Part shown: positions 1 through 64,000 of the stretch, one piece after another
Numbering within the stretch: the stretch's first letter is position 1
Layout of the letters: every line of letters begins with the position of its first letter
From: Pseudomonadota bacterium
Lineage (GTDB): Bacteria; Myxococcota_A; UBA9160; PR03
Assembly: GCA_003576805.1 (NCBI GenBank)
Contig: QEVM01000003.1
Location: 1,016 to 65,015 of the forward strand
DNA: 64,000 nucleotides
Direction of reading: 5' to 3'
Made by a program: the position numbers and the translations under genes
Notes under the pieces: model-generated
Told to the model about the DNA's origin: nothing
Database searches by the model: none
Seen by the model: the letters and a program-made list of their open reading frames with translations, nothing else

Positions 1-1773
1 GAGGGCCGCGCGACGCTGGCCGCCCCCGGCCCCGACGGCGACCTCACGCTGTGGACGTCCACGCAGACGCCGCATCTGGTGCGCAGCCGCGTCGCCGCGA
101 TCATGGGCTTCCCGGAGCAGAAGCTGCGCGTCGTCGGCCCCGACGTCGGCGGCGGCTTCGGCCTCAAGTGCCACGTCTTCGCGGAAGAGGTGCTCGCCTG
201 CTTCTTCGCGCGCGAGGTCGGGCGGCCGGTGAAGTGGATCGAGGACCGCCGCGAGCACTTCCTCGGCTCGTTCCACGCGAAGGACCTCGTCGTCGACTGC
301 GAGATGGGCTTCGACGCGGACGGCACGCTGCTCGGCATGCGCGCGGACATCATCGGCGATCTCGGCGCGTACAGCGCCGACCCGTGGCCGTCGCCGTTCG
401 AGGCGCTGCAGCTCGCGGCCGCGCTGCCCGGCCCGTACCGCGTGCGCCACTACGCCTACGACGTCCGCTGCGTGTGCACCAACAAGACGACGCTCAGCGT
501 CTACCGCGGCGTGGGACTGCCCGCCGCCGTGCTGGTGCAGGAGCAGCTGATGGACGTCGCGGCGCGCAAGCTCGGGCTCGACCCGGCCGAGATCCGCCGC
601 CGCAACCTGATCGCGCCCTCCGAGTTCCCGTACGACTCGATCACGGGGCTGCACTACGACAGCAGCAGCTCCAGCGACGCGCTCGAGAAGGGGCTCGCGG
701 CGATCGACTACGACGGCTTCCGCGCGCGCCAGCGCGCGGCGCGCGAGCAGGGCCGGCTGCTCGGGATCGGCATCTGCACCTACATCGAGATGACGACCTT
801 CGGCACGCACTACTGGGCGCCGCTCGGGATCGAGCACAGCGCCTACGAATCGGCGACGGTGCGCTTCGACGCGCAGGGCGGCGTCACGCTCTCGGTCGGC
901 ACCTTCTCGCACGGCCAGGGACACCACACGACGTACGCGCAGATGCTCGCCGACGAGCTCGGCATCGCGATCGAGGACGTCCGCTTCGAGCAGGGCGACA
1001 CCAGCGCGACGGCGTACGGCTGGGGCACCTGGGGCAGCCGCAGCGTGGTCGCGGGCGGCGGCGCCGTGGTCGGCGCGGCGCGCAAGGTGCGCGACAAGAT
1101 GATGCGCATCGCGTCGCACGTGCTCGAGGTCGCGCCCGAGGACCTCGAGATCGCGCCGGGCAAGATCGTGGTGAAGGGCGCGCCGCAGCGCTCGCTCGCC
1201 GTCCGCGAGATCGCGCGCATCGCGGTGTACTCCTCTTGGCGGCTGCCGCCCGGCGAGGACCCCGGCCTCGAGGCGACGCAGTACTACGATCCGCCGCCGG
1301 TCACGTTCGCGAACGCGACGCACATCGCGGAGGTGGAGATCGACCCCGGCACCGGCCGCGTCGAGATCCCGCGCTACCTCGTCGTCGAGGACTGCGGCGT
1401 GATGATCAATCCGCGCATCGTGGAGGCGCAGGTCGTCGGCGGCATCGCGCAGGGTCTCGGCAATGCGCTCTACGAGCACCACCTCTACGACGAGAACGGC
1501 CAGCTCCTGACGACGTCGCTGATGGACTACCTCGTGCCGACGGCCGCCGACGTGCCCGACGTGCGCGTCGAGCACATCGAGACGCCGACCCCGCTCACCG
1601 TGAACGGCGTGAAGGGCATGGGCGAGGGCGGGTCGATCGGCGCGCCCGCCGCGGTGCTGAACGCGGTGGCCGACGCGCTGGCGCCGTTCGGCGCGTCGGT
1701 GCGCGAGCTGCCGCTGCACCCCGAGCGCGTGTGGCGGCTGATCCACGAGTCGGGGAGCGACACGCGCGCGTGA
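1..1773 (+). CDS. Molybdopterin-binding large subunit of a xanthine dehydrogenase / aldehyde oxidase / CoxL-family hydroxylase (5' end outside window)
   Basis: Frame 1 is open from base 1. Translation contains 'LWTSTQTPH', 'GGGFGLK' and C-terminal 'NGVKGMGEGGSIGAPAAV', typical of Mo-hydroxylase large subunits. Strong GC3 bias. Confidence 0.85.
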   Translation, partial: EGRATLAAPGPDGDLTLWTSTQTPHLVRSRVAAIMGFPEQKLRVVGPDVGGGFGLKCHVFAEEVLACFFAREVGRPVKWIEDRREHFLGSFHAKDLVVDCEMGFDADGTLLGMRADIIGDLGAYSADPWPSPFEALQLAAALPGPYRVRHYAYDVRCVCTNKTTLSVYRGVGLPAAVLVQEQLMDVAARKLGLDPAEIRRRNLIAPSEFPYDSITGLHYDSSSSSDALEKGLAAIDYDGFRARQRAAREQGRLLGIGICTYIEMTTFGTHYWAPLGIEHSAYESATVRFDAQGGVTLSVGTFSHGQGHHTTYAQMLADELGIAIEDVRFEQGDTSATAYGWGTWGSRSVVAGGGAVVGAARKVRDKMMRIASHVLEVAPEDLEIAPGKIVVKGAPQRSLAVREIARIAVYSSWRLPPGEDPGLEATQYYDPPPVTFANATHIAEVEIDPGTGRVEIPRYLVVEDCGVMINPRIVEAQVVGGIAQGLGNALYEHHLYDENGQLLTTSLMDYLVPTAADVPDVRVEHIETPTPLTVNGVKGMGEGGSIGAPAAVLNAVADALAPFGASVRELPLHPERVWRLIHESGSDTRA

Positions 1774-1798
1774 CGAGCGCGCGAGGGAGGGAGGTCCG

Positions 1799-2368
1799 GT
1801 GCGACGCTGGATGATTCTCGGATGGCTGTGCCTCGCGGCGGCGCCGGCGCACGCGGCGGAGCCGGCGTCGATCGCGATCGGCACCACGAGCGTGCACATC
1901 GGCGCGGCGGAGAAGGACGTGCTGCCCGCGCTGCGCGAGCAGTTCGACGTCGAGCCGATCCGCGAGCACCTCTACCAGGTCGTCGACAAGAAGGACAAGA
2001 GCGCGGTCGCCGGCATCGTCGAGGTGCGCGAGGGCAAGGTCACGTTCGCGAGCCGCGACCTCGGCGCCTTCGAAGGCGAGGGCGTGAAGAGCTTCGGCAA
2101 GGCGCTCTTCAAGGCGGTCGACGACGCGAAGGAGGCCGGCGAGCAGCCGATCCACATCGACACGCAGATCGAGCAGAACCAGACCTACGCGCTCAAGATG
2201 ATCACGCTGACGTTCCCGGGCCGGAGGATCGTGCTCTACCTCGGCGCGGACGGCGGCGCCGTGGACGCGTCGATGGAAGAGATCCTGACGCGCGAAGAGG
2301 ACGCGGTGCCGCAGCGCGCGCGGCAGGCCGCGAGCGAAGCGCCGAAGCCGAAGAGCGAAGCGAAGTAG
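1799..2368 (+). CDS. Secreted hypothetical protein
   Basis: GTG start 4 nt after GGGAGGGAGG. N-terminus MRRWMILGWLCLAAAPAHA/AEP looks like a Sec signal peptide. Lys/Glu-rich tail. No family recognised. Confidence 0.6.
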   Translation: MRRWMILGWLCLAAAPAHAAEPASIAIGTTSVHIGAAEKDVLPALREQFDVEPIREHLYQVVDKKDKSAVAGIVEVREGKVTFASRDLGAFEGEGVKSFGKALFKAVDDAKEAGEQPIHIDTQIEQNQTYALKMITLTFPGRRIVLYLGADGGAVDASMEEILTREEDAVPQRARQAASEAPKPKSEAK

Positions 2369-2513
2369 CGCTCGAAGCGGAGCCGCACTCACGAGATCTC
2401 GCGGCGCGAGATACCGCGAAGCGGCGACATGTCGCGACGCGCGCCGGCGTCAGCATTTTTTCATCGGTCGCGCGAAATGAGCGTGTAGAATGCGCGCCTC
2501 ACGGGAGGCCCCA

Positions 2514-3548
2514 GTGGCGATCGCACCGCTCGATGCACTCAGTCGCCTGCGCGAGATCGGGCTCGGATTCGCGGTCTCGCAGTCGTTCTTCGCGGCGTGC
2601 GAGATGGGCGTCTTCGACCTCCTCGAAGGCGGGCCGAAGACGCTGGACGCGCTCGCGAGCGAGCTGAAGGTCGAGGCGGAGGGGCTGCGGCGCCTGCTCG
2701 TCGTGCTGCACCGGCTCCAGCTCGTCGAGCGCCGCGGCGACACCTTCTCGAACTCCGAGCTGGGCAGCTTCCTCACCAGCAGCTCGCGCTACCACATGAA
2801 CGGCCTCGCCAAGATCGAGAAGTTCGTCCGCATGTGGGAGTACCTGCCCGACGCGCTGAAGACGTACGGTCCGGTGTGGGTGCAGGCGTTCGGCGTTCCG
2901 AGCCAGGAGATCTTCGTCGAGCTCTACGCGGATCCGGTGCAGCTCCGCCGCTTCTGCGACTACATGGACTCCTACAGCGTCGCGATCGGCGAGGAGATCG
3001 CGGAGCGCTACGACTTCTCGAAGCACCGCTGCATCCTCGACGTCGCGGGCGGCCCGGGCGGGCTCTCGCGCACGATCGGACAGCGCCATCCGCACCTGCA
3101 CGGGATCGTGATGGACCTGCCGCCGGTGCTCGAGGTGACGCGCGAGCGGATCGCGGCGGCCGGCCTCTCGGACCGCTATCGCACCGAGACCGCCGACCTC
3201 TTCGAGGGTCCGTATCCGAAGGGCGCGGACGTCGCGACGCTGAGCTGGATCCTGCACGACTGGAACGACGAGAAGGCGCTCGCGATCCTGCGACACTGCC
3301 ACGAGGCGCTGCCGCCGGACGGCGTGCTGCTGATCAGCGAGATGGTGATGAACGACGACTTCTCGGGATCGTCGCTGTGGAGCGAGGTCTACTCGCTGTT
3401 CATGCTCGTGTGCTGCGAGTCGAGCGGACGCGAGCGCACCGAGTCGGAGCACCGCGCGCTGCTGCGCGAGGCGGGCTTCGCGTCGGCCGAGATCCTGCGC
3501 TCGCACGGGCCGCGCGACCTCGTCGTCGCGCGAAAAGTCGCGAAGTAG
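2514..3548 (+). CDS. Class I SAM-dependent O-methyltransferase (family-2 type with N-terminal dimerisation domain)
   Basis: 'ILDVAGGPGG' SAM glycine loop, 'VMDLP' and 'LSWILHDWNDE' motifs. GTG 2514 sits 5 nt after GGGAGG. ATG 2490 is an alternative start but overlaps a TAGAAT -10-like box. Confidence 0.85.
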   Translation: MAIAPLDALSRLREIGLGFAVSQSFFAACEMGVFDLLEGGPKTLDALASELKVEAEGLRRLLVVLHRLQLVERRGDTFSNSELGSFLTSSSRYHMNGLAKIEKFVRMWEYLPDALKTYGPVWVQAFGVPSQEIFVELYADPVQLRRFCDYMDSYSVAIGEEIAERYDFSKHRCILDVAGGPGGLSRTIGQRHPHLHGIVMDLPPVLEVTRERIAAAGLSDRYRTETADLFEGPYPKGADVATLSWILHDWNDEKALAILRHCHEALPPDGVLLISEMVMNDDFSGSSLWSEVYSLFMLVCCESSGRERTESEHRALLREAGFASAEILRSHGPRDLVVARKVAK

Positions 3549-3561
3549 CGCGCGCCGAGCA

Positions 3562-3604
3562 GCGCGAGATTTCGCCAGCCGCGAAAGCGTGCGCGAGATT
3601 TCGC
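3562..3604. repeat. Two perfect copies of GCGCGAGATTTCGC, 29 bp apart, in the OMT-LLM intergenic region
   Basis: Read directly: 3562-3575 and 3591-3604. Each contains the half-site pair GCGA-N4-TCGC. Confidence 0.85.
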
Positions 3605-3821
3605 GAGCGCCTGTCGGGACGGCGTCGTCGTGGCGCCGCGGCCGTGCGCGCGCGGCGCCCCCAAGTAGCCGGTCTTCCGAGGATTCGCGCGCGGTCGCGG
3701 CGAGGCGTGCGAAGGTCTCGTCTTGGTACGGGGATTGCTCAACCGGGGAGCAGGAGCGGCGCCCCGAGGCGCGAGTCGCCGCGAGTTTCCGTTCGGCCGT
3801 TCGGAGAGGGGGAGAGCACGC

Positions 3822-4835
3822 GTGAAATCCAGCCTCGTCTATTCGCTCCACGGGTTCGAGTACAACGATCCGTACCGGACCTTCCGTGAGACGCTCGAGC
3901 AGATCCAGTTGGCCGAGCAGGTCGGCTTCGACACGGCGCTCATCACGGAGCACCACGTGGTCGAGACGGGCTACTTCCCCGCGCCGCTGATCACGAGCGC
4001 AGCGCTCGCGCTCGCGACGCAGAGCATCCGGCTCGGCACCGGCGTGCTGCTGCTGCCGCTCTACGACCCGCTGCACGTCGCCGAGCACGCCGCCATGGTG
4101 GACATCGTCTCGAACGGACGTCTCGTGTTGGGCGTCGGCTACGGCTACCGGCAGGAGGAGTTCGACGCCTTCAAGGTGCGCCTCGAGGATCGGCCCGGCC
4201 GCTTGAAGGAAGGCATCGAGGTGATCCGCGCGATGTGGACCGAGCCCGTCGTGAACTACGCGGGCAAGTTCTTCCAGTACGAGAACGTGACGATGCGCCC
4301 GCAGCCGATCACCAAGCCGCACCCGCCGATCTGGATGGCGGCGAAGCAGGAGGGCGCCGTGCGCCAGGCCGCGCGCATCGCCGACGCCTGGTTCGCCGAT
4401 CCGGTGACGCCGCTCAGCGTGCAGCGCGACCGCTTGAAGGCCTACGAGGACACGCTCGCGAAGGTGGGCAAGCCCACCAAGGGCTACGACATGCCGGTCT
4501 ACCGCGAGGCGTTCTGCGCCGAGACGGACGAGGAGGCGTGGGCGCTCGCCAAGGACGGCGTGCTGTTCATCTACCAGGAGTACCTGGACTGGGGCCACCT
4601 GCTCGACGAGCAGGGCAAGCCGGTCCCGGCGGGCACGAAGGGCGCGCTCGAGATGCTGCGCAAGCGCTTCATCATCGGCAGCCCCGAGACCTGCATCCGC
4701 GAGTGCAAGCAGCTCGAGCAGGACATGGGCTGCACCAACGTCGTGATGCGCATGAAGTTCCCGGGCATCGCGCAGGACAAGGTGCTGAACGCGATCCGGC
4801 TGTGGGGCGAGCGCGTCGTTCCCGCGATCCGCTGA
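3822..4835 (+). CDS. Luciferase-like (LLM-class) flavin-dependent oxidoreductase
   Basis: 'AEQVGFDTALITEHH', 'RLGTGVLLLPLYDPLHVAEHAAMVDIVSNGRLVLGVGYGY' are the classic LLM fold signature. GTG 3822 follows GGAGAGGGGGAGAG. Confidence 0.85.
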   Translation: MKSSLVYSLHGFEYNDPYRTFRETLEQIQLAEQVGFDTALITEHHVVETGYFPAPLITSAALALATQSIRLGTGVLLLPLYDPLHVAEHAAMVDIVSNGRLVLGVGYGYRQEEFDAFKVRLEDRPGRLKEGIEVIRAMWTEPVVNYAGKFFQYENVTMRPQPITKPHPPIWMAAKQEGAVRQAARIADAWFADPVTPLSVQRDRLKAYEDTLAKVGKPTKGYDMPVYREAFCAETDEEAWALAKDGVLFIYQEYLDWGHLLDEQGKPVPAGTKGALEMLRKRFIIGSPETCIRECKQLEQDMGCTNVVMRMKFPGIAQDKVLNAIRLWGERVVPAIR

Positions 4836-4843
4836 GAGCGAAC

Positions 4844-6007
4844 ATGGACTTCCGCCTCACCGAGGAGCAGCGAGCGCTCCAGGAAGCCGCCCGCGCCTTC
4901 GCGCGCGAGCGGCTGCCCGAGGTCGCGCGGCAGTGCGAGGAGACGGCGCAGCCGGTGCCCGGCGCGGTCATGAAGGAGTACGCGGAGCTCGGCTTCCTCG
5001 GCGTCAACGTCGCCGCGGAGCACGGCGGGCTCGGGCTCGGCAACCTCGAGGCGCTGCTCGTGCTCGAGGAGTTCGCGAAGATCTCGTCGGCGGTCGCGTT
5101 CCCGGTGTTCGAGTCGTCGGTCGGGCCGGTGCGCGCGATCGAAAAGTTCGGCAACGACGCGCTGAAGCGGCGCATCATCCCGCGCGTCACGGCCGGCGAG
5201 CTGATGGTCGCCGTCGCGATGTCCGAGCCGAACGCCGGCTCGGCGCTCACCGACCTGACGACGCGCGCGCGCATCGACGGCGACTCCGTCGTCCTGCACG
5301 GCACCAAGCGCTGGTGCTCGGGCGCGGGCCACAGCGGCGCGTACCTCGTGTACTGCCGCATGTCCGACGACCCCGGCGCGAAGGGCATCGGCGCGGTCGT
5401 GGTCGAGATGGAGACGCCCGGGCTCTCGTTCGGCGAGCAGGAGTCGATGATGGGCTTCCGCGGCGTCGCCTCCGCGGACATCTTCCTCGACGACGTGCGC
5501 GTGCCGCGCGAGAACGTCGTGGTCGGGCCGGGCGGCGGCTTCAAGAAGCTGATGGAGGCCTTCGACCTCGAGCGCTGCGGCAACGCGACGATGGCGCTCG
5601 GTACGGCGGCCGGCGCGCTCGAGGACGTCGTCCAGTACGTCCAGGAGCGCCACCAGTTCGGCAAGCCGATCATCGACTTCCAGGCCGTGCAGCTGCGCAT
5701 CGCCGAGATGAAGATGAAGACCGAGGCGGCCCGCCTGCTGATCCACCGCGCCGCCTGCAACTCCGCCGACGGGCTGCCGAGCCTCGCGGAGAGCTCGATC
5801 GCCAAGTGCTTCGCGAACGAGATCGCGCGCGAGGTGACCGGCCACGCCGTGCAGCTGATGGGTGGCTACGGCTACTCGCGCGAGTATCCCGCCGAGCGCC
5901 GCATGCGCGACGCCTGGGGCTGGGGGATCGCGGGCGGCGCGATCGACATCCAGAAGACCAACATCGCGAGCGCGCTCGTCGGCCGCCGCTTCGATCAGCG
6001 TCGCTGA
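4844..6007 (+). CDS. Acyl-CoA dehydrogenase
   Basis: 'MDFRLTEEQ', 'AVAMSEPNAGSALTDL', 'GTKRWCSGAG' and 'QLMGGYGYSREYPAERRMRDA' match ACAD N-terminal, middle and C-terminal domains. ATG lies 9 nt after the upstream stop. Confidence 0.9.
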   Translation: MDFRLTEEQRALQEAARAFARERLPEVARQCEETAQPVPGAVMKEYAELGFLGVNVAAEHGGLGLGNLEALLVLEEFAKISSAVAFPVFESSVGPVRAIEKFGNDALKRRIIPRVTAGELMVAVAMSEPNAGSALTDLTTRARIDGDSVVLHGTKRWCSGAGHSGAYLVYCRMSDDPGAKGIGAVVVEMETPGLSFGEQESMMGFRGVASADIFLDDVRVPRENVVVGPGGGFKKLMEAFDLERCGNATMALGTAAGALEDVVQYVQERHQFGKPIIDFQAVQLRIAEMKMKTEAARLLIHRAACNSADGLPSLAESSIAKCFANEIAREVTGHAVQLMGGYGYSREYPAERRMRDAWGWGIAGGAIDIQKTNIASALVGRRFDQRR

Positions 6008-6031
6008 CGTTTCCCGAGAGGAGCTCGCCGC

Positions 6032-7243
6032 ATGGCACGCAACACTCCGCGCGGCGCGCTCGACGGCGTTCGGGTGGTCGATCTCTCGCGCGTGCTCGGC
6101 GGTCCGTACGCGACGCAGATCCTCGGCGATCACGGCGCGGACGTGATCAAGGTCGAGCCGCCGCAGGGCGACGAGACGCGCGAGTGGGGACCGCCGTTCC
6201 GCGACGACGGCGGCCGGCGCGGCCCGAGCTCGTACTACCTGAACATCAACCGCAACAAGCGCGGCCTCGCGATCGACCTCACGAAGCAGGAAGGGCGCGC
6301 GATCGTCTTCCGCATGCTCGAAGGCGCCGACGTGCTGGTCGAGAACTTCAAGATCGGCACGCTCGAGCGCTGGGGCATGGGCTGGGACGTGCTCTCGGAA
6401 CGCTTCCCGCGCCTCGTGCACTGCCGCGTGTCGGGCTTCGGCGCCGACGGGCCGCTCGGCGGCATGCCCGGCTACGACGCGGTCGTGCAGACGATGACGG
6501 GGCTCTCGAGCGTGACCGGCTCGGTCGAGTCGGGCCCGGTCAAGATGGGCACGCCGGTCGTCGACCTCGCGAGCGGGCTCAACGCGGTGATCGGGATCCT
6601 GCTCGCGCTGCGCGAGCGCGACCGCACCGGTCGCGGGCAGTTCGTCGAGATCGCGCTCTACGACGTCGGCGTCTCGCTGCTGCACCCGCACACGGCCAAC
6701 TGGATCTGGGGCAAGCGCATGCCCAAGCTGGTCGGCAACGCGCACCCGAACCTCTCGCCGTACGACCTGTTCCCGACGCGCACGCGCCCGATCTTCCTCG
6801 GCTGCGGCAACAACGGGCAGTTCCGCAAGGCGGCGCAGGTGCTCGGCGCGCCCGAGCTGGCCGACGATCCGCGCTTCGCCGACGTCGTGTCGCGCAACGA
6901 GAACCGCGCGCCGCTCACCGAGGAGCTGACGAAGCTGTTCGCGAAGGTGGACGGCGTCGCGATCGCGCGCACGTTGCTCGAGGCCGGCGTGCCCGCCGGC
7001 ACGCTCAACAACGTGCAGGAGGTCGTCGAGGATCCGCAGACCGCGGTGCGCGGCATGCTCCTCGAGTCCGGCGACTACAAGGGCGTCGCGAGCGCGCCCA
7101 AGCTGTCCGCGACGCCCGCCGCGCTGCGCCGCACGCCCCCCGACTTCGGCGCGCACAACGACGAGGTGCTGCGCGAGCTCGGCTACGGCGACGAGGAGAT
7201 CGAGGCGTTGGTGCGCGCGGGCGCGGTGGTTCGCGCCGGCTGA
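6032..7243 (+). CDS. Family III CoA-transferase (CaiB/BaiF type)
   Basis: '[39 protein letters not shown]' is the canonical CaiB/BaiF N-terminus. GAGAGGAG RBS. Confidence 0.9.
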
Positions 7244-7276
7244 GCAGGCGGCGGCGAGGTCGCAGGGGGAGGGACG

Positions 7277-8707
7277 ATGCGGGGCGTCCGCGGCCGGGAT
7301 CCGGCCGCCGTGTTCGTGTTCTGGCTGTTGCTGCCGTGGGTCGCGGTGGCGGAGGGGGCGGCCGTCGAGATCGAGGCCGCGCGGCGGCGCTTCGGCTCGA
7401 TCGAGGCGCGCGTGCGCGAAGCCGAGACGCAGCTCCGCGCCGTCGAGCGGCGCATCGCGTCGCAGCAGGCGCTGCTCGAGTCCGCGGCGCTCGCGGAGGG
7501 CCGCGGCGACGCGTCGGGGCTCGCCGGCTTCTGGCAGCGCGTGCACGTCGGCGGCTGGCTGTCGGCGTCGTACCTCTACTCGCTGAACGATCCCGACGAC
7601 GCCGCCAACTGCGCCGACGTGCTCGGCGCGCCGAGCGGCAGCCGCAGCGAGTGCGGCTTCGCGGCGGGCGGGCTCGCCAACACGCTGCGCGGCGCGAGCG
7701 GCCGGCTCGGCCTGATCTCGCCCGATCACAACTCGTTCTCGTTCGAGCAGGCGTGGCTCGAGCTCGAGCACGCCGCGACCGAGGAGCACCGCGGCGGCTT
7801 CCGCATCGACTGGGCCTACGGCAAGACGGCGGGGCTCGCGTGGTCGGAGGGCGTCGCGAACCGCTCGGAGGCGCGCGACGACACCGGCTTCTACATCTTC
7901 CAGACCTACGCGCAGTACCTGCTGCCGTTCGGCTTCGGCGGCGAGGACACGCTGCTCAAGGCGGGCGCCTTCTACACGCACATCGGTGTCGAGGCGCTCC
8001 AGACCGTCTGGAACTGGAACATCACGCGCAGCAACGTGTGGAGCCTGATGGAGCCGAGCAACCACCTCGGCGTGCAGGCCAGCGGCGCGATCGGCGAGAG
8101 CGGCTTCGACTGGATGTTCGGCGTGGTGAACGGCTTCTGGCTCGACGACCCCGACCGCAACGACGGCAAGACGCTGACCGCGCACCTCGGCTGGACGGGC
8201 GAGACGGTCGCGGTCTCGGCCAACGCGATCTGGGGACCCGAGCAGCTCGGCTTCGACGGCGACCAGAGCGGCGTCGCGCACCTGCTGCTGCGCTGGGATC
8301 CGACCGAGCGCTTCGCGACCTACCTGAGCGCCGACTACGGCTGGGCGGAGACCGCCGGCGATCCGTGGGGGATCGGCGTCGCGTGGGCGGCGCGCTTGGC
8401 GCTCACCGACCGCACGGGGATCGCCGTGCGCGCGGACTGGGCGCACGACGGCGACCGCTACTTCGGCCTGCGCAACGAGCGCGGCGAGCCGACCGACGCG
8501 CACGTCTGGAGCCTCACCGCGACGCTCGACCATCGGCTCACCAGCCACTTCATGCTGCGCGGCGAGCTGCGCTGGGACGCGATCACCAAGGAAGACGGCC
8601 CGGACGGCGAGTTCTTCCGCGGCAAGCGCTACCGCCGCGGCCTCGACGACGACCAGGTCCTGGTCGCGGTCGAGGCGATCTACCATTTCAACGGCTTCGG
8701 CAACTAG
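7277..8707 (+). CDS. Outer-membrane beta-barrel porin-like protein with N-terminal coiled coil
   Basis: Signal peptide (VFVFWLLLPWVAVAEG), coiled-coil stretch, then alternating aromatic/Gly-rich strands ending 'AIYHFNGFGN'. Family assignment not verified. Confidence 0.55.
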   Translation: MRGVRGRDPAAVFVFWLLLPWVAVAEGAAVEIEAARRRFGSIEARVREAETQLRAVERRIASQQALLESAALAEGRGDASGLAGFWQRVHVGGWLSASYLYSLNDPDDAANCADVLGAPSGSRSECGFAAGGLANTLRGASGRLGLISPDHNSFSFEQAWLELEHAATEEHRGGFRIDWAYGKTAGLAWSEGVANRSEARDDTGFYIFQTYAQYLLPFGFGGEDTLLKAGAFYTHIGVEALQTVWNWNITRSNVWSLMEPSNHLGVQASGAIGESGFDWMFGVVNGFWLDDPDRNDGKTLTAHLGWTGETVAVSANAIWGPEQLGFDGDQSGVAHLLLRWDPTERFATYLSADYGWAETAGDPWGIGVAWAARLALTDRTGIAVRADWAHDGDRYFGLRNERGEPTDAHVWSLTATLDHRLTSHFMLRGELRWDAITKEDGPDGEFFRGKRYRRGLDDDQVLVAVEAIYHFNGFGN

Positions 8708-8745
8708 GCTCGGCGACGAGGTCCGGCCCGAGCGCGAGGAACGAC

Positions 8746-9909
8746 GTGGACTTCACCCCCGACGAAGATCACGAGGCGATCGCCGACGCGGTGCGCCGCG
8801 TGTGCGCGGACTTCTCCGACGACTACTGGGCGCAGTGCGAGCGCGACCACCGCTTCCCGACCGAGTTCTACGCGCGCATGGCGGAGGGCGGCTGGCTCGG
8901 CATCGCGATCCCCGAGGAGTACGGCGGCGGCGGCCGCGGCATCGCCGAGGCGGCGATCGTGCTGAACGAGGTCGCGAAGAGCGGCGCCGCGATGAACGGC
9001 TGCTCGGCGCTGCACCTCACCATCTTCGGCCTGAACCCGGTGGTGAAGTTCGGCAGCGAGCGCCTGAAGCGCGCGTTCCTGCCGCGCGCCGCGGCGGGCG
9101 AGCTGCACGTCGCGTTCGGCGTGACCGAGCCCGACGCGGGCACCGACACCTCGCGCATCTCGACGCGCGCCGACGCCGACGGCCACGGCAACTACGTCGT
9201 CAACGGCCACAAGATCTGGACCACGAAGGCGCTCGAGTCGGAGGTCGTGCTGCTGCTCGCGCGCACCGACCCGCGGCCGGACGCGCGCTTCAAGGGCCTC
9301 TCGCTGTTCCTCGCCGATCTCGACCGCGATCACTGCACGATCCGCCCGATCCCGAAGATGGGCCGCAACGCGGTCGCCTCGTGCGAGGTCTTCTACGACG
9401 CGATGCCGGTCGAAGGCTGGCGGCTCGTCGGCAAGGAGGGGGAGGGCTTCACGCAGCTCCTCCACGGCTTCAACCCCGAGCGCATCCTGCTCGCCGCCGA
9501 GGCGATCGGCATCGGCGAGGTCGCGCTGCGGCGCGCCGTCTCGTACGCGAAGGCGCGCGAGGTGTTCGGGCGCCCGATCGGCGCCAACCAGTCGATCGCG
9601 CATCCGCTCGCGTTGGCGCACGTGCAGCTCCGCGCGGCGTGGCAGATGGTGATGCTCGCCGCCTGGCGCTACGACCGCGGCCTCGACTGCGGCGAGGCCG
9701 CCAACACGGCGAAGTACCTCGCCGCCGAGGCGAGCTGGTTCGCCGCCGACCGCGCCGTGCAGACGCTCGGCGGCATGGGCTACGCGAGCGAGCACCACGT
9801 CGAGCGCTACTTCCGCGAAGCCCGCCTCCAGCGCATCGCGCCCGTCAGCCAGGAGATGACGCTGAACTACGTCGCGCAGACGGTGCTCGGCCTGCCGCGC
9901 AGCTACTGA
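8746..9909 (+). CDS. Acyl-CoA dehydrogenase (second copy)
   Basis: 'VDFTPDEDHEAI', 'AFGVTEPDAGTDTS', 'GHKIWTTKA' and 'QTLGGMGYASEHHVERYFREARL' are ACAD motifs. GTG start after GAGGAA. Confidence 0.9.
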   Translation: MDFTPDEDHEAIADAVRRVCADFSDDYWAQCERDHRFPTEFYARMAEGGWLGIAIPEEYGGGGRGIAEAAIVLNEVAKSGAAMNGCSALHLTIFGLNPVVKFGSERLKRAFLPRAAAGELHVAFGVTEPDAGTDTSRISTRADADGHGNYVVNGHKIWTTKALESEVVLLLARTDPRPDARFKGLSLFLADLDRDHCTIRPIPKMGRNAVASCEVFYDAMPVEGWRLVGKEGEGFTQLLHGFNPERILLAAEAIGIGEVALRRAVSYAKAREVFGRPIGANQSIAHPLALAHVQLRAAWQMVMLAAWRYDRGLDCGEAANTAKYLAAEASWFAADRAVQTLGGMGYASEHHVERYFREARLQRIAPVSQEMTLNYVAQTVLGLPRSY

Positions 9910-9912
9910 GGC

Positions 9913-11628
9913 TCAGGCCTTCGGTCCGGCGTCGAAGGCGCGGTGGAAGCGCTCGAGCTGCTCGGCGCTGCCGAGCATCACCATCTCGCCGCCTTCCGGG
10001 AGCCGCGTCGCGCCGGTCGGGTTGGTCGTGAACTCGTCGCCGTGCTGGATCGCGATCACGTTGAGCCCGGTGCGATCGCCGATCTCGCTCTCCGCCAGCG
10101 TCCGGTCGGCGAGCGCGGGCGGGACGGGGATCGCGAACAGCTCGAACTGCTCGCCGAGCAGGATCAGCTCGCGGCCGCGCACCAGCGAGAACGCGTGCTC
10201 CGCGCCGAGCGACGCGTACGAGAGCACGAAGTCGGCGCCCGCGCGGTGGATCGCCTCGAGATTGCGCTCGTGGGTGATGCGGCTCACGATGCGCAGCTCG
10301 GGATTGAGGCGCCGGCAGTAGACCGCGAGGTAGATGTTCATCGCGTCGTCGTTGGTGGTGAGCAGCACGGACGGCGCGCGCTCGATGCCCGCCTCGACGA
10401 GCAACTCGCGGTCCTCGGCGTCGCCCTGGAAGACGCGGTCCGCGACGCCGGTGAGCGACGCGAACAGCCGCGGGTCGCGCTCGATCAGGTGCACGGGGAA
10501 CTCGCGGCGGCGCAGCTCGAGCGCCGCCGCGCGGCCGACCTTGCCGCCCCCGATCACGAGCGCCGGCTCCCAGTTGGCGTCGTAGATGACGAGCAGCGCG
10601 TCGAGCTCCGCGATCTGCTCGGCGCTGCCGACGACGACCGGAACGCAGGTCTCCGACAGCAGCAGGTCGGGCCGCGCCGGCTGGAGCCGGCCGCGCTCCC
10701 AGACGCCGATGAAGTTGACGCCGATCGCCTCGCGCAGCCCGGTCTCGCGGATCGTGCGGCCGGCGAAGCCGGTCTTGTGGATCGTGAACTCGGCGACGAG
10801 CAGGTCGCGGTAGCGCCCGATCACGTGCGTCTGCGCGTGGCCGACGTTCACGCGGTGCACCAGCAGCTCGCCGAGGCGGTGCTTCAGCGGCAGCACGTGC
10901 GATGCGCCCGAGAGCTGGAGGATGTCGACCGCGTCGTCGCTCTCGACGACCGCGGCGATCGGCACCTGCGGCGCCGTTTCGCGCACGGTCAGCACGATGT
11001 TGGTGTTGGTGGTGTCCTCGCGGTTCGCGAACACGAGCCGGGCGCGCTCCACGTGCAGCCGCTCGTAGGTCTCGCGCGCGTCGATGTCGCCGGTCACGAC
11101 GGAGACGCCGTCGCGGTGGAGCCGGCCCGCGGCCAGCGGGTCCGGCTCGATGACGAAGTACGGGATGCCGTAGAGCCGCAGCCGCTGCACCAGCCCCGGC
11201 GCGATGCTGTCCCACGCGCACACGATGACGTGGCCCTTCGTGTCCGCGGGCGCCTCGCGCGGCGCCTGGAGGCGCACCTGCGCCTCGAGCCACGGCGCGA
11301 AGAACAGGCTGATGAACGTGAACGGCAGCACGATCAGCAGCAGCACCACGCCCGACAGCAGCACCACCACGCTGAACACGCGCCCGACGTCGCTCTCGAA
11401 GGTGATGTCGCCGAAGCCCAGCGTCGTCATCACCGTGAGCGTCCAGTAGAAGCCGGAGATCCAGGAGTGGTCGCGCCCCTCGACCTCGCTCATGATCACG
11501 TGGAAGCCCACCGTGAAGAGCGCGATCACCGCGACGAGGAACGCGACGTAGCGCAGCAGCGAGGCGACGTTGCGCCGCGCCTCGCGTGCGCTCAGGAAGT
11601 AGGCGAGCTGCGCCGGCAAGAACTTCAC
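9913..11628 (-). CDS. Potassium channel with two RCK/TrkA-type cytoplasmic domains
   Basis: Selectivity filter 'TVMTTLGFGD'. Two TMs flank the pore helix. Two Rossmann-like 'VIGGGKVG'/'HVIVCAWD' RCK domains. The listed ORF extends upstream across the tRNA, so the start was trimmed to GTG 11628 (uncertain by a few codons). Confidence 0.85.
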   Translation of the reverse strand: MKFLPAQLAYFLSAREARRNVASLLRYVAFLVAVIALFTVGFHVIMSEVEGRDHSWISGFYWTLTVMTTLGFGDITFESDVGRVFSVVVLLSGVVLLLIVLPFTFISLFFAPWLEAQVRLQAPREAPADTKGHVIVCAWDSIAPGLVQRLRLYGIPYFVIEPDPLAAGRLHRDGVSVVTGDIDARETYERLHVERARLVFANREDTTNTNIVLTVRETAPQVPIAAVVESDDAVDILQLSGASHVLPLKHRLGELLVHRVNVGHAQTHVIGRYRDLLVAEFTIHKTGFAGRTIRETGLREAIGVNFIGVWERGRLQPARPDLLLSETCVPVVVGSAEQIAELDALLVIYDANWEPALVIGGGKVGRAAALELRRREFPVHLIERDPRLFASLTGVADRVFQGDAEDRELLVEAGIERAPSVLLTTNDDAMNIYLAVYCRRLNPELRIVSRITHERNLEAIHRAGADFVLSYASLGAEHAFSLVRGRELILLGEQFELFAIPVPPALADRTLAESEIGDRTGLNVIAIQHGDEFTTNPTGATRLPEGGEMVMLGSAEQLERFHRAFDAGPKA

Positions 11629-11744
11629 GCGCGCTCGCACCTTCGCACCGGCACCCGCCCAGCATACCGCGCTCGCACGCCGCCGCGGCGACGGCCGAGC
11701 GCCACGTGGCAGCGCCTGCACGCCTCGGGTATCCACTCTGATCC

Positions 11745-11821
11745 GCGCCGATAGCTCAGCTGGATAGAGCACCAGGCTTCGAACCTGGGGGTCGGGGGTT
11801 CGAATCCCTCTCGGCGCGCCA
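11745..11821 (+). tRNA. tRNA-Arg (anticodon TCG), CCA encoded
   Basis: Cloverleaf by hand: acceptor GCGCCGA/TCGGCGC, D-arm GCTC/GAGC, anticodon stem CCAGG/CCTGG with loop CT-TCG-AA, T-arm GGGGG-TTCGAAT-CCCTC, discriminator G + CCA. Confidence 0.9.
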
Positions 11822-11859
11822 GCCTCGCCTGGGTCCATTCCGGACACATGGTTTACAGA

Positions 11860-12199
11860 TCATTCCGGAGACATGTCGAAGAAGCCCAGATCGAAGTCGA
11901 GGAAGCTGACCAGCCACACCTGGTCCTCGACCTCCCGGATCCCAACGATCTGGCCGGCAAAGGCCGTGCTCAGGTTGATCTTTCGCCGCCCCATGCAGAT
12001 GCGCCCGCAGCGAGTCACCCGAATGAACTTGTCGTGGAACGGGTACTCCGGCTCGGGCGGCGGCTCGTAGACGCGGCTCGAGGGCGTATAGACCTCGCCG
12101 GGATAGGCGCCGCCCAAGGCCTGGTGCGGCCGCTCGTGGTTGTAAACCGCTGCGAAGCGGTCGAAGCGCTCTTGCTGCTGCAGGAAGTTGAACGACGGA
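11860..12199 (-). mobile_element. IS481-family transposase 3' fragment (integrase-core C-terminus only; pseudogene remnant)
   Basis: 'FAAVYNHERPHQALGGAYPGEVY...PEPEYPFHDKFIRVTRCGRI...LSTAFAGQIVGIREVEDQVWLVSFLDFDLGFFD' matches the conserved tail of IS481-type DDE transposases. No N-terminal HTH or catalytic region present. Lower GC than flanks. Lies 39 nt from tRNA-Arg. Confidence 0.7.
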
Positions 12200-13092
12200 G
12201 CCGCGACGCGACGCCGCATCGACAGCGCGCCCAGACACGCGGCTGCGACGGCGCCTGCGGCGGTCGCGCCGGGCTCGGGCGCCGCGGTCAGATAGTCCCA
12301 GCCCGACTCCGACGTCACCGCGACGTTCGCGATCGGGTTGCCCTGCAGGTCGGTCACGTACGCGGGCTCGAAGGTCGCGGCGATCGTGGCCTCGGTGAAC
12401 CCATTGACCTGGCCGCCCGACGGCGACGCCGTCGGTCCGAAGTACACCGAGAGCGACGGGCGCAGATCGATCAGCGTCTGGTTGCCGAACGCGAACGTCC
12501 AGACGAGCTCGTGCACTTCGTCGACGAGTGCCGAGAACTCCCAGATGATCTCGGGGTCATCGCACGGGATGTCCTGCGCGAGATTCGCGGCGTCCCCAAC
12601 GGCGCAGAGCCAGAAGAACGTGGCGCGGCCGGGCGGGAAGGGCGGCAGGTATTCCTGGGGCGCCGTCCACTGCACGACCGCGGCGCCCGCGATGCGCAAT
12701 GGAAGATGGAACTGCGCGAAGCCAGCCCCGCCCGTGACGACGAGCGTGTCGAAGAGCTGGCCGGATCCAGCCGCCGCCGCATTGTTGGAGCCGTCCGGGT
12801 AGATCGCGGAGAAGCCGCCCGAGCGCGCGTACCCCTGGAACTCCCCGTGGATCAGCGACGACGATCCCTCCGCCGAAAAGCTGAAGCCGGGATCCGCGTA
12901 CAGCCGCGAGAGGCTTGTGACTGCGGGGCCGGGCATTCGCAGCCCCGATCGATCGATCGAGCAGCCGCTGTGGCAGGCTCGACTCTCGCTGAGCACGTAC
13001 GGCGGGTACTCCTCCGTCGCGCGCGCGGGTCCCTGGGGCACGAGGCCGATGGCGATCATCCCGAACAACCAGGCGAACGCGCGCTTGGGCAT
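11860..13092 (-). CDS. Secreted PEP-CTERM protein whose frame runs on into a transposase remnant (chimeric, possibly disrupted gene)
   Basis: Signal peptide MPKRAFAWLFGMIAIGLV. Internal PEP-CTERM tag 'APEPGATAAGAVAAACLGALSMRRR' at nt 12208-12279. It is not followed by a stop; 115 further codons are transposase-derived. Confidence 0.65.
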   Translation of the reverse strand: MPKRAFAWLFGMIAIGLVPQGPARATEEYPPYVLSESRACHSGCSIDRSGLRMPGPAVTSLSRLYADPGFSFSAEGSSSLIHGEFQGYARSGGFSAIYPDGSNNAAAAGSGQLFDTLVVTGGAGFAQFHLPLRIAGAAVVQWTAPQEYLPPFPPGRATFFWLCAVGDAANLAQDIPCDDPEIIWEFSALVDEVHELVWTFAFGNQTLIDLRPSLSVYFGPTASPSGGQVNGFTEATIAATFEPAYVTDLQGNPIANVAVTSESGWDYLTAAPEPGATAAGAVAAACLGALSMRRRVAAPSFNFLQQQERFDRFAAVYNHERPHQALGGAYPGEVYTPSSRVYEPPPEPEYPFHDKFIRVTRCGRICMGRRKINLSTAFAGQIVGIREVEDQVWLVSFLDFDLGFFDMSPE

Positions 13093-13325
13093 GAGGCTCC
13101 GATGGTGTGGTGGAACGCGCGGAGCCTAGGCGCTTCCGCGCGCACCGCTCGGAATGCGACTCGCGACCGCAAGGCGCGCGCGATCCGCACGATGTGGATC
13201 GGCCCGACGTTCGCTCGGTAGGCGACGAAGGCCGGCTCCATGGACCTCGAAGAAGATGTCCTCGAGATCTGTTTCGCCGGCGCTGGCGAACGGGCCGTCG
13301 GAGAAGATGCGGCGCGACCACATAT

Positions 13326-13353
13326 TTGACTGACCCAACCAGTCATGTATCGT
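13326..13353 (+). promoter_or_regulatory. Candidate sigma70-type promoter overlapped by an inverted repeat (putative TetR operator)
   Basis: TTGACT (13326-13331), 16 nt spacer, TATCGT (13348-13353). TGACTG-N7-CAGTCA inverted repeat at 13327-13345. AT-rich island about 40 nt upstream of the TetR start. Confidence 0.35.
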
Positions 13354-13390
13354 TCTGCGGACCGGGCGTACGGCCCGGGCGGAGGACCGC

Positions 13391-14086
13391 ATGGCGCGCC
13401 GAGCCCCGCCCGATCGCTTCCAGGACATGATCGAGGCCGCGACGCGCGTCTTCATCGCGCAGGGCTATCGACGCACGCAGATGGTGGACGTCGCCGACGC
13501 CATGGGGGTCGCGAAGGGCACGCTCTACCTCTACGTCGAGAGCAAGGAAGCGCTGTTCGACGCGGCCGTGCGGCATGCCGACCAGCCGCGTCCGATTCCG
13601 GCGCCCGCCGCGCTTCCGCTGCGAACGCCGAGGCCCGAGGACACGCTCGCGGAGGTCGAGCGGCGGCTGGTCGAAGGCGGTGCGCTTCCCGCGCTCGCCG
13701 CCGCGCTGGCCCGATCCCGTGTCGTGGACGTGCGCGCCGAGCTGGAAGCCGTCCTGCGCGAGCTCTACGGCGCGCTCGCCCGTCATCGCAACGGGATCAA
13801 GCTCCTCGATCGCTGCGCGCTCGACTATCCCGAGCTCGCGAAGCTCTGGTACGGGGCCGGTCGCGAAGGCGCTCTCGCGCTGCTCACTCGCTACCTCGAG
13901 GAGCGCGCCCGCCGCGGTCGCGTGCGCCGCTTCGAGGACGCCGCCGTCGCGGCGCGCGTCGTGCTCGAGACCCTGATCTTCTGGGCCGTTCACCGGCACT
14001 GGGATCCGCATCCGCAGGTCGTCGACGACGCCACTGCGGAACGCACCGCGATCGAATTCGTCCTCGGCGCGCTCGTGAAGGAGTGA
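13391..14086 (+). CDS. TetR/AcrR-family transcriptional regulator
   Basis: N-terminal HTH 'FIAQGYRRTQMVDVADAMGVAKGTLYLYVESKEALF' is a textbook TetR_N motif. Confidence 0.9.
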   Translation: MARRAPPDRFQDMIEAATRVFIAQGYRRTQMVDVADAMGVAKGTLYLYVESKEALFDAAVRHADQPRPIPAPAALPLRTPRPEDTLAEVERRLVEGGALPALAAALARSRVVDVRAELEAVLRELYGALARHRNGIKLLDRCALDYPELAKLWYGAGREGALALLTRYLEERARRGRVRRFEDAAVAARVVLETLIFWAVHRHWDPHPQVVDDATAERTAIEFVLGALVKE

Positions 14087-14089
14087 GAC

Positions 14090-15820
14090 ATGGCGGAGAG
14101 TTCGAACGGCCGGCGCCACGACATCGACTGGTTGAGGATCGCGGCCACCTACCTGCTGCTCTTCTTCCACGTCGGCATGGTCTTCAATCCGGCGCCCTTC
14201 TATCACATCCGCAACGCCGACCAGTCCTTCGCGATGCTGGTCGTCTGCGGCTTCGTCAGCCTCTGGCACATGCCGCTCTTCTTCCTGCTGGCGGGCTGGT
14301 CCGCCTTCTCCTCGCTCTCCGTTCGCGGCGCCGGCGGGTTCCTGCGCGAGCGCGTCTTCCGGCTCTTCGTCCCGCTCGTCGCCGGCTGCGTCTTGCTGAT
14401 GCCGGCGATCAAGTACCTGGAGCTCTCCAGCGGGCTCGATGCGAACTACACCGGCCTCTACGTCGCCCCACACTTGCAGGAGGGGTTCCGAGAGGTCGTC
14501 CCGGCCGGCCTGCCGGTCGCGGCGCCGTTCGACGAAAGCTTCTTCGAGTTCTTGCCCACCTTCTTCACCGAGCCGGCGCGCTTCACGTGGGCGCATCTGT
14601 GGTTCGTCGCCTACCTGCTCACCTTCACGCTGCTCTATCTGCCGTTGTTCCGTCGCATTCGCGACTCGCGCGGACGCTTCGAGCGCGGCGTCTCCGCCGT
14701 CTGGGTCTACGCGCCGGTCGTGCCGCTCGCGATCGTGCAGGTCACGATGCGGGAGCGCTGGCCGGGTCTCCAGACGCTGATCGACGATTGGGCGAACTTC
14801 GCGTACTACAGCATCTTCCTGATCGCCGGCTTCGCGCTGGCACGCTTCCCCGCTCTCGAAGAAGCAGTGCACCGAGAGCGCAAGCGCGCGCTCGGGATCG
14901 CGCTGGCCGCATCCTCGGTTCTGCTGCTCGGCGTGCTGGGCGTCTTCTCGTCACCCGCGATCCTGCTCGCCCACACGGCGATCGCCGGCTGGTGTTTCGT
15001 GCTCGCGCTGCTCGGATGGGCGCGCCAGAAGCTCTCGTTCACGACCCCTGCGCTCGGGTACCTCGCCGAATCCGCCTTCCCGATCTATCTGCTGCACCAG
15101 TCGGCCATCGTGGTGCCCGGGTACTTCTTGATTCGCGCGCCGTTCGGGCTGTGGACGAAGCTCTTCCTTCTCCTCGCCGTCGCCACGGCGACCACGATGG
15201 CGATCTACCACGTGCTGGTGCGGCCCTTCGCGGTTCCGCGATTCCTGTGCGGGATGAAGCCGAGGCGCAGTCCGGTGCGCCAGCGACTCGCGGTGGGGCT
15301 GGCCGGCACCGGCGCTGCGCTGGCTCTCGTCCTCGCGGCCGGGACCACGCCCGCGAGCGAGACAGTGCAGAAGCGCCCCGCGCCTCCGTTCGGCCGCTGG
15401 TACGCCGAAGGGGGCGCTGCGCAGGTCGAGATCACGGACTGCGACGGCCGACTCTGCGGGCGCGTCGTCTCGCTGCGCTCTCCCTTCGACGAGAACGGCT
15501 GCGCGCTGCGCGACGTCAACAACCCGGCTGCGCCGGAGCGGAGCCGGCCGCTGCTCGGCCTGCAGATCCTGCATGCAGCCGAGCGCGCGCACGGAGACGG
15601 ACCGGATTGGATCGGGACGATCTACGATCCGGGAAGCGGGCGCACGTACCGCTGTGAGATCCGTTCCGACGGCGCCGACCGCCTGCAGCTGCGCGGCTAC
15701 GTCGGCGTACCGCTGATCGGGCGCACCACGACGTGGATCCGTGTCGGCCGCGAAGACGACATGTGCCGGCAGACGGATCGGCCCGAAGCCGCGACGCTGC
15801 ACGGGGAGAATTCATCCTGA
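14090..15820 (+). CDS. Acyltransferase family 3 (10-TM, OpgC/OafA-like) fused to a C-terminal DUF2147 domain
   Basis: 'RRHDIDWLRIAATYLLLFFHVGMVF' is the AT3 signature, followed by about 10 hydrophobic segments. C-terminal 'GRWYAEGGAAQVEITDCDGRLCGRVV...GTIYDPGSGRTYRCEIR...LQLRGYVGVPLIGRTTTW' matches DUF2147. Starts 4 nt after the TetR stop. Confidence 0.8.
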   Translation: MAESSNGRRHDIDWLRIAATYLLLFFHVGMVFNPAPFYHIRNADQSFAMLVVCGFVSLWHMPLFFLLAGWSAFSSLSVRGAGGFLRERVFRLFVPLVAGCVLLMPAIKYLELSSGLDANYTGLYVAPHLQEGFREVVPAGLPVAAPFDESFFEFLPTFFTEPARFTWAHLWFVAYLLTFTLLYLPLFRRIRDSRGRFERGVSAVWVYAPVVPLAIVQVTMRERWPGLQTLIDDWANFAYYSIFLIAGFALARFPALEEAVHRERKRALGIALAASSVLLLGVLGVFSSPAILLAHTAIAGWCFVLALLGWARQKLSFTTPALGYLAESAFPIYLLHQSAIVVPGYFLIRAPFGLWTKLFLLLAVATATTMAIYHVLVRPFAVPRFLCGMKPRRSPVRQRLAVGLAGTGAALALVLAAGTTPASETVQKRPAPPFGRWYAEGGAAQVEITDCDGRLCGRVVSLRSPFDENGCALRDVNNPAAPERSRPLLGLQILHAAERAHGDGPDWIGTIYDPGSGRTYRCEIRSDGADRLQLRGYVGVPLIGRTTTWIRVGREDDMCRQTDRPEAATLHGENSS

Positions 15821-15854
15821 AGTCGGCTTCCGCGCCGCGACGAAAGGCGCAGAC

Positions 15855-16655
15855 GTGAACGGGGCGGGAGAGACCACCTATCAGCTCGTGCGCATCCTGT
15901 GCCTGGCCGCCGCCATCGCGATCGGCCTCGCCATGGAGCGATGGCGTCCTCACGCGCGTCTGCGCCCCGCCTGGCGCACCAACCTGGGTCTTTGGGCGGT
16001 CGATTCGGTCGCGATGGCGACCGTCTGCGGCGCCTGCGGCTGGATCGTGGCCGCGTGGGCCGCGTCGGCGGGACTCGGGTTGCTGACCTGGGCCGGCGCA
16101 GGAACGGCGCTCGCCGTGGGAGTCGGCGTGCTCGGTCTCGACGCGGTCTCGTATGCCTGGCACCGCGCCAACCACCGCCTGCCACTGCTCTGGCGCTTCC
16201 ATCAGGTGCACCACGGGGACGAGAGCTTCCACGTGACGACGGCTCTCCGCTTCCACCCGGGTGAGCTGCTGCTCGCGCTCCCCGTACGGCTCGCGGCGAT
16301 CGTCCTCCTCGGCGTGCCGCCCGCGGGCGTCCTCGTGTTCGAATCCATCTTCGGAGTGGCCAACCTGCTCGAGCACGGGAACTTCGATCTGCCGCGCCGC
16401 GTCGAGCCGATGGTGCGGCGGCTGTTCGTGACGCCGTCGCTGCATCGCGGGCATCACGCCTCCGACTGGCGCGAGCTCGACACGAACTTCGGAACCGTCT
16501 TCTCGTTCTGGGATCGCGTCGCCGGGACGTTTCGCGCGAGCGCTCCCGATCGACGCGTGACGACCGGCCTGCCGGATCGTTCGACGCGCGATGCGACGAC
16601 GCTGTCCGCGTGGTTGGTCCTACCGTTCGAACGTTCGCGCAGGCCCCTGCACTGA
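15855..16655 (+). CDS. Fatty-acid hydroxylase / sterol desaturase superfamily membrane di-iron enzyme
   Basis: His boxes 'WHRANH', 'FHQVHHGD' and 'HRGHH'. Start set to GTG 15855, the first start after the upstream stop. Confidence 0.8.
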   Translation: MNGAGETTYQLVRILCLAAAIAIGLAMERWRPHARLRPAWRTNLGLWAVDSVAMATVCGACGWIVAAWAASAGLGLLTWAGAGTALAVGVGVLGLDAVSYAWHRANHRLPLLWRFHQVHHGDESFHVTTALRFHPGELLLALPVRLAAIVLLGVPPAGVLVFESIFGVANLLEHGNFDLPRRVEPMVRRLFVTPSLHRGHHASDWRELDTNFGTVFSFWDRVAGTFRASAPDRRVTTGLPDRSTRDATTLSAWLVLPFERSRRPLH

Positions 16656-16895
16656 TCGACGTCCCGGCGGCGCTCGTGACGAAGATCATCGTCCCGCGCT
16701 CCTCGAGGAGATCGCGCCGGGAGGGTCGCGCGACGCGCATGCCTCTCTTCCAAGAGCAACTCATCGGCTCGATGGTGCGGCGAGCCAACGACTCGCGCGA
16801 CCGCTCGCCGCAACGTCGAATGCCGGCACCGAAGCCCGCGGCTCGCCGTGATACCCTGCTCTCCGGCGCACCGGAGCGGACGGGCAGGATCGCCC

Positions 16896-18869
16896 ATGCT
16901 TCCGACCCTTCGACTCACTCGCGCGAGCGCGCGGCGGCTGGTCGCGGAACCGGTCGCAGAGCTGGCCGCGCGCGCGGCGCTCGCGTGCGCGTTGGCCGTC
17001 GCGCCCGCCGCGAGCGCGATCACCGGCATCGCCCATTCCACCTATCTCGGCGGCAGCAACAACGAGGCCGACGTGCCGCTCGGCGGGAGCGAGGTCGCGC
17101 TCGCCGTCGACGGGCTCGGCAATCTCTACGTCGCCGGCACCACGGCCTCCGCCGACTTCCCGACGACGCCCGGCGCCGACGACGCGCTCGACGGGCCGCT
17201 CGACCTCTTCGTGACGAAGCTCGACCCGAGCGGATCGCCCGTCTACTCGACGTACCTGGGCGGGCCGTGCGGCGACGTCGCGCGCGACGTCGCGGTCGAC
17301 GCCGACGGCAACGCCTATGTGACCGGGCGGACCGGCAGCGACTGTCCCTTCGGCGGCGAGAGCGGCGTCCTCGTCGCGAAGCTCGATCCCGCCGGCGCAC
17401 CGCTCTACACCGCGGTGTTCGGCGGAAGGCTCGCGGACACGTCGAGCGGCCAGGCGATCGCGGTCGACGAACTCGGCCAGGCGTACGTCACCGGGACGGT
17501 GCTGACGTCGTCGCACGACTTCCCGACGACGGAAGGCGCGTACCGGCAGGACGAGTGCGCCAACGTCTACTCCTTCGCCGCCGACGTGTTCGTCGCGAAG
17601 CTCGCCGCCGACGGCGACTCGCTCCTGTACTCGACGATCGTGTGCGGCAGCGGCGACGACGTGCCGAGCGGCATCGCGATCGACGCGCTCGGCACCGCGT
17701 ACGTCGGCGGCGCCACGGCGTCGAGCGACTTCCCGGCGGTCGCAGCGTTGCAGCCCGAGAACCGCACCGGCGCGGTCGCGGTGACGGGCTTCGTCTTCGC
17801 GCTCGCGCCGGACGGCTCGGACCTCGTCTTCTCGACGTACCTCGGCGGATCGACGAACGACACGGTGCAGGGCGTCGCGCTCGACGCGCAGCGCAACCTG
17901 TTCGTGACGGGCGAGACGCAGTCGGACGACTTTCCCACGACCGCCGGCGTCGTCCAGGAGCAGGCCGGAACCCGGCACTGCATCCAGACCTGCACCGACG
18001 CCTTCGTGACCAAGATCGCCGCGGGCGGCGGCGCCCTCGTCTACTCGACCTATCTCTTCGGCGAGCTCGACGACGCGGCGCGCGAGATCGCCGTCGACGT
18101 CGACGGGCGCGCGCACGTCGTCGGCGCGACCAGCTCGCTCTACTTCCCGCTCGCCGGCGCGTTCCAGACCACCAACCGGGGGCTCGCCGACGTCTTCGTC
18201 GCGACGCTCGCGCCCGACGCGTCGCGGATCGTCTTCTCCACGTACCTCGGCGGCAGCAAGCCTCCGGAGAGCGTCGGCGCCGGCTGGGACGAGGGCTGGG
18301 ACATCGCGCTCGGCGCGGGCGGCGACGTGCACGTCGCCGGCTACACGCAGTCGCACGACTTCCCGACGACGCCCGGCGCCGCCCAGCCCGCGCTCGGCGG
18401 CGGCGTCTGCGACTTCCTCGGCACCCCGTGCGGCGACGTCTTCGTCACGACCGTCGCGGCCGATGCGGCGGGCCCCGTGCCGCCGGTCTCCGTCTCGGTG
18501 ACACCGAGCAACGTCGCTGCGGGCGGCGCGCTGCAAGTGAGCTGGGCCGGCATCACCGCCCCGACGCCCGACGATCACCTGCGCGTGTGCGCCCTCGGTG
18601 CGCCGACCGACAGCCTGTGCGCCGTGCAGCAGTCGTGGCCGACCGGCGCCGCGGCGGGCGGCGCGCTGGAGATCGCGCTCCCCGCCGAGCTCGCGCCCGG
18701 CCTCTACGACGTCCGGCTGATGAGCCCGGACGCGGACTTCTACGGACTGCTGGAGCCGATCGGCCGCAGCGAGCCGATCCAGGTCGCTCCCGAGCCGGGC
18801 CGCGCGCCGATCGCAGGCGCGGCGCTCGTCGCGCTGGCGCTCGTCGCACGTGCTCGAAGGCGCTGGTGA
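16896..18869 (+). CDS. SBBP beta-propeller-repeat protein with C-terminal PEP-CTERM sorting tag
   Basis: Reiterated 'STYLGG...D.A.D..GNAYVTG.T.S.DFPTT.GA' repeats. Tail 'APEPGRAPIAGAALVALALVARARRRW' at 18786-18866. Confidence 0.8.
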   Translation: MLPTLRLTRASARRLVAEPVAELAARAALACALAVAPAASAITGIAHSTYLGGSNNEADVPLGGSEVALAVDGLGNLYVAGTTASADFPTTPGADDALDGPLDLFVTKLDPSGSPVYSTYLGGPCGDVARDVAVDADGNAYVTGRTGSDCPFGGESGVLVAKLDPAGAPLYTAVFGGRLADTSSGQAIAVDELGQAYVTGTVLTSSHDFPTTEGAYRQDECANVYSFAADVFVAKLAADGDSLLYSTIVCGSGDDVPSGIAIDALGTAYVGGATASSDFPAVAALQPENRTGAVAVTGFVFALAPDGSDLVFSTYLGGSTNDTVQGVALDAQRNLFVTGETQSDDFPTTAGVVQEQAGTRHCIQTCTDAFVTKIAAGGGALVYSTYLFGELDDAAREIAVDVDGRAHVVGATSSLYFPLAGAFQTTNRGLADVFVATLAPDASRIVFSTYLGGSKPPESVGAGWDEGWDIALGAGGDVHVAGYTQSHDFPTTPGAAQPALGGGVCDFLGTPCGDVFVTTVAADAAGPVPPVSVSVTPSNVAAGGALQVSWAGITAPTPDDHLRVCALGAPTDSLCAVQQSWPTGAAAGGALEIALPAELAPGLYDVRLMSPDADFYGLLEPIGRSEPIQVAPEPGRAPIAGAALVALALVARARRRW

Positions 18870-18887
18870 TCATCCGCTTCGCCGAGA

Positions 18888-19805
18888 TCAGCCAGCGACA
18901 CCCGTCTCGATCCGACGCGCGTTCGTCAGAGACTCCATCGCCGCCAGCAGCGACTCGCCGACTCGGCTGCCCAAACGGTGGTCCACGACCGCGTCGACGA
19001 GCTGCCAGAGAGCGCCGTACAGCGGAATCCGCCAGACGAGGTCGTCGGCGAGCGCCGCTTGCGCGTCGTAGCCCTCCAGCAGCAGCGAGAGCGACGTCGC
19101 ATCGGCACGATGCGCGAACCGTGCGATGTCCCAGACGGGGTCGCCGGCCACCGCATCGCCCCAATCGATCACGCCGGCCAACCGGTCGCCGGCGACGAGC
19201 ACGTGTCCCGCCTTCAGGTCGCCATGGCAGAGCGACCCGCTCTCGACCGCGGCGAGCGCCTGTCCGCGGGCGTCGAGCGCGCGCGCGAAGGCATCCGCGA
19301 CGGCGGCCGCGACCGCGTAGCTGCCAGCGAGAGCGCGGACGTCGCGGACGACGTCGTCCAGAAAGCCACGCCAGGAGCCGTGCCGCAGCGACAACCTGCC
19401 CTCGTCGTCCCACGAAGCATCCGACAAGCAGCCGAACCCAGGCAGCCGCACCTCGTGGAGCCGACGAAGGCGCACGCCTACCTCGCGCAGCAGGGGATGC
19501 GGCCACGCGAGCGGCGAGCCGTCGATCCGGTTCATGAGGAAGGCGCTCATGCCCGCGCAACTTCCCAAGCGCCCGAAGCCGAGCACCGCGGGAGCAAGAC
19601 ATCCGGCGCTCGAGCCCTGACCACACGCCCACGCCTCGCCACGTAGCGCGTCGTGCAGCGGCGACGCCTTGACCACGAGCCGATGCCCGCCGGCCTCCAC
19701 CTCGTAGACCGCGTTGGTCGCGAAGGCGGGCACGCGCTGAACGGCCGTGGCCTGGCAGCCGAGGTGCTCGCCGACGAATGCCGCGACCGCGGCCTCCGCG
19801 CTCAC
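18888..19805 (-). CDS. Aminoglycoside/choline-kinase-like phosphotransferase (APH family)
   Basis: 'LCHGDLKAGHVLV' catalytic loop and 'GVIDWGDAVAGDPVWDIA' (DxD-type) motif. GTG 19805 overlaps the upstream stop (GTGA). Confidence 0.8.
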   Translation of the reverse strand: MSAEAAVAAFVGEHLGCQATAVQRVPAFATNAVYEVEAGGHRLVVKASPLHDALRGEAWACGQGSSAGCLAPAVLGFGRLGSCAGMSAFLMNRIDGSPLAWPHPLLREVGVRLRRLHEVRLPGFGCLSDASWDDEGRLSLRHGSWRGFLDDVVRDVRALAGSYAVAAAVADAFARALDARGQALAAVESGSLCHGDLKAGHVLVAGDRLAGVIDWGDAVAGDPVWDIARFAHRADATSLSLLLEGYDAQAALADDLVWRIPLYGALWQLVDAVVDHRLGSRVGESLLAAMESLTNARRIETGVAG

Positions 19806-20125
19806 TCCTCGTTCCCGAGCGAGAGCCTGAACGAGACCCAGAAAATGTGGGCGGATTCGATGACCAACCAGATCACGCCGAGGAGATACACGCCGAAATC
19901 GCTCTCGGGGAAGAGACCCGCGGCGTTCGAAACCTGGAGACCGAAGAGCTGGAGACCGAAGAGCGCGATGGATGCCGCGACGGAGAACCAATAGTGGACA
20001 GGCTCGTCCATCGACGATCCTCCCGCCGCACGCCAGTTCAGCGCGACGAAGCCGATCAACGCCACGGCGAGCTGGGCGAGGACTTCCAGGATTCCCGGCC
20101 CTTCCAAGCCCGTCGTCATCTGCAT
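19802..20125 (-). CDS. Small (107 aa) 3-TM membrane protein, unknown function
   Basis: Three hydrophobic segments. Stop is coupled to the APH start. Contains a 15-bp in-frame tandem duplication. Lower GC than neighbours. Confidence 0.5.
   Translation of the reverse strand: MQMTTGLEGPGILEVLAQLAVALIGFVALNWRAAGGSSMDEPVHYWFSVAASIALFGLQLFGLQVSNAAGLFPESDFGVYLLGVIWLVIESAHIFWVSFRLSLGNEE
19934..19963 (-). repeat. Perfect 15-bp tandem duplication (CTGGAGACCGAAGAG x2) inside the small membrane-protein gene
   Basis: Read directly from the sequence. Encodes LFGLQ-LFGLQ on the minus strand. Confidence 0.9.
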
Positions 20126-20228
20126 CCCGCCGCCCGACGGGCTCGGCGATGAGCCGCGGCCCTACCTGAGAACCACGACGGCCGCCTCTGCATGCCGGTC
20201 GCGTGAAGCGTCTCGTTGGTTGCGCCCG

Positions 20229-21275
20229 TCAGCCGATCGCGCGCGCGACCACCCACTCCACGAGCGCAGCCCCGATCCAGGAGCCGAGCGGCAGCGCGAG
20301 GAACACGACGAATCGGACGAGCGTCCCGACGTCGAACGGCCATTCGTTGACGTGGGCGATCCGGCCTTCGAACGCGAGGAGGCCCCCGAGGCGCGTCGCG
20401 TCCTCCGCGGCCTCTGCGCCCCCGACGATCGCCGCGTTTCGCGCGCGCGCGATCGCAGCCCGCACGGCGCGCAGCTCGGCGTCCTTCGCGGCTCGGATCG
20501 CGCGATGCGCGCCGCGCACGGGCAGCAGGAGCGCGAGCGCTCCCACCGCGGCCACGATCGCCACCGTGACGAGGGTCACGGACACGGTCTGCTCGTCGCC
20601 GGCCATCGCGACGACCATCGATGCCGCGACCGCGAACGCGAGTGCGCCCCGCAGGCCGATGCGCGCCAGCGGTGCGAGGCCGCGCAGATCGAGGAGGTCG
20701 ATGCGCGCGGCCTCGGAAAGCCGCGACACACGCAGCGAGCTTCCGATCACCACCACGATGAGCCGGATCGCCAGCGTCCAAACCGCCACGTCACGGACGA
20801 AGCGCCAGAGCCGGTCTTCCAGCGCAGCGCTCCCCGGCGGAAGGATGGCGTTCACGACCGCGTTGATCGCGACACCCACTGCGACGCCTGCGGCGCTCGC
20901 GGCGAAGAGCACGGACGGCGAGAAGAGGCCGATGCCCGTGCGTTCGGCGGCCAGCTCGGATGGCTCGATGGCCAGAACGGGCGCGAGCGCATCGAGGTCG
21001 CGGCGCACGCTGCGCACGATCCAACTGCCGCACGCGAAGACGTAGCCGAGGACCAGGGCGAACACGATCTCGAGACGCCAGGGCGTCCGCCAGAACGGCA
21101 CACCGCCCACCTCGAGCCCGCGCCAGACCCCCGTCGCGTTGTGCCAGGCCGCGCAGAGCACGAGCACGATCCCAGTGACGGCGATCCACACGACGAGCAT
21201 GGGCAGCCGCGTCGCATCCGTCAGGCGATGCTCGAGCGGACGCACACGCACGTCCTCGGCAGCGATCGCGACCAC
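20229..21275 (-). CDS. Polytopic membrane protein, unknown function
   Basis: Multiple TM segments, GC3-biased frame. Start uncertain: GTG 21275 lies 5 nt after AAAGGGA; ATG 21200 and 21401 are alternatives. Confidence 0.5.
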   Translation of the reverse strand: MVAIAAEDVRVRPLEHRLTDATRLPMLVVWIAVTGIVLVLCAAWHNATGVWRGLEVGGVPFWRTPWRLEIVFALVLGYVFACGSWIVRSVRRDLDALAPVLAIEPSELAAERTGIGLFSPSVLFAASAAGVAVGVAINAVVNAILPPGSAALEDRLWRFVRDVAVWTLAIRLIVVVIGSSLRVSRLSEAARIDLLDLRGLAPLARIGLRGALAFAVAASMVVAMAGDEQTVSVTLVTVAIVAAVGALALLLPVRGAHRAIRAAKDAELRAVRAAIARARNAAIVGGAEAAEDATRLGGLLAFEGRIAHVNEWPFDVGTLVRFVVFLALPLGSWIGAALVEWVVARAIG

Positions 21276-21425
21276 CACGTCCCTTTCTCGCGCTCGGGGG
21301 GTGCGTCTGTGAGTCGGCCGCGCAACGGCTCGCGCATCCGCTGCGCGGCCCGACGCCGCGAGCGGCTCGAAGCCGCGAGACGCTACGCCGCCAGCCGGCA
21401 CGTCGCCACGAAGCGAGTGACGAAG

Positions 21426-22040
21426 CTACCTACGTGCGCGGCGCTCGCCGAGAGTCGACGCGAGGACGCGATGCGATGCCACTGCGAAAGCCGCTCCGAG
21501 CAGGAGAGAAGCGACGATCTGGCTGCTCCAATGGCCGCCCAGTACGACGCGAGCGCACGCGCCGACGAGTACGAGAACGATTGCGAGCACCGATATCGCT
21601 GCCGACACGTTGCTCCGCGTGGAGACCAAACAGGCCGCCGCGCCGAACAGCGCGCCGTAGACCAGGCCGAATGTGGAAGGCAGCCCGGACGAGCTGCTGG
21701 GCGATGCAATTGCCACGAGCTCCGCCGTCGGCCGCGGCGCGAACAGGACCGCTCGAAGCAACGCATCGAGAGCCTGCGCGAGCAACAATGCCAATGCGGG
21801 CCCGATCGCGCTCCACCAGCCCTTTCGCAGGTACTCGAGTGCGACGGCGACGGCGAGAGTCGCCCAGAGCCAAGGGGGCTTCGCCGTATCGGTCACGACC
21901 TGCGCCCACGCTGGAGTCGCACCGAGAGCCGATTGAAGTGCGCGTGCAATCGATACGTCTCCCGGAACTGGCCCTTGAGCGATCAAGCAAACGCCCCCCA
22001 ATAGAACGCCTGCGATCGCACACGCCGCAGCCCGCGCCAT
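21426..22040 (-). CDS. PAP2-superfamily (type 2 phosphatidic acid phosphatase-like) membrane phosphatase
   Basis: 'SGLPSTFG' (PSGH-like) and 'ARVVLGGHWSSQIVASLLLG' (SRxxxxxHxxxD-like) motifs between TMs. ATG 22040 follows GGAGAATTGG. The long upstream extension of the ORF was rejected. Confidence 0.7.
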   Translation of the reverse strand: MARAAACAIAGVLLGGVCLIAQGPVPGDVSIARALQSALGATPAWAQVVTDTAKPPWLWATLAVAVALEYLRKGWWSAIGPALALLLAQALDALLRAVLFAPRPTAELVAIASPSSSSGLPSTFGLVYGALFGAAACLVSTRSNVSAAISVLAIVLVLVGACARVVLGGHWSSQIVASLLLGAAFAVASHRVLASTLGERRARR

Positions 22041-22152
22041 CCAATTCTCCGCACTGACGCCGCCTGCGCCGCCCCAACGGCGATCGAGCTGGCAAACGAC
22101 GCAGCCTATGACGCGCACCGGAGTGTCGCAAACGTTGCAGTGGTGATCGGAC

Positions 22153-22170
22153 GTCCGGTTCGAACCGGAC
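22153..22170. promoter_or_regulatory. Perfect 18-bp palindrome GTCCGGTTCGAACCGGAC in the divergent intergenic region
   Basis: Read directly. Lies in the 462-bp gap between the PAP2 gene (minus strand) and the 1550-aa protein gene (plus strand). Confidence 0.4.
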
Positions 22171-22502
22171 ATCGGGGCATTCGCGCTCGCGTCGCTCGAC
22201 GCAACGCACTCTGCGAGTCGACCGTCCCGTTGCACCTCGCGCCGCGTGCGCCCGACGTCGACCAAGTGCCTTGATGACACCGCGCGCGCCACCATCTCCG
22301 CGTCGCGGCCTTCACGGCGACCGCGGCCGCCGCGCGAACCGGCGCCGCCGGCGACGTCCGCGTCGCCGCGCTGACACCGCGCGGGCCCGGGACGACGAGC
22401 GCCCTCCTCGGCCGCGAGATGCAGCAGAAACCCGATGACAGCGCGGGCTCCGAGCGGCCACAATGGAGCGGGCGGGTTTGAGGCTGGGCGAGGGGAAGCC
22501 TC

Positions 22503-25500
22503 ATGCTCGCGACGGTGCGCGCGCTCGTTTCGCTGGTCACCGCCATCGTCCTCGGCGCGTCCGCGCCGGCCCTCGCGCAGCTCGCGCCCGAGGAGGGGCC
22601 CGGCGGCCCGGTGCTGGTCGTCGTGGACGGCGCCGATCCCTTCGGCTTCTTCTACGCCGAGATCCTGCGGACCGAGGGGCTCAACGCCTTCGCGGTCGCC
22701 GACGTGTCGGCGCTCTCGCAGCCGCTGCTCGACGCACACGAGGTCGTGTTGCTGGCGCAGGCGTCGCTGTCCGCGCCGCAGGTGCAGCTCCTCACCGACT
22801 TCGTCGTGGCCGGCGGCAAGCTCGTCGCGATGCGGCCGGATCCGCAGCTCGCGGGACTGCTCGGGCTCGGCGCCGTGTCGGGCACGCTGGCCGACGGATA
22901 CCTGCTGGTGGACGACGCCACCGCAGCGGGCCAGGGGATCGTCGCCGAGACGATGCAGTTCCACGACGTGGCGGATCTGTGGACGACGGCGGGCGCGAGC
23001 GCGATCGCGCAGCTCTACGACGACGCGACGACGCCCACGAGCTCACCCGCCGTGACGCTGAACGCGGTCGGCATGAACGGCGGCATGGCGGCGGCCTTCA
23101 CCTACGACCTCGCGCGCTCGGTCGCGTGGACGCGGCAGGGCAATCCGGCGTGGGCGGGCCTCGAGCGCGACGGGCAGGGCGCGATCCGGCCCTGGGAGCT
23201 GCACTTCAGCATCGGCGCGAGCGCGGGGCAGCCGCACTACGTCGACGTCGCCAAGATCCACATCCCGCAGGCCGACGAGCAGCAGCGCCTGCTCGCGAAC
23301 CTGATCGTCACGATGAGCGCGCTGCCGATGCCGCGCTTCTGGTACTTCCCGAGCGATCACGCCGCCGCCGTCGTGATGACGGGCGACCAGCACGGCTGCT
23401 GTCAGTCGAGCGTCGATCGCCTGACGACGTATCTCTCGTTCGATCCGCCCGGCTGCTCGGTCGAGGACTGGGAGTGCGTGCGCAGCACGTCGTACGTGTA
23501 TCCGGGTCCCGGACTCAGCGACGCCGAGGCGGTCGCGTGGGACGCGCTCGGCTTCGAGCTCGCCCTCCACGCCAACACGGGTTGCGGCAACTGGAGTCCC
23601 GCGTCGCTCGCCGCCGCCTACTCGAGCCAGCTCGCGGGCTTCGCCGCGCAGTTCCCTAGCCTCCCTGCGCCGGCGACGCATCGCCTGCACTGCGTGGTGT
23701 GGAGCGACTGGGCGACGCAGCCCGCCGTCGAGCTCGCGCACGGGATCCGCCTCGACACGACCTACTACTATCCCGGCGCCAGCGGCGGCTCGGTTCCCGG
23801 CAGCCCGCCCGGCCCGTTCACCGGCTCCGGCATGCCGATGCGCTACGTCGAGCTCGACGGCTCGATGATCGACGTCTACCAGGCCGTCACGCAGATGACG
23901 GACGAGTCCGGGCAGTCGTATCCGTTCACCGTCGACACGCTGCTGAATCGCGCGACCGGACCCGAGGAATTCTACGGCGCCTTCACGGTCAACATGCACC
24001 AGGACAATCCCGTCTCGAGCGGCGCGCTCGCGATCGTGCAGTCGGCGCAGGCGCGCGGCGTGCCGATCGTGTCGGCGCGCCAGATGCTGACGTGGCTCGA
24101 CGCGCGCAACGCGTCCGCCTTCACCGGCATCGCCTGGAACGGCAGCGAGCTCGCCTTCGCCGTCGACGCGGCGGCCGACGCGCGCAACCTGCGCGGCATG
24201 CTGCCGTTCGCGGCGGGCGGCGGGCAGCTCACGGCGCTCACGCGCGGCGGCGCGCCGGTCGCGTTCCAGCGCCGCACGATCAAGGGCATCGAGTACGCGG
24301 TCTTCGACGCGAGCGACGGCAACTACGCGGCGTCGTACGAGCCGGACACGACGCCGCCCGCGATCAGCGGGCTCGCCGCGGTCGCGCACCCCGACGCGAC
24401 GGCGCAGGTCACGTGGCAGACGGACGAGTCGGCGGACTCGCTCGTGCAGTACGGAACGGCCCCGGACGCGCTGGTCGAGACCGCAGCGGCGTCGGCGTTC
24501 GTGACGTCGCACGCGATCACGCTCTCGGCCCTCGCGCCCAACACGACGTACTACTACCGCGTGACGTCGAGCGACACGGCCGACAACGCGGCGACCGCGC
24601 CGCCGGTCGGCGACGCGCCCGCGAGCTTCACGACGCCGGGGCTCGTCTGCATCGAAGACGCCACCGACGCGGAGCTCGCCGGCGGCGCGGGAATGGCCGG
24701 GGTCCACGTCGCGCGCAGCGGCGACGGCGAGCTGCTGCTCGCGCCCGCCGCGGCGGCGGAGCTGGAAGGCGACACGCTGCCCGACGGCTGGGAGACGGCG
24801 ATCTACCCCGGCGGCAGCGGCGCGACGCTCGGCGGCGGCCGCATCGCGCTCGACGGCGCTCGACTCAACACCGTGTCGCTCTTCGAGGCGGGCCGTTCGC
24901 TCGAGTTCGTGGCGACGTTCGCGGCCTCCGCGAACCAGCACGCGGGCTTCGCCATCACGCTGCAAGAGGTGGGCTGGGCGATCTTCAGCACCGCGGGCGC
25001 GGGCACGTCGCTCCGGGCGCGCACGCACACCGGCGCGTCGGCGATCGACACGGACCTCGGCGGCGCCTGGCTCGGCGCGCCGCACCGCTACCGCATCGAC
25101 TGGAGCGAGAGCTCGGTCGACTTCTACATCGACGGCACGCTGGTCGCGACGCACGCGGCCGCGATTCCGCTCGAGCTGCGTCCGATCGCGGGCGACAGCG
25201 CCGGCGCGCCGGGCGGCTACACCGTCGACTGGATGCGCATGACGCCCTACGCCGACGCGGGCACGCTGCTCTCGCGCGTGATCGACCTGGGCGCCATCGC
25301 GGCCTGGGACGCGGTCTCGTGGGACGCGACGACGCCGGCCGGCACCTCGCTCGGCGTCCGCGTGCGCACGGGTGACACGCCGGCGCCCGACGCGAGCTGG
25401 ACGTCGTTCACGCCGATCGCCGGCTCGGGCGGCCCGCTGGGCGGCAGCTCCCGCTACTTGCAGTACGCGGTCGATCTCGGCAGCACGGACCCGGACGCGA

Positions 25501-27155
25501 CGCCCGAGCTCGACGCGCTGCGCGTCACCTGCGATCTCGGGCCCGACGGCTTCCCGCCCGCGATCACGGCGCTCGCCGCCGCGCCGGGTCCCGACGGCAC
25601 GACCGCGCAGATCACGTGGACGACGGACGAGCCCGCCGACTCGCACGTCGACTACGGCACGAGCCCCGACGCGCTGACGGCGAGCGCTGGCGACTCCGCG
25701 CTGGTGACCGACCACGGTGTCGGGCTGTCCGAGCTCGTGCCCGGCACCACCTACTACTACCGCGCGACGTCGGCGGATGCGGCGTCGAACGCCGCCTCCG
25801 CGCCGGCCGGTCCTCCGGCCAGCTTCGTGGCGAACGCCGCGCCGGCGCAGTGCGGAGCGGACGACGCGATCGCCGACTTCGCGGCGGGCGCGCACGCGGG
25901 CACGCACGCCGCCGCGACGGCGGGCGGCGAGGTGATCCTCGCCCCGACCGAAGCGGCCGAGTTCGAGACGCCGGGCCTGCCGCCCGGATGGCAGGCGTGG
26001 GAGGGCACGTCGGGCGCGGGGACGTTCACGATCGCGAACGGGAGCGTCGTGCTCGACGCGGGCCAGGTGCGCACCGACGCGCTCTACGGCCCGGGCCGCA
26101 CGCTCGAGGCGGTCGCGACCTTCGGCGCGACCAACAACCACCACGTGGGCTTCGGCCTCGACCTCGCCTTCACGGCGCGCTGGGCGATCTTCAGCACCCG
26201 CAACTCGACGACCAACCTGTTCGCGCGCACGCACGACGGCAGCGCGGTGTCGGACGTGGACCTCGGCGCCGGCTTCCTCGGCGCGCCGCACCGCTACCGC
26301 ATCGACTGGAAGGCCGCGAGCGTCGACTTCTTCATCGACGGCGCGCTCGTGCACAGCCAGCCGGTCGCGATCGCGGGCGACATGCGTCCGATCGCGAGCG
26401 ACAGCCTGGGCGGCGCCACGCTGAGCGTCGACTGGCTGCGCATGACGCCGTACGCAGGCAGCGGGACGTTCGAGTCGCGCGTGTTCGACGCCGGCGCGCG
26501 CGCGGACTGGCTCGACGTCGCGTGGAGCGCCGACGAGCCGGTCGGCGCGAGCGTCGCGCTCTGGGCGCGCACCGGGGAGACCGCGGCGCCCGACGCCTCG
26601 TGGAGCGACTGGACGTTCGTGCCCGCCTCGGGGCAGTCGCTCGGCGCGACGGCGCGCTACGCACAGGTCCGCGCGGACCTCGCGACGTCGGACGCACTGA
26701 CGACGACGCCCGCGCTCGCGGACGTGACGCTCCAGTGCACCCTCCGGCCGGCGTGCAGCAACGGCCTCGACGACGACGGCGACGGGCTGGTGGACGCCGG
26801 CGTCGATCCGGGCTGCACCGGCGAGAGCGACCCCAGCGAGACGTCGGTGTGCAGCGACGGCGTCGACAACGACGGCGATGGGCTCGTCGACTTCCCCGCC
26901 GACCCCGGCTGCCTCGACGCGCACGCCGCGCTCGAGAACCCGCGCTGCGACGACGACCTCGACAACGACGGCGACGGCTTCATCGACTGGGACGGCGGTG
27001 CGGGCGGCGGCACGCCGGATCCGCACTGCCAGGGCGTCGGCTCGCGCAAGCGCGAGAATCCGCAGACGTGCGGGCTTGGAGCGGAGCTCGCGCTGCTGCT
27101 GCCGCTCTTCGCGCTCGGTGCGCGGCGCGCGCGGCGGAGGAGCGTCGCCGCGTAG
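22503..27155 (+). CDS. 1550-aa secreted multidomain protein: N-terminal unknown region, 2 x (FN3-like + ConA/GH16-like jelly roll + beta-sandwich), 3 Cys-bounded DxDxDGDG repeats, C-terminal TM/Arg anchor
   Basis: Signal peptide ...GASAPALA/QL. FN3-like 'VTWQTDESADSLVQYG...TTYYYRVTSSD'. 'HRYRIDW..SVDFYIDG' jelly-roll signature occurs twice. 'CSDGVDNDGDGLVDFPADPGC' repeats. Tail 'TCGLGAELALLLPLFALGARRARRR'. Confidence 0.8.
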   Translation: MLATVRALVSLVTAIVLGASAPALAQLAPEEGPGGPVLVVVDGADPFGFFYAEILRTEGLNAFAVADVSALSQPLLDAHEVVLLAQASLSAPQVQLLTDFVVAGGKLVAMRPDPQLAGLLGLGAVSGTLADGYLLVDDATAAGQGIVAETMQFHDVADLWTTAGASAIAQLYDDATTPTSSPAVTLNAVGMNGGMAAAFTYDLARSVAWTRQGNPAWAGLERDGQGAIRPWELHFSIGASAGQPHYVDVAKIHIPQADEQQRLLANLIVTMSALPMPRFWYFPSDHAAAVVMTGDQHGCCQSSVDRLTTYLSFDPPGCSVEDWECVRSTSYVYPGPGLSDAEAVAWDALGFELALHANTGCGNWSPASLAAAYSSQLAGFAAQFPSLPAPATHRLHCVVWSDWATQPAVELAHGIRLDTTYYYPGASGGSVPGSPPGPFTGSGMPMRYVELDGSMIDVYQAVTQMTDESGQSYPFTVDTLLNRATGPEEFYGAFTVNMHQDNPVSSGALAIVQSAQARGVPIVSARQMLTWLDARNASAFTGIAWNGSELAFAVDAAADARNLRGMLPFAAGGGQLTALTRGGAPVAFQRRTIKGIEYAVFDASDGNYAASYEPDTTPPAISGLAAVAHPDATAQVTWQTDESADSLVQYGTAPDALVETAAASAFVTSHAITLSALAPNTTYYYRVTSSDTADNAATAPPVGDAPASFTTPGLVCIEDATDAELAGGAGMAGVHVARSGDGELLLAPAAAAELEGDTLPDGWETAIYPGGSGATLGGGRIALDGARLNTVSLFEAGRSLEFVATFAASANQHAGFAITLQEVGWAIFSTAGAGTSLRARTHTGASAIDTDLGGAWLGAPHRYRIDWSESSVDFYIDGTLVATHAAAIPLELRPIAGDSAGAPGGYTVDWMRMTPYADAGTLLSRVIDLGAIAAWDAVSWDATTPAGTSLGVRVRTGDTPAPDASWTSFTPIAGSGGPLGGSSRYLQYAVDLGSTDPDATPELDALRVTCDLGPDGFPPAITALAAAPGPDGTTAQITWTTDEPADSHVDYGTSPDALTASAGDSALVTDHGVGLSELVPGTTYYYRATSADAASNAASAPAGPPASFVANAAPAQCGADDAIADFAAGAHAGTHAAATAGGEVILAPTEAAEFETPGLPPGWQAWEGTSGAGTFTIANGSVVLDAGQVRTDALYGPGRTLEAVATFGATNNHHVGFGLDLAFTARWAIFSTRNSTTNLFARTHDGSAVSDVDLGAGFLGAPHRYRIDWKAASVDFFIDGALVHSQPVAIAGDMRPIASDSLGGATLSVDWLRMTPYAGSGTFESRVFDAGARADWLDVAWSADEPVGASVALWARTGETAAPDASWSDWTFVPASGQSLGATARYAQVRADLATSDALTTTPALADVTLQCTLRPACSNGLDDDGDGLVDAGVDPGCTGESDPSETSVCSDGVDNDGDGLVDFPADPGCLDAHAALENPRCDDDLDNDGDGFIDWDGGAGGGTPDPHCQGVGSRKRENPQTCGLGAELALLLPLFALGARRARRRSVAA
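24348..25544 (+). repeat. Internal duplication unit 1 (about 400 codons) of the 1550-aa protein gene
   Basis: Residues ~616-1014 align with ~1015-1413. Shares a 34-nt identical core (25071-25104 = 26277-26310). Confidence 0.8.
25545..26741 (+). repeat. Internal duplication unit 2 of the 1550-aa protein gene
   Basis: Same domain order and motifs as unit 1, offset by 1206 nt (402 codons). Confidence 0.8.
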
Positions 27156-27165
27156 CCCGCGCGCG

Positions 27166-28011
27166 TCACGGAATCCCGTGCAGACCCCAGGGCGGGTTCG
27201 CGTTGATCACGCGGTCCTGCTCGCAGGTGGCGGTGAAGCTCGCGAACTCGTAGTCGGGGTGCGTCGCGAAGACTTCGTAGACGCCGACCGGGACGTTCGC
27301 CACGAGCACGCCGCCGTCGCCGGAGGTCAGCTCCTGGTCGATGTCGGGGAACACGGCGTCGTTGAAGTAGATGGGCTCGGGCAGCGGCGGCTCGCCGTAC
27401 ACGGCGGCGCCCGCGACGCCGTGCGGCGCGAAGTGGATGAACTCGTCGAAGGTCATCCCGACGACGGCGGGATCGCTGACCGTCGACACGATCACGCAGC
27501 CGTCCTCGAACGGCGGACGCCCGATGTACGACTGGATCAGCAGGTAGAGCAGGTTGTAGACCGACTCTTCGGGCGTCTGGAAGTTGACCTGCTCGATGTC
27601 GGCGGCGCCGGTGCGGAAGGTCTGCAGGTAGATCGTGTGGTGGCCCTCGGCGACGATGTACGGCGTCACGTCGCGTCCGATCGGCACCTCGAGCTGCCAC
27701 GCGCCGTTCGCGTCGGTGACGGCGAACCGCTCGGGCAGCTCGTCGACGTGGATCTCGGCGCCGGCGATGCCGCGGCGCGTGTTGAACGTGTAGGCGGTGC
27801 CGCTCATGCGGATCGTCGTCGGCGGCCGGCACGCGTGGTCCGGTACGCCGAGCGCGCGGCCGTTCGGCGCCGGCCGCCCGCGATCCGGGCACGCCCCGTC
27901 GCGCCCGCGTCCCGCCGCGGCATCGCCGGCCGCGAGCGCCGTCGCCGCGATCACCGCTGCTCCCAGCAGCCCCGTCCACATCCGAGCCCGCATCCGCATC
28001 CGCATCGACAT
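27166..28011 (-). CDS. Secreted hypothetical protein (possible carboxypeptidase-regulatory-like beta-sandwich domains)
   Basis: N-terminus MSMRMRMRARMWTGLLGAAVIAATALAAG is signal-like. 'VTDANGAWQLEVP' and 'ANVPVGVYEV' resemble CarboxypepD_reg strands. Domain call unverified. Confidence 0.55.
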   Translation of the reverse strand: MSMRMRMRARMWTGLLGAAVIAATALAAGDAAAGRGRDGACPDRGRPAPNGRALGVPDHACRPPTTIRMSGTAYTFNTRRGIAGAEIHVDELPERFAVTDANGAWQLEVPIGRDVTPYIVAEGHHTIYLQTFRTGAADIEQVNFQTPEESVYNLLYLLIQSYIGRPPFEDGCVIVSTVSDPAVVGMTFDEFIHFAPHGVAGAAVYGEPPLPEPIYFNDAVFPDIDQELTSGDGGVLVANVPVGVYEVFATHPDYEFASFTATCEQDRVINANPPWGLHGIP

Positions 28012-28074
28012 GACGACTCCCTTCTCTCGTGCGTGGGTGGCGAAGGCTACCGGCGTCGCCGCGCGCGCGCAGCG

Positions 28075-28896
28075 TCAGCGCCGCGCGGCGGCCCGCGCGA
28101 ACGCCCAGCGCAGCGGCGCGTGGATCGCGACGGGCAGCAGCCGCTTCGCCCACTCCGCGAGATAGCTGTCGATTCCGATGCGCTGGCGCATGCGGTTGCG
28201 CTTCACCGCCCGCACCACCTGCGCGGCGAGCTTCTCCGGCGCCATCCCGAAGCGCTGGACCAGCGCCTCCATGCGTGCGGTCTGCGCGGCGTCGCCGCCG
28301 TAGCGCGCCGCCGCCTTCAGGATGTTCGTCTGGATCGCGCCGGGATGAATGCTCGTCACGCCGATGTTCGAGATCGCCAGCTCCACGCGCAGCGACTCGC
28401 TCAGCGACTTCACCGCCGCCTTGGTCAGCGAGTAGCTCGCCTGGTTGGGCAGGCCGAGGAACGCGGCCATGCTCGACGTGTTGACGATGTGCGCTTCGCC
28501 GGCCTGCTTCAGATACGGCAGGAAGTAGTGACAGCCGTACAGAACGCCCCACAGGTTGACGCCGATCACCAGCTCGAGCTGCTCGATCGAGCTGTTCTCG
28601 AACGACTCGTTGATCGTGACGCCCGCGTTGTTGAAGAGCAGGTGGATGGCGCCGTGCGCGGCGGCGATCTCGGCGGGCAGCGCCGCCATGCGCGCGCGGT
28701 CGCGCACGTCCGCCAGGTGCGTCGTGACGGGCGCGCCGGCGCCGGCCAGCAGACGCCGCGTCTCGTCGAGGCCCGCCGGGTCGACGTCGACGAGCGCGAG
28801 CCGGCAGCCCTCGGCCGCGAGCGCCGACGCCAGCGCGCGGCCGATCCCGCTGCCCGCGCCGGTGACGACCGCTGTCCTGCCTCGGAGATCGCGCAC
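28075..28896 (-). CDS. Classical short-chain dehydrogenase/reductase (SDR)
   Basis: 'TAVVTGAGSGIGRA' (TGxxxGxG), 'NNAG', 'SSMAAF...YSLTKAA' (Ser...YxxxK). Confidence 0.9.
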   Translation of the reverse strand: MRDLRGRTAVVTGAGSGIGRALASALAAEGCRLALVDVDPAGLDETRRLLAGAGAPVTTHLADVRDRARMAALPAEIAAAHGAIHLLFNNAGVTINESFENSSIEQLELVIGVNLWGVLYGCHYFLPYLKQAGEAHIVNTSSMAAFLGLPNQASYSLTKAAVKSLSESLRVELAISNIGVTSIHPGAIQTNILKAAARYGGDAAQTARMEALVQRFGMAPEKLAAQVVRAVKRNRMRQRIGIDSYLAEWAKRLLPVAIHAPLRWAFARAAARR

Positions 28897-29029
28897 TCGG
28901 CGTGCGCGCTCAGCCGCCGGCGCCGGGCGCGAAGTCGATGCGAAGCGCGGCGTGCGGCGACATGGCGTTTCCCTCGCGGCGCAGCTTACGGCCGCCGCGC
29001 GCGCGCGCCAGGCCGCGCGTGTCGCGCGC

Positions 29030-30196
29030 TCAGCCGCGGCCCGCGCCGGCGCGACCCTTCCACGTCGCGCCCTCGTCGCGCAGATGACGGCGCGCCGAGT
29101 CGATCGTCATGCCGAGATACAGCGCGCCCGCGACGGGCAGCGCCAGGCCCCACACGGCGCGGCGTTCGTAGAGCGCGAGCGTCGGCGCGAAGGTCGCGGC
29201 CTGGAGCAGCCACGCGCCGGCACCCAACGCGGCGGCGGCGACGTCGCGGTGCAGCGGCAACGTCGCGAGCGCGAGCGGCGGCAGCAGGTAGAGCAGCGCG
29301 AGGCCGAGCGCGGTGCCGGCGACGATCGCGAGCGAGTGCCGGAGCTGCGTGAAGGCGCTGCGCGCCACCATGTTCCACACGTCGGCGATGCCCGTGTACG
29401 GGCGGATCGAGCGCTCGCTCGTCGAGAGCCCGATCCAGAGCCGGCCGCCGCTGCGCTTCACGGCGCGTCCGAGCGCGCAGTCGTCGATCACCTCGGCCCG
29501 CAGCGCCTCGATGCCGCCCGCCTGCGCGAGCGCCTCGGGACGCAGCAGCACGCAGCCGCCCGCCGCGCCCGCCGTGCGCGCGCGCGGGTCGTTGATGCGC
29601 GCGAACGGGTAGAGCTTCTGGAAGAAGTACACGAAGGCCGGCACCAGGAACGCGTGCCACGCGCGGCCCATGTGGAGCCGCACCATCAGCGACACCAGGT
29701 CGAGACGCTCCGCCTCGCCCTTCGCGACGAGCCGGCGCAGGTTGTCGGCTGCGTGCGCCACGTCGGCGTCGGTGAAGAGCCACCACGCGGGCGCGAGGTC
29801 GGCCTTCTCCGCGGCGGCAACGCCCGTTCGGAGCGCCCACATCTTCCCGACCCAGCCGGGCGGGCGCGCTTCGGTGCGCACGACGTGCAAGCGCGATCCG
29901 TTCGGGTGCTCGCGGCGCAGCCGCTCCGCGATCTCCGCGCTGCCGTCGCGGCTCTCGTCGTCCACGAGCACGATCGCGAGCTCGCCGGGGTAGTCCTGCT
30001 CCAGCAGCGAGCGCAGCGTCTCGGGCAGCAGATCGGCTTCGTCGCGCGCCGGCACGACGGCCACCACGCGCGGCCACGCGGCGGGCGGCGGCGCGCGGCC
30101 GTCGAGGCGCTGGTCGCAGAGCCAGAAGCGTCCGTGCGCGAGCGCGAGATAGGTCCAGGCCACGAGCGAGAGCGCGCAGAGTGCAGCGAGCAGCAT
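29030..30196 (-). CDS. Family 2 glycosyltransferase, membrane-anchored (resembles HpnB-type GT2)
   Basis: 'VVAVVPARDEADLL', 'VLVDDESRDGS', 'GWVGKMWAL', 'FTDADV' GT-A motifs with flanking TMs. ATG 30196 chosen; the upstream Arg-rich extension was rejected. Confidence 0.8.
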   Translation of the reverse strand: MLLAALCALSLVAWTYLALAHGRFWLCDQRLDGRAPPPAAWPRVVAVVPARDEADLLPETLRSLLEQDYPGELAIVLVDDESRDGSAEIAERLRREHPNGSRLHVVRTEARPPGWVGKMWALRTGVAAAEKADLAPAWWLFTDADVAHAADNLRRLVAKGEAERLDLVSLMVRLHMGRAWHAFLVPAFVYFFQKLYPFARINDPRARTAGAAGGCVLLRPEALAQAGGIEALRAEVIDDCALGRAVKRSGGRLWIGLSTSERSIRPYTGIADVWNMVARSAFTQLRHSLAIVAGTALGLALLYLLPPLALATLPLHRDVAAAALGAGAWLLQAATFAPTLALYERRAVWGLALPVAGALYLGMTIDSARRHLRDEGATWKGRAGAGRG

Positions 30197-30234
30197 GATC
30201 GCGCGCGACGCTAGCTCGCCGGCGCGCGCGCTCT

Positions 30235-32270
<2,036 letters not shown>

Positions 32271-32384
32271 TTATTTATCCGCGGCGCCGGAGGGTTGCGC
32301 GGTCGCGCGCGCGTCGCGTGCAGCGCGACGTGCACGAGCGGCAGGCAGGACCGGACGGAGCGCGCCGTCCGGTCCCTCGCGGCG

Positions 32385-33020
32385 CTACTCGGGCGTCGAG
32401 TAGAAGTAGTAGTCGGCCAGGTAGGGCACGTAGACGCGCTTGCCGACGTCCGTCGGCTCGGCGCAGCCCGTCGAGGGCGCGGCGCCGCCGACGGTGTTCA
32501 AGCGCTGGATCTGCGCCGTCTTGGCGAGCGCGCCGCCGCCGTGCGGGCCGTCCTGCTTGCCGACCACCTCGAGCAGCAGCCACGGGATCGCGCCCGGCGC
32601 GACGTACGCGGGATCCGCCGACTGGTCGACGAGCCGCACCCACACGGTGCTCGTGTCGCGCGAGTGCTGCCACGCGGGGCGCACGGTGCCGCTCTCGATC
32701 GGGTTGGGGCTGAAGAAGTGCGTGGTGAGCTGCCTGCCGTTGTCACTGAACAGCGTCGCCACGGGCGTGAACAGCGTCCACGCGAAGCCGAGACCGGCGG
32801 GCTGGCAGACGTAGTTCTGCGTGCCGACGGCGTGCCCCACGAGGAACGCGCGGCTGCCGGCGTCCGCCTCGAGGTTGGCCGGCACGGGCGGCGGCGTCAC
32901 GCGTTCCGCGCGGGCCGGCGGCGCGAGCGAAGCCGCGACGGCCACGGCGAACGCCGCGGCGCACGCCGCCCGCAGGGTGCGATGCGTCAGGTGCTTTCGA
33001 GCTGCGATTCCGCGATGCAT
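32385..33020 (-). CDS. Secreted DUF3455-family protein
   Basis: Signal peptide, then 'GHAVGTQNYVC' and 'AIPWLLLEV...IQRLNTVGG', which are DUF3455 hallmarks. Confidence 0.75.
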   Translation of the reverse strand: MHRGIAARKHLTHRTLRAACAAAFAVAVAASLAPPARAERVTPPPVPANLEADAGSRAFLVGHAVGTQNYVCQPAGLGFAWTLFTPVATLFSDNGRQLTTHFFSPNPIESGTVRPAWQHSRDTSTVWVRLVDQSADPAYVAPGAIPWLLLEVVGKQDGPHGGGALAKTAQIQRLNTVGGAAPSTGCAEPTDVGKRVYVPYLADYYFYSTPE

Positions 33021-33232
33021 GGCGATTCTCCTCCCGCGACGTCGGCGCGGGTCGTTCGTGCGAAGCCGGATCGATGCGGGAAACGAGATCCCGAAGCGGC
33101 GGCGTCGTGGGCGCGAACGTCAGCCTACGCAGCGCGGCGACGGAAGCCGTTACCGCGCGCGTACCGATTCCTTACCTGTGGGAGGGGCGCGCTCGTGCGC
33201 GCGCTGGAATGACGCCGCGTGCGCGGCGCTCG

Positions 33233-35299
33233 CTACTCCACGTAGCCGAGGCTGCGGAGCTGGCTCTCGGTGCTCGCCTGGATCCGGTGCGGAACGTCGC
33301 GCGCGGGGCTCGCGCCGCCGCCCTCGTAGGTCGCGATGCGTCGCGGCTCGGGGGCTCCGTCGAGCAGCTCGAGACGCGCGACGCCGTCGGCGTCGTCCGC
33401 GACCGGGAAGCCGAGCGCGGCCAACGCAGTCGGCGCGACGTCGAGGATCGAGATCTCGCGGCGCTCGCGCTGCGGGGCGATGCCCGGGCCGGCGGCGATC
33501 CAGATGCCGTCGACGCGGTGCGTTCCGAAGCCGCGACGCGGATCCGGCTGGGAGCCGTGATCGCTCAGCACGAACACCGTGACGCCGTCGCCGAGCGTCG
33601 CGAGCAGGCGCCCGAGCGCGGCGTCGGTCCAGCGGTACGCAGCGCGCACGAAGTCGCGACACTCGGCCAGCTCGGCGGCGTCGATCGGCGCGTACGCCTC
33701 GGGCGCGTGGCAGCGCCAGAATGCGTGCGACGCCCGATCCGTGATGGTGAAGACGTGCGCGAAGAGCGCCCAGTCCGGGATGCTGCGCGCCAGCTCCTGC
33801 GCCGTCGCGAGCTGCCGCTCGGCGACGTCTTCGAGATGCTCGAAGAGCGGCCGGCGCAGGTCGCGGTCTTGCGAGACGCGCCAGCCGGCGGCCTCGACCA
33901 CGTACATCGAGTCGCCCTGCACGCGCTGCAGCAGAGCGGCGTCGCTCGTGAAGGGATGCAGCGGCGCGAGCGGATCCTGGAAGATCGGGGTGCTGTAGAT
34001 CGCGCCGTCCTCGAGCGCGCGCAGGCGGAAGCGGCCCGGCACGCCCGAGAGATCCGCGGTCAGCCACGGCGACCACTCGCCGGGCGCGAGCTCCAGCGCG
34101 TGCCCCGCCGCCTCGACGCGGCGCTTGCCGTCGGCGCGCACTTCGAAGCGGACCGGGATGGCTTCGAGGCGGCTCGACAGCAGCTCGCGCCGGATCAGCG
34201 CCTCGATCGCGAAGTGGCGCAGGCGCGATCGCGGCGGCGTCTCCGCCTCCCCGATCACGACCTCGCCGGACGCGACTCCGTCGCGTGTAGGAAGCACGGC
34301 GGTCGGCACGAGCGCGCCCGGCCGATCGCGCGTCGAGAGCACGCGCCCGAGCACCTGCTGCTCCTCCATCGGCGGCGGCTTCGTGAGGCTCGGGATCGGG
34401 AAGCCCGAGACGAGCGCGCCGTGCACCTGCGACGGCGGCCAGCTTCCCGGCACGTTCACGGCGATCGCCGGCAGGCCCGCGCTGCCGACGACGTTCCAGA
34501 GCAGCGCGGCGCGCCGGTTGCCCGCGTACGCGACGTCCCAGCCCGTGATGCCGTGCTTCTCGGCGCTCTTGCCCGAGAAGATCGACGACCACGCCACGGG
34601 CGAGTAGGTCGGCTCGATCGAGCGCAGCACGCCGGCGGCCCCGCCTCCGACGAGGCGCGCGAGGTTCGGCAGCTCGCCCGCGGCGAGCATCGGGTCGATC
34701 ACCTGCCAGTCGCCGCTGTCGATTCCGATCAGGGCCACGCGCTGCGCGACGCCCGGCGCGGGCTGGACCGGCACCACGGGCGGCGCCGGAAGGATCGGCG
34801 GCTGGACGGGCGAGCCCGCGAACGCGGTCGCGACGCCGGCGGCGCAGAGCGCGCCGAGCGCGATCGTTCCGCTGCGTCCCACCGCGAGCGCGAGCGCGGC
34901 CGCGCCGAGCGCCATCGCGAGCGCGGCCGGCAGGTAGACCCAGTAGCTGCGGTCGACGAGCTCGCGCGTGACGAGCGCCGGGACGACGCCGAACACCAGC
35001 AGCGCGGCGGCGGCGAGCGTCGTGCGCGGCCGGCCGGGGCAGATCGCGCGCGCGAGCGGACCGAGGATCGCGCCCAACACGAAGCCGGCGCCGCCGTGCA
35101 GCAGTGCGACGGCGACGGCGTCGCGCGCCGCGAGCGCGTGGTCGAGGCTCCACAGGACGCCGGTGCCGAGCGAGACGAGCGCGGGGACGCTGCGTTCGAG
35201 GGCGAGCGGCGCGCGCGCGGCGTGTGCACCCGGCACGCTCGTGCGGAGCGGGAGGAACCGATCGAAGCGCGCGGCGAGGTCGGGCTCTTGCATCGTCAT
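33233..35299 (-). CDS. Membrane-anchored alkaline-phosphatase-superfamily protein (type I phosphodiesterase/nucleotide pyrophosphatase-like)
   Basis: About 5 N-terminal TMs, then 'VALIGIDSGDW...LPNLARL...PTYSPVAWSSIFSGKSAEKHGI' and 'VFVLSDHGS' metal/nucleophile motifs. Confidence 0.75.
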   Translation of the reverse strand: MTMQEPDLAARFDRFLPLRTSVPGAHAARAPLALERSVPALVSLGTGVLWSLDHALAARDAVAVALLHGGAGFVLGAILGPLARAICPGRPRTTLAAAALLVFGVVPALVTRELVDRSYWVYLPAALAMALGAAALALAVGRSGTIALGALCAAGVATAFAGSPVQPPILPAPPVVPVQPAPGVAQRVALIGIDSGDWQVIDPMLAAGELPNLARLVGGGAAGVLRSIEPTYSPVAWSSIFSGKSAEKHGITGWDVAYAGNRRAALLWNVVGSAGLPAIAVNVPGSWPPSQVHGALVSGFPIPSLTKPPPMEEQQVLGRVLSTRDRPGALVPTAVLPTRDGVASGEVVIGEAETPPRSRLRHFAIEALIRRELLSSRLEAIPVRFEVRADGKRRVEAAGHALELAPGEWSPWLTADLSGVPGRFRLRALEDGAIYSTPIFQDPLAPLHPFTSDAALLQRVQGDSMYVVEAAGWRVSQDRDLRRPLFEHLEDVAERQLATAQELARSIPDWALFAHVFTITDRASHAFWRCHAPEAYAPIDAAELAECRDFVRAAYRWTDAALGRLLATLGDGVTVFVLSDHGSQPDPRRGFGTHRVDGIWIAAGPGIAPQRERREISILDVAPTALAALGFPVADDADGVARLELLDGAPEPRRIATYEGGGASPARDVPHRIQASTESQLRSLGYVE

Positions 35300-35381
35300 C
35301 GCGATGGTTGTGCCCGAGCCGCGTCGCGACGGCGTGACGCGAACGAGGCGTTTCTTCGGCGAGGGCGAGTAGGCCTCCCGG

Positions 35382-36161
35382 CTAGCGGCCGGGTCCCCCG
35401 GCGGAACGCGGCGCGATCCAGATCTGACGCGAGCGCGCGACGATGCGGCCCCGCTCGTCGACGAGCGCGGTCGCCGCGGTGTGGCGGCGCTCGTCGCGCG
35501 CGAGCGACCAGCCGACGACGCGCAGGCGCGCGCCGGCGCGCAAGGGGCGCGTGACCGTCGCCGTCATGCGCCCGAGCAGGAGCGGTTCGCGCGGGCGGCC
35601 CAGCGTCGCGCCGAAGTAGCCCGGGCAGTCGAGCGCCGCCCACACGAAGACCGGATCGACGACGCCGCCGCGGCCGGCGAGGTCCGCGCCGGGAGTCCAG
35701 TGCGCGGCCGACACGCCGGCGCCCGGCACGTCCACGGGCAGGATCCGCAGCCCGTCGCCGTGCCCGCGCGCGGGACCGCACACGAAGCAGCCGGGAAAGG
35801 GATGGACGAAGTCGGGAGCCGGCGCGCCTTCGATGTCCGCGGCGCGCGGGATCGCGGGCGGCTCGTCGGGAGCGGCGTCCACCGCGCGCGCCTCGGCGAT
35901 CGGATTGCCGTCGGGATCGGCGAGCGCGAGCGCCGCGCCGGAGGTCTCGTCGTGGCGCGCGAAGAGCGGCACGCCGAGCGGCGCCGGCCGGCGCAGCGTG
36001 ACCTCGACGGCGCCCGCGGCCCCGAGGCGCGCCGCCAGCCAGCCCGCGACGTAGCCGCCGTTGCCGGTTCCGGGCGGCCCGCAGAACCGCGGAGCGATGA
36101 CGAGCGGAGCGGCGTCGAAGCGGGAAGCGCTCGCGCGCTCGATCGTGAGGGCGGTGGTCAT
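35382..36161 (-). CDS. Hotdog-fold (PaaI-like) thioesterase-family protein
   Basis: 'GPPGTGNGGYVAGWLA' and 'HPFPGCFVCGP' motifs seen in hotdog thioesterase-like proteins. ATG 36161 lies 5 nt after AAGGAG. Confidence 0.55.
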   Translation of the reverse strand: MTTALTIERASASRFDAAPLVIAPRFCGPPGTGNGGYVAGWLAARLGAAGAVEVTLRRPAPLGVPLFARHDETSGAALALADPDGNPIAEARAVDAAPDEPPAIPRAADIEGAPAPDFVHPFPGCFVCGPARGHGDGLRILPVDVPGAGVSAAHWTPGADLAGRGGVVDPVFVWAALDCPGYFGATLGRPREPLLLGRMTATVTRPLRAGARLRVVGWSLARDERRHTAATALVDERGRIVARSRQIWIAPRSAGGPGR

Positions 36162-36322
36162 GGCGTCTCCTTCGCCACGCATCCTGTCCCAGGCCGGCGC
36201 TGCGGCCTTTACCGGCTCCTTACCGTTGCCGGATCTGCGCGCGCACGCGGCTCGGGCTTGCGGCGCGCGGCTTTTGCGATGGACTCGGCCCTTCGCTCCG
36301 GCTCGGCCTGCGGGAGGAAACC

Positions 36323-37438
36323 TTGCGGCGGACGTTCGCGATGCTGCTCTGCGTGGCCGTCGTCTGCGCGTGCGCGGGCGGCCCGCGCACGCCGCGGCCC
36401 GCGCCGCCGCGGCCGGCCGACGTGCGCGCGCTGATCGCGCGGCTGCTGCCGGAGAAGACGCCGGATCGCGCGGGCTGGGCCGCCGACGTCTACGCCGCGT
36501 TCGCGGCGCTCGAGCTCGAGACGAGCGCGGCGAACCTGTGCGCGGCGCTCGCGGTGACGGAGCAGGAGTCGGGCTTCCAGGCCGATCCGCCCGTCGCGAA
36601 CCTGCCGAAGATCGCGCGCGCCGAGATCGACCGGCGCGCCGCGCAGCTCGGCGTGCCGAAGCTCGCGGTGGATCTCGCGCTGCGGCTGCGCTCGCCCGAC
36701 GGACGCAGCTACGCCGAGCGCATCGCGAAGGTGCGCACGGAGCGCGAGCTCAGCGAGATCTTCGAGGCGTTCACCGGCAGCGTGCCGATGGGGCGGCGCC
36801 TGTTCGCGGGCTGGAACCCGGTGCGCACCGGCGGGCCGATGCAGGTCGGCATCGCGTTCGCCGAGCAGCACGCGGCGAGCCGTCCCTATCCGTATCCCGT
36901 CTCGGAGCCGGCGTCCGGCGCAATCCGCCGCGAGGTGTTCACGCGCCGCGGCGGCCTGTACTTCGGCATCGCGCACCTGCTGGACTACCCGGCCGAGTAC
37001 GACGCGCACCTGTATCGCTTCGCGGACTTCAACGCCGGCCGCTGGGCGAGCCGCAACGCCGCGTTCCAGCACGCGATCAGCGTCGCGTCCGGGATTCCGC
37101 TCGCGCTCGACGGCGACCTCGTCCGCCGCGGCGCCGACGCGGCGCCGGGCGAGACCGAGCTCGCCGCGCGCACGCTCGGCGCGCGCATCGACGCGAGCGA
37201 CGCCGCGATCCGGCGCGCGCTCGAAGAGGGCGACGGCCCGGAGCTCCAACGCACCACGGTGTACCGTCGCGTGTTCGCGCTGGCGGAGCAGCTCGAGCGC
37301 CGGGCGCTGCCGCGCGCGCGCGTGCCCGACATCGACCTGCGCGGACCGAAGATCCAGCGCAAGCTCACCACGAAGTGGTTCGCGGAGCGCGTCGACGGGC
37401 GCTACCGCCGCTGCCTGGCGCGCGCGAGCGGCGCCTAG
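36323..37438 (+). CDS. DUF1615-family lipoprotein
   Basis: TTG start 5 nt after GGGAGG. Lipobox-like 'LLCVAVVCAC'. 'VTEQESGFQADP', 'NPVRTGGPMQV' and 'FADFNAGRWASRNAAFQ' match DUF1615. Confidence 0.7.
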   Translation: MRRTFAMLLCVAVVCACAGGPRTPRPAPPRPADVRALIARLLPEKTPDRAGWAADVYAAFAALELETSAANLCAALAVTEQESGFQADPPVANLPKIARAEIDRRAAQLGVPKLAVDLALRLRSPDGRSYAERIAKVRTERELSEIFEAFTGSVPMGRRLFAGWNPVRTGGPMQVGIAFAEQHAASRPYPYPVSEPASGAIRREVFTRRGGLYFGIAHLLDYPAEYDAHLYRFADFNAGRWASRNAAFQHAISVASGIPLALDGDLVRRGADAAPGETELAARTLGARIDASDAAIRRALEEGDGPELQRTTVYRRVFALAEQLERRALPRARVPDIDLRGPKIQRKLTTKWFAERVDGRYRRCLARASGA

Positions 37439-37552
37439 GCGATTCCGCCGATGTCCGCGCGCGCGCCGCGGCACTAGCGTCCCGCGCCGAAGCGCTGGAG
37501 CGCGGTGCGCGCCCGGCCCCGCCACGGACGTCGAAACGATGAAGGAGGGGGG

Positions 37553-38917
37553 ATGCGGCTCGCGTCGTCTCGTTGGCTGATCGCGCTCGCGTGTCTGTGC
37601 GCGCCGCCCGCGGCGCGCGCGGACGTCGTGCTGGTCGGGCGCCTCACGTCGCCCGGCGTCGGCGCGGAGCTCACGGCGGGCGCGCAGGCGCCGTCGGTCT
37701 CGCCGGACGGGCGCTACGTCGCGTTCGCCTCGTCGTCGAACAACCTGGGCGTGCCGTCCAACGGTTCGCTCAACGTCTACCGCTACGACCTCGTGAGCGA
37801 CGTCTTCGAGCTCGCGACGCAGAACCTCGGAACGGGCAACAGCAGCGCGCCGTCGATCAGCGCCGCCGGCCTCGCGCTCGCCTTCCAGTCCGAGGCGAAC
37901 GACCTCGCGGTCGGCAATCCCTCGGGCGGCACCGACGTCTTCTACAGCGTCGCCGTCGACGCGGGCGGCGGCGCGATCGGCTTCGAGACCTACCTCGTCA
38001 GCCAGGGCATGGGCGGCGCGGCGCCGAACGGCGCGTCGCAGGACGCGTCGCTCTCGGCCGACGGCCGCTGGGTCGCCTTCCACTCGTCGGCTTCGAATCT
38101 GGTCGCCGGCGACACGAACGGCGGGCCGGACATCTTCGTCGCCGACGCCAACGATCTGTTCTCGACACCGCAACGCGTCAGCGTGACCGGCGCAGGCGTG
38201 CAGATCGACGGTCCGAGCCGCGCGCTCTCGCCGAGCGCGATCTCGGCCGACGGCCGCTACGTCGCCTTCGCGGTGGACACGCCGGTGTCGATCGACGGCT
38301 CCAACGCGGGCACGCTCGAGGACGTGTTCGTGCGCGACCGCGTCGCCGGCACGACGAGCCTCGTCAGCAAGAGCACGGCCGGCGTGGCGGGCAGCAGCTC
38401 GTCCGACATGGCGGCGATCTCGCCGAGCGGGCGCTTCGTCGCGTTCCGGTCGTTCTCGAGCAACCTGGTGACGAGCGCCAGCGGCAGCCGGATCTACGTG
38501 CGCGACCGCCAGCAGGGCGCCACGACCAACATGCCGCTGCCGCCGGGCGCGGCGAGCTGCGAGGACCCGCGCGTCTCCGACTCCGGCGACGTCGTCGCGC
38601 AGTGCAACATGAACGCCGGCTTCGCGCAGGCGTTCCTGTGGGATCCCGCCGGCGAGGGCGCGCTGTATCAGCTCAGCACCTCGCTGACGGACGGCCAGGG
38701 CAACGGCGCCTCGGGCAACTTCAGCGGCATCAGCGCCGACGGCGCCGTCATGGTCTTCGACTCCGCCGCCAGCGACCTCGTGCCGGACGACGCGAACAAC
38801 ACGCTCGACGTGTTCGTGGTGATTCCCGAGCCGGGCGTCGCGAGCGGATGGCTGGCGGCGGTGGCGGCGCTCGCGGCGCTCGCGCGGCGCCGCGGGCGAA
38901 GAGCGCCTCCCAGCTAG
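37553..38917 (+). CDS. TolB/PD40-like beta-propeller protein with PEP-CTERM tag
   Basis: Repeated 'S.S.DGR.VAF.S.ASNLV..D.N...D.F' PD40 blades. Tail 'IPEPGVASGWLAAVAALAALARRRGRR' at 38822-38914. ATG 37553 follows GAAGGAGGGGG. Confidence 0.75.
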   Translation: MRLASSRWLIALACLCAPPAARADVVLVGRLTSPGVGAELTAGAQAPSVSPDGRYVAFASSSNNLGVPSNGSLNVYRYDLVSDVFELATQNLGTGNSSAPSISAAGLALAFQSEANDLAVGNPSGGTDVFYSVAVDAGGGAIGFETYLVSQGMGGAAPNGASQDASLSADGRWVAFHSSASNLVAGDTNGGPDIFVADANDLFSTPQRVSVTGAGVQIDGPSRALSPSAISADGRYVAFAVDTPVSIDGSNAGTLEDVFVRDRVAGTTSLVSKSTAGVAGSSSSDMAAISPSGRFVAFRSFSSNLVTSASGSRIYVRDRQQGATTNMPLPPGAASCEDPRVSDSGDVVAQCNMNAGFAQAFLWDPAGEGALYQLSTSLTDGQGNGASGNFSGISADGAVMVFDSAASDLVPDDANNTLDVFVVIPEPGVASGWLAAVAALAALARRRGRRAPPS

Positions 38918-41900
38918 CCGAGCCGCGCGCGGCGGGCGAGCAGCTCGCGCAGGGTCGGGAGATCCACCGGCTTCACGAGGTGCGTGTCGAAGCCGGCGGC
39001 TTCCGACGTGCGGCGGTCCGCGTCCTGGCCGTAGCCCGTCATGGCGACGATCAGCGCGTCCGCGAGCCCGTCCTCGCGCATCGCACGGCACGCGTCGTAG
39101 CCGCTGCGCTTGGGCAGGCCGATGTCGAGCAGCACCACGTCGGGCCGCTCGGCGCAGGCGCGCGCGACGGCTTCGTCGCCGTCGTGCGCGATCGACACGG
39201 CGTGTCCGTCCATCTCGAGCAGCAGCGCCATGCTCTCGGCCGAGTCGCGCAGGTCGTCGACGACGAGAACGCGCAGCGGCCGCGCGGTCTTCGGGGGCGC
39301 CGTCGCCTTCGGCGCCGCTTGCGTCTGTGGCTCGTCCGGCAGGCACGGCAGGCGCACGACGAACTCGCTGCCGCGGCCGCGGCCCTCGCTGTGCGCCTCG
39401 ACGCGGCCGCCGTGCATCGCGACCAGGCTCTTCACCAGCGAGAGCCCGATGCCGAGGCCGCCGTCCGCGCGGTCGAGCTGGTGGTCCACCTGGAAGAACA
39501 GGTCGAACACGCTGCCGAGCGCGGCGGGGTCGATGCCCTGCCCGCTGTCGCGCACGCGCAGCACGGCCTCCGCCGCGCCGCCGTCGCCGGCGCGCTCGAG
39601 CGAGATCCGGATGCGGCCGCCCCGGTCGGTGTACTTGGCCGCGTTGTGCAGCAGGTTGCCGACGACCTGGACCAGGCGCGCGAAGTCGCCGTCGACCGGC
39701 AGCGGCTCGCGCGGCAGCACGACGTCGAGCCGATGGCCGCGCGCCTCGACAAACGGGCGGCTCGTCTCGACGGCGTGGCGCACCGCGGTCGCGAGCTCGA
39801 GCGGCCCTTTTTGGAGCTGGATCATGCTGCGCGACACGCGCGCGACGTCGAGGAGGTCGTCCACCAGCCGCGCCATGTGCTCCACCTGGCGCTCGATCAT
39901 GTCGCGCGCGCCGTCGAGCGTCGGCTCCTTCGGGCCGACCAGGCGGATGATCTCGACCGCGTTGCGGATCGGCGCCAGCGGATTGCGCAGCTCGTGGCCG
40001 AGCATCGCGAGGAACTCGTCCTTGCGCCGATCGGCGAGCCGCAGCGCCGCCTCCGCGCGCTTGCGGTCGGTGACGTCGTGCCCCTCCGCCACCAGCAGCA
40101 CGATCTCGCCGCGCTCGTCGCGAACCGGCGAGAGCGAGAAGTCGACGGTGCCGTCGCTGCCGTCGCCGCGCCGGTAGTCGAGCTCGAAGCGCAGCAGCTC
40201 GCCCGCGCGCGCGCGCCGGATGGCCTCGCGCACGCGGTCGCGCTCGTCCGGGCGCTGCGAGAACCAAACCGCTTCCCACAGCCGGGTGCCGACGACGTCG
40301 CCGGCGGAGGTTCCCATCCCGGCGAGCGCGCTGCGGTTGGCCTCGAGGACGGTGCCGTCCGGCGCGAGCAGCGCGATGTAGTGGAAGGCGGAGTCGAAGA
40401 TGCCGCGCAGACGCCGTTCGCGGTCGCGCAGGGCGGCCTCGGCGCGCGCGCGCTCGAGCCGCAGGTGCACGCGCGCCGCGACCTCCTGGAGCAGCACGAC
40501 CTCGTCGTCGCGCACGGCGACCACGCCGCCCGCGCGGAGCTGCGCGAGGAACGCGTCGCCGAGGCGCTCGGCGAGCCGCCCGTCGTCGCCCACGGCCTCC
40601 GCGCCGCCGAGTACGGCCAGCGCTGCGCCGTCCGCGCCGGCGCCGTGGAAGCTCGCGTGCGCGACGTCGAAGTGACGCGCGACGAGTCGCGCGGCGGCCT
40701 CCGCAATCTCGAGCGGCGACGAGAGCGGCGCCAGCGCGGTGCCGAGATCGGACAGGAACGCCAGCGCGAGCTGGGCGCGGCGGCGATCGGTCACGTCGGT
40801 CACGAGTGCCACCAGGTGCGCCGGCGCGCCCGACTCGTCGCGCAGCAGCGACACGAACTTCTGCACCCAGACCGGCGCGCCGTCGCGGCGCACGTAGCGG
40901 TTCTCGATCTCGAAGAACGGCAGCTCCTCGTCCATCAGCCGGCGCACCGCGGCGAGGTTCTCCGCGCGGTCGTCGGGATGCACGAGGTCCGCGAACGCGA
41001 TCTCGCGCAGCTCCTTCTCCGTGTAGCCGACGATCGCGGAGAAGGCGGCGTTGCACTCGAGGAAGCGGCCCGTCCAGTCGGTGAACGCGATGCCCGTCGC
41101 CGCGTGATCGAAGATGTTGCGAAAGCGCGCCTCGCTCGCGTGCATCGCGGCTTCGGCGCGCTTGCGCTCGCCGATGTCCTGCACCTCGATCACGGTGCCG
41201 ACCGGCTTGCCGTCGGCGTCGCGGATCGGGCTCGCGGTGAACGCGACGTCGTAGAAGCGGCCGTCCTTGTGGACGAACACATCCTCGCCGCGCTCGCGGT
41301 CGTTCGACGGGAACGCGCGGTCGATCGGGCATTCGGCGAGCGGGACCGGGGAGCCGTCGGGCCGCGTGTGGTGGATGGCGTCGTGCAGCGGCCGGCCGCG
41401 CAGCTCGTCGATCGTGAAGCCGGTCATTTGCTCGGCGGCCGGGTTCATGAAGACGCACTCCTGCCGCGCGTCCATCAGGAAGAGCGCCAGGCTCGCGTTG
41501 TCGGTGACCGACGCCAGCAGCCGCTGCTGCTCCTGCAGCGCGTCCGCCACCGTCGCGCGCTCCGACACGTCGCGCGCGGCCGCGTCGTACTCGCGCACGC
41601 AGCCGTCCTCGATGCGGCCCGCGATCGAGACGAGCATCAGCTTGCGGTGGCCCGCGCGGTCGAGGTGCTCGGTGCGCGCCTGCGCGAGGCGGTGATCGCT
41701 CGCGACGAGCCGCAGCATCATCGCCTCGTTGTCCGCGGTGCGCGGCAGCACGTCGCCGAGCGGCTGGCCGGCGAGGTCCTTGGCGCGGTCGTAGCCGTGC
41801 CAGCGCGCGAAGCCGTCGCCGACGGCGACGAAGAACGCCTCGCGGTAGATCCAGTCGACCTGCTCGTGCGGCGCGAGGCGCAGCGGCAGCGGCTCGCGCA

Positions 41901-41997
41901 GGCGCACGTGGAACACCATGTCCGAGGTGTTCTCGAGCAGGAAGCGGTAGCGCTCCTCGGAGCTCACGTTCGATCGAGTTCCGAGCTGCGTGCGCAC
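38914..41997 (-). CDS. Hybrid sensor histidine kinase with multiple PAS domains and a C-terminal receiver
   Basis: Several PAS/PAC units. HisKA 'FLAMLGHELRNPLAPI'. HATPase 'GGLGIGLSLV'. REC 'VLVVDDLRDS...DVVLLDIGLP'. Confidence 0.85.
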   Translation of the reverse strand: MRTQLGTRSNVSSEERYRFLLENTSDMVFHVRLREPLPLRLAPHEQVDWIYREAFFVAVGDGFARWHGYDRAKDLAGQPLGDVLPRTADNEAMMLRLVASDHRLAQARTEHLDRAGHRKLMLVSIAGRIEDGCVREYDAAARDVSERATVADALQEQQRLLASVTDNASLALFLMDARQECVFMNPAAEQMTGFTIDELRGRPLHDAIHHTRPDGSPVPLAECPIDRAFPSNDRERGEDVFVHKDGRFYDVAFTASPIRDADGKPVGTVIEVQDIGERKRAEAAMHASEARFRNIFDHAATGIAFTDWTGRFLECNAAFSAIVGYTEKELREIAFADLVHPDDRAENLAAVRRLMDEELPFFEIENRYVRRDGAPVWVQKFVSLLRDESGAPAHLVALVTDVTDRRRAQLALAFLSDLGTALAPLSSPLEIAEAAARLVARHFDVAHASFHGAGADGAALAVLGGAEAVGDDGRLAERLGDAFLAQLRAGGVVAVRDDEVVLLQEVAARVHLRLERARAEAALRDRERRLRGIFDSAFHYIALLAPDGTVLEANRSALAGMGTSAGDVVGTRLWEAVWFSQRPDERDRVREAIRRARAGELLRFELDYRRGDGSDGTVDFSLSPVRDERGEIVLLVAEGHDVTDRKRAEAALRLADRRKDEFLAMLGHELRNPLAPIRNAVEIIRLVGPKEPTLDGARDMIERQVEHMARLVDDLLDVARVSRSMIQLQKGPLELATAVRHAVETSRPFVEARGHRLDVVLPREPLPVDGDFARLVQVVGNLLHNAAKYTDRGGRIRISLERAGDGGAAEAVLRVRDSGQGIDPAALGSVFDLFFQVDHQLDRADGGLGIGLSLVKSLVAMHGGRVEAHSEGRGRGSEFVVRLPCLPDEPQTQAAPKATAPPKTARPLRVLVVDDLRDSAESMALLLEMDGHAVSIAHDGDEAVARACAERPDVVLLDIGLPKRSGYDACRAMREDGLADALIVAMTGYGQDADRRTSEAAGFDTHLVKPVDLPTLRELLARRARLG

Positions 41998-42135
41998 GGC
42001 TGGCGCGAATGGCGTCGCACGAATCCCCCAGCGCCCCCGCCAGGATCCCGATGCTAACGCGACGGTCGCCGCGCGCAGCCCGTTCCCGCCTTCGCGCGCG
42101 GCGGAAATTCTTACACCCCGGCGCGCGACGCGGCG

Positions 42136-43863
42136 TCAGTACCCCTGGACGCTGCGCGCCTTGCGGAACTGCTCCCAGCCCGGCGGCTGGGTGTTGAGCT
42201 GCTGGTCGACCTGCACGTGCAGCACGGCGGGCTTGCCCGCGGCGACGGCGCGCGCGAGCGCGGGCTCCATGTCCTCGATGCGCTCGACGCGCTCGCCGTG
42301 GCAGCCGAGGCTGCGCGCGAGGTCGTCGTACGCGACGCGCGCGAGGTCGATGCCGCGGCCCGCCCAGTCGTCGGCGCCGTGTCCCTGCGCGAGGTACGCG
42401 GTCTTCTCCATGCCCCACGCGTCGTCGACCGCGACCACCACCACGATCGGAAGCTTCTCGCGCGCCGCGGTCTCGAGCTCCATCGGATGGAAGCCGAACG
42501 CGCCGTCGCCGGTGATCAGGCACACCGGCCGGTCGGGCGCGGCCAGCTTGGCGCCGAGCGCGAACGGAAGCCCGGTGCCGAGGTATCCCATCTTCACCGA
42601 GTAGAGGAAGCTCGGCGACGAGAGGATCGGGTGGAACGCGACACCGGTCAGCGTCGTGTTGCCGCCGTCGAGCACCGTGATCGACTCGGGCGGGAAGTGC
42701 TGGCGGATCGCCATCACCATGCGGCCCGGGTTGACGCCGGTCGTGCACGCGGTGCCGAGGTACGCGATGCCGGTCTGCATGGTCTCGGCGCTCTTCTCGC
42801 GGTAGCGCGCGAGGTCGGCCGGCGCGCCGCGCGGACCGGTGAGCTTGCGCACCGCCTCGAGCAGCGCCGCGAGCGAGAGCCGCGCGTCCGCCACGATCCC
42901 GAGGTCCACCGGGCGGTTCAATCCGATCGACATTGGGTCGGCGTCGATCTGGATCGTCGTCTGACGCGACGGGTCGCCCCACATCGGCGGGCCGCCCCAG
43001 CCGTCGTACTCGCCGAGCCGCGCGCCCACGACCAGGACGGCGTCGGCCTCGGCGCGCGCGAGGCCCGCGCCGTTGAGATCGAAGGGATGGAAGCAGTGCG
43101 GATGGCTCTCGGCGATCACCCCGCGCGCGCCGAGGCTCGTGCCCATCGTCGCGCCGAGGTGCTCGCCGAGCGCGACGAGCTCCTTGCCGGCGTCCGCCCA
43201 GAGCGCGCCCTTGCCGGCGTGCAGGTGGATGCGGCGCGCGTTCGCGAGCAGCTCCGCCGCGCGCGCGATCGCGCTCGGATCGCCCGCGCCCATGCTGGTC
43301 ACGCGGTAGCGCGCGGCCTCGTGGATCGGCGGCAGCCGCTCCGCGTCGATCTTCTCGAGCAGCAGCTCGTCGGGGATCGCGAGGTAGGCGGGTCCCGGGC
43401 GGCCCGTCATCGCGGCGCGGAACGCCGCGCGCATCATCTCGGGCAGCCGCTCCCACTGGCGCACCGTCGCGGCGTACTTGGTGATCGGCCGCGCCATGCT
43501 CTCGGTGTCGGCCGACTGCCAGGCGCCGCCGCGGTTCGGATCGCTCTTGATGCGCGGCCGCAGCGTTCCGATCGCGACGATCGGATGTCCCTCGGCGTGC
43601 GCGGACACCACGCCCGCGAGCATGTTGCCCGTGCCGCAGCCCGGGTTGCCGATCACGACGGCGGGCTTGCGCGCGATGCGCGTGTAGCCCTCGGCGACGT
43701 GCACCGCGGCCTCTTCGTGGTGCGCGTTGACGTAGCGAATGCCGTAGCGCTGCGTGTGCAGCACGATCGGGATGTGCGCGCCGTCGATGATGCCGGTGAC
43801 CAGCTCGATCCCTTCCGCGTGCAGACAGCGGACCAGCAGCTCGCCGACGGTGATCTCGGCCAT
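42136..43863 (-). CDS. Thiamine-diphosphate-dependent enzyme (acetolactate synthase large-subunit-like family)
   Basis: N-terminal 'HEEAAVHVAEGYTR...GPGCGTGN'-type PYR domain and C-terminal 'ITGDGAFGF' ThDP/Mg (GDG...N) motif. GAGAGGAGA RBS. Confidence 0.85.
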   Translation of the reverse strand: MAEITVGELLVRCLHAEGIELVTGIIDGAHIPIVLHTQRYGIRYVNAHHEEAAVHVAEGYTRIARKPAVVIGNPGCGTGNMLAGVVSAHAEGHPIVAIGTLRPRIKSDPNRGGAWQSADTESMARPITKYAATVRQWERLPEMMRAAFRAAMTGRPGPAYLAIPDELLLEKIDAERLPPIHEAARYRVTSMGAGDPSAIARAAELLANARRIHLHAGKGALWADAGKELVALGEHLGATMGTSLGARGVIAESHPHCFHPFDLNGAGLARAEADAVLVVGARLGEYDGWGGPPMWGDPSRQTTIQIDADPMSIGLNRPVDLGIVADARLSLAALLEAVRKLTGPRGAPADLARYREKSAETMQTGIAYLGTACTTGVNPGRMVMAIRQHFPPESITVLDGGNTTLTGVAFHPILSSPSFLYSVKMGYLGTGLPFALGAKLAAPDRPVCLITGDGAFGFHPMELETAAREKLPIVVVVAVDDAWGMEKTAYLAQGHGADDWAGRGIDLARVAYDDLARSLGCHGERVERIEDMEPALARAVAAGKPAVLHVQVDQQLNTQPPGWEQFRKARSVQGY

Positions 43864-43919
43864 GGCAGGCGTCTCCTCTCTCGTTCAGTCCGCTCGGAAC
43901 TGGATCGCGCGCACTCCGC

Positions 43920-45146
43920 TCATCGCCCGGCCCGCCGTGATGCGGGCTCGATCACGAGGCCGGCGAGGCCGCGCACGTTGCTCGAGTGCATGCGCTCGAC
44001 GCCGTCGGCCGGCGTCTCGTAGTCGGGCCAGCGGCGCAGGAACTCCTCGATGCCGATCCGCGACTCGAGCCGCGCGAGCGACGCGCCCAGGCAGAAGTGG
44101 CGGCCGTAGCCGAAGCCGAGGTGCAGCTCGATGTCGCGGCGCACGTCGTAGCGGTCGGGATCCGCGAAGCGGCGCTCGTCGCGGCCGCTCGCGCCGTTCA
44201 CGAGGAGCACGCGCGCGTGCTTCGGTATGCGCGCGCCGTGCAGCGCCACCTCGCGCGTCGTGATGCGGCCCTGGTACTGCGAGGGCGGGTCGAAACGCAG
44301 CGTCTCCTCGACGGCGTTGGCGATCCAGTGCGGTTCGCGCACGAGGATGCGCCGCTGGTCGGGGCTGCGCGCCAGCTCGAGGAACGCGGTCGCGAGCAGC
44401 TTCGTCACCGTCTCGTTGCCCGCGGTCGCGAGCAGGATGAAGAACGAGCGGATCTCCTCGTCGGCGAGCCGCTGCGCGCCGCCGTCGTCGGCCTCGACCT
44501 CGACCTGCACGAGGTCGCTCATGAGGTCGTCCTTCGGCGCGCGGCGGCGCTCGGCGATCTGCGCGTCCCAGTACGGGATCAGCTCGAGCGACGCGCGGAT
44601 CGCCTCGGGCGTCGGGTGCGGGTTGCCCGGCTCGCGGTGCAGCATCAGATTCGCCTTGCTCTGCACCATGGCGCGATCGGCTTCGGGGATGCCGAGCAGC
44701 GTGCTGATCACGTCCATCGGCAGCCGCGCGGTGAACTCGCGCACGACGTCGAAGCGCGGCCGGCCGACCAGCGCGTCGAGGTGGCGCGCCGCGATCGCGC
44801 GGATCATCGGCTCGAGCGCGCGCACCCGGTTCAGCGTGAACGCCTTCGAGACCAGCTTGCGGTAGCGCGTGTGGCGCGGCGCATCCATGTAGATCATGAG
44901 GCCCATCGCGTCCTTCGGGCCGTCCATGAACTCGAGGCTGGTGCCCCAGGTCGACGAGTACGTCGCCGGGTCGAGGAAGGCGTCGAGGTTGTCCTGGAAG
45001 CGCGTCAGCGCCCAGAAGTCGAGGCGCTCGTTGCGGTAGGCGGGCGCCTCGTCGCGCATCCAGCGGTAGACGGGATACGGGTCCTGGTCGAGCTCGTACG
45101 AGAACGGGTCGTACTCGAGATCGGCGCGGGGAAGGGCTCGCGACAT
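43920..45146 (-). CDS. Cytochrome P450
   Basis: Heme loop 'FGYGRHFCLGASLA', 'EETLRF' (ExxR), I-helix 'LLATAGNETV'. Confidence 0.9.
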   Translation of the reverse strand: MSRALPRADLEYDPFSYELDQDPYPVYRWMRDEAPAYRNERLDFWALTRFQDNLDAFLDPATYSSTWGTSLEFMDGPKDAMGLMIYMDAPRHTRYRKLVSKAFTLNRVRALEPMIRAIAARHLDALVGRPRFDVVREFTARLPMDVISTLLGIPEADRAMVQSKANLMLHREPGNPHPTPEAIRASLELIPYWDAQIAERRRAPKDDLMSDLVQVEVEADDGGAQRLADEEIRSFFILLATAGNETVTKLLATAFLELARSPDQRRILVREPHWIANAVEETLRFDPPSQYQGRITTREVALHGARIPKHARVLLVNGASGRDERRFADPDRYDVRRDIELHLGFGYGRHFCLGASLARLESRIGIEEFLRRWPDYETPADGVERMHSSNVRGLAGLVIEPASRRAGR

Positions 45147-45713
45147 CGAGCACACGCTACCACGCGCTTCGGCGCGCGGGCGCGCGTCGCATCGCGTGCG
45201 CACTCGCCGCTGCACGCGCCGCGCGGCGGCGCATTGCAGCGCACGGCCGCTGCGTGCTCGACGTCTCGAATGTCGCCTTCGCCGACGCCGCGACCGTGCC
45301 GCTCGACGCCTCGTCCGGCTTCGCGCCGGCCAATCGTCGTTCCCATTCGTCGCGGACGGCCAGCGCTTCGCTCGCTCGATCGCGAGCCGCGCCGCATCTC
45401 CGCCGGCACCGGCGGCCCGCGTGTGCGCGGGCGGGTCGGCCGCGCCGCGGCCGGGGGACCGAGAGCCCGGCTGCGCAGCGCGCCGGCAGCGCACGGGCAG
45501 CGGCGCGGCGGCGGACGAGCAGCCGCCGTCACGCCGCGACTCGAAGCTTTCGTCACCCGGTCCGCTCGACGGGGCACTCAACCGATACGGGTCGGGCGCC
45601 ACGGAAGTCGGACACCCTCCGGGGACCGGCTTTGTCGGAACACGACCGAGACTTACCCTGACCGGGCCGCGCGACACGAACGACGTTCGACCCCGAGGCC
45701 GACGGAGGAAGCG

Positions 45714-46580
45714 ATGGAAGCCACCGAGCGGATCGCCGAGAAGCTGACCCGCGCCTCGCAGAAGTTCTTCTACGACGTCACCACCAAGCTCGATTGGCCC
45801 GCGACGCTCGATCACTCGACGTGGTGCATGTCGCCCGAGCTGGTCTCGCTCCACGGCACCCCGCTCTGGGACGAGATGGACGACGAGGCGCGCCGCAAGC
45901 TCGCCTTCTACGAGATCGCCGGCTTCTTCAGCATGACGCTGAACGGCGAGCGCCCGCTGCTCGAAGGCATGAGCCACCGCATCTACACGCTCGAGAAGCG
46001 ACTCCCGGTGCTCGAGTACCTGCACCACTTCCTCGACGAAGAGAACAAGCACATGATGATGTTCTCCGGCTATCTGCGGCGCTACGTCGGGAAGGTGTAC
46101 CCGGAGAAGAAGATCCCGTTCGCGCGGCCGATGGCGAAGGGCGAAGAGGACATCGCGTTCTTCCTGAAGGTGCTGATCGTCGAGGAGCTGTCGGACTACT
46201 ACAACGTCCACATGGGCCACGACGAGCGGCTGCCCAAGATCATCCGCGACATCAACTGGACGCATCACGTCGACGAGGCGCGCCACGTCCACTTCGGCCG
46301 CAACTACATGAAGCAGCTCTGGGACCAGCACACCCCGGCGTGGTCGCCCGAGCAGCTCGCGTCGTTCCGCGGCTGGCTGGTCGACTACATCAATGCGAGC
46401 TGGCGCGACTTCTACCACCCCGGCGTCTACAAGGACGCCGGCTTCGCCGATCCCTACGCCGCGCGCAAGCTGGCGATCGAGTCGCCCGTCTGCCGCGCGC
46501 ACCGGCAGAAGTGCTCGGAGCGCTTCCTCTCCAACCTGGTGGATTCGGGCGTGCTGCCCGCGATCCCGGAGCTGGCATGA
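45714..46580 (+). CDS. Ferritin-like di-iron oxygenase (AurF/CmlI-like family, assignment by motif)
   Basis: Two ExxH boxes ('LDEENKHMMMF', 'HVDEARHVHF') plus additional carboxylates in four-helix-bundle spacing. GGAGGAAGCG RBS. Stop overlaps the ACP start (ATGA). Confidence 0.6.
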   Translation: MEATERIAEKLTRASQKFFYDVTTKLDWPATLDHSTWCMSPELVSLHGTPLWDEMDDEARRKLAFYEIAGFFSMTLNGERPLLEGMSHRIYTLEKRLPVLEYLHHFLDEENKHMMMFSGYLRRYVGKVYPEKKIPFARPMAKGEEDIAFFLKVLIVEELSDYYNVHMGHDERLPKIIRDINWTHHVDEARHVHFGRNYMKQLWDQHTPAWSPEQLASFRGWLVDYINASWRDFYHPGVYKDAGFADPYAARKLAIESPVCRAHRQKCSERFLSNLVDSGVLPAIPELA

Positions 46581-46819
46581 ACGACGTCGTGATCAAGGAC
46601 CGACTGCGCGGCTGGATCTTCGACCGCGCCAAGGACAAGCCCGCCGAGCTGAAGGACGACACGCCCGTCCTCGAGAGCGGCATCCTCTCCTCGCTCGACG
46701 TGGTCGAGCTGATCCTCTTCATCGAGGAGATCAAGGGCGAGGAGGTCGCGGTGGACGCGCTCGAAGCCGACTCGATCCGCGACGTCAACGCGATCTACGC
46801 CACCTTCTTCGCGAGCTGA
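46577..46819 (+). CDS. Stand-alone acyl/peptidyl carrier protein (80 aa)
   Basis: 'LESGILSSLDVVELILFIE' is a carrier-protein helix-2 Ser motif. Size, acidity and position next to an adenylating enzyme fit. Confidence 0.7.
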   Translation: MNDVVIKDRLRGWIFDRAKDKPAELKDDTPVLESGILSSLDVVELILFIEEIKGEEVAVDALEADSIRDVNAIYATFFAS

Positions 46820-46820
46820 G

Positions 46821-48356
46821 TCAGGGCGCGAAGACCAGGTCCCACGCGACCTTCCGATCGCTCTTCCCGTTCGGCGTGCGCGGCATGTCCGTCGCGACGG
46901 CGATCTTGCGCGGGACCATGTAGGCCGGGAGCCGGCCCTGGAGCGCGGCGGCGACGTCCCGCTTCGTCGTCCCCGGCGCGAGCACGACCAGCGCGCCGAT
47001 GCACTTCTCGTCCATGACGGGGCTGTCGTTGAAGACGACGACGCCTTCGAGCACGCCGTCGATCTTGAGCAGCACCGACTCGATCTCGCCGAGCTCGATG
47101 CGGTTGCCCATGTACTTGATCTGCTGATCGCGGCGCCCGACGAACAAGATCGAGCCGTCGGGCCCGATGCGGCCGAGGTCGCCGGTGCAGTAGATCGGGT
47201 CGTGGAAGAGATCGTGGCGCGGGTTCTGCACGAATGCGGCGCGCGTGCGCTCGGGATCGCCGAGATAGCCGTACGCAACCGAGTTGCCGCGCACGACGAT
47301 CTCGCCCTCGGCGCCCGGCTCGGCGGAGAGCGAGCCGTCCTCGCGGCGCACGAACACCTCCATGTTGCGGCGCGGCTTCCCGATCGGGATCGCGGTCGCG
47401 TCGGGATCGGGCTTCTCGCGGATCACGTGGTAGGTGCAGTCCACGGTGATCTCGGTCGGGCCGTACATGTTGGTGAACTGGATGTCCGGGTAGAGCTCCA
47501 TCCAGCGGCGCACGACGTCGGGCGGCAGCACCTCGCCAGCGGCGATCACGTGGCGCAGCGCCGGGAACGAGTCGGGCGCGAGGCGGCCCGACTTCAGCAG
47601 GATCGTCATCACGCTCGGCACGCAGAAGAAGGTGGTGACGCCGCGCTCGCGCAGCCACGAGATCATCTTGGGCATGATCAGATTGAGGTCGTCGTGCACG
47701 AGGTGCAGCGAGGCGCCGGTCTTGAAGGCGCAATAGAGGTCGAAGGTCGAGTTGTCGAAGTAGAGCGGCGCGTGGTTGGCAAGGACGTCGCGGTCGCTGA
47801 GCGCGTAGGTCTCCACGCACCACTCGATGTAGTCCACGATCATCTGGTGGCTGATCATCACGCCCTTCGGCGTGCCGGTGGAGCCGGACGTGAAGAGCAC
47901 GTACGCGACGTCGATGGAGAGGTTCGCGTAGTCGAGCGGGTCGCCCGGATCCTCGGGCGCACGATCGAGGCTCACGACGTCGAGCCGCGCGGCGCTCGGG
48001 CAGATCTCGCGCAGGCGCGCCTCGGTGGCGGCGTCGACGATCACCTGACGCGCGCGCGTCGCGGCGAGGATCGACTCGATGCGCGGGCCCGGCGACGTCG
48101 TGTCGAGCGGGACGTAGGTGCAGTCGGCCTTCAGGATGGAGAGGATCGCCTCGATCGCGTGCACGCCCTTCTTGAGGAAGAGCGGCACGAAGTCGCCGCG
48201 CCGGGCGCCGCGCCGGCGCAGCTCGCGGGCGCGCGCGTTGGTGCGCGACTCGAGCTCGCCGTAGGAGATCGCGTCCTGCGCGCACGAGACGGCCAGCTTG
48301 GCCGGGAAGCGTCGCGCGGACTCGCTGAAGTACTGCTGGACGAGCGTGGTCACCAC
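46821..48356 (-). CDS. Stand-alone amino-acid adenylation enzyme (DltA-like / NRPS A-domain)
   Basis: A3 'LFTSGSTGTPKGV', A4 'YFDNSTFDL' (Asp present, suggesting an alpha-amino substrate), A5 'NMYGPTE', A7 'YCTGD', A8 'GRRDQQIKYMGNRIELGEIE', A10 'PNGKSDRK'. Confidence 0.9.
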   Translation of the reverse strand: MVTTLVQQYFSESARRFPAKLAVSCAQDAISYGELESRTNARARELRRRGARRGDFVPLFLKKGVHAIEAILSILKADCTYVPLDTTSPGPRIESILAATRARQVIVDAATEARLREICPSAARLDVVSLDRAPEDPGDPLDYANLSIDVAYVLFTSGSTGTPKGVMISHQMIVDYIEWCVETYALSDRDVLANHAPLYFDNSTFDLYCAFKTGASLHLVHDDLNLIMPKMISWLRERGVTTFFCVPSVMTILLKSGRLAPDSFPALRHVIAAGEVLPPDVVRRWMELYPDIQFTNMYGPTEITVDCTYHVIREKPDPDATAIPIGKPRRNMEVFVRREDGSLSAEPGAEGEIVVRGNSVAYGYLGDPERTRAAFVQNPRHDLFHDPIYCTGDLGRIGPDGSILFVGRRDQQIKYMGNRIELGEIESVLLKIDGVLEGVVVFNDSPVMDEKCIGALVVLAPGTTKRDVAAALQGRLPAYMVPRKIAVATDMPRTPNGKSDRKVAWDLVFAP

Positions 48357-49501
48357 GGGCTTTGCTCCATCAGGGTTCCCCACACGGCCGCGAGGCGGTC
48401 CGCGCCGACCCGGCGCAGGATCGCGTTGCGGCGCGCGAGCCGCTCCGGCCCGAGGCGCCGGTTGGCCTCCATGCGCGCGAGCGACTCGCGCTGCACGAAG
48501 CCGGTGCGCGGCCGGCGCCGCGCCTCGAAGCGCGCGAGCGCGGGCGCGACGCCGTCGCCGGCGGCCAGCGCATCGCACAGCACGGCTGCGTCCTCGAACG
48601 CCATCGCACCGCCTTGTGCCAGGGTCGGCGCGCTCGCGTGCGCCGCGTCGCCGATCAGCACGCATCGGCCCCGGTGCCAGGGCTCTTGAGCGACGTTCCA
48701 GTAGCGCGAAGGGACGAGGGCCGTCGCCTCGCCGACGCCGTCGATCACCTCGCGCGCGGGGCCCTCGAAGTCGGCGAAGAGCGCGCGCAGCTGGGCGTGC
48801 GGCGGATCGCCCTGCGCGAGCGGCAGCGCGACGTCCGCGGGACCGGCCCCGCAGTACACGGCGTCGCCGGGCAGCGGGTGCAGCAGCAACGTGCGGCCGT
48901 CGCCCAGCATGTAGAGCGGGTCGTCGAGCCCGCGCGGGCGCCGCGCGACGAAGCGCCAGCCCGCGAAGCCCGCGATCGGCGCGGGCGCGGGCGCGCCGAA
49001 CACGAGCGCGCGCACGCGCGATTGCACGCCGTCGGCGCCGATCACGAGGTCGTACTGCGCGCGGCTGCCGTCGGAAAGCAGCGCGCCGGCGCGTTCGCCT
49101 TGCGTGTCGAGGCGCTCGACGCTGACGCCGCAGCGCGGGCGCAGCGGCGCGGCGGCGTCGAGCAGCGCGCGGCGCAGCGCGGCGCGGTGCACGCTCGCGA
49201 AGTCGGGCCACGCGGGACGCCGGCCCGCGACGTCGACGTGGAACAGCTCGCGATGGCGGTGGTCGCTGAAGCGCACGCGCGCGACGGGCCGGCCGACCGC
49301 GCGCACGCGATCGCCGGCGCCGAGCCGGTCGAGCGCGGCGAACGCGTTGCCCGTGAGCAGGATGCCGGCGCCGGCGTCCGCGGCATCGCCGTCGCGCAGC
49401 TCGAGCCACTCCACCTCGGCGCCCGCATCGCGCAGTCCCGCGGCGACCGCGGCGCCCGCGAGGCCCGCTCCGACGATCAGCACGCGGAGCGGCCCGCTCA
49501 C
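48350..49501 (-). CDS. FAD-dependent aromatic-ring-type monooxygenase (UbiH/salicylate hydroxylase class A)
   Basis: 'RVLIVGAGLAGAAVA' (GxGxxG), 'LVIGADGVQSRVR' (DG motif), 'VLIGDAAHASAPTLAQGGAMAFEDA' (GD motif). GTG overlaps the upstream stop (GTGA). Confidence 0.85.
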   Translation of the reverse strand: MSGPLRVLIVGAGLAGAAVAAGLRDAGAEVEWLELRDGDAADAGAGILLTGNAFAALDRLGAGDRVRAVGRPVARVRFSDHRHRELFHVDVAGRRPAWPDFASVHRAALRRALLDAAAPLRPRCGVSVERLDTQGERAGALLSDGSRAQYDLVIGADGVQSRVRALVFGAPAPAPIAGFAGWRFVARRPRGLDDPLYMLGDGRTLLLHPLPGDAVYCGAGPADVALPLAQGDPPHAQLRALFADFEGPAREVIDGVGEATALVPSRYWNVAQEPWHRGRCVLIGDAAHASAPTLAQGGAMAFEDAAVLCDALAAGDGVAPALARFEARRRPRTGFVQRESLARMEANRRLGPERLARRNAILRRVGADRLAAVWGTLMEQSPW

Positions 49502-50445
49502 GACGGCGCCCGCGTCTCCGCCCGCACCTGCTGCATGCGCCAGAGCAGCTCGTCCACGACGCGCCAGCCGTCCATCGCGCCGCGACACGAGAGCTCGAAC
49601 ATGCGCAGGCTCTCGCCGGCTTCCACCTTCACGCGCGGCAGGCTGCCCGCCGCGGCGCCCGGGCGGATCGCGCCGTGCAGCGCGTTGAACACGACCTCGT
49701 AGCCGACCTCGGTGAGCATGCGCTCGGTCGCCTCGTTGAAGTCGGCGCGCGTGCCGAACGGATACGCGAACGCGCGCGGCGGCGCGCCGAGGCGCTCCGC
49801 GAGCAGCGCGCGCGAGCGCTCCGCCTGCGCGCGCGCGTCGCCGAGCGAGAGCCGCCCGAGCGAGACGTGGTCGAAGGCGTGCGAGCCGATCTCGACGCCG
49901 GCGTCGCGCACGCGCGCGAGCTCGTCCCACGCGAGGAACGGCTCGGGCGCGTCGGGACCGACGCCGCTGCCGATGCAGCCCGCGGAGACGAAGAACACCG
50001 CCGGCACGCCGTGCTCGCGCAGCACCGGCAGCGCGACGTCGAGCACGCTGCGGTAGCCGTCGTCGATCGTGACGAGGACGGCGTCGGGCGCGAGCGCGCG
50101 GCGGCCCGCGGCGAACGCGAGCACGTCGTCGAGCGAGACGAGGCGTCCCGCGCGCGCGAGGCTGCGCATCTGCGCGTCGAAGTCGCGCTGCGGCACGCAC
50201 CACGGGTCGCGCGGCAGGTCGCCGAAGCGGTGATAGGTGAGCGCGCGGACGCGGGCCCCCGCGCCGAGGCGCGCGCGCAGCGCGACCGCCCCGGTGCCCC
50301 AGGCGCCGAAGGCCAGCGCGGCGCGCGCGACCTTCTTCGCGATCCAGCGACGTCGATCCAGGTCGGCATCCCCTCTCTTGGCGAGTGACTGCGCGGGCCG
50401 CGCAGGGTACAGGAATCCCGCGTACCGATCGCGTCTCCGGCGCAT
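49498..50445 (-). CDS. Polysaccharide deacetylase (NodB-homology, CE4-like)
   Basis: 'VLVTIDDGYRS' (DD motif), 'PAVFFV', 'IGSHAFDH', 'FAYPFG' NodB motifs. Confidence 0.85.
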   Translation of the reverse strand: MRRRRDRYAGFLYPARPAQSLAKRGDADLDRRRWIAKKVARAALAFGAWGTGAVALRARLGAGARVRALTYHRFGDLPRDPWCVPQRDFDAQMRSLARAGRLVSLDDVLAFAAGRRALAPDAVLVTIDDGYRSVLDVALPVLREHGVPAVFFVSAGCIGSGVGPDAPEPFLAWDELARVRDAGVEIGSHAFDHVSLGRLSLGDARAQAERSRALLAERLGAPPRAFAYPFGTRADFNEATERMLTEVGYEVVFNALHGAIRPGAAAGSLPRVKVEAGESLRMFELSCRGAMDGWRVVDELLWRMQQVRAETRAPS

Positions 50446-50560
50446 CGGCCGCGCGTCGCGGGTTCGCGAGCGCGCAGTCGATACGCTCTCGATAGAATGG
50501 GCTCCAGCGGCTCCGGAAAGCAGCCGAGACGCAATCGCGTCGCAGACGAGAAGGTATTTC

Positions 50561-51685
50561 TTGGCGATTCAGGTCGTTCCGTACACCGAAGAGTGGGTCG
50601 AAGGCGTGCGCGCCTTCAACGCGCGCATGCGGGACGCGAATCTGCACTGGGGCTGGTACGCGACGCCGGTGGACGCCTGGCTCGACGCGCCGCCCGGCAA
50701 GCACAAGACCTGGCGCGAGCACCATCTCGCGGTCGAGGACGGCCAGCACGTGCGCGGCGCCTTTGCGCTCAAGCCGCACGAGTGGTGGATCCACGGCCAG
50801 CCGCGCACCGTCACCGACTGGCAGGGGCCGATCACCGAGGCCGCCTACGATCCGCGCTTCGCGATGCTCGGCGTGCGCCTGATGCGCGAGATGCTGCGCC
50901 AGCATCCGCTGCTCTACAGCTGGGGCCACGGCGGCGCCGAGCAGCCGATGCTGCGCATGATCGAGAAGATGGGCTTCGTGCTGCACGCGACGCCGTTCTG
51001 CCTGCGCATCCTGCGCCCGTTCCGCTTCCTGCGCCGCAACCGCTACCTGAGGCACTCGCCGCGCAATCGGCTCGCGCTCGACGTCGCCGCGTTCTCGGGC
51101 GCGGGCGGCGTCGCGCTGCCGCTCCTGCACGCGGCGCTCGCCGCGCGCGAGCGGCGCAGCGCGCCCGCGCAGGCGACGCCCTTCGAGCGCTTCGAGGGGT
51201 GGGCCGACGCGCTCTGGGAGCGCTGTCGCGGCCGCTACGCCGCGATCGCGACGCGCGACGCCGAGACGATGAACGTGCTGCTGCGGCCGGGCGGCTGGCC
51301 GGCGGCGATCAAGCTGCGCGTCGAGCGCGGCGGCGAGACGCTCGGCTGGGCCGCGGTCCTCGACACGCAGATGGAGGACGACCGCCGCTTCGGCACGCTG
51401 CGGCTCGGCTCGCTGATCGATGCGCTCGCGAAGCCCGAGGACGCCGAGGCGGTCGTCGGCGCCGCGTTCCGCTTCCTGCGCGCGCGCGGCGTCGACCTCG
51501 TCGTGTCGAACCAGGCGCATCCCGCGTGGGCCGCCGGCTTCGCGGCGCACGGCTTCCTCGTGCTGCCGGGCCGGCGTCTGCTCGCGATGTCGCCCGCCAT
51601 GCACGACGCCTTCGCGCCGCTCGCGGAGACGACCGCCGGCCTCCACATGACGAATCTCGACGGCCACGGCCCGATGCGGATGTAG
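50561..51685 (+). CDS. Hypothetical acyltransferase-like protein (possible GNAT/FemAB-like fold; weak call)
   Basis: GC3-biased 374-codon frame divergent from the deacetylase operon. TTG 50561 follows GAGAAGG. Length and C-terminal 'GVDLVVSNQAHPAWAAGFAAHGF' resemble FemAB/Acetyltransf_6-type proteins found beside deacetylases. Not verified. Confidence 0.4.
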   Translation: MAIQVVPYTEEWVEGVRAFNARMRDANLHWGWYATPVDAWLDAPPGKHKTWREHHLAVEDGQHVRGAFALKPHEWWIHGQPRTVTDWQGPITEAAYDPRFAMLGVRLMREMLRQHPLLYSWGHGGAEQPMLRMIEKMGFVLHATPFCLRILRPFRFLRRNRYLRHSPRNRLALDVAAFSGAGGVALPLLHAALAARERRSAPAQATPFERFEGWADALWERCRGRYAAIATRDAETMNVLLRPGGWPAAIKLRVERGGETLGWAAVLDTQMEDDRRFGTLRLGSLIDALAKPEDAEAVVGAAFRFLRARGVDLVVSNQAHPAWAAGFAAHGFLVLPGRRLLAMSPAMHDAFAPLAETTAGLHMTNLDGHGPMRM

Positions 51686-51743
51686 TCGCTCCGCGGCGAT
51701 CGCGACGGAGTAGGATCGACGGGACCACCTGAAGGAGGTCCCC

Positions 51744-52169
51744 GTGCGCCGGATCCCCGTCTTCGTCGCCATCCTCGCGCTGCTCGCGGCCGCCGCGCCC
51801 GCCGCCCGCGCCATCTTCTCGTCGCCGATCCACGCGGGCTGCTACATCGCGGCGCCGGGCGACTGCCGGATCCGCGTCGATCCGTTCACCGTGAACGTCG
51901 CGTCGGGCGAGAAGCTGGTGCGCCTCCAGCTCACGGCGGCGCGCGTCGGCGCCGGCTCCAGCGTGGTCTACGACTGGCGCCCCGACGTCTCGAACCCCGT
52001 GCCGTCGGGCGGCGCCAGCACGTACGCGCCGGCGATCCCGAGCCTCGACGTCGCGGCGGCGTGCGGCGAGGCGTACGTGCTCTCGCTCCAGGGCCAGGAC
52101 ACCGGCGACGCGAACCTGCTGAACGCGGGCCAGACCGAAGCGTTCACGTGTCCGAGCGCCGTTCCGTGA
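51744..52169 (+). CDS. Small secreted 4-Cys protein (paralog A, no sorting tag)
   Basis: Signal peptide [23 protein letters not shown]. Aligns along its length with the next gene (CY.A..G.CR...DPF...VYD...NP...Y.P..P...A.C.E.YVL...QD.GDA...T.A..CP). Confidence 0.6.
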
Positions 52170-52650
52170 CGCGCCGCGCGCGCGCGCTCGTGTGGGCGGC
52201 CGCTTGCGCCTCGCTCGCGACGGGCGCCGCGGAGGCGTTCGTCAGCGCGAGCCCGATCGCCGCCGCGTGCTACGCGGCGGAGCGCGGCTGCCGCGTGCAG
52301 CTCGATCCGTTCGCGCTCGAGGTCCCGCTCGGGCGCCGCCTCGCGCACGTCTCGATCGAGCTGGACGGGCAGCCCGTCTACGACTTCTCGACGGACGCGA
52401 GCAACCCGCCCGCCGGCGCCTACGTGCCGACCTTGCCGGCGCGCGGCTTCGCGGCGCGCTGCGAGGAAAGCTACGTGCTGACGGTGCGCGCGCAGGACGA
52501 CGGCGACGCGGTCGCGTCCGTGGCGGCGCAGACCGACGCGATTCCGTGTCCCGTGCGCGTTCCGGAGCCCGAAGCGAGCCTCGCGGCGGGCGCTGCGCTC
52601 GGCGTGCTGCTGGCTCGTCGCCGACGCAGGACTCGGTCTATCCTGCGCGC

Positions 52651-52654
<4 letters not shown>
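52166..52654 (+). CDS. Small secreted 4-Cys protein (paralog B) with PEP-CTERM tag
   Basis: GTG 52166 overlaps the paralog A stop (GTGA). Tail '[24 protein letters not shown]' at 52559-52651. Its stop overlaps the BVMO start (ATGA). Confidence 0.65.
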
Positions 52655-54447
<1,793 letters not shown>

Positions 54448-54578
54448 AGCCGTGCGTGCGGCGCGCCTTGCGGGGCCGCGGGTGTGTCGTCTACGACACG
54501 CCTGCGCTATGGCTTGCTCACGCGGCTGTGCCGCCCGCGCTCTCCGACGGAGAGTGTTCACTCGAGGAGAAAGCTGCC

Positions 54579-54956
54579 ATGCGCATCCCGTACCTGATCG
54601 CAGCGAGCTTGGTCGTCGCCAGTCCGATCGCCGCTTGGGCGCATCCGGACAACGGCTCCGGCCGCTACTACGTCGAGATCCACACCGCCAACTCCAACTA
54701 CCACGATCCCAACGACCTCAAGGCCTACGCCGATCCGGGTCCCGGCCCGGCCGTGGACGGCGAGGGCGACCAGCTCGACACCGACGGACCGCGACCGCCC
54801 GGACTGGTGTCCTCGCCGGGGCGCATCGAAGGAATCGAGCCGGGTCGCCCGCTGGATGCGGCGCTGCTGAGCGACCCCTCGATCGTGAAGTGGCCGACGC
54901 TCGACAAGTCGCTCTGGGAGAAGCACAAGGGCAGCTATCAGATCGTCCCGCGCTGA
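54579..54956 (+). CDS. Small secreted hypothetical protein (125 aa)
   Basis: GAGGAGAAAG RBS. Signal peptide MRIPYLIAASLVVASPIAAWA/HP. High GC3. No family recognised. Confidence 0.55.
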   Translation: MRIPYLIAASLVVASPIAAWAHPDNGSGRYYVEIHTANSNYHDPNDLKAYADPGPGPAVDGEGDQLDTDGPRPPGLVSSPGRIEGIEPGRPLDAALLSDPSIVKWPTLDKSLWEKHKGSYQIVPR

Positions 54957-55150
54957 ACGCGCGACGATCGCTCCCGATCGGCTCCCGCCGCCGCGAAGTG
55001 GCGCCGGGAGCCGATTCCTTTTCGGGCCCACCGGAGCGCGCGCGGTCGCTGCGCAACGGCGGCCTAGTCCGATCGGCGGAGGCGGCGAACCGGCGTCCCG
55101 CGTAGGGTGGCGATCGAGCGGAGTCGTCCGCTCGATCGGAGCCCACTGCG

Positions 55151-56989
55151 ATGCGGAACGCGCGACTGCCCTCCGTTCCTTGCCGGCGCGGCGCGGCGTC
55201 GCTGGCGCTCGTGGTGCTGGCCCTGGCGTTCGCGGCGGCGGCGGACGCGCGCACGCGCACCTTCTGCGGCGTCGTGAAGCGGAGCTGCGGCGGCCATCTC
55301 CAGCCCGTCTGCACGAGCGGCGCGGCGTGCGACGCCGGCCACAGGCAGTACTCCGGCTCGCCCTTCCCGATCACGATCAACTGCCCGTGGCCGATCGCGG
55401 ACGTCCGCGTGACCGCCGGCTGCTACGACGAGCGCCCGGACTGCGGCGACTGCAGCGCGCAGGGCCAGATCCCGTGTCCGGTCGAGGCCGAGCCCTGGTG
55501 CACGGCCGGCTGCGACGCCGGCCTCGAGCCGGATCCGATCGCGGGACTGTGTCAGGAGCCGGGCAGCTTCGAGCTGCCCAAGGCCGGCGCGAACGAGAGC
55601 TGCGCGCCGGGCCTCGTCGCGTGCGACGAGGGCCTCCAGTGCACGCTCGCGCTGCTCTGCTCGCACGAGCCGGCGCGCGAGGGCGAGACCTGCGACGTCG
55701 GCGCGCCGTGCGGCGACGGGCTCTTCTGCGCCGCCGGCGTGCCGCAGGTGTGCAAACGCGAGCGGACGGTCGGCCAGGGCTGCTCGGTGCTGAACCCGTG
55801 CGCCGACGGCCTCTCGTGCGAGGCGTGCTTCACGGAACGGTGTCGGGCGCCGTTCCAGTGCTTCCCGAACGCCAACGGCGGCATCCTCAGCGAGCAGCAG
55901 TGCCGCACGCTCTACAGCCGGGAGCTCTCCGACGCGGCCGCCGACCTCGGGCTCGCGATGACGTACGGAGCGGGCGACGGCGCGGCGCTCGGCGTCGGCG
56001 AGTCGCAGTCGATCGGCGTCGCGTACGGCGCGAACGGCGAGTACGGCTGCTGGACGAACCTGTGCGCGGGCGCCGGCGTCGTCGCGTCGTTGTCGGCTTC
56101 CGTCTCGGTCGGCTTCTACGACGACTACGCGTATCTGGACGGCGACACCTTCGCGGTCGTCGAGGAGGCGGGCGCGGTCGTCAGCTTCGCGACGTCGCAG
56201 GTGTTCCAGCTCGGCGACGACCTGCTCCCGTTCGGACCGGTGATCGGGACCGAGGACGCGCTCTCGATCGGCGTCGGCATCCCGCTCGCGGCGGGCGCGT
56301 ACGTCTGCACCGGCACGCTCGACACGCTCACCGTCGAGCCGGGCGAGAACGATCCGCCGCCCTCGCCGCTGCCCGCGCTCGAGATGATCGTGAACCCGGA
56401 CTTCGACGCGGACCTCGCCGCCTGGCAGTGCAGTGCGGGCGCGCAGTGCGCGTGGGTCGCCGACGCACCGGCGGGCTTCGGCGCGGGCCGCGTGCGCAGT
56501 CCGCTCGCGGGCGCGCAGGCGGGCCGGCTCGCGTCGAGCTGCGTCAGCGTTCAGGAAGGGCTGCCCTATCGCGGCGCCGCCTGGGCGCGCGCGACGGGCG
56601 CGCGCGACGGCGTGCTCGCGCTGCACTGGAGCACGACCGACGCGTGCGGCGACGTGGCCGCGACCGACGTGCTGGGCAGCGCGCCCGCGGACGGAACGTG
56701 GCGGCGCGTGGCGGCCGTGACGACGGCGCCCGCCGGCGCGCGCACCGTGCGGCTCGTCGCCGAGGCGCTGCGCGACGACACCGGCGCGGCGAGCGAGATG
56801 CGCATCGACGCGGCCTACGTGCCCGAGCCGCATGCGGCGCTCGCCGGGCTCGCGGCGCTCGTGTCGCTCGCGTGCGCTGGACGGCGCCGCCGCCCGGCTG
56901 GCATGATGCGCCCCGGTGAAGATGCTGGTCTGCGACGATCACGCGGTGTTCCGCATGGGCCTGCGCGCCGTGCTGCGCGCGATCGATGA
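55151..56989 (+). CDS. Cys-rich secreted protein with PEP-CTERM tag followed by a 31-codon extension
   Basis: 27 Cys in the first ~250 residues, including 3 x 'C-x5-6-C-x-[DE/G]G-L-x-C' units (55601-55843). 'VPEPHAALAGLAALVSLACAGRRRR' at 56819-56893. The frame stays open to 56989, overlapping the next gene. Confidence 0.7.
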   Translation: MRNARLPSVPCRRGAASLALVVLALAFAAAADARTRTFCGVVKRSCGGHLQPVCTSGAACDAGHRQYSGSPFPITINCPWPIADVRVTAGCYDERPDCGDCSAQGQIPCPVEAEPWCTAGCDAGLEPDPIAGLCQEPGSFELPKAGANESCAPGLVACDEGLQCTLALLCSHEPAREGETCDVGAPCGDGLFCAAGVPQVCKRERTVGQGCSVLNPCADGLSCEACFTERCRAPFQCFPNANGGILSEQQCRTLYSRELSDAAADLGLAMTYGAGDGAALGVGESQSIGVAYGANGEYGCWTNLCAGAGVVASLSASVSVGFYDDYAYLDGDTFAVVEEAGAVVSFATSQVFQLGDDLLPFGPVIGTEDALSIGVGIPLAAGAYVCTGTLDTLTVEPGENDPPPSPLPALEMIVNPDFDADLAAWQCSAGAQCAWVADAPAGFGAGRVRSPLAGAQAGRLASSCVSVQEGLPYRGAAWARATGARDGVLALHWSTTDACGDVAATDVLGSAPADGTWRRVAAVTTAPAGARTVRLVAEALRDDTGAASEMRIDAAYVPEPHAALAGLAALVSLACAGRRRRPAGMMRPGEDAGLRRSRGVPHGPARRAARDR

Positions 56990-57560
56990 GGACGCGGAGC
57001 TGCTCGAAGCCGCCGACGGCGGCGAGGCGCTGCGGCTCGCTGCGCAGCATCCCGACCTCGACCTCGTGCTGCTCGACCTCGAGATGCCCGGCGTGGACGG
57101 CCGCACCGGGCTGCGCCGGCTGCGCGCCGCGCACCCGGAGATCCCGGTCGTGATCGTGTCGGCCGCGGCCGACGGCGCGCAGATGCGCGCGTCGCTCGAC
57201 GCGGGCGCGTCCGGGTACGTGCCGAAGGGCATGCCCGCGGCCGAGATGCGCGCGGCGCTCCAGCTCGTGCTCGCCGGCGGCGTCTACGTTCCGCGCGGCG
57301 CGCTCGGCGCGCCGCCCGACGCAGCGAAGAGTCACGAGGCGCGGCGGCGGCGCGTCGCGGGCCTCACGCCGCGCCAGCGCGACGTGCTGCTGCTCGTGGT
57401 GCGCGGCCTCACCAACCGCGAGATCTGCGGCGTGCTCGCGATCGCGGAGGGCACGGTGAAGGCGCACGTCGCGGCGATCCTCGACGCGCTCGGCGCGAGC
57501 AATCGCACGGAGGCCGCGATGCTCGCGCGCGAGCTGGGTCTCGACGACCCGGCCGCGTAG
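56916..57560 (+). CDS. NarL/FixJ-type response regulator (REC + LuxR HTH)
   Basis: 'MLVCDDHAVFR...DLVLLDLEMPGVDG' receiver. 'LTPRQRDVLLLVVRGLTNREICGVLAIAEGTVKAHV' LuxR HTH. Start is GTG 56916 or ATG 56922. Confidence 0.9.
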   Translation: MKMLVCDDHAVFRMGLRAVLRAIDEDAELLEAADGGEALRLAAQHPDLDLVLLDLEMPGVDGRTGLRRLRAAHPEIPVVIVSAAADGAQMRASLDAGASGYVPKGMPAAEMRAALQLVLAGGVYVPRGALGAPPDAAKSHEARRRRVAGLTPRQRDVLLLVVRGLTNREICGVLAIAEGTVKAHVAAILDALGASNRTEAAMLARELGLDDPAA

Positions 57561-57591
57561 CGCAAGCGCGCGGCGGCGGACGGAGCGCCCG

Positions 57592-60435
57592 ATGCGCCGA
57601 CCCTGGGCCGACACGCTGCTGATGGCGCTGCTGCTGCCGCTCTTCGCGGCCTGTCTGGCGCTGCACGTGCGCGAGGCGCGCCGGACCGGACTCGCGCAGC
57701 CGCCCGTGTTCGCGACCGGCCGCGGCGCCGACGCCTACCCCGTCGTCGGCGGCGTGCGGCTCGAACGCGGCGCCGACTGGTCGGGCCTCGTGCTCGGCGA
57801 TCGCCTGATCCGCGTCGGCGACACCGATCTGCGCGGCAAGGGCTACATCGGCTTCGACGCGTACGCGCTGCACGAGGCGGGCACGCGCGGCAGCGCGCCG
57901 CTCGTGATCGAACGCGACGGCGAGCGCCACGCGATGACGCTCGCGATGCAGCGCCAGCAGCTCCCCTGGTATCGCGTGCCGTTCATGCTCTCGTTCGTGC
58001 TGGTCGCGACGCTGGTGCTGCTGCGCTCGCCGGGCTCCGCGACGGCGCGCGTCCTGTTCGCGGGCTTCGTCGCGTTCGCGTGCGTCGAGACGCCCTTCTA
58101 CGGCGGGCCGCCGCTCCAGACGTACGCGTACGGGGCGCTCTTCCACGGCGTCGGTCCGCTGGCGGTCGGGCTGCTGCTCGCGTTCTTCGCGCGGCTGCCC
58201 GCGGAGGTGCCGCGCGAGCGCCGCGCATCGCCGTGGTGGGGGCTCGCCGGCGCACTCTTCGCCGTCGTGCGCATCCCGTACTTCTTCGACTGGCCGGTGC
58301 CGGCGCTCGTCGCGCCGGCGGCCGTGCTGGTCTGCGACGTCGGGTTCCTGGTGCTGGGCGTCGCGCTCGTCGGCTGGAACGTCGCGCACGCAGAGCCGAT
58401 CGGACGGCGCCGCGTGCGCTGGGTGCTGGTCGGCGCGGCGTTCGGCATCGCGCCGATGGCGGTGACGCTCTCGCTGCAGTCGCTGCTCGAGCCCGCGACG
58501 TATCACCGGCTCTTCCAGTACAGCGCGATCGGCGCGGTGTTCCTGCCGCTCGGGCTCGCCGTCTCGATCACGCGCGCGAACCTGCTCGACATCGACCGCC
58601 TGCTGTCGGCGACGACCGCCTATTCGGTGGCGGTCGGCGCCGCGGTCGCGGCGGCGCTCGCGGTCGTGCCGCCGCTCGGGCGCGCCGCCGCCGCGGCGTC
58701 GGGCCTCGATCCGCGCTCGGCGCAGACGCTCGTCGCGCTCGCCGTCGCCGCGGTCGCGGTGCCGATCGGGCGCCGGCTGCGCCCGGTCGTGGAGGGCGTC
58801 TTCTTCCCCGAACGCGCCGTCGTGGAGCGCGGCTTCCGCCAGCTCCTGCGCGATCTCTCGGAGTGCGGCGGCGCGGACGAGCTGCTCGAGCTGGCGCGCG
58901 CGCGCATCGAGTCGCTGCTCGGGCTGCGCTCGTGCGCGGTGTACGAGCCCGACGGCGACGCCTTCGCCGTGCGCGGCCGCCCCGACGCGCCGCGCTTGCG
59001 CCGCGACGGCGCGCTCGTGCGGCTGCTCGAGCGCGACTCGGTGCCCGTGCGCAGCGCGCGCGCCGCGCTCGCGGCCGGCGAGCGCGAGGCGCTCGCCGGC
59101 GCGCCGATCCTGGTGCCGGTGCGCGCCGGCAAGGACCTCGCCGCGCTGCTCGCGCTCGGCGCCAAGCGCTCGGGCGACGTCTTCCCGTCCGCCGAGCTGA
59201 CGCTGCTCGGCGCGCTCGCGGAGAAGGCGTCGGCGGAGCTCGGCCGGCTGCGCGATCGCGCGGCGCTCGCCAGCGAGCGCGAGCGCGCCGCCGCGCTGCA
59301 GCAGCTCACCGACGAGGCGCAGGCCGCCAACCGCGCCAAGTCGCGCTTCCTCGCCGCCGCGAGCCACGACCTGCGCCAGCCGCTGCACGCGCTCGGCCTC
59401 TTCGTCGACCGGCTCTCCGATCACGTCGCCGGCGACGTCGGCCGCGCGCTCGCCGAGCAGGTCCAGGCGACGACGCGCGCGCTGCGCGATCAGCTCGACG
59501 CGCTGCTCGACCTCTCGCGGCTCGACGCGGGCGGCGTCGAGCCCGACGTGCGCGCCTTCGCGATCGGTCCCGAGCTCGCGCGGCTCGCCGCCGAGACGAG
59601 CGCCGCCGCGCGCGAGAAGGGGCTCGGCTTCCGCTTCGAGCCGGCGGACGCCGTCGTCGCGAGCGATCCGATCCTGCTCGCGCGCGTCCTCCAGAACCTG
59701 CTCGCCAACGCCGTCCGCTACACGAACGCGGGCTCGGTCGCGCTGCGCGCGCGGCGCGACGGCGCGCGGCTGTGGATCGAGGTCGCGGACACGGGCCCCG
59801 GCATTCCCGCCGACCGCCAGCGCGAGATCTTCTCCGAGTTCTACCGGCTCGACCCGCGCGCGGGCGACGGCGGCCTCGGCCTCGGCCTCGCGATCGTCGA
59901 CCGCACCGCGCGCCTGCTCGGCCACGCCGTGCAGCTCGACTCCGCGCCCGGCCGCGGCTCGGTGTTCCGCGTCGCGCTCCCGCTCGCGGCGGCCGGGACC
60001 GACACGACGGAGAGTCGCGCGCCCGGCGCCGCGGCCGGCCTCGCGGGCCGCCGCGTGCTCGTGGTCGAGGACGAGCCGGCGGTGCTCGAAGCGATGCGCG
60101 GACTGCTCGAGTCCTGGGGCTGCCGCGTCACGCCCGCGCGCAGCGTCGCCGCCGCCACCGACGCGCTCTCGCCCGGCGCCGCGCCGCCCGACCTCATCAT
60201 CGCCGACTACCGCCTCGGCGACGCCGAGACCGGCATCGACGCGATCGAGCGCATCCGCCGCGCCACCGGCGTCGACGTCCCGGCCGTCCTCGTGAGCGGC
60301 GAGTCCGGCCGCGACTCGCTCGTCGCGATCCGCGCGAGCGGCCTCCGCCACCTCGCCAAGCCCGTCCCGCCCGCCCGGCTGCGCGCGCTCCTCGCCGAGC
60401 TGCTGCGCCGCCCGGGCGCCGGCGCGCCGCACTGA
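57592..60435 (+). CDS. Membrane hybrid sensor histidine kinase/response regulator
   Basis: N-terminal TM, possible PDZ-like segment and a multi-TM block. HisKA 'FLAAASHDLRQPLHAL'. HATPase 'GGLGLGLAIV'. C-terminal REC 'VLVVEDEPAV...DLIIADYRL'. Confidence 0.85.
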   Translation: MRRPWADTLLMALLLPLFAACLALHVREARRTGLAQPPVFATGRGADAYPVVGGVRLERGADWSGLVLGDRLIRVGDTDLRGKGYIGFDAYALHEAGTRGSAPLVIERDGERHAMTLAMQRQQLPWYRVPFMLSFVLVATLVLLRSPGSATARVLFAGFVAFACVETPFYGGPPLQTYAYGALFHGVGPLAVGLLLAFFARLPAEVPRERRASPWWGLAGALFAVVRIPYFFDWPVPALVAPAAVLVCDVGFLVLGVALVGWNVAHAEPIGRRRVRWVLVGAAFGIAPMAVTLSLQSLLEPATYHRLFQYSAIGAVFLPLGLAVSITRANLLDIDRLLSATTAYSVAVGAAVAAALAVVPPLGRAAAAASGLDPRSAQTLVALAVAAVAVPIGRRLRPVVEGVFFPERAVVERGFRQLLRDLSECGGADELLELARARIESLLGLRSCAVYEPDGDAFAVRGRPDAPRLRRDGALVRLLERDSVPVRSARAALAAGEREALAGAPILVPVRAGKDLAALLALGAKRSGDVFPSAELTLLGALAEKASAELGRLRDRAALASERERAAALQQLTDEAQAANRAKSRFLAAASHDLRQPLHALGLFVDRLSDHVAGDVGRALAEQVQATTRALRDQLDALLDLSRLDAGGVEPDVRAFAIGPELARLAAETSAAAREKGLGFRFEPADAVVASDPILLARVLQNLLANAVRYTNAGSVALRARRDGARLWIEVADTGPGIPADRQREIFSEFYRLDPRAGDGGLGLGLAIVDRTARLLGHAVQLDSAPGRGSVFRVALPLAAAGTDTTESRAPGAAAGLAGRRVLVVEDEPAVLEAMRGLLESWGCRVTPARSVAAATDALSPGAAPPDLIIADYRLGDAETGIDAIERIRRATGVDVPAVLVSGESGRDSLVAIRASGLRHLAKPVPPARLRALLAELLRRPGAGAPH

Positions 60436-60495
60436 GCGGGCAAGGAGAGGCGGCGCCACTCGCCGATGTCGACGTCGCGGCCGATCCGGGCTGGC

Positions 60496-62115
60496 TCAGT
60501 GCAGCTCAGCTGACACGCTCGTCACCGTACCCGCGCGACTCAATCGTCCCGCAACGCGCGAGAGGAGTCGCCTTCTGAGCTCCCGATCGGAAGCGAACAA
60601 GCGCAGGTCTTCGAATGCGATCCGTGGATCCGCCTGGTAGGCCGCCATCGCCATGCGCGCACGGCGAACCGCACGGACCCAATCACTGGCCCCCCTGGCG
60701 AGCGACGGATCGAGGCGAATACACGGGACTCCCACGTGCGCCGCCAATCGTGTGGTGACTCGGACGCCAGACTTGCTGCCCACGTCGATCAAGGCATCAC
60801 ACAGCGCGAGAGTATCGACGAGGGCCTGCCGCTCGCCTTCGGCGGAAGCACCCTGATCCGGAGGAACCGAATAGACGGCGCGGCACTCGACCCCTGCTGC
60901 CTCGAGCAGGGCTCGCAGCGGCTCGATCGAGCGCCACCCGGATCGGTCCACGATCGCCACGGACTTTCCGCGAAGCCTGCGCATGCGACGATCGGCGAGA
61001 ACGCTCGTCAACATCGACTTCACATGAATCGCGTCGAGCTCTTCCGTCGAACGGTCGAGCTCCGCCCGCAGCTCGGCAGCAACGGCATTCTTGGTTCGAG
61101 CGGAAGCAGCCAACGACTTCCGATCTCCGATGTTCTCGAGCTCGGTTGACTCATCGTCGTGGTGTAAGACGAGCTTCCACGGGTACTTGACGATCGAAGT
61201 GAGGCGACCCGGTTGGAGGAAGTAGCGATTGTCCGTGCGGAGGTATCGCTGCGAATCCTCGGCGCTCGCGGGTCCGCCCCGCACGAGGTGAGCGATGTTT
61301 CGTCCGCGGCTCTGGCTCGAAAGCTGCGCATCCGGATCGAGGCTCAGCAAGTCGACCAACGACACAGCAAGGTCGATGCTGGACACGGGGCAGTCGATTG
61401 AACGGGGGACGCAACCGGGAGATCGGATCAGCAAGGGGATTCGGATGTTCTCGCTTGACAAAACCAAGTCGTGGCCGTGGTGGTCTAGCTCAGCGCGCCA
61501 TTCGGCGATCGGGCGATCATCGGGGGGCACCGGAAATCCGTGATCCGAGCAGACCACCAGCACGCTGTTCGTAAGCACATTCCTCAGGATCCAGAGCAGC
61601 CGTTGGACCTGCGCCTCGGTTTCCTGCCCCGAGTACATGTTGAGGTGCGCGAACAAGAAGCGCGGCGACCTCGCGTCGTCTGCCAGCGTTCGCTCGATGG
61701 CGTCGATGATCTGATCGTTGCTCCAGTCCTCCCGGTAGCGGGAGCCCGACGACCAGTGTTTGCGAGGGATTGAGGGTAGGACGCTCCGGAGGCGGTCGCG
61801 CGTGTACGGATACCAAGCCGCCTGGTGCACGAGATACCCCCGCTCGGACAGGACCTGGGGCAAAGAGCGGATCTTGTCGGGATCGAAGCTGAAGTCGGCG
61901 AACGTCCGGCCGAGCTGGTAGGCGTGCATGCCGGTCATCATCGCGCTCACGGACATCAGGGTGCTCGGAGCGGACGTGAACGCGTTCGTAAAGCGCACAG
62001 AATCGGGCTCGAGCATTTTCAGGAACGGGAGCGGGTCTCTCGCGGCGTGCCGTCGGCTGGGCCGAGCGCGCATTCCATCCACGAGAATCCAAACCAGGTT
62101 CGGTCGTTCTGCCAC
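60496..62115 (-). CDS. Cytoplasmic alkaline-phosphatase-superfamily (sulfatase-fold) protein with a non-canonical active-site motif and a ~200-aa unknown C-terminal domain
   Basis: 'PNLVWILVDGMRA', 'FTSAPSTLMSVSAMMTG' (S-A-P-S-T instead of C/S-x-P-x-R), 'LVVCSDHGF'. No signal peptide. GTG 62115 lies 7 nt after AGGAGA (GTG 62184 is an alternative). Visibly lower GC. Confidence 0.7.
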   Translation of the reverse strand: MAERPNLVWILVDGMRARPSRRHAARDPLPFLKMLEPDSVRFTNAFTSAPSTLMSVSAMMTGMHAYQLGRTFADFSFDPDKIRSLPQVLSERGYLVHQAAWYPYTRDRLRSVLPSIPRKHWSSGSRYREDWSNDQIIDAIERTLADDARSPRFLFAHLNMYSGQETEAQVQRLLWILRNVLTNSVLVVCSDHGFPVPPDDRPIAEWRAELDHHGHDLVLSSENIRIPLLIRSPGCVPRSIDCPVSSIDLAVSLVDLLSLDPDAQLSSQSRGRNIAHLVRGGPASAEDSQRYLRTDNRYFLQPGRLTSIVKYPWKLVLHHDDESTELENIGDRKSLAASARTKNAVAAELRAELDRSTEELDAIHVKSMLTSVLADRRMRRLRGKSVAIVDRSGWRSIEPLRALLEAAGVECRAVYSVPPDQGASAEGERQALVDTLALCDALIDVGSKSGVRVTTRLAAHVGVPCIRLDPSLARGASDWVRAVRRARMAMAAYQADPRIAFEDLRLFASDRELRRRLLSRVAGRLSRAGTVTSVSAELH

Positions 62116-62152
62116 CGCGGCGTCTCCTGTGACTGGACTGAGCCCATGGGTC

Positions 62153-62914
62153 TCACCAGCGCCAATCGTGACTCCACAGCTCACCGGACATTCGCGACGT
62201 CAGTCGCGCGTACGAAGCGAGGTCGGTCTCCGAGTCGACCTCGCACCACCGACCCTCGATCGGCACGGCGGCGACCTGCTGACCCCGCGAGATCGCGAGT
62301 CGCAGGAGTGAAGTGATGTCGAGTCGGTCGACGTCCGCGGGTGGCAGAGTGGCGAGCGCGAGTCTAAGCGCATTCCAGCCGTTTGGCGTCAGGCGCGTCA
62401 AGCCGATGTACTGCGCCTCGACGTCTGCGTAAGAACGCGGACGAGCGCCGATGTCGGCCACGCGGCCGTTCTCGAGCCGCAACGTCTCGGCGTCGGCGAG
62501 AGGGTTCTCGAATCTTAGTGTCCAAAGCTCTCGCCAGCGCGTATCGACCGCGATCGCGATCTCGTGATCCGAGCCGAGGAGGCGAGTGATGATCTCCGGA
62601 TGGAAGGCGATATCCGAGTAAACCACGATGCACAGGCCGCGCGCCAGCAGGTCACTCGCTTGCTCGAGAGACCGCACCATGTTCGTCGACTCCCACCGCG
62701 AGTTCTCGAGCAGGAGGTGAGGGCCCGTCACGGAATCCGCGCGGTATCCGCGGACGATTGCAATCTGTTCGATGCCTGCTCTTCGCAGAGCCGCGATCTG
62801 CCAATCGAGGAGAGTTCGTCCGGCGATCTCAAGCAGACACTTGGGCGCATTCTCTGTTGCGCGCCCCATCCGGCGTCCTCGACCTGCTGCGAGTATGACG
62901 GCGTGCGGCGTCAA
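62153..62914 (-). CDS. Nucleotidyltransferase (MobA/LicC-like; candidate Cj1416-type CTP:phosphoglutamine cytidylyltransferase)
   Basis: 'AVILAAGRGRRMG....PKCLLEIAGRTLLDWQI' NTP-transferase P-loop-like signature. TTG 62914 overlaps the upstream stop (TTGA). ATG 63013 is an alternative. Confidence 0.7.
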   Translation of the reverse strand: MTPHAVILAAGRGRRMGRATENAPKCLLEIAGRTLLDWQIAALRRAGIEQIAIVRGYRADSVTGPHLLLENSRWESTNMVRSLEQASDLLARGLCIVVYSDIAFHPEIITRLLGSDHEIAIAVDTRWRELWTLRFENPLADAETLRLENGRVADIGARPRSYADVEAQYIGLTRLTPNGWNALRLALATLPPADVDRLDITSLLRLAISRGQQVAAVPIEGRWCEVDSETDLASYARLTSRMSGELWSHDWRW

Positions 62915-63576
62915 GCGTTGACCTGCCGGCGTGCCGTCCGGTCGAAGCCGAGAAAGCGCTCGAAGATTGCGAGGTCCGTGTCCCGCGCCTTCGAATACCG
63001 CTCGGGGTGCCACTGGAGCGCGAGCACACGGGGTTGCGGCGCATAGGCCGCTTCGACGATGCCGTCGTAGGCGACGAGAAGCGGCGTGAGAGGCTGAGCG
63101 ATCTGGGACGCGGCCACGCCGTTTCGGTGGTAGGAGTTCACGTTTTCCATGGCGCGAAGGATGTCGGCGAAGTCGTGGGACGCATTCGTGGGGCCGACCT
63201 CATGCGGCGTCCCGCAGTGACGGTCGGGATCGCATCGTTCGAGGGGTCCCCCGAAAATGGTTTGAATGAGCTGCAGGCCTCGGCAGATGCCTACGATCGG
63301 AACACCGCATGCAACGGCCGAATGAAAAAGCCTCTCCTCTGCCGCGTCCCGATCGGGGTCGGAGCCAAGGTCATCACCTCCCGTCAAGATCAACGCGGTA
63401 ACGGGAACCGTACGCAGGAGGCGCTCCGCCATGCGGGGCTCGTTCGGCGCCCCGAAGCACACGGCGTTGGGCGTGAGCTCCGCGAAGAAACGCCACCAGC
63501 GTCGGTCGACCGAGTCGCGCGTCTCGCCTCGCTGCACGGATCTCCTGGCGGAGACGGCGAAGATCTCAGCCGGCAT
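62911..63576 (-). CDS. Class I glutamine-amidotransferase-like / peptidase C26 hydrolase (candidate Cj1417-type gamma-glutamyl-CDP-amidate hydrolase)
   Basis: Nucleophile elbow 'VPIVGICRGLQLI' and 'LALQWHPE' His/Glu region, typical of gamma-glutamyl hydrolase (PuuD/C26) proteins. Start overlaps the upstream gene by 11 nt. Confidence 0.8.
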   Translation of the reverse strand: MPAEIFAVSARRSVQRGETRDSVDRRWWRFFAELTPNAVCFGAPNEPRMAERLLRTVPVTALILTGGDDLGSDPDRDAAEERLFHSAVACGVPIVGICRGLQLIQTIFGGPLERCDPDRHCGTPHEVGPTNASHDFADILRAMENVNSYHRNGVAASQIAQPLTPLLVAYDGIVEAAYAPQPRVLALQWHPERYSKARDTDLAIFERFLGFDRTARRQVNA

Positions 63577-64000
63577 CGAGGGGCATCAACGACTGAGTCG
63601 CGGGGGAGATCACGGCTCGGTGCGATCTCGCAATGCGCGTGAACGCGCGCTCGCCGCAGCCGATCGCAGCCGCCAGACCGTGCTCGACGCAGCGGATCGC
63701 CATGTGCGAGTTCGCGCCGCCGAACCGCGTCACCAAGCCGATCGGACCGTGGGGGAAGATCCAGTCGTAGCCAGGGTCCGCTTGTTCGATCGCCACGATC
63801 TTCCCGCAGATGTTCCCGGGGCTGTGCAGCGGCGACAACACGGCCACCTCCCCACTCACCGTCTGCGATCCGACGAAGGTCGGGGTGGCGAGATCCTCGA
63901 GGACGACATCTACGTCCGTTGCCGCGAAAATCGCGGAGGGGAGCGGTGTCGCACGCGCGACCTCGTGGAGGCGGCGGCCGGCTTGGACCAAGTCAGCCAG
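63566..64000 (-). CDS. C-terminal part of a PEP-utilising-enzyme (phosphohistidine swivel domain) protein; candidate Cj1418-type L-glutamine kinase (5' part outside window)
   Basis: 'GKIVAIEQADPGYDWIF..GPIGLVTRFGGANSHMAIRCVEHGLAAAIGCG' is the PEP-utilisers mobile-domain signature with its catalytic His. The frame is open to the window edge. Confidence 0.75.
   Translation of the reverse strand: MADLVQAGRRLHEVARATPLPSAIFAATDVDVVLEDLATPTFVGSQTVSGEVAVLSPLHSPGNICGKIVAIEQADPGYDWIFPHGPIGLVTRFGGANSHMAIRCVEHGLAAAIGCGERAFTRIARSHRAVISPATQSLMPLDAG

Follow-up and report, generated by a model that had tools for sequence, protein, structure and literature searches.

Six genes at positions 45714-51685 of the window (the whole 64,000-nucleotide stretch of DNA analysed here) form a conserved unit which is real and spread across many phyla, and we place about even confidence in the view that they make up a self-contained type II NRPS-like module, which would load an amino acid onto a carrier protein (CP), oxidise it on that carrier and then transfer it. 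In the order of steps that we infer, a stand-alone adenylating enzyme (A-domain) would activate an alpha-amino acid and thioester it to Ser39 of a PltL-like CP, and the coupled AurF/CmlI-like di-iron oxygenase, replacing the acyl-CoA-dehydrogenase-type enzyme of pyrrole pathways, would oxidise the tethered residue. A class A flavin monooxygenase, found in this type of locus, would add another oxidation step, ahead of loading or while the amino acid is on the carrier, a NodB-type deacetylase would free the amine of an amino sugar in a glycan or glycolipid, and gene H would shift the oxidised acyl group from the CP to the deacetylated amine. An earlier note on this DNA had proposed a similar load, oxidise and deliver logic for eight genes; it stands in part, for the six-gene core, whilst the cytochrome P450 and the ThDP-dependent enzyme that it included do not belong.

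Gene map and junctions

The gene map of the window, drawn from third-position G+C (Table 1), was reproduced exactly by independent gene calls in Logan assemblies of the same locus (products of 374, 315, 383, 511, 80, 288, 408 and 575 aa), and all eight genes flagged in the earlier note are present with the extents and strands it had given them. Direct reading of the sequence confirmed the coupling of the di-iron and CP genes, by an ATGA overlap at 46577-46580, and the converging stop codons one base apart (TGA-g-TCA at 46817-46823). The minus-strand trio is translationally overlapped, as had been claimed, by GTGA at 48350-48353 and 49498-49501; in the Logan calls the A-domain starts at a GTG at 48356, giving a 7-nt overlap with the FAD monooxygenase gene. 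The single base separating the converging stops is the centre of the 14-nt inverted repeat of Table 1, possibly a shared hairpin. A GGAGGA ribosome-binding site precedes the di-iron gene, and the 567-bp gap upstream held no ORF with a coding G+C pattern, no Rfam match at E<=1 and no sigma-70-like site. By profile scan, none of the substantial ORFs in the window has a C, KS or TE domain, and the picture of a free CP and a stand-alone amino-acid adenylating enzyme outside any NRPS or PKS assembly line is borne out. Just downstream, a Baeyer-Villiger monooxygenase (BVMO) brings a fourth oxygenase type to the locus, beyond the three previously noted.

Table 1. Genes and other features of the locus, by position in the window
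Feature	Coordinates	Strand	Remarks
ThDP-dependent enzyme	42136-43863	-	Three TPP domains; acetolactate synthase / Xsc-like, no equivalog
Cytochrome P450	43920-45146	-	PF00067 92 bits; FGYGRHFCLG loop
G+C-rich gap, 567 bp, P450 to di-iron gene	45147-45713		Putative promoter region for the di-iron and CP genes
AurF/CmlI-like ferritin-fold di-iron oxygenase, 288 aa	45714-46580	+	PF11583 141 bits
Stand-alone CP, 80 aa	46577-46819	+	Phosphopantetheine Ser39 in LSSLD
Inverted repeat, 14 nt	46806-46834		Arms 46806-46819 and 46821-46834, 86% complementary
Stand-alone amino-acid adenylating enzyme (A-domain), 511 aa	46821-48356	-	TIGR01733 367 bits
Class A FAD-dependent monooxygenase, 383 aa	48350-49501	-	FAD_binding_3 80 bits
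NodB/CE4 polysaccharide deacetylase family protein, 315 aa	49498-50445	-	PF01522 84 bits
Gene H, 374 aa, divergent from NodB	50561-51685	+	No family match; double-GNAT model
PtlE-like BVMO	within ORF 52123-54447		Just downstream

Conservation of the core across phyla

Across 46 loci of at least 33% identity, from Myxococcota, Burkholderiales, Gammaproteobacteria, Nitrospirota, Acidobacteriota, Marinimicrobia and Obscuribacterales, the CP gene lies directly 3' of the di-iron gene in 37, often overlapping it or 3-30 nt away. This is the tightest and most widespread linkage, kept even in group III loci that have neither H nor NodB, and it therefore argues that the substrate of the di-iron enzyme is carrier-bound. 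Group I loci share the convergent arrangement of the window with the FAD monooxygenase (7/7), whilst group II loci are collinear, with H, di-iron, CP and A-domain genes followed by NodB; every group I locus has the FAD monooxygenase and no group II locus does. H accompanies the core in the window, in L008 and in 13 of the 17 group II loci, and is missing from most group I loci as judged from the flanks retrieved. NodB recurs in only nine loci; in L012, L016, L017 and L020 its homologues (47-52% identity) come straight after the A-domain, and in L009, L010, L014 and L019 they lie elsewhere. The link of the acyltransferase-like gene (H) and the deacetylase to the CP genes, as the earlier note had it, is thus genuine, a collinear operon in several phyla.

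Carrier protein and adenylating enzyme

The CP scores below threshold against Pfam PP-binding (16.8 bits); its best PDB matches are PltL (E 4e-7 with the single sequence, 1.6e-12 with the family profile), Bmp1-ACP and PigG, and S38-S39-L40 is invariant. Both A-domain types exceed the TIGR01733 cutoff (317 bits), and the best stand-alone PDB match of the window A-domain is PltF (249 bits). Orthology of the pair with DltA/DltC, which the earlier note had raised against its own reading, is rejected, every DltA and DltC profile score being below cutoff. The specificity code, extracted as had been suggested and with GrsA as control, is DNFFIAMVDK, invariant within group I and with Asp235 and Lys517 present; it shares five identical and three conservative positions with the stand-alone proline consensus D-L-(L/F)-Y-L-A-L-V-C-K (PMC3874040), and the group II code, DLFFLCLIAK, shares six and four. 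The window code is suggestive of L-proline or of a polar imino acid like it, and the substrate is probably a proline-like amino acid. A small aliphatic amino acid or Gly/Ala is also possible, since Asn236 and Asp331 of the window code are not in the published consensus and the group II A-domains are nearer to 8k4r, 6akd and 4oxi (250 bits; probably AlmE) than to PltF. Together the CP and the code direct attention to the type II NRPSs of the prolyl/pyrrolyl family, a lead absent from the earlier note. The Acyl-CoA_dh family, the usual prolyl-carrier dehydrogenase, appears in no Pfam list for the window or the related loci scanned, and the di-iron enzyme sits where that dehydrogenase would be.

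Proposed transfer and acceptor

Gene H has no match in Pfam or NCBIfam. Its model (pLDDT 92.3) has a double-GNAT fold which in Foldseek matches N-myristoyltransferases and Eis-like acetyltransferases, and its family (1283 representatives) includes A-MT-T-H, A-H and Acetyltransf_6-H fusions; because of this model and the fusions with A-domains and carriers, we predict that H is probably an off-loading, CP-dependent acyl/aminoacyl transferase. The FemAB-like label it had been given holds at the level of fold and in the Acetyltransf_6 fusions, and goes no further. The NodB protein, in which no convincing TM helix was predicted, is structurally nearest to the polysaccharide deacetylase 4wcj and to PgaB/BpsB. 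Of 15 independent group II loci, 11 have homologues of GT, Wzx, WecG or Alg14 within 10 kb of the core, and amino sugars are known to carry N-linked amino acids as well as acyl groups of an oxidised prolyl type (PMC10609480). No glycosyltransferase is within reach in the window, L001, L003 or L041, so a glycan acceptor is for these an extrapolation from the other loci.

We consider it somewhat unlikely that the genes supply a building block, the oxidised, proline-derived unit being a starter or side chain for a diffusible PKS/NRPS product or a small amide, with H an amide synthase acting on a small amine and NodB removing a protecting acetyl (compare pyrrolyl-S-PltL, which primes pyoluteorin). 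The resemblance of the CP and A-domain to PltL and PltF and the four loci without glycosyltransferases would fit, and a ~2140-aa type I PKS with an Sfp-type PPTase directly after the core in L007-L009, with a PKS homologue in L012 and L016, suggests such an alternative fate for the carrier-bound unit. However, group II loci lie mostly among Wzx, GT2, GT4 and WecG genes, the PKS-bearing loci also hold GT2, GT4, WecG or AlgX-like genes, which would fit a glycolipid, a PKS, NRPS or transporter is missing from the window, and linkage of a NodB/CE4 deacetylase with an N-acyltransferase fold is the logic of Nod factor.

Plain aminoacylation in the style of Dlt or AlmEFG, in which the amino acid would stay unmodified, the di-iron enzyme would N-hydroxylate the sugar amine and H would make a hydroxamate on the glycan, is quite improbable. 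N-oxygenation followed by N-acylation is the classical order of hydroxamate formation, which NodB, an N-oxygenase and an N-acyltransferase would reproduce, and the group II A-domains do resemble the presumed AlmE; LitN, moreover, has been proposed to oxygenate an amide nitrogen (PMC10616846). The di-iron enzyme is nevertheless linked most tightly to the CP, also where H and NodB are missing.

Extent of the module

Module membership was judged against 90 related loci. The P450 and the ThDP enzyme adjoin the core in none of these, the ThDP enzyme has no homologue in any of them (and scores below cutoff with every NCBIfam model), and the BVMO was found with the core in none. Matches to the P450 in these loci (28-31% identity) are confined to four of them and lie 7-9 kb from the core; its relatives at 85% identity are located in a P450-Rieske-P450 operon, and its family is about ten times as abundant as the di-iron family. 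We judge all three to be unrelated neighbours outside the module. Of the proposed eight-gene cluster, whose conservation in relatives the earlier note had wished to see checked, the six-gene core is co-conserved as a unit; the three oxygenase types held to act on the tethered substrate become two, the di-iron enzyme and the FAD monooxygenase, because the P450 never adjoins the core and its relatives sit in another operon. That all eight genes belong to a single pathway, in which oxygenases of three types would act upon the tethered residue, is highly improbable and already largely refuted, even though the genes are physically adjacent, the P450 is transcribed divergently from the di-iron gene over the 567-bp gap, and relatives of >77% identity sit on contigs of <6 kb, with their wider context beyond reach.

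The oxygenases

The description of the di-iron protein as AurF/CmlI-like and tied to a CP is upheld by PF11583, by the fold and by the adjacent CP genes. The best Foldseek matches of its model (pLDDT 93.4) are CmlI (5hyh) and AurF (2jcd/3chu), at TM 0.6-0.69, and not the desaturases which had been named as the housekeeping alternative; at the sequence level the family profile reached neither AurF nor CmlI. Groups I-III all conserve E79, E110/H113, E157 (which we take as the equivalent of AurF E196), H184 and E188/H191, the ExxH and HxxDExxH motifs are likewise kept, and the residue before the first ExxH is E rather than D in the window protein and E or D in all homologues. That the protein is a CylC-type dimetal halogenase, chlorinating a carrier-bound acyl chain as in CylA/CylB/CylC, is scarcely credible and is rejected, since the diagnostic QExxH is missing, E157 is kept and the ligase is an amino-acid A-domain rather than a fatty acyl-AMP ligase, for all that the genes are arranged like that trio of ligase, ACP and halogenase and that CylC, distantly AurF-like, also carries HxxDExxH (PMC12101540).

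The 3-His/4-carboxylate site is largely specific to N-oxygenases according to the CylC paper (PMC12101540), HamC/PvfB N-oxygenate carrier-tethered valine (PMC11659414), and N-oxygenation of prolyl-S-ACP is known, with a flavoenzyme as catalyst (PMC10849742). The predicted site favours N-oxygenation in the load, oxidise and transfer module, C-H hydroxylation or desaturation being chemically just as possible. The FAD monooxygenase scores below cutoff with NF005313 (236 bits); its nearest structures are the aromatic hydroxylases NicC, tropone monooxygenase and HpxO, and its relatives act on free aromatic acids, a point against the proposed module.

Relation to known systems

The proline-to-pyrrole type II NRPS systems (PltF/PltL/PltE/PltA; PigI/PigG/PigA; Bmp; ChmJ/ChmI/ChmG/ChmH; CloN4/CloN5/CloN3) likewise combine a stand-alone A-domain with a free ~80-aa CP and tailor the residue whilst it is tethered, as we propose here; PltL is the closest match of the window CP, the proline consensus resembles the window code save for Asn236 and Asp331, ChmG is a documented case of proline N-oxygenation on the carrier (PMC10849742), and in the CloN4/CloN5/CloN3 system the unit is transferred to a sugar. 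In contrast, the present family is set in polysaccharide loci, has no acyl-CoA-dehydrogenase-type oxidase, couples the CP to a ferritin-fold di-iron oxygenase, and would use a double-GNAT protein for off-loading in place of a KS, a C domain or an alpha/beta hydrolase. PvfB/PvfC and HamC/HamD also use an AurF-family di-iron enzyme on an aminoacyl thioester (PMC11659414), a likeness of family and of the 3-His/4-carboxylate motif rather than of measured sequence relatedness, whereas there an A-T-R NRPS contains the carrier as one of its domains and the small signalling molecules are released reductively; the window has a free CP and no reductase. The AurF/CmlI arylamine N-oxygenases share with the window protein the Pfam family, the closest fold and both motifs; the window protein differs in its 288 aa, its E-ExxH and its pairing with a CP gene, with no aromatic-amine pathway genes nearby.

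The PEP-CTERM/exosortase sets (TIGR03098, TIGR03019, TIGR03006) have an analogous parts list in EPS loci and lack the di-iron oxygenase; identity with them is rejected, as the A-domain scores 238 against the TIGR03098 cutoff of 592, H and NodB match neither TIGR03019 nor TIGR03006, and no exosortase was found in the ORFs scanned. DltABCD and AlmEFG decorate a cell-envelope glycoconjugate (teichoic acid or lipid A) by means of a stand-alone A-domain and a small CP, as proposed here, yet the window has no MBOAT (DltB), DltD or LPLAT-type AlmG, and has instead an oxygenase and a transferase of another family. In Nod factor synthesis (NodB, NodA, NodF/NodE) a CE4 deacetylase frees the glucosamine amine, to which a dedicated CP and N-acyltransferase deliver a special acyl group. 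The window deacetylase belongs to the NodB family, whereas the donor would be an A-domain-loaded amino acid rather than a KS-built fatty acid, the transferase is double-GNAT rather than NodA, and an oxygenase would act on the carrier-bound unit. We rate the logic of the module as akin to these known cases of carrier-protein decoration, Nod factor, AlmEFG and the pyrrolyl type II NRPS; the acceptor is probably an amine on a cell-surface sugar polymer.

Gene content of the module

The window has a G+C content of ~72%, and its genes were mapped by third-position G+C instead of ORF length (see table). The resulting map agrees with the eight genes that the earlier note had read as a single oxidative tailoring cluster, and separate gene calls in Logan assemblies of the same organism (runs SRR7051042-45) gave eight products of identical length. 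The gene junctions are all readable in the sequence, namely one ATGA overlap, two GTGA overlaps and a single base between the converging stops, and we likewise found no assembly line, as Pfam detected no condensation, KS or TE domain in any substantial window ORF. An inverted repeat with 14-nt arms (86% complementary) is centred on the single base between the stops of the carrier protein (CP) and adenylating enzyme genes, whose proteins both end F-A-x-stop, and this repeat may form a shared bidirectional hairpin. Searches of the 567-bp intergenic region with Rfam, a promoter/terminator scan and a repeat search returned nothing significant. G+C is uneven across the module, at ~0.61–0.70 in the di-iron, CP and adenylating enzyme genes (45600–48200) versus 0.76–0.79 in the FAD monooxygenase and NodB genes (48300–50200), a contrast which may reflect mosaic assembly of the module's two halves.

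Coordinates of the module genes, of flanking features in the window and of gene sets in related loci
Sequence	Feature	Position	Strand	Product or remark
Window	tRNA gene	11745–11818	+	
Window	ORF with weak rve_3 integrase-core match	11860–13125	-	
Window	Multi-PAS hybrid histidine kinase	38914–41967	-	
Window	ThDP enzyme	42136–43863	-	575 aa
Window	P450	43920–45146	-	408 aa
Window	AurF-like di-iron protein	45714–46580	+	288 aa
Window	Carrier protein (CP)	46577–46819	+	80 aa
Window	Inverted repeat	46806–46834		
Window	Adenylating enzyme (A-domain)	46821–48356	-	511 aa
Window	Class A FAD monooxygenase	48350–49501	-	383 aa
Window	NodB-type deacetylase	49498–50445	-	315 aa
Window	Gene H	50561–51685	+	374 aa
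Window	ORF without family match	51714–52169	+	151 aa
Window	Baeyer-Villiger monooxygenase, PtlE-like	52123–54447	+	True start near 52690
Window	LuxR-type response regulator and GAF hybrid kinase	56907–60435	+	
L007	GT2 glycosyltransferase, Sfp-type PPTase, type I PKS	9604–16633		
L008	GT2 glycosyltransferase, Sfp-type PPTase, type I PKS	10726–17753		
L009	GT2 glycosyltransferase, Sfp-type PPTase, type I PKS	8143–15187		
L091	P450–Rieske (KshA-like)–P450 operon	6669–10239		Three genes
L092	P450–Rieske (KshA-like)–P450 operon	840–4422		Three genes

Related loci define a six-gene unit

The di-iron protein has 610 homologues at E ≤ 1e-5, almost all of them metagenomic, and no GTDB species representative carries one above 67% identity. 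We examined 90 related loci, against which every window protein was tested, and these fall into four classes by identity to the window di-iron protein. Group I (63–74%; L001, L003/L004, L007–L009, L041) repeats the window arrangement, with the di-iron and CP genes converging on the A-domain and FAD monooxygenase genes, and adds H in L008 and NodB in L009. Group II (44–52%; L005, L010–L025) is collinear, in the order H, di-iron, CP and A-domain, and lacks the flavoenzyme; here the A-domain gene is followed at once by NodB in L012, L016, L017 and L020, and three more loci have NodB at another place. Group III (33–44%; L026–L046) usually has the di-iron/CP pair only, and the Streptomyces group (27–31%; 44 loci, L047–L090) has the di-iron gene alone. 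With a sensitive CP profile, the gene that comes next after the di-iron gene proved to be a carrier gene in 37 of the 46 loci outside the Streptomyces group and in 0 of the 44 within it. As the adjacent CP is missing in all 44, this branch, which spans Streptomyces, Actinacidiphila and Streptantibioticus, forms a separate functional subfamily.

None of the 90 loci has a homologue of the ThDP enzyme, the 151-aa ORF or the Baeyer-Villiger monooxygenase, and the P450 finds only generic matches (28–31%) far from the core. The P450 family is also ~10 times larger than the di-iron family, and its 85%-identical relatives sit in P450-Rieske-P450 operons among unrelated neighbours. Two such loci, L091 and L092, hold this conserved three-gene operon, which does not occur in the window. 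Because the ThDP and Baeyer-Villiger homologues are missing and the P450 relatives belong to other operons, we take the functional unit to be the six genes at 45714–51685. The proposed eight-gene cluster thus stands for these six, which are linked in related loci, and falls for the P450 and ThDP enzyme, which have no core-linked homologues. The two may still have a lineage-specific accessory role, as relatives above 77% identity lie on contigs too short to show the P450/ThDP context. If the model given below holds, a practical lesson is that having a P450 or ThDP gene next door in a single genome does not make that gene part of the pathway.

The Baeyer-Villiger gene lies just downstream of gene H and scores 879 bits against NF045818 (cutoff 1100); as none of the related loci has a counterpart of it, the gene probably has nothing to do with the module. 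The 151-aa ORF shows a coding G+C pattern and a signal-peptide-like, strongly hydrophobic N-terminus (19-residue hydropathy 2.19); in the Logan gene calls, two genes of 141 and 162 aa take the place of this ORF region. Further out, the ThDP gene has the multi-PAS kinase gene as its next neighbour downstream, and the LuxR-type regulator and GAF kinase lie to the right of the module; relatives show no link between these kinases or the regulator and the module. The tRNA gene, which overlaps the upstream extension of a TrkA-type channel ORF, and the neighbouring rve_3 ORF (together 11745–13125) may mark an integration site.

A possibly proline-type adenylation domain and a PltL-like carrier protein

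On its sequence the adenylating enzyme is a true amino-acid adenylation domain, scoring 367 bits against TIGR01733 (cutoff 317). Its specificity code was read by alignment to a GrsA fragment, a procedure whose control returned the textbook DAWTIAAICK. The window and all group I A-domains share the code DNFFIAMVDK; group II A-domains are only ~32% identical, yet also pass the TIGR01733 cutoff, and carry DLFFLCLIAK. Against the code of stand-alone proline enzymes, D-L-(L/F)-Y-L-A-L-V-C-K (PMC3874040), the window code is identical at 5 of 10 positions with 3 conservative changes, N236 and D331 deviating, and the group II code is identical at 6 with the other 4 conservative. The window enzyme keeps two (A301, V330) of the three residues described as touching proline, but its Asn236 and Asp331 are polar. 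PltF is the best stand-alone structural match of the window A-domain; for the group II enzyme, 8k4r, 6akd and 4oxi are nearer matches overall than PltF (we take 6akd to be IdnL7 and 4oxi to be AlmE). A glycine lead from a very high LgrA score was rejected, this score being the sum of two separate A-domains.

The CP falls below the Pfam PP-binding threshold. Its best PDB relative is PltL, at E = 4e-7 as a single sequence (next match 0.015) and 1.6e-12 as a family profile, for which Bmp1-ACP (6cxt, an identity confirmed in PMC10849742) and PigG are the next matches. All three are prolyl/pyrrolyl carrier proteins. Ser39, in the motif LSSLD, does not vary and pairs with the PltL serine in the alignment, which places the CP among PltL/PigG/Bmp1-type carriers with a conserved serine. 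The partial likeness of the codes, the PltL-like CP and the match to PltF together point to a proline-type type II NRPS pair. An ornithine-lipid lead, 'ACP_for_OlsHI', was dropped at 28.7 bits, far below its cutoff of 130.

A carrier-coupled AurF-like di-iron enzyme

The di-iron protein scores 141.3 bits against PF11583 (AurF; gathering cutoff 29.6), over profile positions 3–275 of 282. Its predicted ligand motif (E, ExxH, E, HxxDExxH) makes up a 3-His/4-carboxylate set, and E79, E110/H113, E157 and H184-x2-D187-E188-x2-H191 vary little or not at all across 43 aligned homologues and are kept in groups I–III. The relation to AurF/CmlI structures came from fold search: a Foldseek search with the structure model (pLDDT 93.4) ranked CmlI/AurF structures first (5hyh, 5hyg, 2jcd, 3chu; TM 0.60–0.69), above R2lox/R2-like oxidases and RNR R2. 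By sequence, the PDB gave no match at E ≤ 1 for the single protein, and the family profile gave marginal R2 and ADO matches only, without reaching AurF/CmlI.

The residue preceding ExxH is E in groups I–III and D in the Streptomyces group, where D-ExxH is as in AurF itself. CylC-type dimetal halogenases carry QExxH, in which Gln replaces AurF D135 (PMC12101540); we rejected this assignment because Q occurs in 0 of 93 homologues and because the partner in groups I and II is an amino-acid A-domain (TIGR01733 above cutoff, Asp235) and not a fatty acyl-AMP ligase. According to the same CylC study, 3-His/4-carboxylate sites belong largely to N-oxygenases (PMC12101540). Valine bound to a carrier is N-oxygenated by HamC and PvfB (PMC11659414), and N-oxygenation of prolyl-S-ACP exists in chalkophomycin biosynthesis (PMC10849742). 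Together with the predicted ligand set, these precedents favour N-oxygenation as the di-iron step; C–H hydroxylation or desaturation to a pyrrole are possible alternatives.

Flavoenzyme, deacetylase and gene H

The nearest structures to the flavoenzyme are aromatic-ring hydroxylases (NicC, tropone monooxygenase, HpxO, PhzS and salicylate hydroxylase). As the polar Asn236/Asp331 of the A-domain code co-vary with its presence, it may act before loading. The NodB protein, at 84.2 bits against Polysacc_deac_1 (gathering 23.1), is a predicted NodB/CE4 family member, and its nearest structures are the polysaccharide deacetylase 4wcj, PgaB/BpsB and chitin deacetylases; it is closest to the IcaB/PgaB type. 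Its conserved N-terminal segment is weakly hydrophobic, with no convincing TM helix by alignment-based inspection and hydropathy.

Gene H has no Pfam match at E ≤ 0.01, including PF02388 and PF13480, and no NCBIfam match; its family comprises 469 close homologues and, when clustered at 50%, 1283 representatives. The model (pLDDT 92.3) shows a double-GNAT fold, best matched in Foldseek by N-myristoyltransferases and Eis-like acetyltransferases, and H falls outside FemABX/Acetyltransf_6, the likeness being at fold level only. Several relatives are fusions: P0504 and P0500 read AMP-binding(+FkbM methyltransferase)–PP-binding–H, P0453 reads AMP-binding–H, and P0428 and P0495 read Acetyltransf_6–H. 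H is placed directly after the carrier domain in such fusions, in the position of a condensation or off-loading domain, which suggests a new class of terminal off-loading domain in single-module synthetases.

Comparison with known systems

Our literature searches turned up no account of the six-gene set. Nod-factor N-acylation likewise combines a deacetylase, a dedicated carrier and an N-acyltransferase, but the module has no NodA; Dlt and AlmEFG also decorate the envelope through a stand-alone A-domain and carrier, but their MBOAT and LPLAT transferases are missing; and thiotemplated proline tailoring is similar, but the module has no ACAD oxidase. The module is a member of none of these systems. 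Identity with DltA/DltC, which would have undone the earlier note's reading, does not hold (TIGR01734, 277 against 559.85; NF003417, 291 against 476; DltC NF003464, 19.6 against 68), and neither an MBOAT DltB nor DltD is among the Pfam results of window ORFs. A PEP-CTERM/exosortase A-associated set was rejected too, TIGR03098 scoring 238.4 against a cutoff of 592.35 and H having no NCBIfam match, including TIGR03019. Proline-type type II NRPS pathways are defined by an acyl-CoA-dehydrogenase-type oxidase. Neither the window nor the annotated neighbourhoods of L001–L010 contain an Acyl-CoA_dh domain (prolyl-S-PCP oxidase), and the place of that oxidase is occupied by the di-iron gene, which is translationally coupled to the CP gene.

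Proposed pathway and acceptor

We infer the substrate, oxidation chemistry and acceptor as follows. A proline-like amino acid would be loaded on the CP and oxidised there by the di-iron enzyme, with N-oxygenation favoured, and in group I only the flavoenzyme would perform a second oxidation; NodB would de-N-acetylate an amino sugar, to which H would transfer the oxidised acyl group. For the acceptor, gene context points to a glycan. In 11 of 15 independent group II loci, a homologue of a GT, Wzx, WecG or Alg14 probe is found no more than 10 kb away; for example, L010 holds a Wzx flippase, GT2, GT4 and WecG transferases, a deacetylase and a PPTase, and L005 holds glycosyltransferases, Alg14, a sulfotransferase and AlgX-like genes. 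Amino sugars of O-antigens are documented to carry N-linked amino acids as well as acyl groups of an oxidised prolyl type (PMC10609480). No glycosyltransferase is encoded nearby in L001, L003, L041 or the window itself.

We keep alive the alternative that the product is a small molecule or glycolipid, as a ~2140-aa PKS and a PPTase adjoin the core in several loci. In L007, L008 and L009 the four-gene core runs straight on into genes for a GT2 glycosyltransferase, an Sfp-type PPTase and a type I PKS of ~2140 aa (KS-AT-KR), an arrangement which may indicate a glycolipid; PKS homologues also occur in L012 and L016, and none in the window. Our broadest proposal, which we hold tentatively and regard as rather unlikely, is that bacteria of many phyla share an undescribed decoration of surface glycans or glycolipids, in which a proline-like residue bound to a free carrier protein is oxidised, at N or otherwise, by a ferritin-fold di-iron enzyme standing in for the flavin dehydrogenase that every known thiotemplated proline pathway uses, and is attached to a de-N-acetylated amino sugar by H, a new double-GNAT, 'condensation-like' protein that is also the terminal domain in A-T-H synthetases.

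To our knowledge, the biosynthesis of amino-acid and oxidised-prolyl N-acyl groups on surface glycans is largely unassigned. If the model holds, the module would supply candidate genes for these groups on bacterial surface glycans, a function (new carrier-protein off-loading) for a ~370-aa family covered by neither Pfam nor NCBIfam, and a large family of AurF-like oxygenases that depend on a carrier protein, with hundreds of homologues in many phyla and no characterised member. The broad proposal, if true, would explain for the first time which enzymes give polysaccharides their oxidised prolyl-type N-acyl groups, and would add a new class of off-loading domain to carrier-protein chemistry.

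Follow-up and report, generated by a model that had tools for sequence, protein, structure and literature searches.

Four adjacent genes in the DNA analysed here, a stretch of 64,000 nucleotides that we call the window, encode relatives of the enzymes that make the phosphoramidate donor of Campylobacter, followed by a sulfatase-fold protein. We propose, with a probability of about 0.6, that this operon makes cytidine diphosphoramidate and that the sulfatase-fold enzyme consumes the product directly as a transferase. A P-N donor pathway of the Cj1418/Cj1417/Cj1416 type in a non-Campylobacter genome was the core claim of the initial annotation, and it is supported by the kinase family model, by homologues, and by synteny. 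The chemistry of the first three enzymes (the trio) we infer from family membership and from synteny with the Campylobacter pathway; the fourth enzyme is the unusual part of the cassette.

Organization of the operon and its low-GC island

All four genes lie on the minus strand, to which the gene and motif coordinates below refer. In transcription order they are the 3' end of a kinase gene (63566-64000, the last 144 codons of an 810-aa gene), an amidotransferase gene (62911-63576, 221 aa), a nucleotidyltransferase gene (62153-62914, 253 aa, TTG start), and a sulfatase-fold gene (60496-62115, 539 aa, GTG start), for which an alternative open reading of 562 aa begins at GTG 62184. There was no stop codon in the kinase frame up to base 64000, and the gene exceeds the window. 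The kinase and amidotransferase genes share 11 nt (63566-63576), from the ATG of the latter to the stop of the former. Reading the sequence itself gave a four-base TTGA shared by the amidotransferase stop and the nucleotidyltransferase start (62914-62911), and a spacer of 37 nt before the sulfatase-fold gene (62116-62152), whose GGAG Shine-Dalgarno sequence (62124-62127) stands 8 nt before GTG 62115. The four reading frames, their coordinates, junctions, and motifs were thus all as first annotated, and Pfam agreed with the families claimed (PEP-utilizers; Peptidase_C26/GATase; NTP_transf_3; Sulfatase).

The same four genes were found in the same order in an unrelated contig, L011, with protein identities of 47-59% and junctions that overlap by 11, 8, and 4 nt. 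Because both the order and the overlapping junctions recur there, the arrangement is not a chance one. The genes also coincide with an island of low GC (60496-64000 in the window, GC 0.63-0.66) flanked by DNA of GC 0.74-0.78. A public contig, L015, has the sequence of the window, without a difference, for 4634 nt and contains the island in full (4094-9596, approximately 5.5 kb), where it matches the four genes exactly. From the short or overlapping junctions, the matching GC island, and the recurrence in L011, we concluded that the four genes form a single unit. We regard this operon as horizontally acquired and self-contained. The host is an uncultured, GC-rich environmental proteobacterial MAG.

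Inspection of the neighbourhood bore out the earlier remark that a capsule locus is absent nearby: there were no glycan genes within 60 kb of the operon on one side or within 4 kb on the other. No APS-kinase-like gene (Cj1415 type) was present in the 64 kb or in a further 6 kb, and neither a methyltransferase of the Cj1419/1420 type nor a transferase, whether Cj1421/1422-type or TagF-like, was found near the operon, nor was a candidate acceptor. The host MAG is incomplete and may encode an APS-kinase or a TagF-like transferase elsewhere.

The kinase, amidotransferase, and nucleotidyltransferase

The kinase gene runs 1998 nt past base 64000. The full-length protein, P0132 (810 aa), was recovered from L015 (4094-6526), and the window fragment is 100% identical to its residues 667-810. 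If the initial annotation was right, an ATP-grasp/PPDK-like N-terminal domain should lie beyond the window; P0132 indeed consists of a PPDK_N ATP-grasp domain and a phosphohistidine swivel (PEP-utilizer) domain. Against NCBIfam model NF004508/PRK05849, P0132 scored 701 bits (curated cutoff, 501 bits) with 781 of 789 profile positions covered, versus approximately 36 bits against PEP synthase models, whose cutoffs are near 600; an ordinary PEP synthase or PPDK, which would have undermined the proposed pathway, is not what these scores describe. NF004508 bears only the title "hypothetical protein", and we take it to be the Cj1418 family, a link also made by JGI naming: proteins called "glutamine kinase" by JGI share 41% identity with the kinase over its full length. 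The predicted phosphohistidine is His765 of the full protein, in the motif GGANSH (63704-63721), and G760, G761, N763, S764, and H765 are invariant among 10 members of the family. Assignment of the kinase to the L-glutamine-kinase (Cj1418) type is supported by family model, homologues, and synteny.

The amidotransferase matched PF07722/PF00117 (Peptidase_C26, class-I GATase) and has both a GICRGLQL Cys motif (63268-63291) and a QWHPE motif (63001-63015). Its top NCBIfam model was NF045546, "gamma-glutamyl-CDP-amidate hydrolase", with PuuD, GuaA, and TrpG lower; at 52.6 bits, however, the match falls far under the equivalog cutoff of 250 bits and leads the next family by only about 13 bits. Identity to other trio-linked amidotransferases was 35-47%. 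Family ranking and synteny support its putative placement in the Cj1417 type.

For the nucleotidyltransferase (PF12804, NTP_transf_3; MobA/LicC type, COG1213), the motifs LAAGRGRRMG (62864-62893) and PKCLL (62831-62845) are followed at the C-terminus by WSHDWRW (62156-62176), and WSHDWR is common to the window protein and the trio-linked nucleotidyltransferases. Full-length identity is 42-59% to the nucleotidyltransferases encoded after this kinase-amidotransferase pair in other loci, and the protein matched trio-specific nucleotidyltransferases with E values from 1e-68 to 1e-107. These matches support a putative Cj1416 (phosphoglutamine cytidylyltransferase) type. COG1213 nucleotidyltransferases are substrate-promiscuous, and Cj1416 is so in vitro (PMC12275187).

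The combination of these families had been called rare, a view that we had to abandon: the trio is widespread in bacteria, plasmids, and giant-virus MAGs. Searches located it, in the order of the window, on 14 plasmids, in two giant-virus MAGs, in several other MAGs, and in Pseudomonas chlororaphis. The order kinase-amidotransferase-nucleotidyltransferase occurs in L011, L007, L022, L024, L025, L026, L027, and L028. An APS-kinase-like gene, which we take to be of the Cj1415 family, accompanies the trio in six of these loci; in L025 and L026 it comes immediately after the nucleotidyltransferase, presumably as Cj1415 does in Campylobacter, whereas in L022, L024, and L027 it has another position within the cluster. 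TagF-like or methyltransferase genes are often near the trio in other loci. Kinase homologues lacking both the amidotransferase and the nucleotidyltransferase were found in a NeuB-type sugar cluster (L008-L010).

The sulfatase-fold protein and its possible role

The initial annotation was also right in setting the fourth enzyme apart from its Campylobacter counterpart, a sulfatase-fold gene being in fourth position. Its product matched Pfam Sulfatase (PF00884) and, weakly, Phosphodiest. The catalytic core (residues 1-374; 60994-62115) is supported by PF00884, profile alignment to the PDB, AlphaFold (model pLDDT 91), and Foldseek, which returned S1 sulfatases and YejM. S1 sulfatases were the best matches by both profile and Foldseek, with a target-normalised TM-score of about 0.6; LtaS chains were also among the sequence-profile matches. 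Candidate active-site residues are Asp13, Thr52 (in APSTLMS, 61951-61971), Asp191-His192 (in CSDHGFP, 61531-61551), and His215; the core also has Lys314. In the PDB profile alignment, Thr52 aligns with the formylglycine Cys of sulfatases and Val56 takes the position of the CxPxR Arg; the second N-terminal Asp of S1 sulfatases is Gly. Of 148 clade members, not one has the formylglycine motif (C/S-x-P/A-x-R), and all of the pattern-matched members among these 148 have A-P-S-[T/S]; D191, H192, H215, and K314 are invariant in 69 sequences. The active-site arrangement, with Thr in place of Cys, resembles those of the phosphoryl/phosphodiester transferases LtaS, EptA, and NPP, of the alkaline-phosphatase superfamily. 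No signal peptide or transmembrane segment was found in the clade members checked, and the protein is predicted to be cytoplasmic. A clade-specific C-terminal extension (residues 375-539 plus stop; 60496-60993), placed by AlphaFold secondary structure, is modelled as a Rossmann-like alpha/beta domain (strands 385-391, 410-416, 441-446, and 465-468) with a helical tail behind it; the extension had no match in the PDB and none above cutoff in Pfam (best E, 0.024). This conserved extra domain suggests, as modelled, a second substrate.

The clade is small, and its members other than that in the window sit in glycan clusters. A nucleotidyl- or cytidylyltransferase gene is directly upstream or one gene off in 5 of 7 independent clade contexts, and two contexts include phosphonate-pathway genes: L031, with a PEP mutase-nucleotidyltransferase fusion, a TPP enzyme, and an Fe-ADH, and L018, with a TPP-enzyme fragment and LicD.

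In the pathway that we propose, the COG1213 nucleotidyltransferase would join L-glutamine phosphate and CTP to give CDP-L-glutamine, from which the Cys-His-Glu amidotransferase-fold hydrolase would strip glutamate, leaving cytidine diphosphoramidate. The sulfatase-fold enzyme, whose gene stands where Campylobacter and two of the other loci (L025 and L026) have the APS-kinase-like gene, may then take the CDP-activated phosphoramidate directly, bypassing 3'-phospho activation: a covalent Thr52-phosphorus intermediate would form with release of CMP, and the phosphoramidate group would pass to the hydroxyl of a cytoplasmic acceptor, for example a sugar nucleotide or a lipid-linked glycan. As no methyltransferase is encoded nearby, the P-N decoration would probably be unmethylated.

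The sulfatase-fold enzyme could instead be a hydrolase acting on the product of the trio, either an NPP-like pyrophosphatase that splits cytidine diphosphoramidate into CMP and free phosphoramidate, or a phosphoamidase or an editing enzyme by which the P-N group is taken off or recycled. Its nearest structural relatives, namely S1 sulfatases, choline sulfatase, sulfamidase, and phosphonate monoester hydrolase, are consistent with such a role, as is the weak Phosphodiest match; the clade need not be a transferase, because a LicD transferase already adjoins its member in L018, and TagF-like proteins are the likelier transferases in L007, L024, L025, and L028. We nevertheless regard hydrolysis as unlikely, since it would make the self-contained island a futile cycle burning ATP and CTP, unless free phosphoramidate is the goal, and since the clade recurs in glycan-assembly clusters directly after nucleotidyltransferases and keeps a domain suggestive of a second substrate.

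A different CDP-activated head group, arising from another kinase or nucleotidyltransferase substrate or with CDP-glutamine itself as donor, might instead be what the three enzymes make and the sulfatase-fold enzyme transfers. Identity between the window proteins and other members of their families is only about 40%, the amidotransferase falls well short of its equivalog cutoff, Cj1416 is promiscuous, and the L008-L010 kinases do without the two partners; even so, three families together in canonical order with intact catalytic motifs, and a kinase that clears its curated cutoff end to end, make this doubtful. Highly improbable is a chance gathering of ordinary metabolic genes (PEP synthase/PPDK, a PuuD-type hydrolase, a LicC-type cytidylyltransferase, and a true sulfatase), as the NCBI name of the kinase, "pyruvate, phosphate dikinase", and the Pfam Sulfatase call might imply: it is contradicted by the NF004508 score, by the gene order kept in L011, by the single low-GC island, and by the loss of the formylglycine motif (Thr52 and Val56 for Cys and Arg) together with the lack of a signal peptide.

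Comparison with known systems

In Campylobacter, Cj1415 adds a phosphate to the 3' position of cytidine diphosphoramidate, and the order of the trio in the window is that which we take to be the Campylobacter transcription order. The same three enzyme families are present, with catalytic motifs intact (phosphohistidine, Cys-His-Glu, and G-x-G-R-G-x-R loop). In C. jejuni, the O-methyl phosphoramidate (MeOPN) donor pathway Cj1418-Cj1417-Cj1416-Cj1415 yields 3'-phospho-cytidine diphosphoramidate from Gln, ATP, and CTP (PMC11800397, PMC6429109). In contrast, the window has no Cj1415, Cj1419/1420, or Cj1421/1422 type, TagF-like gene, or capsule/glycan locus, and its cassette is a low-GC island in a GC-rich proteobacterial MAG with a sulfatase-fold gene fourth. 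The clusters that combine the trio with an APS-kinase, in Pseudomonas chlororaphis CP027718 (L024), MAG loci L022, L025, and L026, and plasmid CP026658 (L027), have the identical order and proteins 38-44% (kinase), 34-40% (amidotransferase), and 42-53% (nucleotidyltransferase) identical to those of the window. They differ in the APS-kinase-like gene, usually in methyltransferases and/or a TagF-like CDP-alcohol phosphotransferase, and in lying in glycan clusters; none of these five contains the sulfatase-fold clade of the window.

With LtaS, EptA/MCR-1, and NPP the fourth protein shares the sulfatase/alkaline-phosphatase fold, a Thr at the nucleophile position (Ser in some clade members), and the Asp...Thr...Asp-His metal-ligand pattern. 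LtaS and EptA, however, are anchored in the membrane on the side of the periplasm or cell exterior and draw on lipid donors, whereas the window clade lacks signal peptide and transmembrane segment; it also differs from all three in being nearest to S1 sulfatases by sequence and in its extra C-terminal alpha/beta domain. The DHG region and an SGSH_C-like subdomain are common to the window protein and S1 sulfatases, but its gene context is one of nucleotide-activated phosphorus head groups, not sulfated substrates. We know of no characterised member of the clade and of no sulfatase-fold transferase for nucleotide-activated donors; the transferases in the systems compared next have LicD or TagF folds. 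PntC cytidylyltransferases activate AEP to CMP-AEP with LicD-like phosphotransferase genes close by (PMC6697681), and the TagF-like FtaD moves phospho-N-methylthreonine from CDP-N-methylthreonine (bioRxiv 10.64898/2026.02.12.704994); sulfatase genes have been seen in phosphonate clusters without assigned function (PMC8942020). The window operon would follow the logic of the PntC and FtaD systems, in which activation of an uncommon phosphorus head group by a nucleotidyltransferase is expected to be followed by its transfer by the product of the adjoining gene, and relatives of the fourth protein stand directly after such nucleotidyltransferases, including that of the PEP-mutase cluster L031.

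A low-GC operon at the window end

As described in the initial annotation, four minus-strand open reading frames were present at 60496-64000: a kinase gene (63566-64000), an amidotransferase gene (62911-63576), a nucleotidyltransferase gene (62153-62914), and a gene for a sulfatase-fold protein (60496-62115; 539 aa, GTG start, catalytic core at residues 1-374). The kinase gene was truncated, as claimed, with no stop codon up to base 64000, and the junctions were those reported: the kinase and amidotransferase genes share 11 nt (63566-63576), stop and start overlap in a TTGA at 62914-62911, and a 37-nt gap comes next, with a GGAG site 8 nt before the GTG at 62115. The family assignments agreed with Pfam (PEP-utilizers, Peptidase_C26/GATase, NTP_transf_3, and Sulfatase), and every motif quoted in that annotation was found in the sequence. 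Public gene calls cut conserved N-termini at 62065-62115 and 62864-62914. The NCBI version of the fourth protein (525 aa) begins at Met15 and thereby loses the conserved Asp13, and in the Logan gene call the nucleotidyltransferase (238 aa) begins at Met16, inside the LAAGRGRRMG nucleotide-binding loop. The longer starts, GTG at 62115 and TTG at 62914, were supported by alignment with L011, a comparison locus.

GC content was 0.63-0.66 over exactly the four genes and 0.74-0.78 on either flank. Because the drop coincides exactly with these genes, we interpret them as a 5.5-kb acquired island. The flanks contained no repeats delimiting the island, those seen being short and of low identity; an Rfam search gave no family matches; and there were no promoter-like sites and two terminator-like sites, no more than expected by chance. 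A Logan contig, L015, was identical to window 59367-64000 and continued for another 6091 nt, in which the kinase gene was preceded on its 5' side by two ORFs lacking Pfam matches, a cytochrome c gene, a small membrane protein gene, and a COX1-like gene. The fourth protein was 100% identical to NCBI protein DCC71_00945, from a 76,603-nt contig of a 'Proteobacteria bacterium' MAG. An exact-sequence search returned no match for the amidotransferase and none for the NCBI version of the fourth protein.

The other 60 kb of the window held assorted metabolic, regulatory, and secreted-protein genes. One of these (33233-35563, minus strand) encodes a 776-aa alkaline-phosphatase-superfamily protein (Pfam Phosphodiest/NPP, E 7e-21) unrelated to the fourth gene; beside it are genes for a DUF3455 protein and an alpha/beta hydrolase. 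The product of another (22482-27155, plus strand) is 1557 aa long and includes segments of the purple-acid-phosphatase N-terminal and GH16-like types. A 627-aa Cys-rich protein, secreted by appearance and without a Pfam match, is encoded at 55106-56989 (plus strand), just before the LuxR regulator and hybrid histidine-kinase pair that abuts the island. The idea that free phosphoramidate feeds this adjacent pair was rejected as unsupported, since the pair lies outside the GC island and is convergent with it; a defense-system reading was also dropped, there being no PADLOC matches.

The predicted donor trio and its distribution

The sequence of L015 supplied the part of the kinase gene lying beyond base 64000. 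The full-length protein, P0132 (810 aa), has both PPDK_N (PF01326) and PEP-utilizer (PF00391) domains, and so has the form expected of the glutamine-kinase family: about 780-810 aa, with an N-terminal PPDK_N/ATP-grasp region and a C-terminal phosphohistidine swivel domain. P0132 scored 701.2 bits against NCBIfam NF004508 (PRK05849; curated cutoff 501), residues 26-806 aligning to model positions 7-787 of 789. We take NF004508 to be the model of Cj1418, and the names given by JGI to homologues agree with this; over its full length P0132 was 41% identical to proteins that JGI calls 'glutamine kinase'. His765 of the swivel domain, in GGANSH, was invariant among 10 family members. The protein collection contained at least 120 full-length clusters of this family, at 38-55% identity. 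At three loci, L008-L010 (about 8120-10423), a homologue 38-46% identical to P0132 lies among the genes of a nonulosonic-acid-type sugar cluster (NeuB/DegT), and neither an amidotransferase nor a trio-type nucleotidyltransferase is near it; some members of the kinase family may therefore act outside the trio. The homologue on the conjugative Rhodobacterales plasmid NZ_CP049039 (L028, 8323-11421) is 1032 aa long, about 230 extra residues at its N-terminus having no Pfam match, and that at L007 (ENA ERZ25039478 contig_44458, 7977-10531) carries an APS-kinase domain fused at its N-terminus.

The amidotransferase has the class-I fold by PF07722 and PF00117, with GICRGLQL and QWHPE supplying the Cys-His-Glu residues. 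Its top NCBIfam family was gamma-glutamyl-CDP-amidate hydrolase (NF045546) at 52.6 bits, followed by a family at 39.2 bits; the first score lies below the NF045546 equivalog cutoff of 250, as do those of trio-linked homologues elsewhere (90-102 bits). Taken by itself, the profile weakly suggests a hydrolase of this type. A genome-contig search with the amidotransferase found generic relatives only, at 29-33% identity. The nucleotidyltransferase is MobA/LicC-like (PF12804; COG1213), and LAAGRGRRMG...PKCLL carries the G-x-G-R-G-x-R loop and the Lys. Aligned over its full length, it showed 42-59% identity to nucleotidyltransferases encoded after the same kinase-amidotransferase pair elsewhere, with which it shares a C-terminal WSHDWR motif; its identity to an unrelated neighbor nucleotidyltransferase was 34%, in the N-terminal half only. 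No Cj1416-specific model was among its NCBIfam matches.

We inspected 11 independent loci. The kinase-amidotransferase-nucleotidyltransferase order of the window, with the amidotransferase gene in the middle, recurred in eight others (L007, L011, L022, L024-L028), among them Pseudomonas chlororaphis (L024) and two plasmids (L027 and L028). Plasmids carrying the kinase numbered 14, from Azospirillum, Vibrio, Cupriavidus, Agrobacterium, and others. All three genes were also found, in an order different from that of the window, on two giant-virus MAG contigs. These Nucleocytoviricota contigs from IMG/VR (L029, 6660-10445, GC 0.23; L030, 6690-10163, GC 0.34) have the order amidotransferase, nucleotidyltransferase, kinase, and their trio proteins are 24-36% identical to those of the window; giant viruses, too, may make a phosphoramidate donor. 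A similar cluster has been described in Borg elements (bioRxiv 10.1101/2024.11.05.622173). The initial annotation had called the gene combination rare and mechanistically specific; its spread over bacteria, plasmids, and giant-virus MAGs contradicts the former, and the latter stands.

An APS-kinase-like gene occurred in six trio loci, directly after the nucleotidyltransferase gene in L025 and L026, and other frequent trio neighbors were methyltransferase and TagF-like (Glyphos_transf) genes. L024 (5120-11788) and L025 (9001-15896) share a seven-gene set, its order rearranged between them, encoding the kinase, amidotransferase, nucleotidyltransferase, an APS-kinase, a protein without a Pfam match, a formyltransferase-like protein, and a TagF-like Glyphos_transf protein; this hints at a further modified product in these organisms, possibly formylated or otherwise tailored. 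At L007, where several genes look split by frameshifts, the trio shares a cluster with GT4, GDSL, methyltransferase, SxtJ, and carbamoyltransferase genes.

These results support the proposal that the first three genes correspond to Cj1418, Cj1417, and Cj1416 of the Campylobacter MeOPN donor pathway. The PDB had no entry for proteins of these types or close relatives, and the proposed link draws on curated models, the names used in databases, conserved gene order, and published pathway summaries (PMC11800397; PMC6429109). The trio is known chemistry, widely distributed and little explored. As of a 2019 review, phosphoramidate sugar decorations had been identified only in Campylobacter (PMC6429109). 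As the trio occurs commonly among environmental and plant-associated bacteria, and also on plasmids and in giant-virus MAGs, P-N chemistry probably extends over cell surfaces or metabolites far more widely than is documented.

The sulfatase-fold protein and its relatives

What is new here is the sulfatase-fold partner in place of an APS-kinase, together with the isolated island context. Among the trio loci, this protein followed the nucleotidyltransferase only in the window and L011, the L011 proteins being 47-59% identical to those of the window (GC 0.61; junction overlaps of 11, 8, and 4 nt). A sulfatase encoded after the nucleotidyltransferase at L007 proved to be a distant, different family member that aligns with the clade only in its C-terminal half, and was given little weight. 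When 1.84 billion cluster representatives were searched, the nearest non-self relative was 29-37% identical; 81 representatives were recovered at E<=1e-30 and 197 at E<=1e-10, and the rare, compact version carried by the window formed a single 50%-identity cluster.

The sulfatase fold was indicated by PF00884 and by Foldseek (E 1e-19 to S1 sulfatases), whose matches also included YejM/PbgA, choline sulfatase, sulfamidase, and phosphonate monoester hydrolase. In a profile alignment to solved sulfatases, the formylglycine Cys is matched by Thr52 and the motif Arg by Val56. The C/S-x-P/A-x-R formylglycine motif was absent from all 148 clade members examined, and those matched by pattern read A-P-S-[T/S]-x-M-S. 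D191, H192, G193, H215, and K314 were invariant in 69 sequences, with D13 and R16 nearly so. The clade members checked had no signal peptide or transmembrane segment; in the window protein the maximum Kyte-Doolittle 19-residue average was 1.36, so that it has no hydrophobic segment, and the catalytic strand starts about six residues past the GTG at 62115. The AlphaFold model built from the 69-sequence alignment (pLDDT 91, pTM 0.90; an earlier three-sequence model was poor, with pLDDT 59) has, besides its sulfatase-type core and a long helix, an alpha/beta domain of Rossmann-like form at residues 385-470 and a tail made of helices. Searches with the C-terminal domain gave nothing significant in Pfam and nothing in the PDB.

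Clade members were seen in five further independent contexts, each a glycan-type cluster. With AP denoting the clade member, their genes run GT4, GT4, Wzy_C, NTP_transf_3, AP, GT4 (L017); CTP_transf_like, MFS, AP (L012-L014); TPP-enzyme fragment, LicD, AP (L018); DegT, GT2, GT4, methyltransferase, AP, PMT_2, Wzy, UDP-Glc dehydrogenase (L019/L020); and PEP mutase-nucleotidyltransferase fusion, TPP enzyme, Fe-ADH, nucleotidyltransferase, AP, methyltransferase, NeuB (L031), the last being a phosphonate-glycan cluster. With the window and L011 included, a nucleotidyl- or cytidylyltransferase gene lay directly 5' of AP or one gene off in five of seven contexts. In L031 (Logan SRR18502801_13119, 190-6578), where the TPP enzyme is a decarboxylase, the gene directly after the nucleotidyltransferase encodes P0251, to which the fourth protein has its best non-self match. 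LicD-like proteins (PMC6697681) and TagF-like proteins (bioRxiv 10.64898/2026.02.12.704994) are known or proposed transferases for such nucleotide-activated donors, and sulfatase genes in phosphonate clusters have been noticed without a function being assigned (PMC8942020). No LicD was called on the L031 contig, and there the part of the missing transferase may fall to the sulfatase-fold protein.

Proposed pathway and relation to known systems

From family membership and synteny, the trio would convert Gln to Gln-phosphate, then to CDP-Gln, and then to cytidine diphosphoramidate, steps that we regard as probable. We propose tentatively, at somewhat under even odds, that the sulfatase-fold enzyme would then take the CDP-activated phosphoramidate directly and give the P-N group to an acceptor by way of a covalent intermediate, because a cytoplasmic enzyme of the alkaline phosphatase superfamily with a putative Thr nucleophile replaces the 3'-kinase in a self-contained island. 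In the broadest form of this proposal, to which we assign a probability of roughly 0.3, the fourth protein would found a new class of transferases within the alkaline phosphatase superfamily, cytoplasmic enzymes that move nucleotide-activated phosphorus head groups through a covalent Thr/Ser-phosphorus intermediate; the head group would be phosphoramidate in the window and phosphonates in relatives such as that of L031.

The main alternative is that the fourth enzyme is a hydrolase, either cleaving its substrate in the manner of NPP to CMP and phosphoramidate or serving as an editing phosphoamidase; next to be weighed is a cassette making some other CDP-linked head group. An ordinary set of PpsA, PuuD, LicC, and sulfatase proteins is contradicted by the family scores, P0132 reaching 35.7 bits with PEP synthase against the 701.2 bits with NF004508, by the missing formylglycine motif, and by conservation of the four-gene unit. 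If the fourth enzyme uses CDP-linked phosphoramidate, it would define new transferase chemistry and point to a role for its clade, about 80-200 clusters of 'sulfatases' encoded beside nucleotidyltransferases in glycan and phosphonate gene clusters. Should the new-class proposal hold, the operon would be a minimal P-N decoration route without 3'-phospho activation, and phosphoramidate modifications would be widespread beyond Campylobacter.

In Campylobacter, Cj1415, the APS-kinase-like CDP-amidate 3'-kinase, is encoded directly after the nucleotidyltransferase, as is the APS-kinase-like gene of L025 and L026. The fourth enzyme of the window differs from the Campylobacter one, as the initial annotation had noted; it is a sulfatase-fold protein where an APS-kinase usually occurs. 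Compared with the complete MeOPN system the window lacks a Cj1415-type gene beside the trio: tblastn with three APS-kinase queries found no such gene in the window, and the ORFs scanned there and in the 4 kb 5' of the kinase gene on L015 gave no APS_kinase Pfam matches. Of the other parts of that system, the methyltransferases dedicated to it, the phosphoramidate transferase, and the capsule or glycan locus are likewise missing from the window; the sole methyltransferase in the 64 kb is a PF00891 O-methyltransferase 57 kb from the operon, and the claim that no capsule locus is obvious was borne out by the finding of no glycosyltransferase, Wzy, Kps, or TagF genes. With the formylglycine-dependent S1 sulfatases the fourth protein shares its fold but not the converted C/S-x-P/A-x-R motif. 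LtaS and EptA have an N-terminal membrane anchor and an extracytoplasmic catalytic domain; the fourth protein has no such anchor. It may have a metal site with a Thr nucleophile like theirs, Thr52 lying at the nucleophile position and D13, D191-H192, and H215 being conserved, but in sequence its clade is nearer to the sulfatases.

Follow-up and report, generated by a model that had tools for sequence, protein, structure and literature searches.

The locus analyzed here raises the question of what a sulfatase-fold protein is doing at the end of a gene cassette that resembles the phosphoramidate genes of Campylobacter jejuni. The cassette lies at the edge of the window (the whole 64-kb stretch of DNA that was analyzed), and its last gene, as a preliminary description had placed it, stands with genes similar to Cj1418, Cj1417, and Cj1416 (Table 1). 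With moderate confidence, and from sequence comparisons, we propose that the protein is a CDP-amidate-dependent phosphoramidate transferase that works through a threonine intermediate; the transfer itself is what we infer from the genomic context and the chemistry.

The gene, its product and the cassette

The open reading frame is real, lies on the reverse strand, and ends at 60496. Its longest version opens at a GTG at 62184 and would encode 562 aa, but the best-supported start is the GTG at 62115 (already given in the preliminary description), which is preceded by an AGGAG sequence, agrees with the N-termini of the family, and yields a product of 539 aa; the start annotated by NCBI truncates the protein. 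This start puts four residues ahead of the conserved asparagine of the first strand, and four is also the median in the family, whose N-termini open 1-28 residues ahead of strand beta1. Residue numbers below are those of the 562-aa reading frame (minus 23 for the 539-aa protein). The protein matches the Pfam Sulfatase family (PF00884; E=1.8e-19), and since the score is 70.6 bits against a cutoff of 25, the match is far beyond chance; the assignment to the sulfatase fold and the alkaline phosphatase superfamily made at first reading stands. Phosphodiest is a weak second Pfam match, and neither Pfam nor NCBIfam gave a match to an APS_kinase domain in this protein. No signal peptide or transmembrane segment was detected (the top 19-residue Kyte-Doolittle window is 1.36), as had been noted before, and the protein is predicted to be soluble and cytoplasmic.

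Table 1. Positions of the genes, motifs, and domains discussed in the text, in window coordinates.
Feature	Position	Strand	Basis and remarks
Sulfatase-fold protein gene	60496..62115	-	ORF list; Pfam; start from ribosome-binding site and family N-termini; AlphaFold2
Shine-Dalgarno AGGAG	62124..62128	-	8 nt 5' of GTG 62115; read from sequence
LVDGMRA, end of strand beta1	62065..62085	-	Metal-ligand Asp36 (62077-62079); invariant Arg39 (62068-62070)
SAPST	61960..61974	-	Thr75 (61960-61962) opens helix 75-84; predicted nucleophile
CSDHGF	61534..61551	-	Asp214-His215 metal ligands, directly after strand 207-212
His238-Asp239	61468..61473	-	Pair invariant in the family; by alignment, close to where sulfatases have their active-site Lys
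C-terminal extension, aa 362-562	60499..61101	-	Family profile; AlphaFold2 models
Cj1416-like nucleotidyltransferase	62153..62914	-	Pfam NTP_transf_3 1.5e-17; probable TTG start at 62914, ORF up to 63013
Cj1417-like class-I glutamine amidotransferase / Peptidase_C26	62911..63576	-	Pfam 6.8e-20
Cj1418-like PEP-utilising gene (glutamine kinase type), 3' end	63566..64000	-	PEP-utilizers domain; cut at window edge

The upstream genes of the cassette are arranged in the order 1418-1417-1416, an order that recurs in two other loci (L001 and L012) and in six plasmid loci with inspected annotation. The last 141 aa of the Cj1418-like protein (a fragment only) score 134 bits (4e-39) against NCBIfam PRK05849, a model that we take to contain Cj1418; the full-length homologue in L001, 66% identical over the shared part, scores 725.8 against a cutoff of 501. 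For the Cj1417-like protein, the top NCBIfam model is the gamma-glutamyl-CDP-amidate hydrolase NF045546, not only in the window (52.6 bits) but also in L001 (70.1 bits) and L012 (165.2 bits), all of them under the cutoff of 250; because the Cj1417-like protein falls below this equivalog cutoff, the product of the cassette is itself a predicted one. The Cj1416-like protein is 59% identical to the product of the gene at the same position in L001. The three upstream genes overlap each other and are followed, after a gap of 37 nt, by the sulfatase-fold gene with its own ribosome-binding site; the sulfatase-fold gene is translationally linked to the three homologues. The whole cassette forms a lower-GC island and is horizontally acquired. 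Glycan genes, a methyltransferase, and a homologue of the Cj1415 kinase were all absent from the 64-kb window, which ends inside the Cj1418-like gene. A signalling role together with the adjoining histidine kinase and response regulator genes was considered and rejected: these are convergent, compositionally native neighbors of the island with no link to the cassette.

Active site, C-terminal extension and family

We judged the geometry of the active site from alignments and from the secondary structure of an AlphaFold2 model of the protein (pLDDT 88.3, pTM 0.88). The three motifs named in the preliminary description (LVDGMRA, SAPST, and CSDHGF) are present where it had placed them. In the model, strand E29-35 ends at the side of D36, which closes beta1; D36 is kept in 90 of 91 family sequences and R39 in all 91. 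A helix begins at residue 75, a position held by T or S in all 92 sequences, and HMMER alignments to solved sulfatases place T75 on the formylglycine Cys/Ser, which answers the question of which residue sits at the nucleophile position. SAPST had been read in the register of the sulfatase C/S-x-P-x-R motif, but it is the final T, not the first S, that falls on the formylglycine position; the counterpart of C-x-P-x-R is T-L-M-S-V in this protein and T/S-x-M-S-x family-wide, with neither the Pro nor the Arg. Because the protein has no C/S-x-P/A-x-R motif, formylglycine cannot form in it, and a true formylglycine sulfatase, thought unlikely from the start, is ruled out. The D-H-G triplet occurs in 93 of 93 sequences and aligns with the D-N/H-G of sulfatases, and H238 and D239 are each found in 92 of 92. 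The paired N-terminal Asp-Asp of sulfatases is not kept: D36 stands alone, followed by G in this protein and by S, G, or A across the family. A set of Thr/Ser nucleophile, Asp, and Asp-His metal ligands is thus present, at positions that suit the canonical core elements of the model.

The site had been called degenerate, and the strict conservation across the family refutes this: D36, R39, T/S75, D214-H215-G216, and H238 are essentially invariant among 93 relatives, which points to a re-tooled rather than a degenerate site. With the catalytic residues invariant, a pseudoenzyme is ruled out, and their invariance speaks against the non-functional pocket that the preliminary description had allowed for. 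The same residues bear on the idea that the protein has nothing to do with the head-group pathway and is instead a sugar sulfatase or phosphatase, or a non-catalytic scaffold similar to YejM/PbgA that travels with polysaccharide clusters. We consider this improbable: Foldseek did list the periplasmic domain of YejM as a match, but formylglycine is excluded by the missing motif, and the invariance of the D, T/S, D-H, H, and R residues points to catalysis.

The extra C-terminus of about 200 residues, also noted earlier, is real (aa 362-562) and belongs to the family profile; it lies within the profile match for most of the 150 listed representatives. In the model it consists of a long helix (362-397), a four-stranded alpha/beta domain (~405-490), and a helical bundle (500-550). 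Modelled alone with AlphaFold2, the C-terminal domain reached a pLDDT of 84. The extension has zero Pfam matches, and a Foldseek search of the domain against the PDB returned nothing at E<1e-3 (the best match, at 3e-3, and the others being generic Rossmann-like half-domains only).

The family comprises about 186 clusters at 50% identity, made up of soluble members that share the C-terminal extension. Against the family profile, true members reach 180 bits or more and the best non-members no more than 74 bits; this gap separates the protein from characterized sulfatases and phosphonate monoester hydrolases, with which it might have clustered according to the preliminary description. By these sequence criteria the family is distinct and rare, and literature searches returned no functional study of it. 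The closest relative (P0002) shares 59% identity and the same four-gene cassette, and several representatives and loci contain fusions of a family member to a GT1 glycosyltransferase (~950 aa). A word-index search with a 63-sequence alignment found no additional members, and a tblastn search of plasmids with the protein gave no match.

Genomic neighborhoods and the proposed reaction

We surveyed 92 family loci, among which 36 are well resolved (having at least 8 neighbors). Glycan genes are present at 35 of these 36, and at most of the loci the family member has PepM/Ppd, cytidylyltransferases, or another head-group pathway as a neighbor. In 16 loci the family member is directly adjoined by a cytidylyltransferase-PepM fusion and Ppd; further partners at some loci are a class-V aminotransferase with a nucleotidyltransferase, and a conserved cassette of two nucleotidyltransferase-like genes, a SerK-like kinase, and DUF711. 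A 423-aa neighbor in the phosphonate loci (c28) had no match in Pfam, NCBIfam, or the PDB. In 11 of the 92 loci a CDP-alcohol phosphotransferase (CDP-OH_P_transf) gene is only a few genes away from the family member, and in one of these (L002) it is directly upstream; such genes could be the real transferases in those 11 loci. The preliminary description had suggested a survey of co-occurrence with Cj1416-1418 homologs, and its outcome is mixed: the nearest homologues are indeed linked to them, as are two more distant relatives to Cj1418/1417 homologues, but such homologues occur in only 2 of the 92 surveyed loci, or in four known loci when the window and the contig P0003 are included. The phosphoramidate cassette is a minority partner of the family, apparently taken up more than once. 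In a neighbor-joining tree (which carries no support values), the classes of context track the clades of the family, and members linked to phosphoramidate branch off at three separate points, two of which lie among relatives linked to phosphonate.

These neighborhoods complete the case on a role unrelated to the head-group pathway. Thirteen of the 36 well-resolved loci lack a recognizable head-group pathway, as such a role would predict, and sugar nucleotidyltransferases are so common in glycan clusters that proximity to a nucleotidyltransferase says little; against this, family genes directly adjoin or overlap PepM/Ppd, cytidylyltransferases, and the Cj1416 homologue, a specific arrangement that is seen repeatedly, in independent clades.

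The gene had also been described as occupying the slot of the Cj1415 kinase. This holds for its position only. An APS-kinase gene immediately adjoins the family member in L012 (4.6e-31) and on the P0003 contig, so the protein is no stand-in for the kinase, and a replacement of Cj1415 is ruled out by this co-occurrence together with the lack of a kinase fold. Both of these related loci carry, besides the Cj1415-type kinase, SAM methyltransferases. L012 holds a complete Cj1415-1418-like cluster in which the family member sits beside the kinase and there is no other obvious transferase; on the P0003 contig the family member is paired with a sulfotransferase-fold gene.

We propose the following route for the window. 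As is established for the C. jejuni homologues and would be expected here, the Cj1418-like kinase would phosphorylate L-glutamine on its amide nitrogen, the Cj1416-like enzyme would add CMP to give CDP-L-glutamine, and the Cj1417-like amidotransferase would free glutamate and leave CDP-amidate (CMP-O-PO2-NH2). In the sulfatase-fold protein, a metal held by Asp36, Asp214, and His215 would activate Thr75, which would attack the donor at its terminal phosphorus; the donor would be CDP-amidate or, in loci that have the kinase, the 3'-phosphate of CDP-amidate. CMP would depart, leaving a covalent Thr-O-phosphoramidate intermediate, from which a sugar or nascent glycan would receive the phosphoramidate on one of its hydroxyls; the phosphoryl and nucleotide groups may be bound by His238 and Arg39 along with further invariant arginines. 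CMP-phosphonates carry P-CH3 or P-CH2R where CDP-amidate carries P-NH2, and the two are isosteric; elsewhere in the family, this chemistry may install phosphonates from CMP-phosphonates, and possibly other CDP-activated head groups. We suggest, more tentatively than for the window itself, that the family is a soluble, cytoplasmic, sulfatase-derived installer of phosphonate or phosphoramidate on glycans that uses CMP/CDP donors and a Thr-phospho intermediate; the phosphonates concerned may, at a similar level of tentativeness, be methyl-, hydroxyethyl-, or aminoethyl-phosphonate.

The most serious competitor to transfer is hydrolysis, in which the protein, as a phosphodiesterase or pyrophosphatase, would split CDP-amidate or CMP-phosphonates and set free phosphoramidate or phosphonate, or, as a monoesterase or phosphoramidase, would trim or edit the head group on the glycan, much as sulfatases and phosphonate monoester hydrolases treat their esters. 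The nearest solved relatives (S1 sulfatases, choline sulfatase, and phosphonate monoester hydrolase) are all hydrolases, water could resolve a covalent Thr intermediate just as readily as a sugar could, and the weak Phosphodiest match is in line with this; there are no acceptor-encoding genes within the window, and on the P0003 contig the true transferase, acting on a PAPS-like donor, could be encoded by the sulfotransferase-fold gene. We nevertheless find hydrolysis unlikely, since cytoplasmic destruction of a costly three-enzyme product is implausible inside the same translationally linked operon, and since the GT1 fusions and the constant siting in biosynthetic glycan clusters argue for a biosynthetic step. 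The loci on plasmids that have the triad without a kinase point the same way, because there it is CDP-X phosphotransferase families, and not hydrolases, that occupy the neighboring position. A TagF-like gene of the CDP-glycerol glycerophosphotransferase family directly follows the Cj1416 homologue on a Vibrio alfacsensis plasmid, another TagF-like gene (slightly under the Pfam cutoff) directly precedes the Cj1418 homologue on a Pseudohalocynthiibacter plasmid, and a CDP-alcohol phosphotransferase lies one gene past the triad on an Agrobacterium vitis plasmid. Both the TagF-like and the CDP-alcohol phosphotransferase families use CDP-X donors and release CMP.

Transfer could also proceed from a lipid, as in EptA, LtaS, and BcsG: a CDP-alcohol phosphotransferase would load the lipid, and then, at the membrane's inner face, the sulfatase-fold protein would pass the group on to the glycan. 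To our knowledge, the PF00884-type transferases that have been characterized are all anchored in the membrane, work outside the cytoplasm, and take lipid donors, and the CDP-OH_P_transf genes near family members fit such a scheme. Yet the protein has no membrane anchor, and this partner is found in just those 11 loci and in none of the window, L001, and L012; we give this route little credence, and the neighborhoods favor nucleotide donors over a phospholipid donor.

Transfer from a nucleotide donor, if true, would make this the first alkaline-phosphatase-superfamily transferase with such a donor, and a confirmed transferase would be a clear case of a sulfatase (hydrolase) scaffold re-tooled by a swap of its nucleophile. 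It would account for the assembly of marine phosphonoglycans, and would imply that phosphoramidate-decorated glycans extend well beyond Campylobacter and that the head-group pathway repeatedly changed over between phosphonate and phosphoramidate. Phosphonates in the sea form a large pool of dissolved organic phosphorus and give rise to methane, and the O-methyl phosphoramidate (MeOPN) of Campylobacter influences serum resistance and phage recognition. The family offers one conserved, soluble, and easily expressed candidate beside both pathways, and both transfer questions are directly testable with substrates that can be made enzymatically.

Comparison with known systems

In sequence and fold, the protein is closest to the S1 sulfatases: the best structure-profile match is 6hr5 (1.5e-30; LtaS-type proteins are at ~1e-11), and the top Foldseek matches are 9fo1 and 7stt (E ~1e-19). 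Phosphonate monoester hydrolases match at 6.5e-16 (4upk) to 1e-13, mainly over the DHG region and the C-terminal part of the sulfatase domain that comes after it. The fold is shared with both groups, including the C-terminal beta-sheet subdomain (SGSH_C in relatives). The family differs from them in having T/S-x-M-S-x in place of the formylglycine motif (so the formylglycine nucleophile of the phosphonate monoester hydrolases is, by motif alignment, absent), a single N-terminal Asp, and a cytoplasmic siting; the protein is only 14-19% identical to them, belongs to a separate family by the score gap, and is found in biosynthetic, not degradative, clusters.

With EptA/MCR-1, LtaS, OpgB, and BcsG, the protein shares the alkaline-phosphatase-superfamily core, a Thr/Ser at the N-terminus of a helix, and a metal site (Asp/Glu, Thr, and Asp-His in those enzymes), and the mechanism that we propose for it is the ping-pong one by which they pass a phospho-head group to a glycan or lipid. 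Those enzymes are held in the membrane by multi-pass anchors, work on the extracytoplasmic side, and use phospholipid donors (BcsG among them; preprint 10.64898/2026.09.23.753746), whereas the family protein lacks transmembrane segments, is nearer to sulfatases in sequence, carries the family-specific 200-aa C-terminal extension, and is predicted to use a CMP/CDP-activated donor.

The functional analogues are TagB/TagF (Glyphos_transf), the CDP-alcohol phosphotransferases, and LicD, which likewise take a phospho-head group from CDP-activated donors, pass it to a glycan or alcohol, and release CMP; their folds are unrelated, and they act by direct displacement, with no covalent enzyme intermediate. 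The methylphosphonate cluster of N. maritimus presumably also contains homologues of a "sulfatase" and a nucleotidyltransferase. LicD-like enzymes are the proposed transferases for CMP-AEP, and the steps past nucleotidyl activation of phosphonates have been termed enigmatic (PMC6697681).

The O-methyl phosphoramidate pathway of C. jejuni is the closest counterpart of the cassette, with Cj1418, Cj1417, and Cj1416 matched by family and order. The product of Cj1415-1418 is CDP-phosphoramidate 3'-phosphate, and what is known there of the transfer step is genetic only, through Cj1421/1422 (PMC11800397); Campylobacter species that have cj1416-1418 but lack cj1421/22 may use other transferases (PMC3907429). 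Moving phosphoramidate to a sugar, the role of Cj1421/1422, is the one that we propose for the sulfatase-fold protein (PMC11800397, PMC3907429). The two systems differ in that the window lacks a Cj1415 homologue and a methyltransferase, in that the candidate transferase belongs to another fold class than the kinase, and in the host, which is an uncultured high-GC proteobacterium known from a metagenome-assembled genome instead of Campylobacter.

The target gene and its predicted active site

The gene for the sulfatase-fold protein studied here (the target) has a longest reading frame of 562 aa, whose numbering we keep (minus 23 for the shorter form). The start chosen in the preliminary description, GTG 62115, follows an AGGAG box with an 8-nt spacer and puts four residues, the family median, ahead of the conserved Asn in strand one; because both features favour it, we take the product to be 539 aa. 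NCBI begins the public entry of this protein (P0001, "Proteobacteria bacterium DCC71_00945"; 525 aa, N-terminus MRARPS) at Met38, losing strand beta1 and the metal-binding Asp36, and its true start is likely the GTG with the AGGAG site.

Coordinates of the features discussed
Feature	Record	Position	Strand
Target, longest frame (GTG 62184)	window	60496-62184	minus
Target, preferred start	window	60496-62115	minus
AGGAG box	window	62128-62124	minus
Part missing from P0001	window	62074-62184	minus
Cassette	window	60436-64000	
Hybrid histidine kinase and LuxR-type regulator	window	56916-60435	
First PEP-CTERM-like ORF	window	52061-52654	plus
Second PEP-CTERM-like ORF	window	55151-56989	plus
Two fusion genes	L003	511-4089	
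B12-binding radical SAM gene	L010	11917-13203	
Paralogue cluster	L016	9977-15751	
Marine SerK/DUF711 cassette	L090	4634-11506	
B12-binding radical SAM gene	L095	16927-18780	
Cj1418 homologue, extension	L097	8263-9000	
Cj1418 homologue, extension	L098	8443-9000	
A. vitis cluster	L100 (pRvVAT039a)	351947-360278	

The protein matches the Pfam Sulfatase model (1.8e-19), and a hydropathy scan found no hydrophobic segment in it. LVDGMRA, SAPST and CSDHGF lie where they had been described. Formylglycine formation requires the Pro and Arg of the sulfatase motif. In HMMER alignments to solved sulfatases, with the single sequence and with a 63-member profile, Thr75 (the last residue of SAPST) aligns with the Cys/Ser that becomes formylglycine, and T-L-M-S-V is the counterpart of C-x-P-S-R; the earlier reading of SAPST was therefore four residues out of register, but its conclusion that the formylglycine motif is lacking stands, since Pro and Arg are absent. 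Contrary to the earlier proposal, the site is not degenerate: its catalytic positions are conserved across 93 family sequences, with Thr or Ser at position 75 in 92 of 92, Asp36 in 90 of 91, Arg39 in 91 of 91, Asp214-His215-Gly216 in 93 of 93 and His238 in 92 of 92.

In an AlphaFold2 model (63-sequence alignment; pLDDT 88.3, pTM 0.88), Asp36 ends strand 29-35, helix 75-84 opens with Thr75, and Asp214-His215 directly follow strand 207-212; as modelled, these residues are in the canonical metal-ligand and nucleophile places of the alkaline-phosphatase superfamily. Foldseek matched S1 sulfatases, the YejM periplasmic domain, choline sulfatase and phosphonate monoester hydrolase (14-19% identity, TM 0.4-0.5). 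In profile comparisons the family matches sulfatases at 1.5e-30 and LtaS-type transferases at only about 1e-11, so it appears to belong to the sulfatase lineage and to have exchanged its nucleophile for the type found in phosphoryl-transferring members of the superfamily. All of its nearest solved relatives are hydrolases, which counts against the transferase reading that we prefer; a pyrophosphatase, phosphodiesterase or monoesterase is unlikely, though deserving of serious attention. The last 200 residues, spanned by the family profile, are modelled as a long helix followed by a four-stranded alpha/beta domain and then a helical bundle, with no Pfam match and no significant Foldseek neighbour.

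Family size and genomic neighbourhoods

A word-index search returned only five relatives. When 1.84 billion proteins were searched exhaustively with a profile, 186 representatives had E<=1e-30; these are mostly 500-600 aa long and match end to end. A wide score gap separates the family from ordinary sulfatases. Four representatives, and several loci, carry a C-terminal GT1 glycosyltransferase fusion. Members are named "hypothetical", "arylsulfatase A-like" or "YejM" in their sources; we found no family-specific Pfam or NCBIfam model and, in literature searches, no functional study, and by defining-feature tests the target is in no characterised family.

We clustered the neighbouring genes of 92 family loci and annotated cluster representatives. 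Eighty of the loci come from metagenomes, mostly marine, and ten from GTDB genomes; the rest are the L001 and L002 contigs. Among the genomes are Planctomycetes, Gemmatimonadota, a Pelagibacteraceae SAG, Desulfosudis, Cytophagia and Poseidonibacter. At least eight neighbours are available for 36 loci; of these, 35 have glycan-synthesis genes, 25 a nucleotidyltransferase and 23 a recognisable head-group pathway, i.e., genes making a nucleotide-activated phosphonate, phosphoramidate or similar group. The remaining 13, for example those with acetamidino-sugar genes, lack such a pathway; this third of the well-resolved loci speaks against the transferase reading. That the protein has nothing to do with the head group seems improbable.

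The contexts fall into several classes. In 16 loci, and on the contig of the relative P0005, a cytidylyltransferase-PEP mutase fusion and phosphonopyruvate decarboxylase, with or without Fe-ADH, directly adjoin the family member; in four, a class-V aminotransferase and a nucleotidyltransferase lie just upstream. Others have a CmcI-type methyltransferase and a family::GT1 fusion, with an ABC transporter and PepM/Ppd close by, or phosphoramidate genes. A conserved marine class (27 of the 92 loci, including L017-L021, L052, L061-L064 and L090) runs nucleotidyltransferase, 125-aa SerK-like protein, second nucleotidyltransferase-like protein, DUF711 (UPF0210), SAM methyltransferase, family member, SAM methyltransferase, and may be an undescribed nucleotide-activated head-group pathway. 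A CDP-alcohol phosphotransferase often comes next; that the target is a lipid-donor transferase acting downstream of such enzymes we think improbable.

Some loci (L016, L024, L029) hold two paralogous family members with a GT1 gene between them, then a 495-aa type-I phosphodiesterase/NPP (PF01663), the third alkaline-phosphatase-superfamily gene of the glycan cluster. Upstream of a Pirellulaceae member lie two unusual fusions, nucleotidyltransferase::cofactor-independent phosphoglycerate-mutase-like (659 aa) and Asp/Glu racemase::SAM methyltransferase (482 aa). A B12-binding radical SAM enzyme, of a class that includes P- and C-methylases of phosphonate pathways, adjoins the Desulfosudis member, and the Smac51 plasmid (L095) has another in its phosphoramidate cluster.

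The cassette and the Cj1415-type kinase

Three same-strand genes upstream of the target overlap one another and are separated from it by 37 nt. They encode a MobA-like nucleotidyltransferase (Pfam), a class-I amidotransferase (best NCBIfam model gamma-glutamyl-CDP-amidate hydrolase, sub-threshold) and a PEP-utilising enzyme matching PRK05849, of which the window holds only the C-terminal 141 aa; its full-length L001 homologue passes the PRK05849 cutoff. GC is 64-68% and GC3 0.77 in the cassette, against 77% and 0.97 in the adjoining convergent hybrid histidine kinase (76-77% and 0.97 with the LuxR-type regulator included). This sharp break points to a horizontally acquired island, with the 60-nt convergent spacer, in which no terminator-like hairpin was found, as its left border.

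There are four cases of a family member with Cj1418/1417 homologues beside it: the window; L001, with the four genes in the window's order and P0002 at 59% identity to the target; the P0003 contig (family member, APS kinase, Cj1418-like, Cj1417-like, with a sulfotransferase-fold gene nearby); and L012 of Poseidonibacter (family member, APS kinase, two unknown genes, methyltransferase, Cj1418, Cj1417, Cj1416, methyltransferase, GT1). Four different queries found no Cj1415-type kinase homologue in the window, where the target had been described as occupying its slot. Since the kinase directly adjoins the family member in two of the four loci, we take the target to add to the pathway and not to replace the kinase.

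In a neighbour-joining tree (no support values), clades follow context classes, and phosphoramidate-linked members take three separate positions, two among phosphonate-linked relatives. On chemical grounds CDP-amidate would be isosteric with CMP-methylphosphonate, and we would expect this pattern if the enzyme recognises CMP-O-P(O2)-X, with X = CH3, CH2R or NH2.

Plasmid triads and a proposed transfer reaction

Fourteen plasmids of cultured bacteria (14) carry a Cj1418 homologue; none in the collection searched (tblastn) carries the sulfatase-fold family. In the annotated plasmid regions examined, the 1418-1417-1416 order is kept in six loci, with varying partners: an APS kinase and methyltransferase in strain Smac51 (plus unknown 413-aa proteins) and on two Azospirillum plasmids (one differently arranged); a CDP-glycerol glycerophosphotransferase-family (TagF-like) gene right after the Cj1416 homologue in Vibrio alfacsensis; a weaker TagF-like gene, which falls just short of the Pfam cutoff, preceding the Pseudohalocynthiibacter Cj1418 homologue; and a CDP-alcohol phosphotransferase one gene past the triad in Agrobacterium vitis. 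CDP-donor, CMP-releasing families thus hold the target's position in kinase-free triads, which is the strongest comparative argument that the target is a CDP-amidate transferase.

The A. vitis cluster also contains an amino acid-tRNA-ligase-related gene, a TauD-family dioxygenase, an asparaginase and LysE exporters, and looks more like one for a small-molecule phosphoramidate natural product than for glycan decoration. Two Cj1418 homologues, from Pseudohalocynthiibacter (1032 aa) and V. alfacsensis (966 aa), have N-terminal extensions of ~190-250 aa without Pfam match, and the APS-kinase domain of Azospirillum ramasamyi makes up the C-terminal end of an 838-aa protein (first 650 aa unassigned). 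The V. alfacsensis triad lies near an XrtA/PEP-CTERM system amidotransferase; in the window, two ORFs without Pfam match, the second Cys-rich, have PEP-CTERM-like tails (VPEP, hydrophobic stretch, Arg run).

The individual reactions leading to CDP-amidate are reportedly established for the C. jejuni homologues in papers by Raushel. Their overall pathway is established as well (PMC11800397). For the target and its family we computed the fold, conserved catalytic set, cytoplasmic location, operon linkage and contexts. In the transferase reading, Thr75 would attack the terminal phosphorus, releasing CMP and leaving a covalent phosphoramidyl-enzyme intermediate, from which the group would pass to a sugar hydroxyl; against this, the window contains no acceptor genes. 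The main value of the target is that it brings two transfer steps within reach of a simple in-vitro experiment. If the proposal holds, the target would act as EptA or LtaS does, except that it would be cytoplasmic and use a nucleotide donor.
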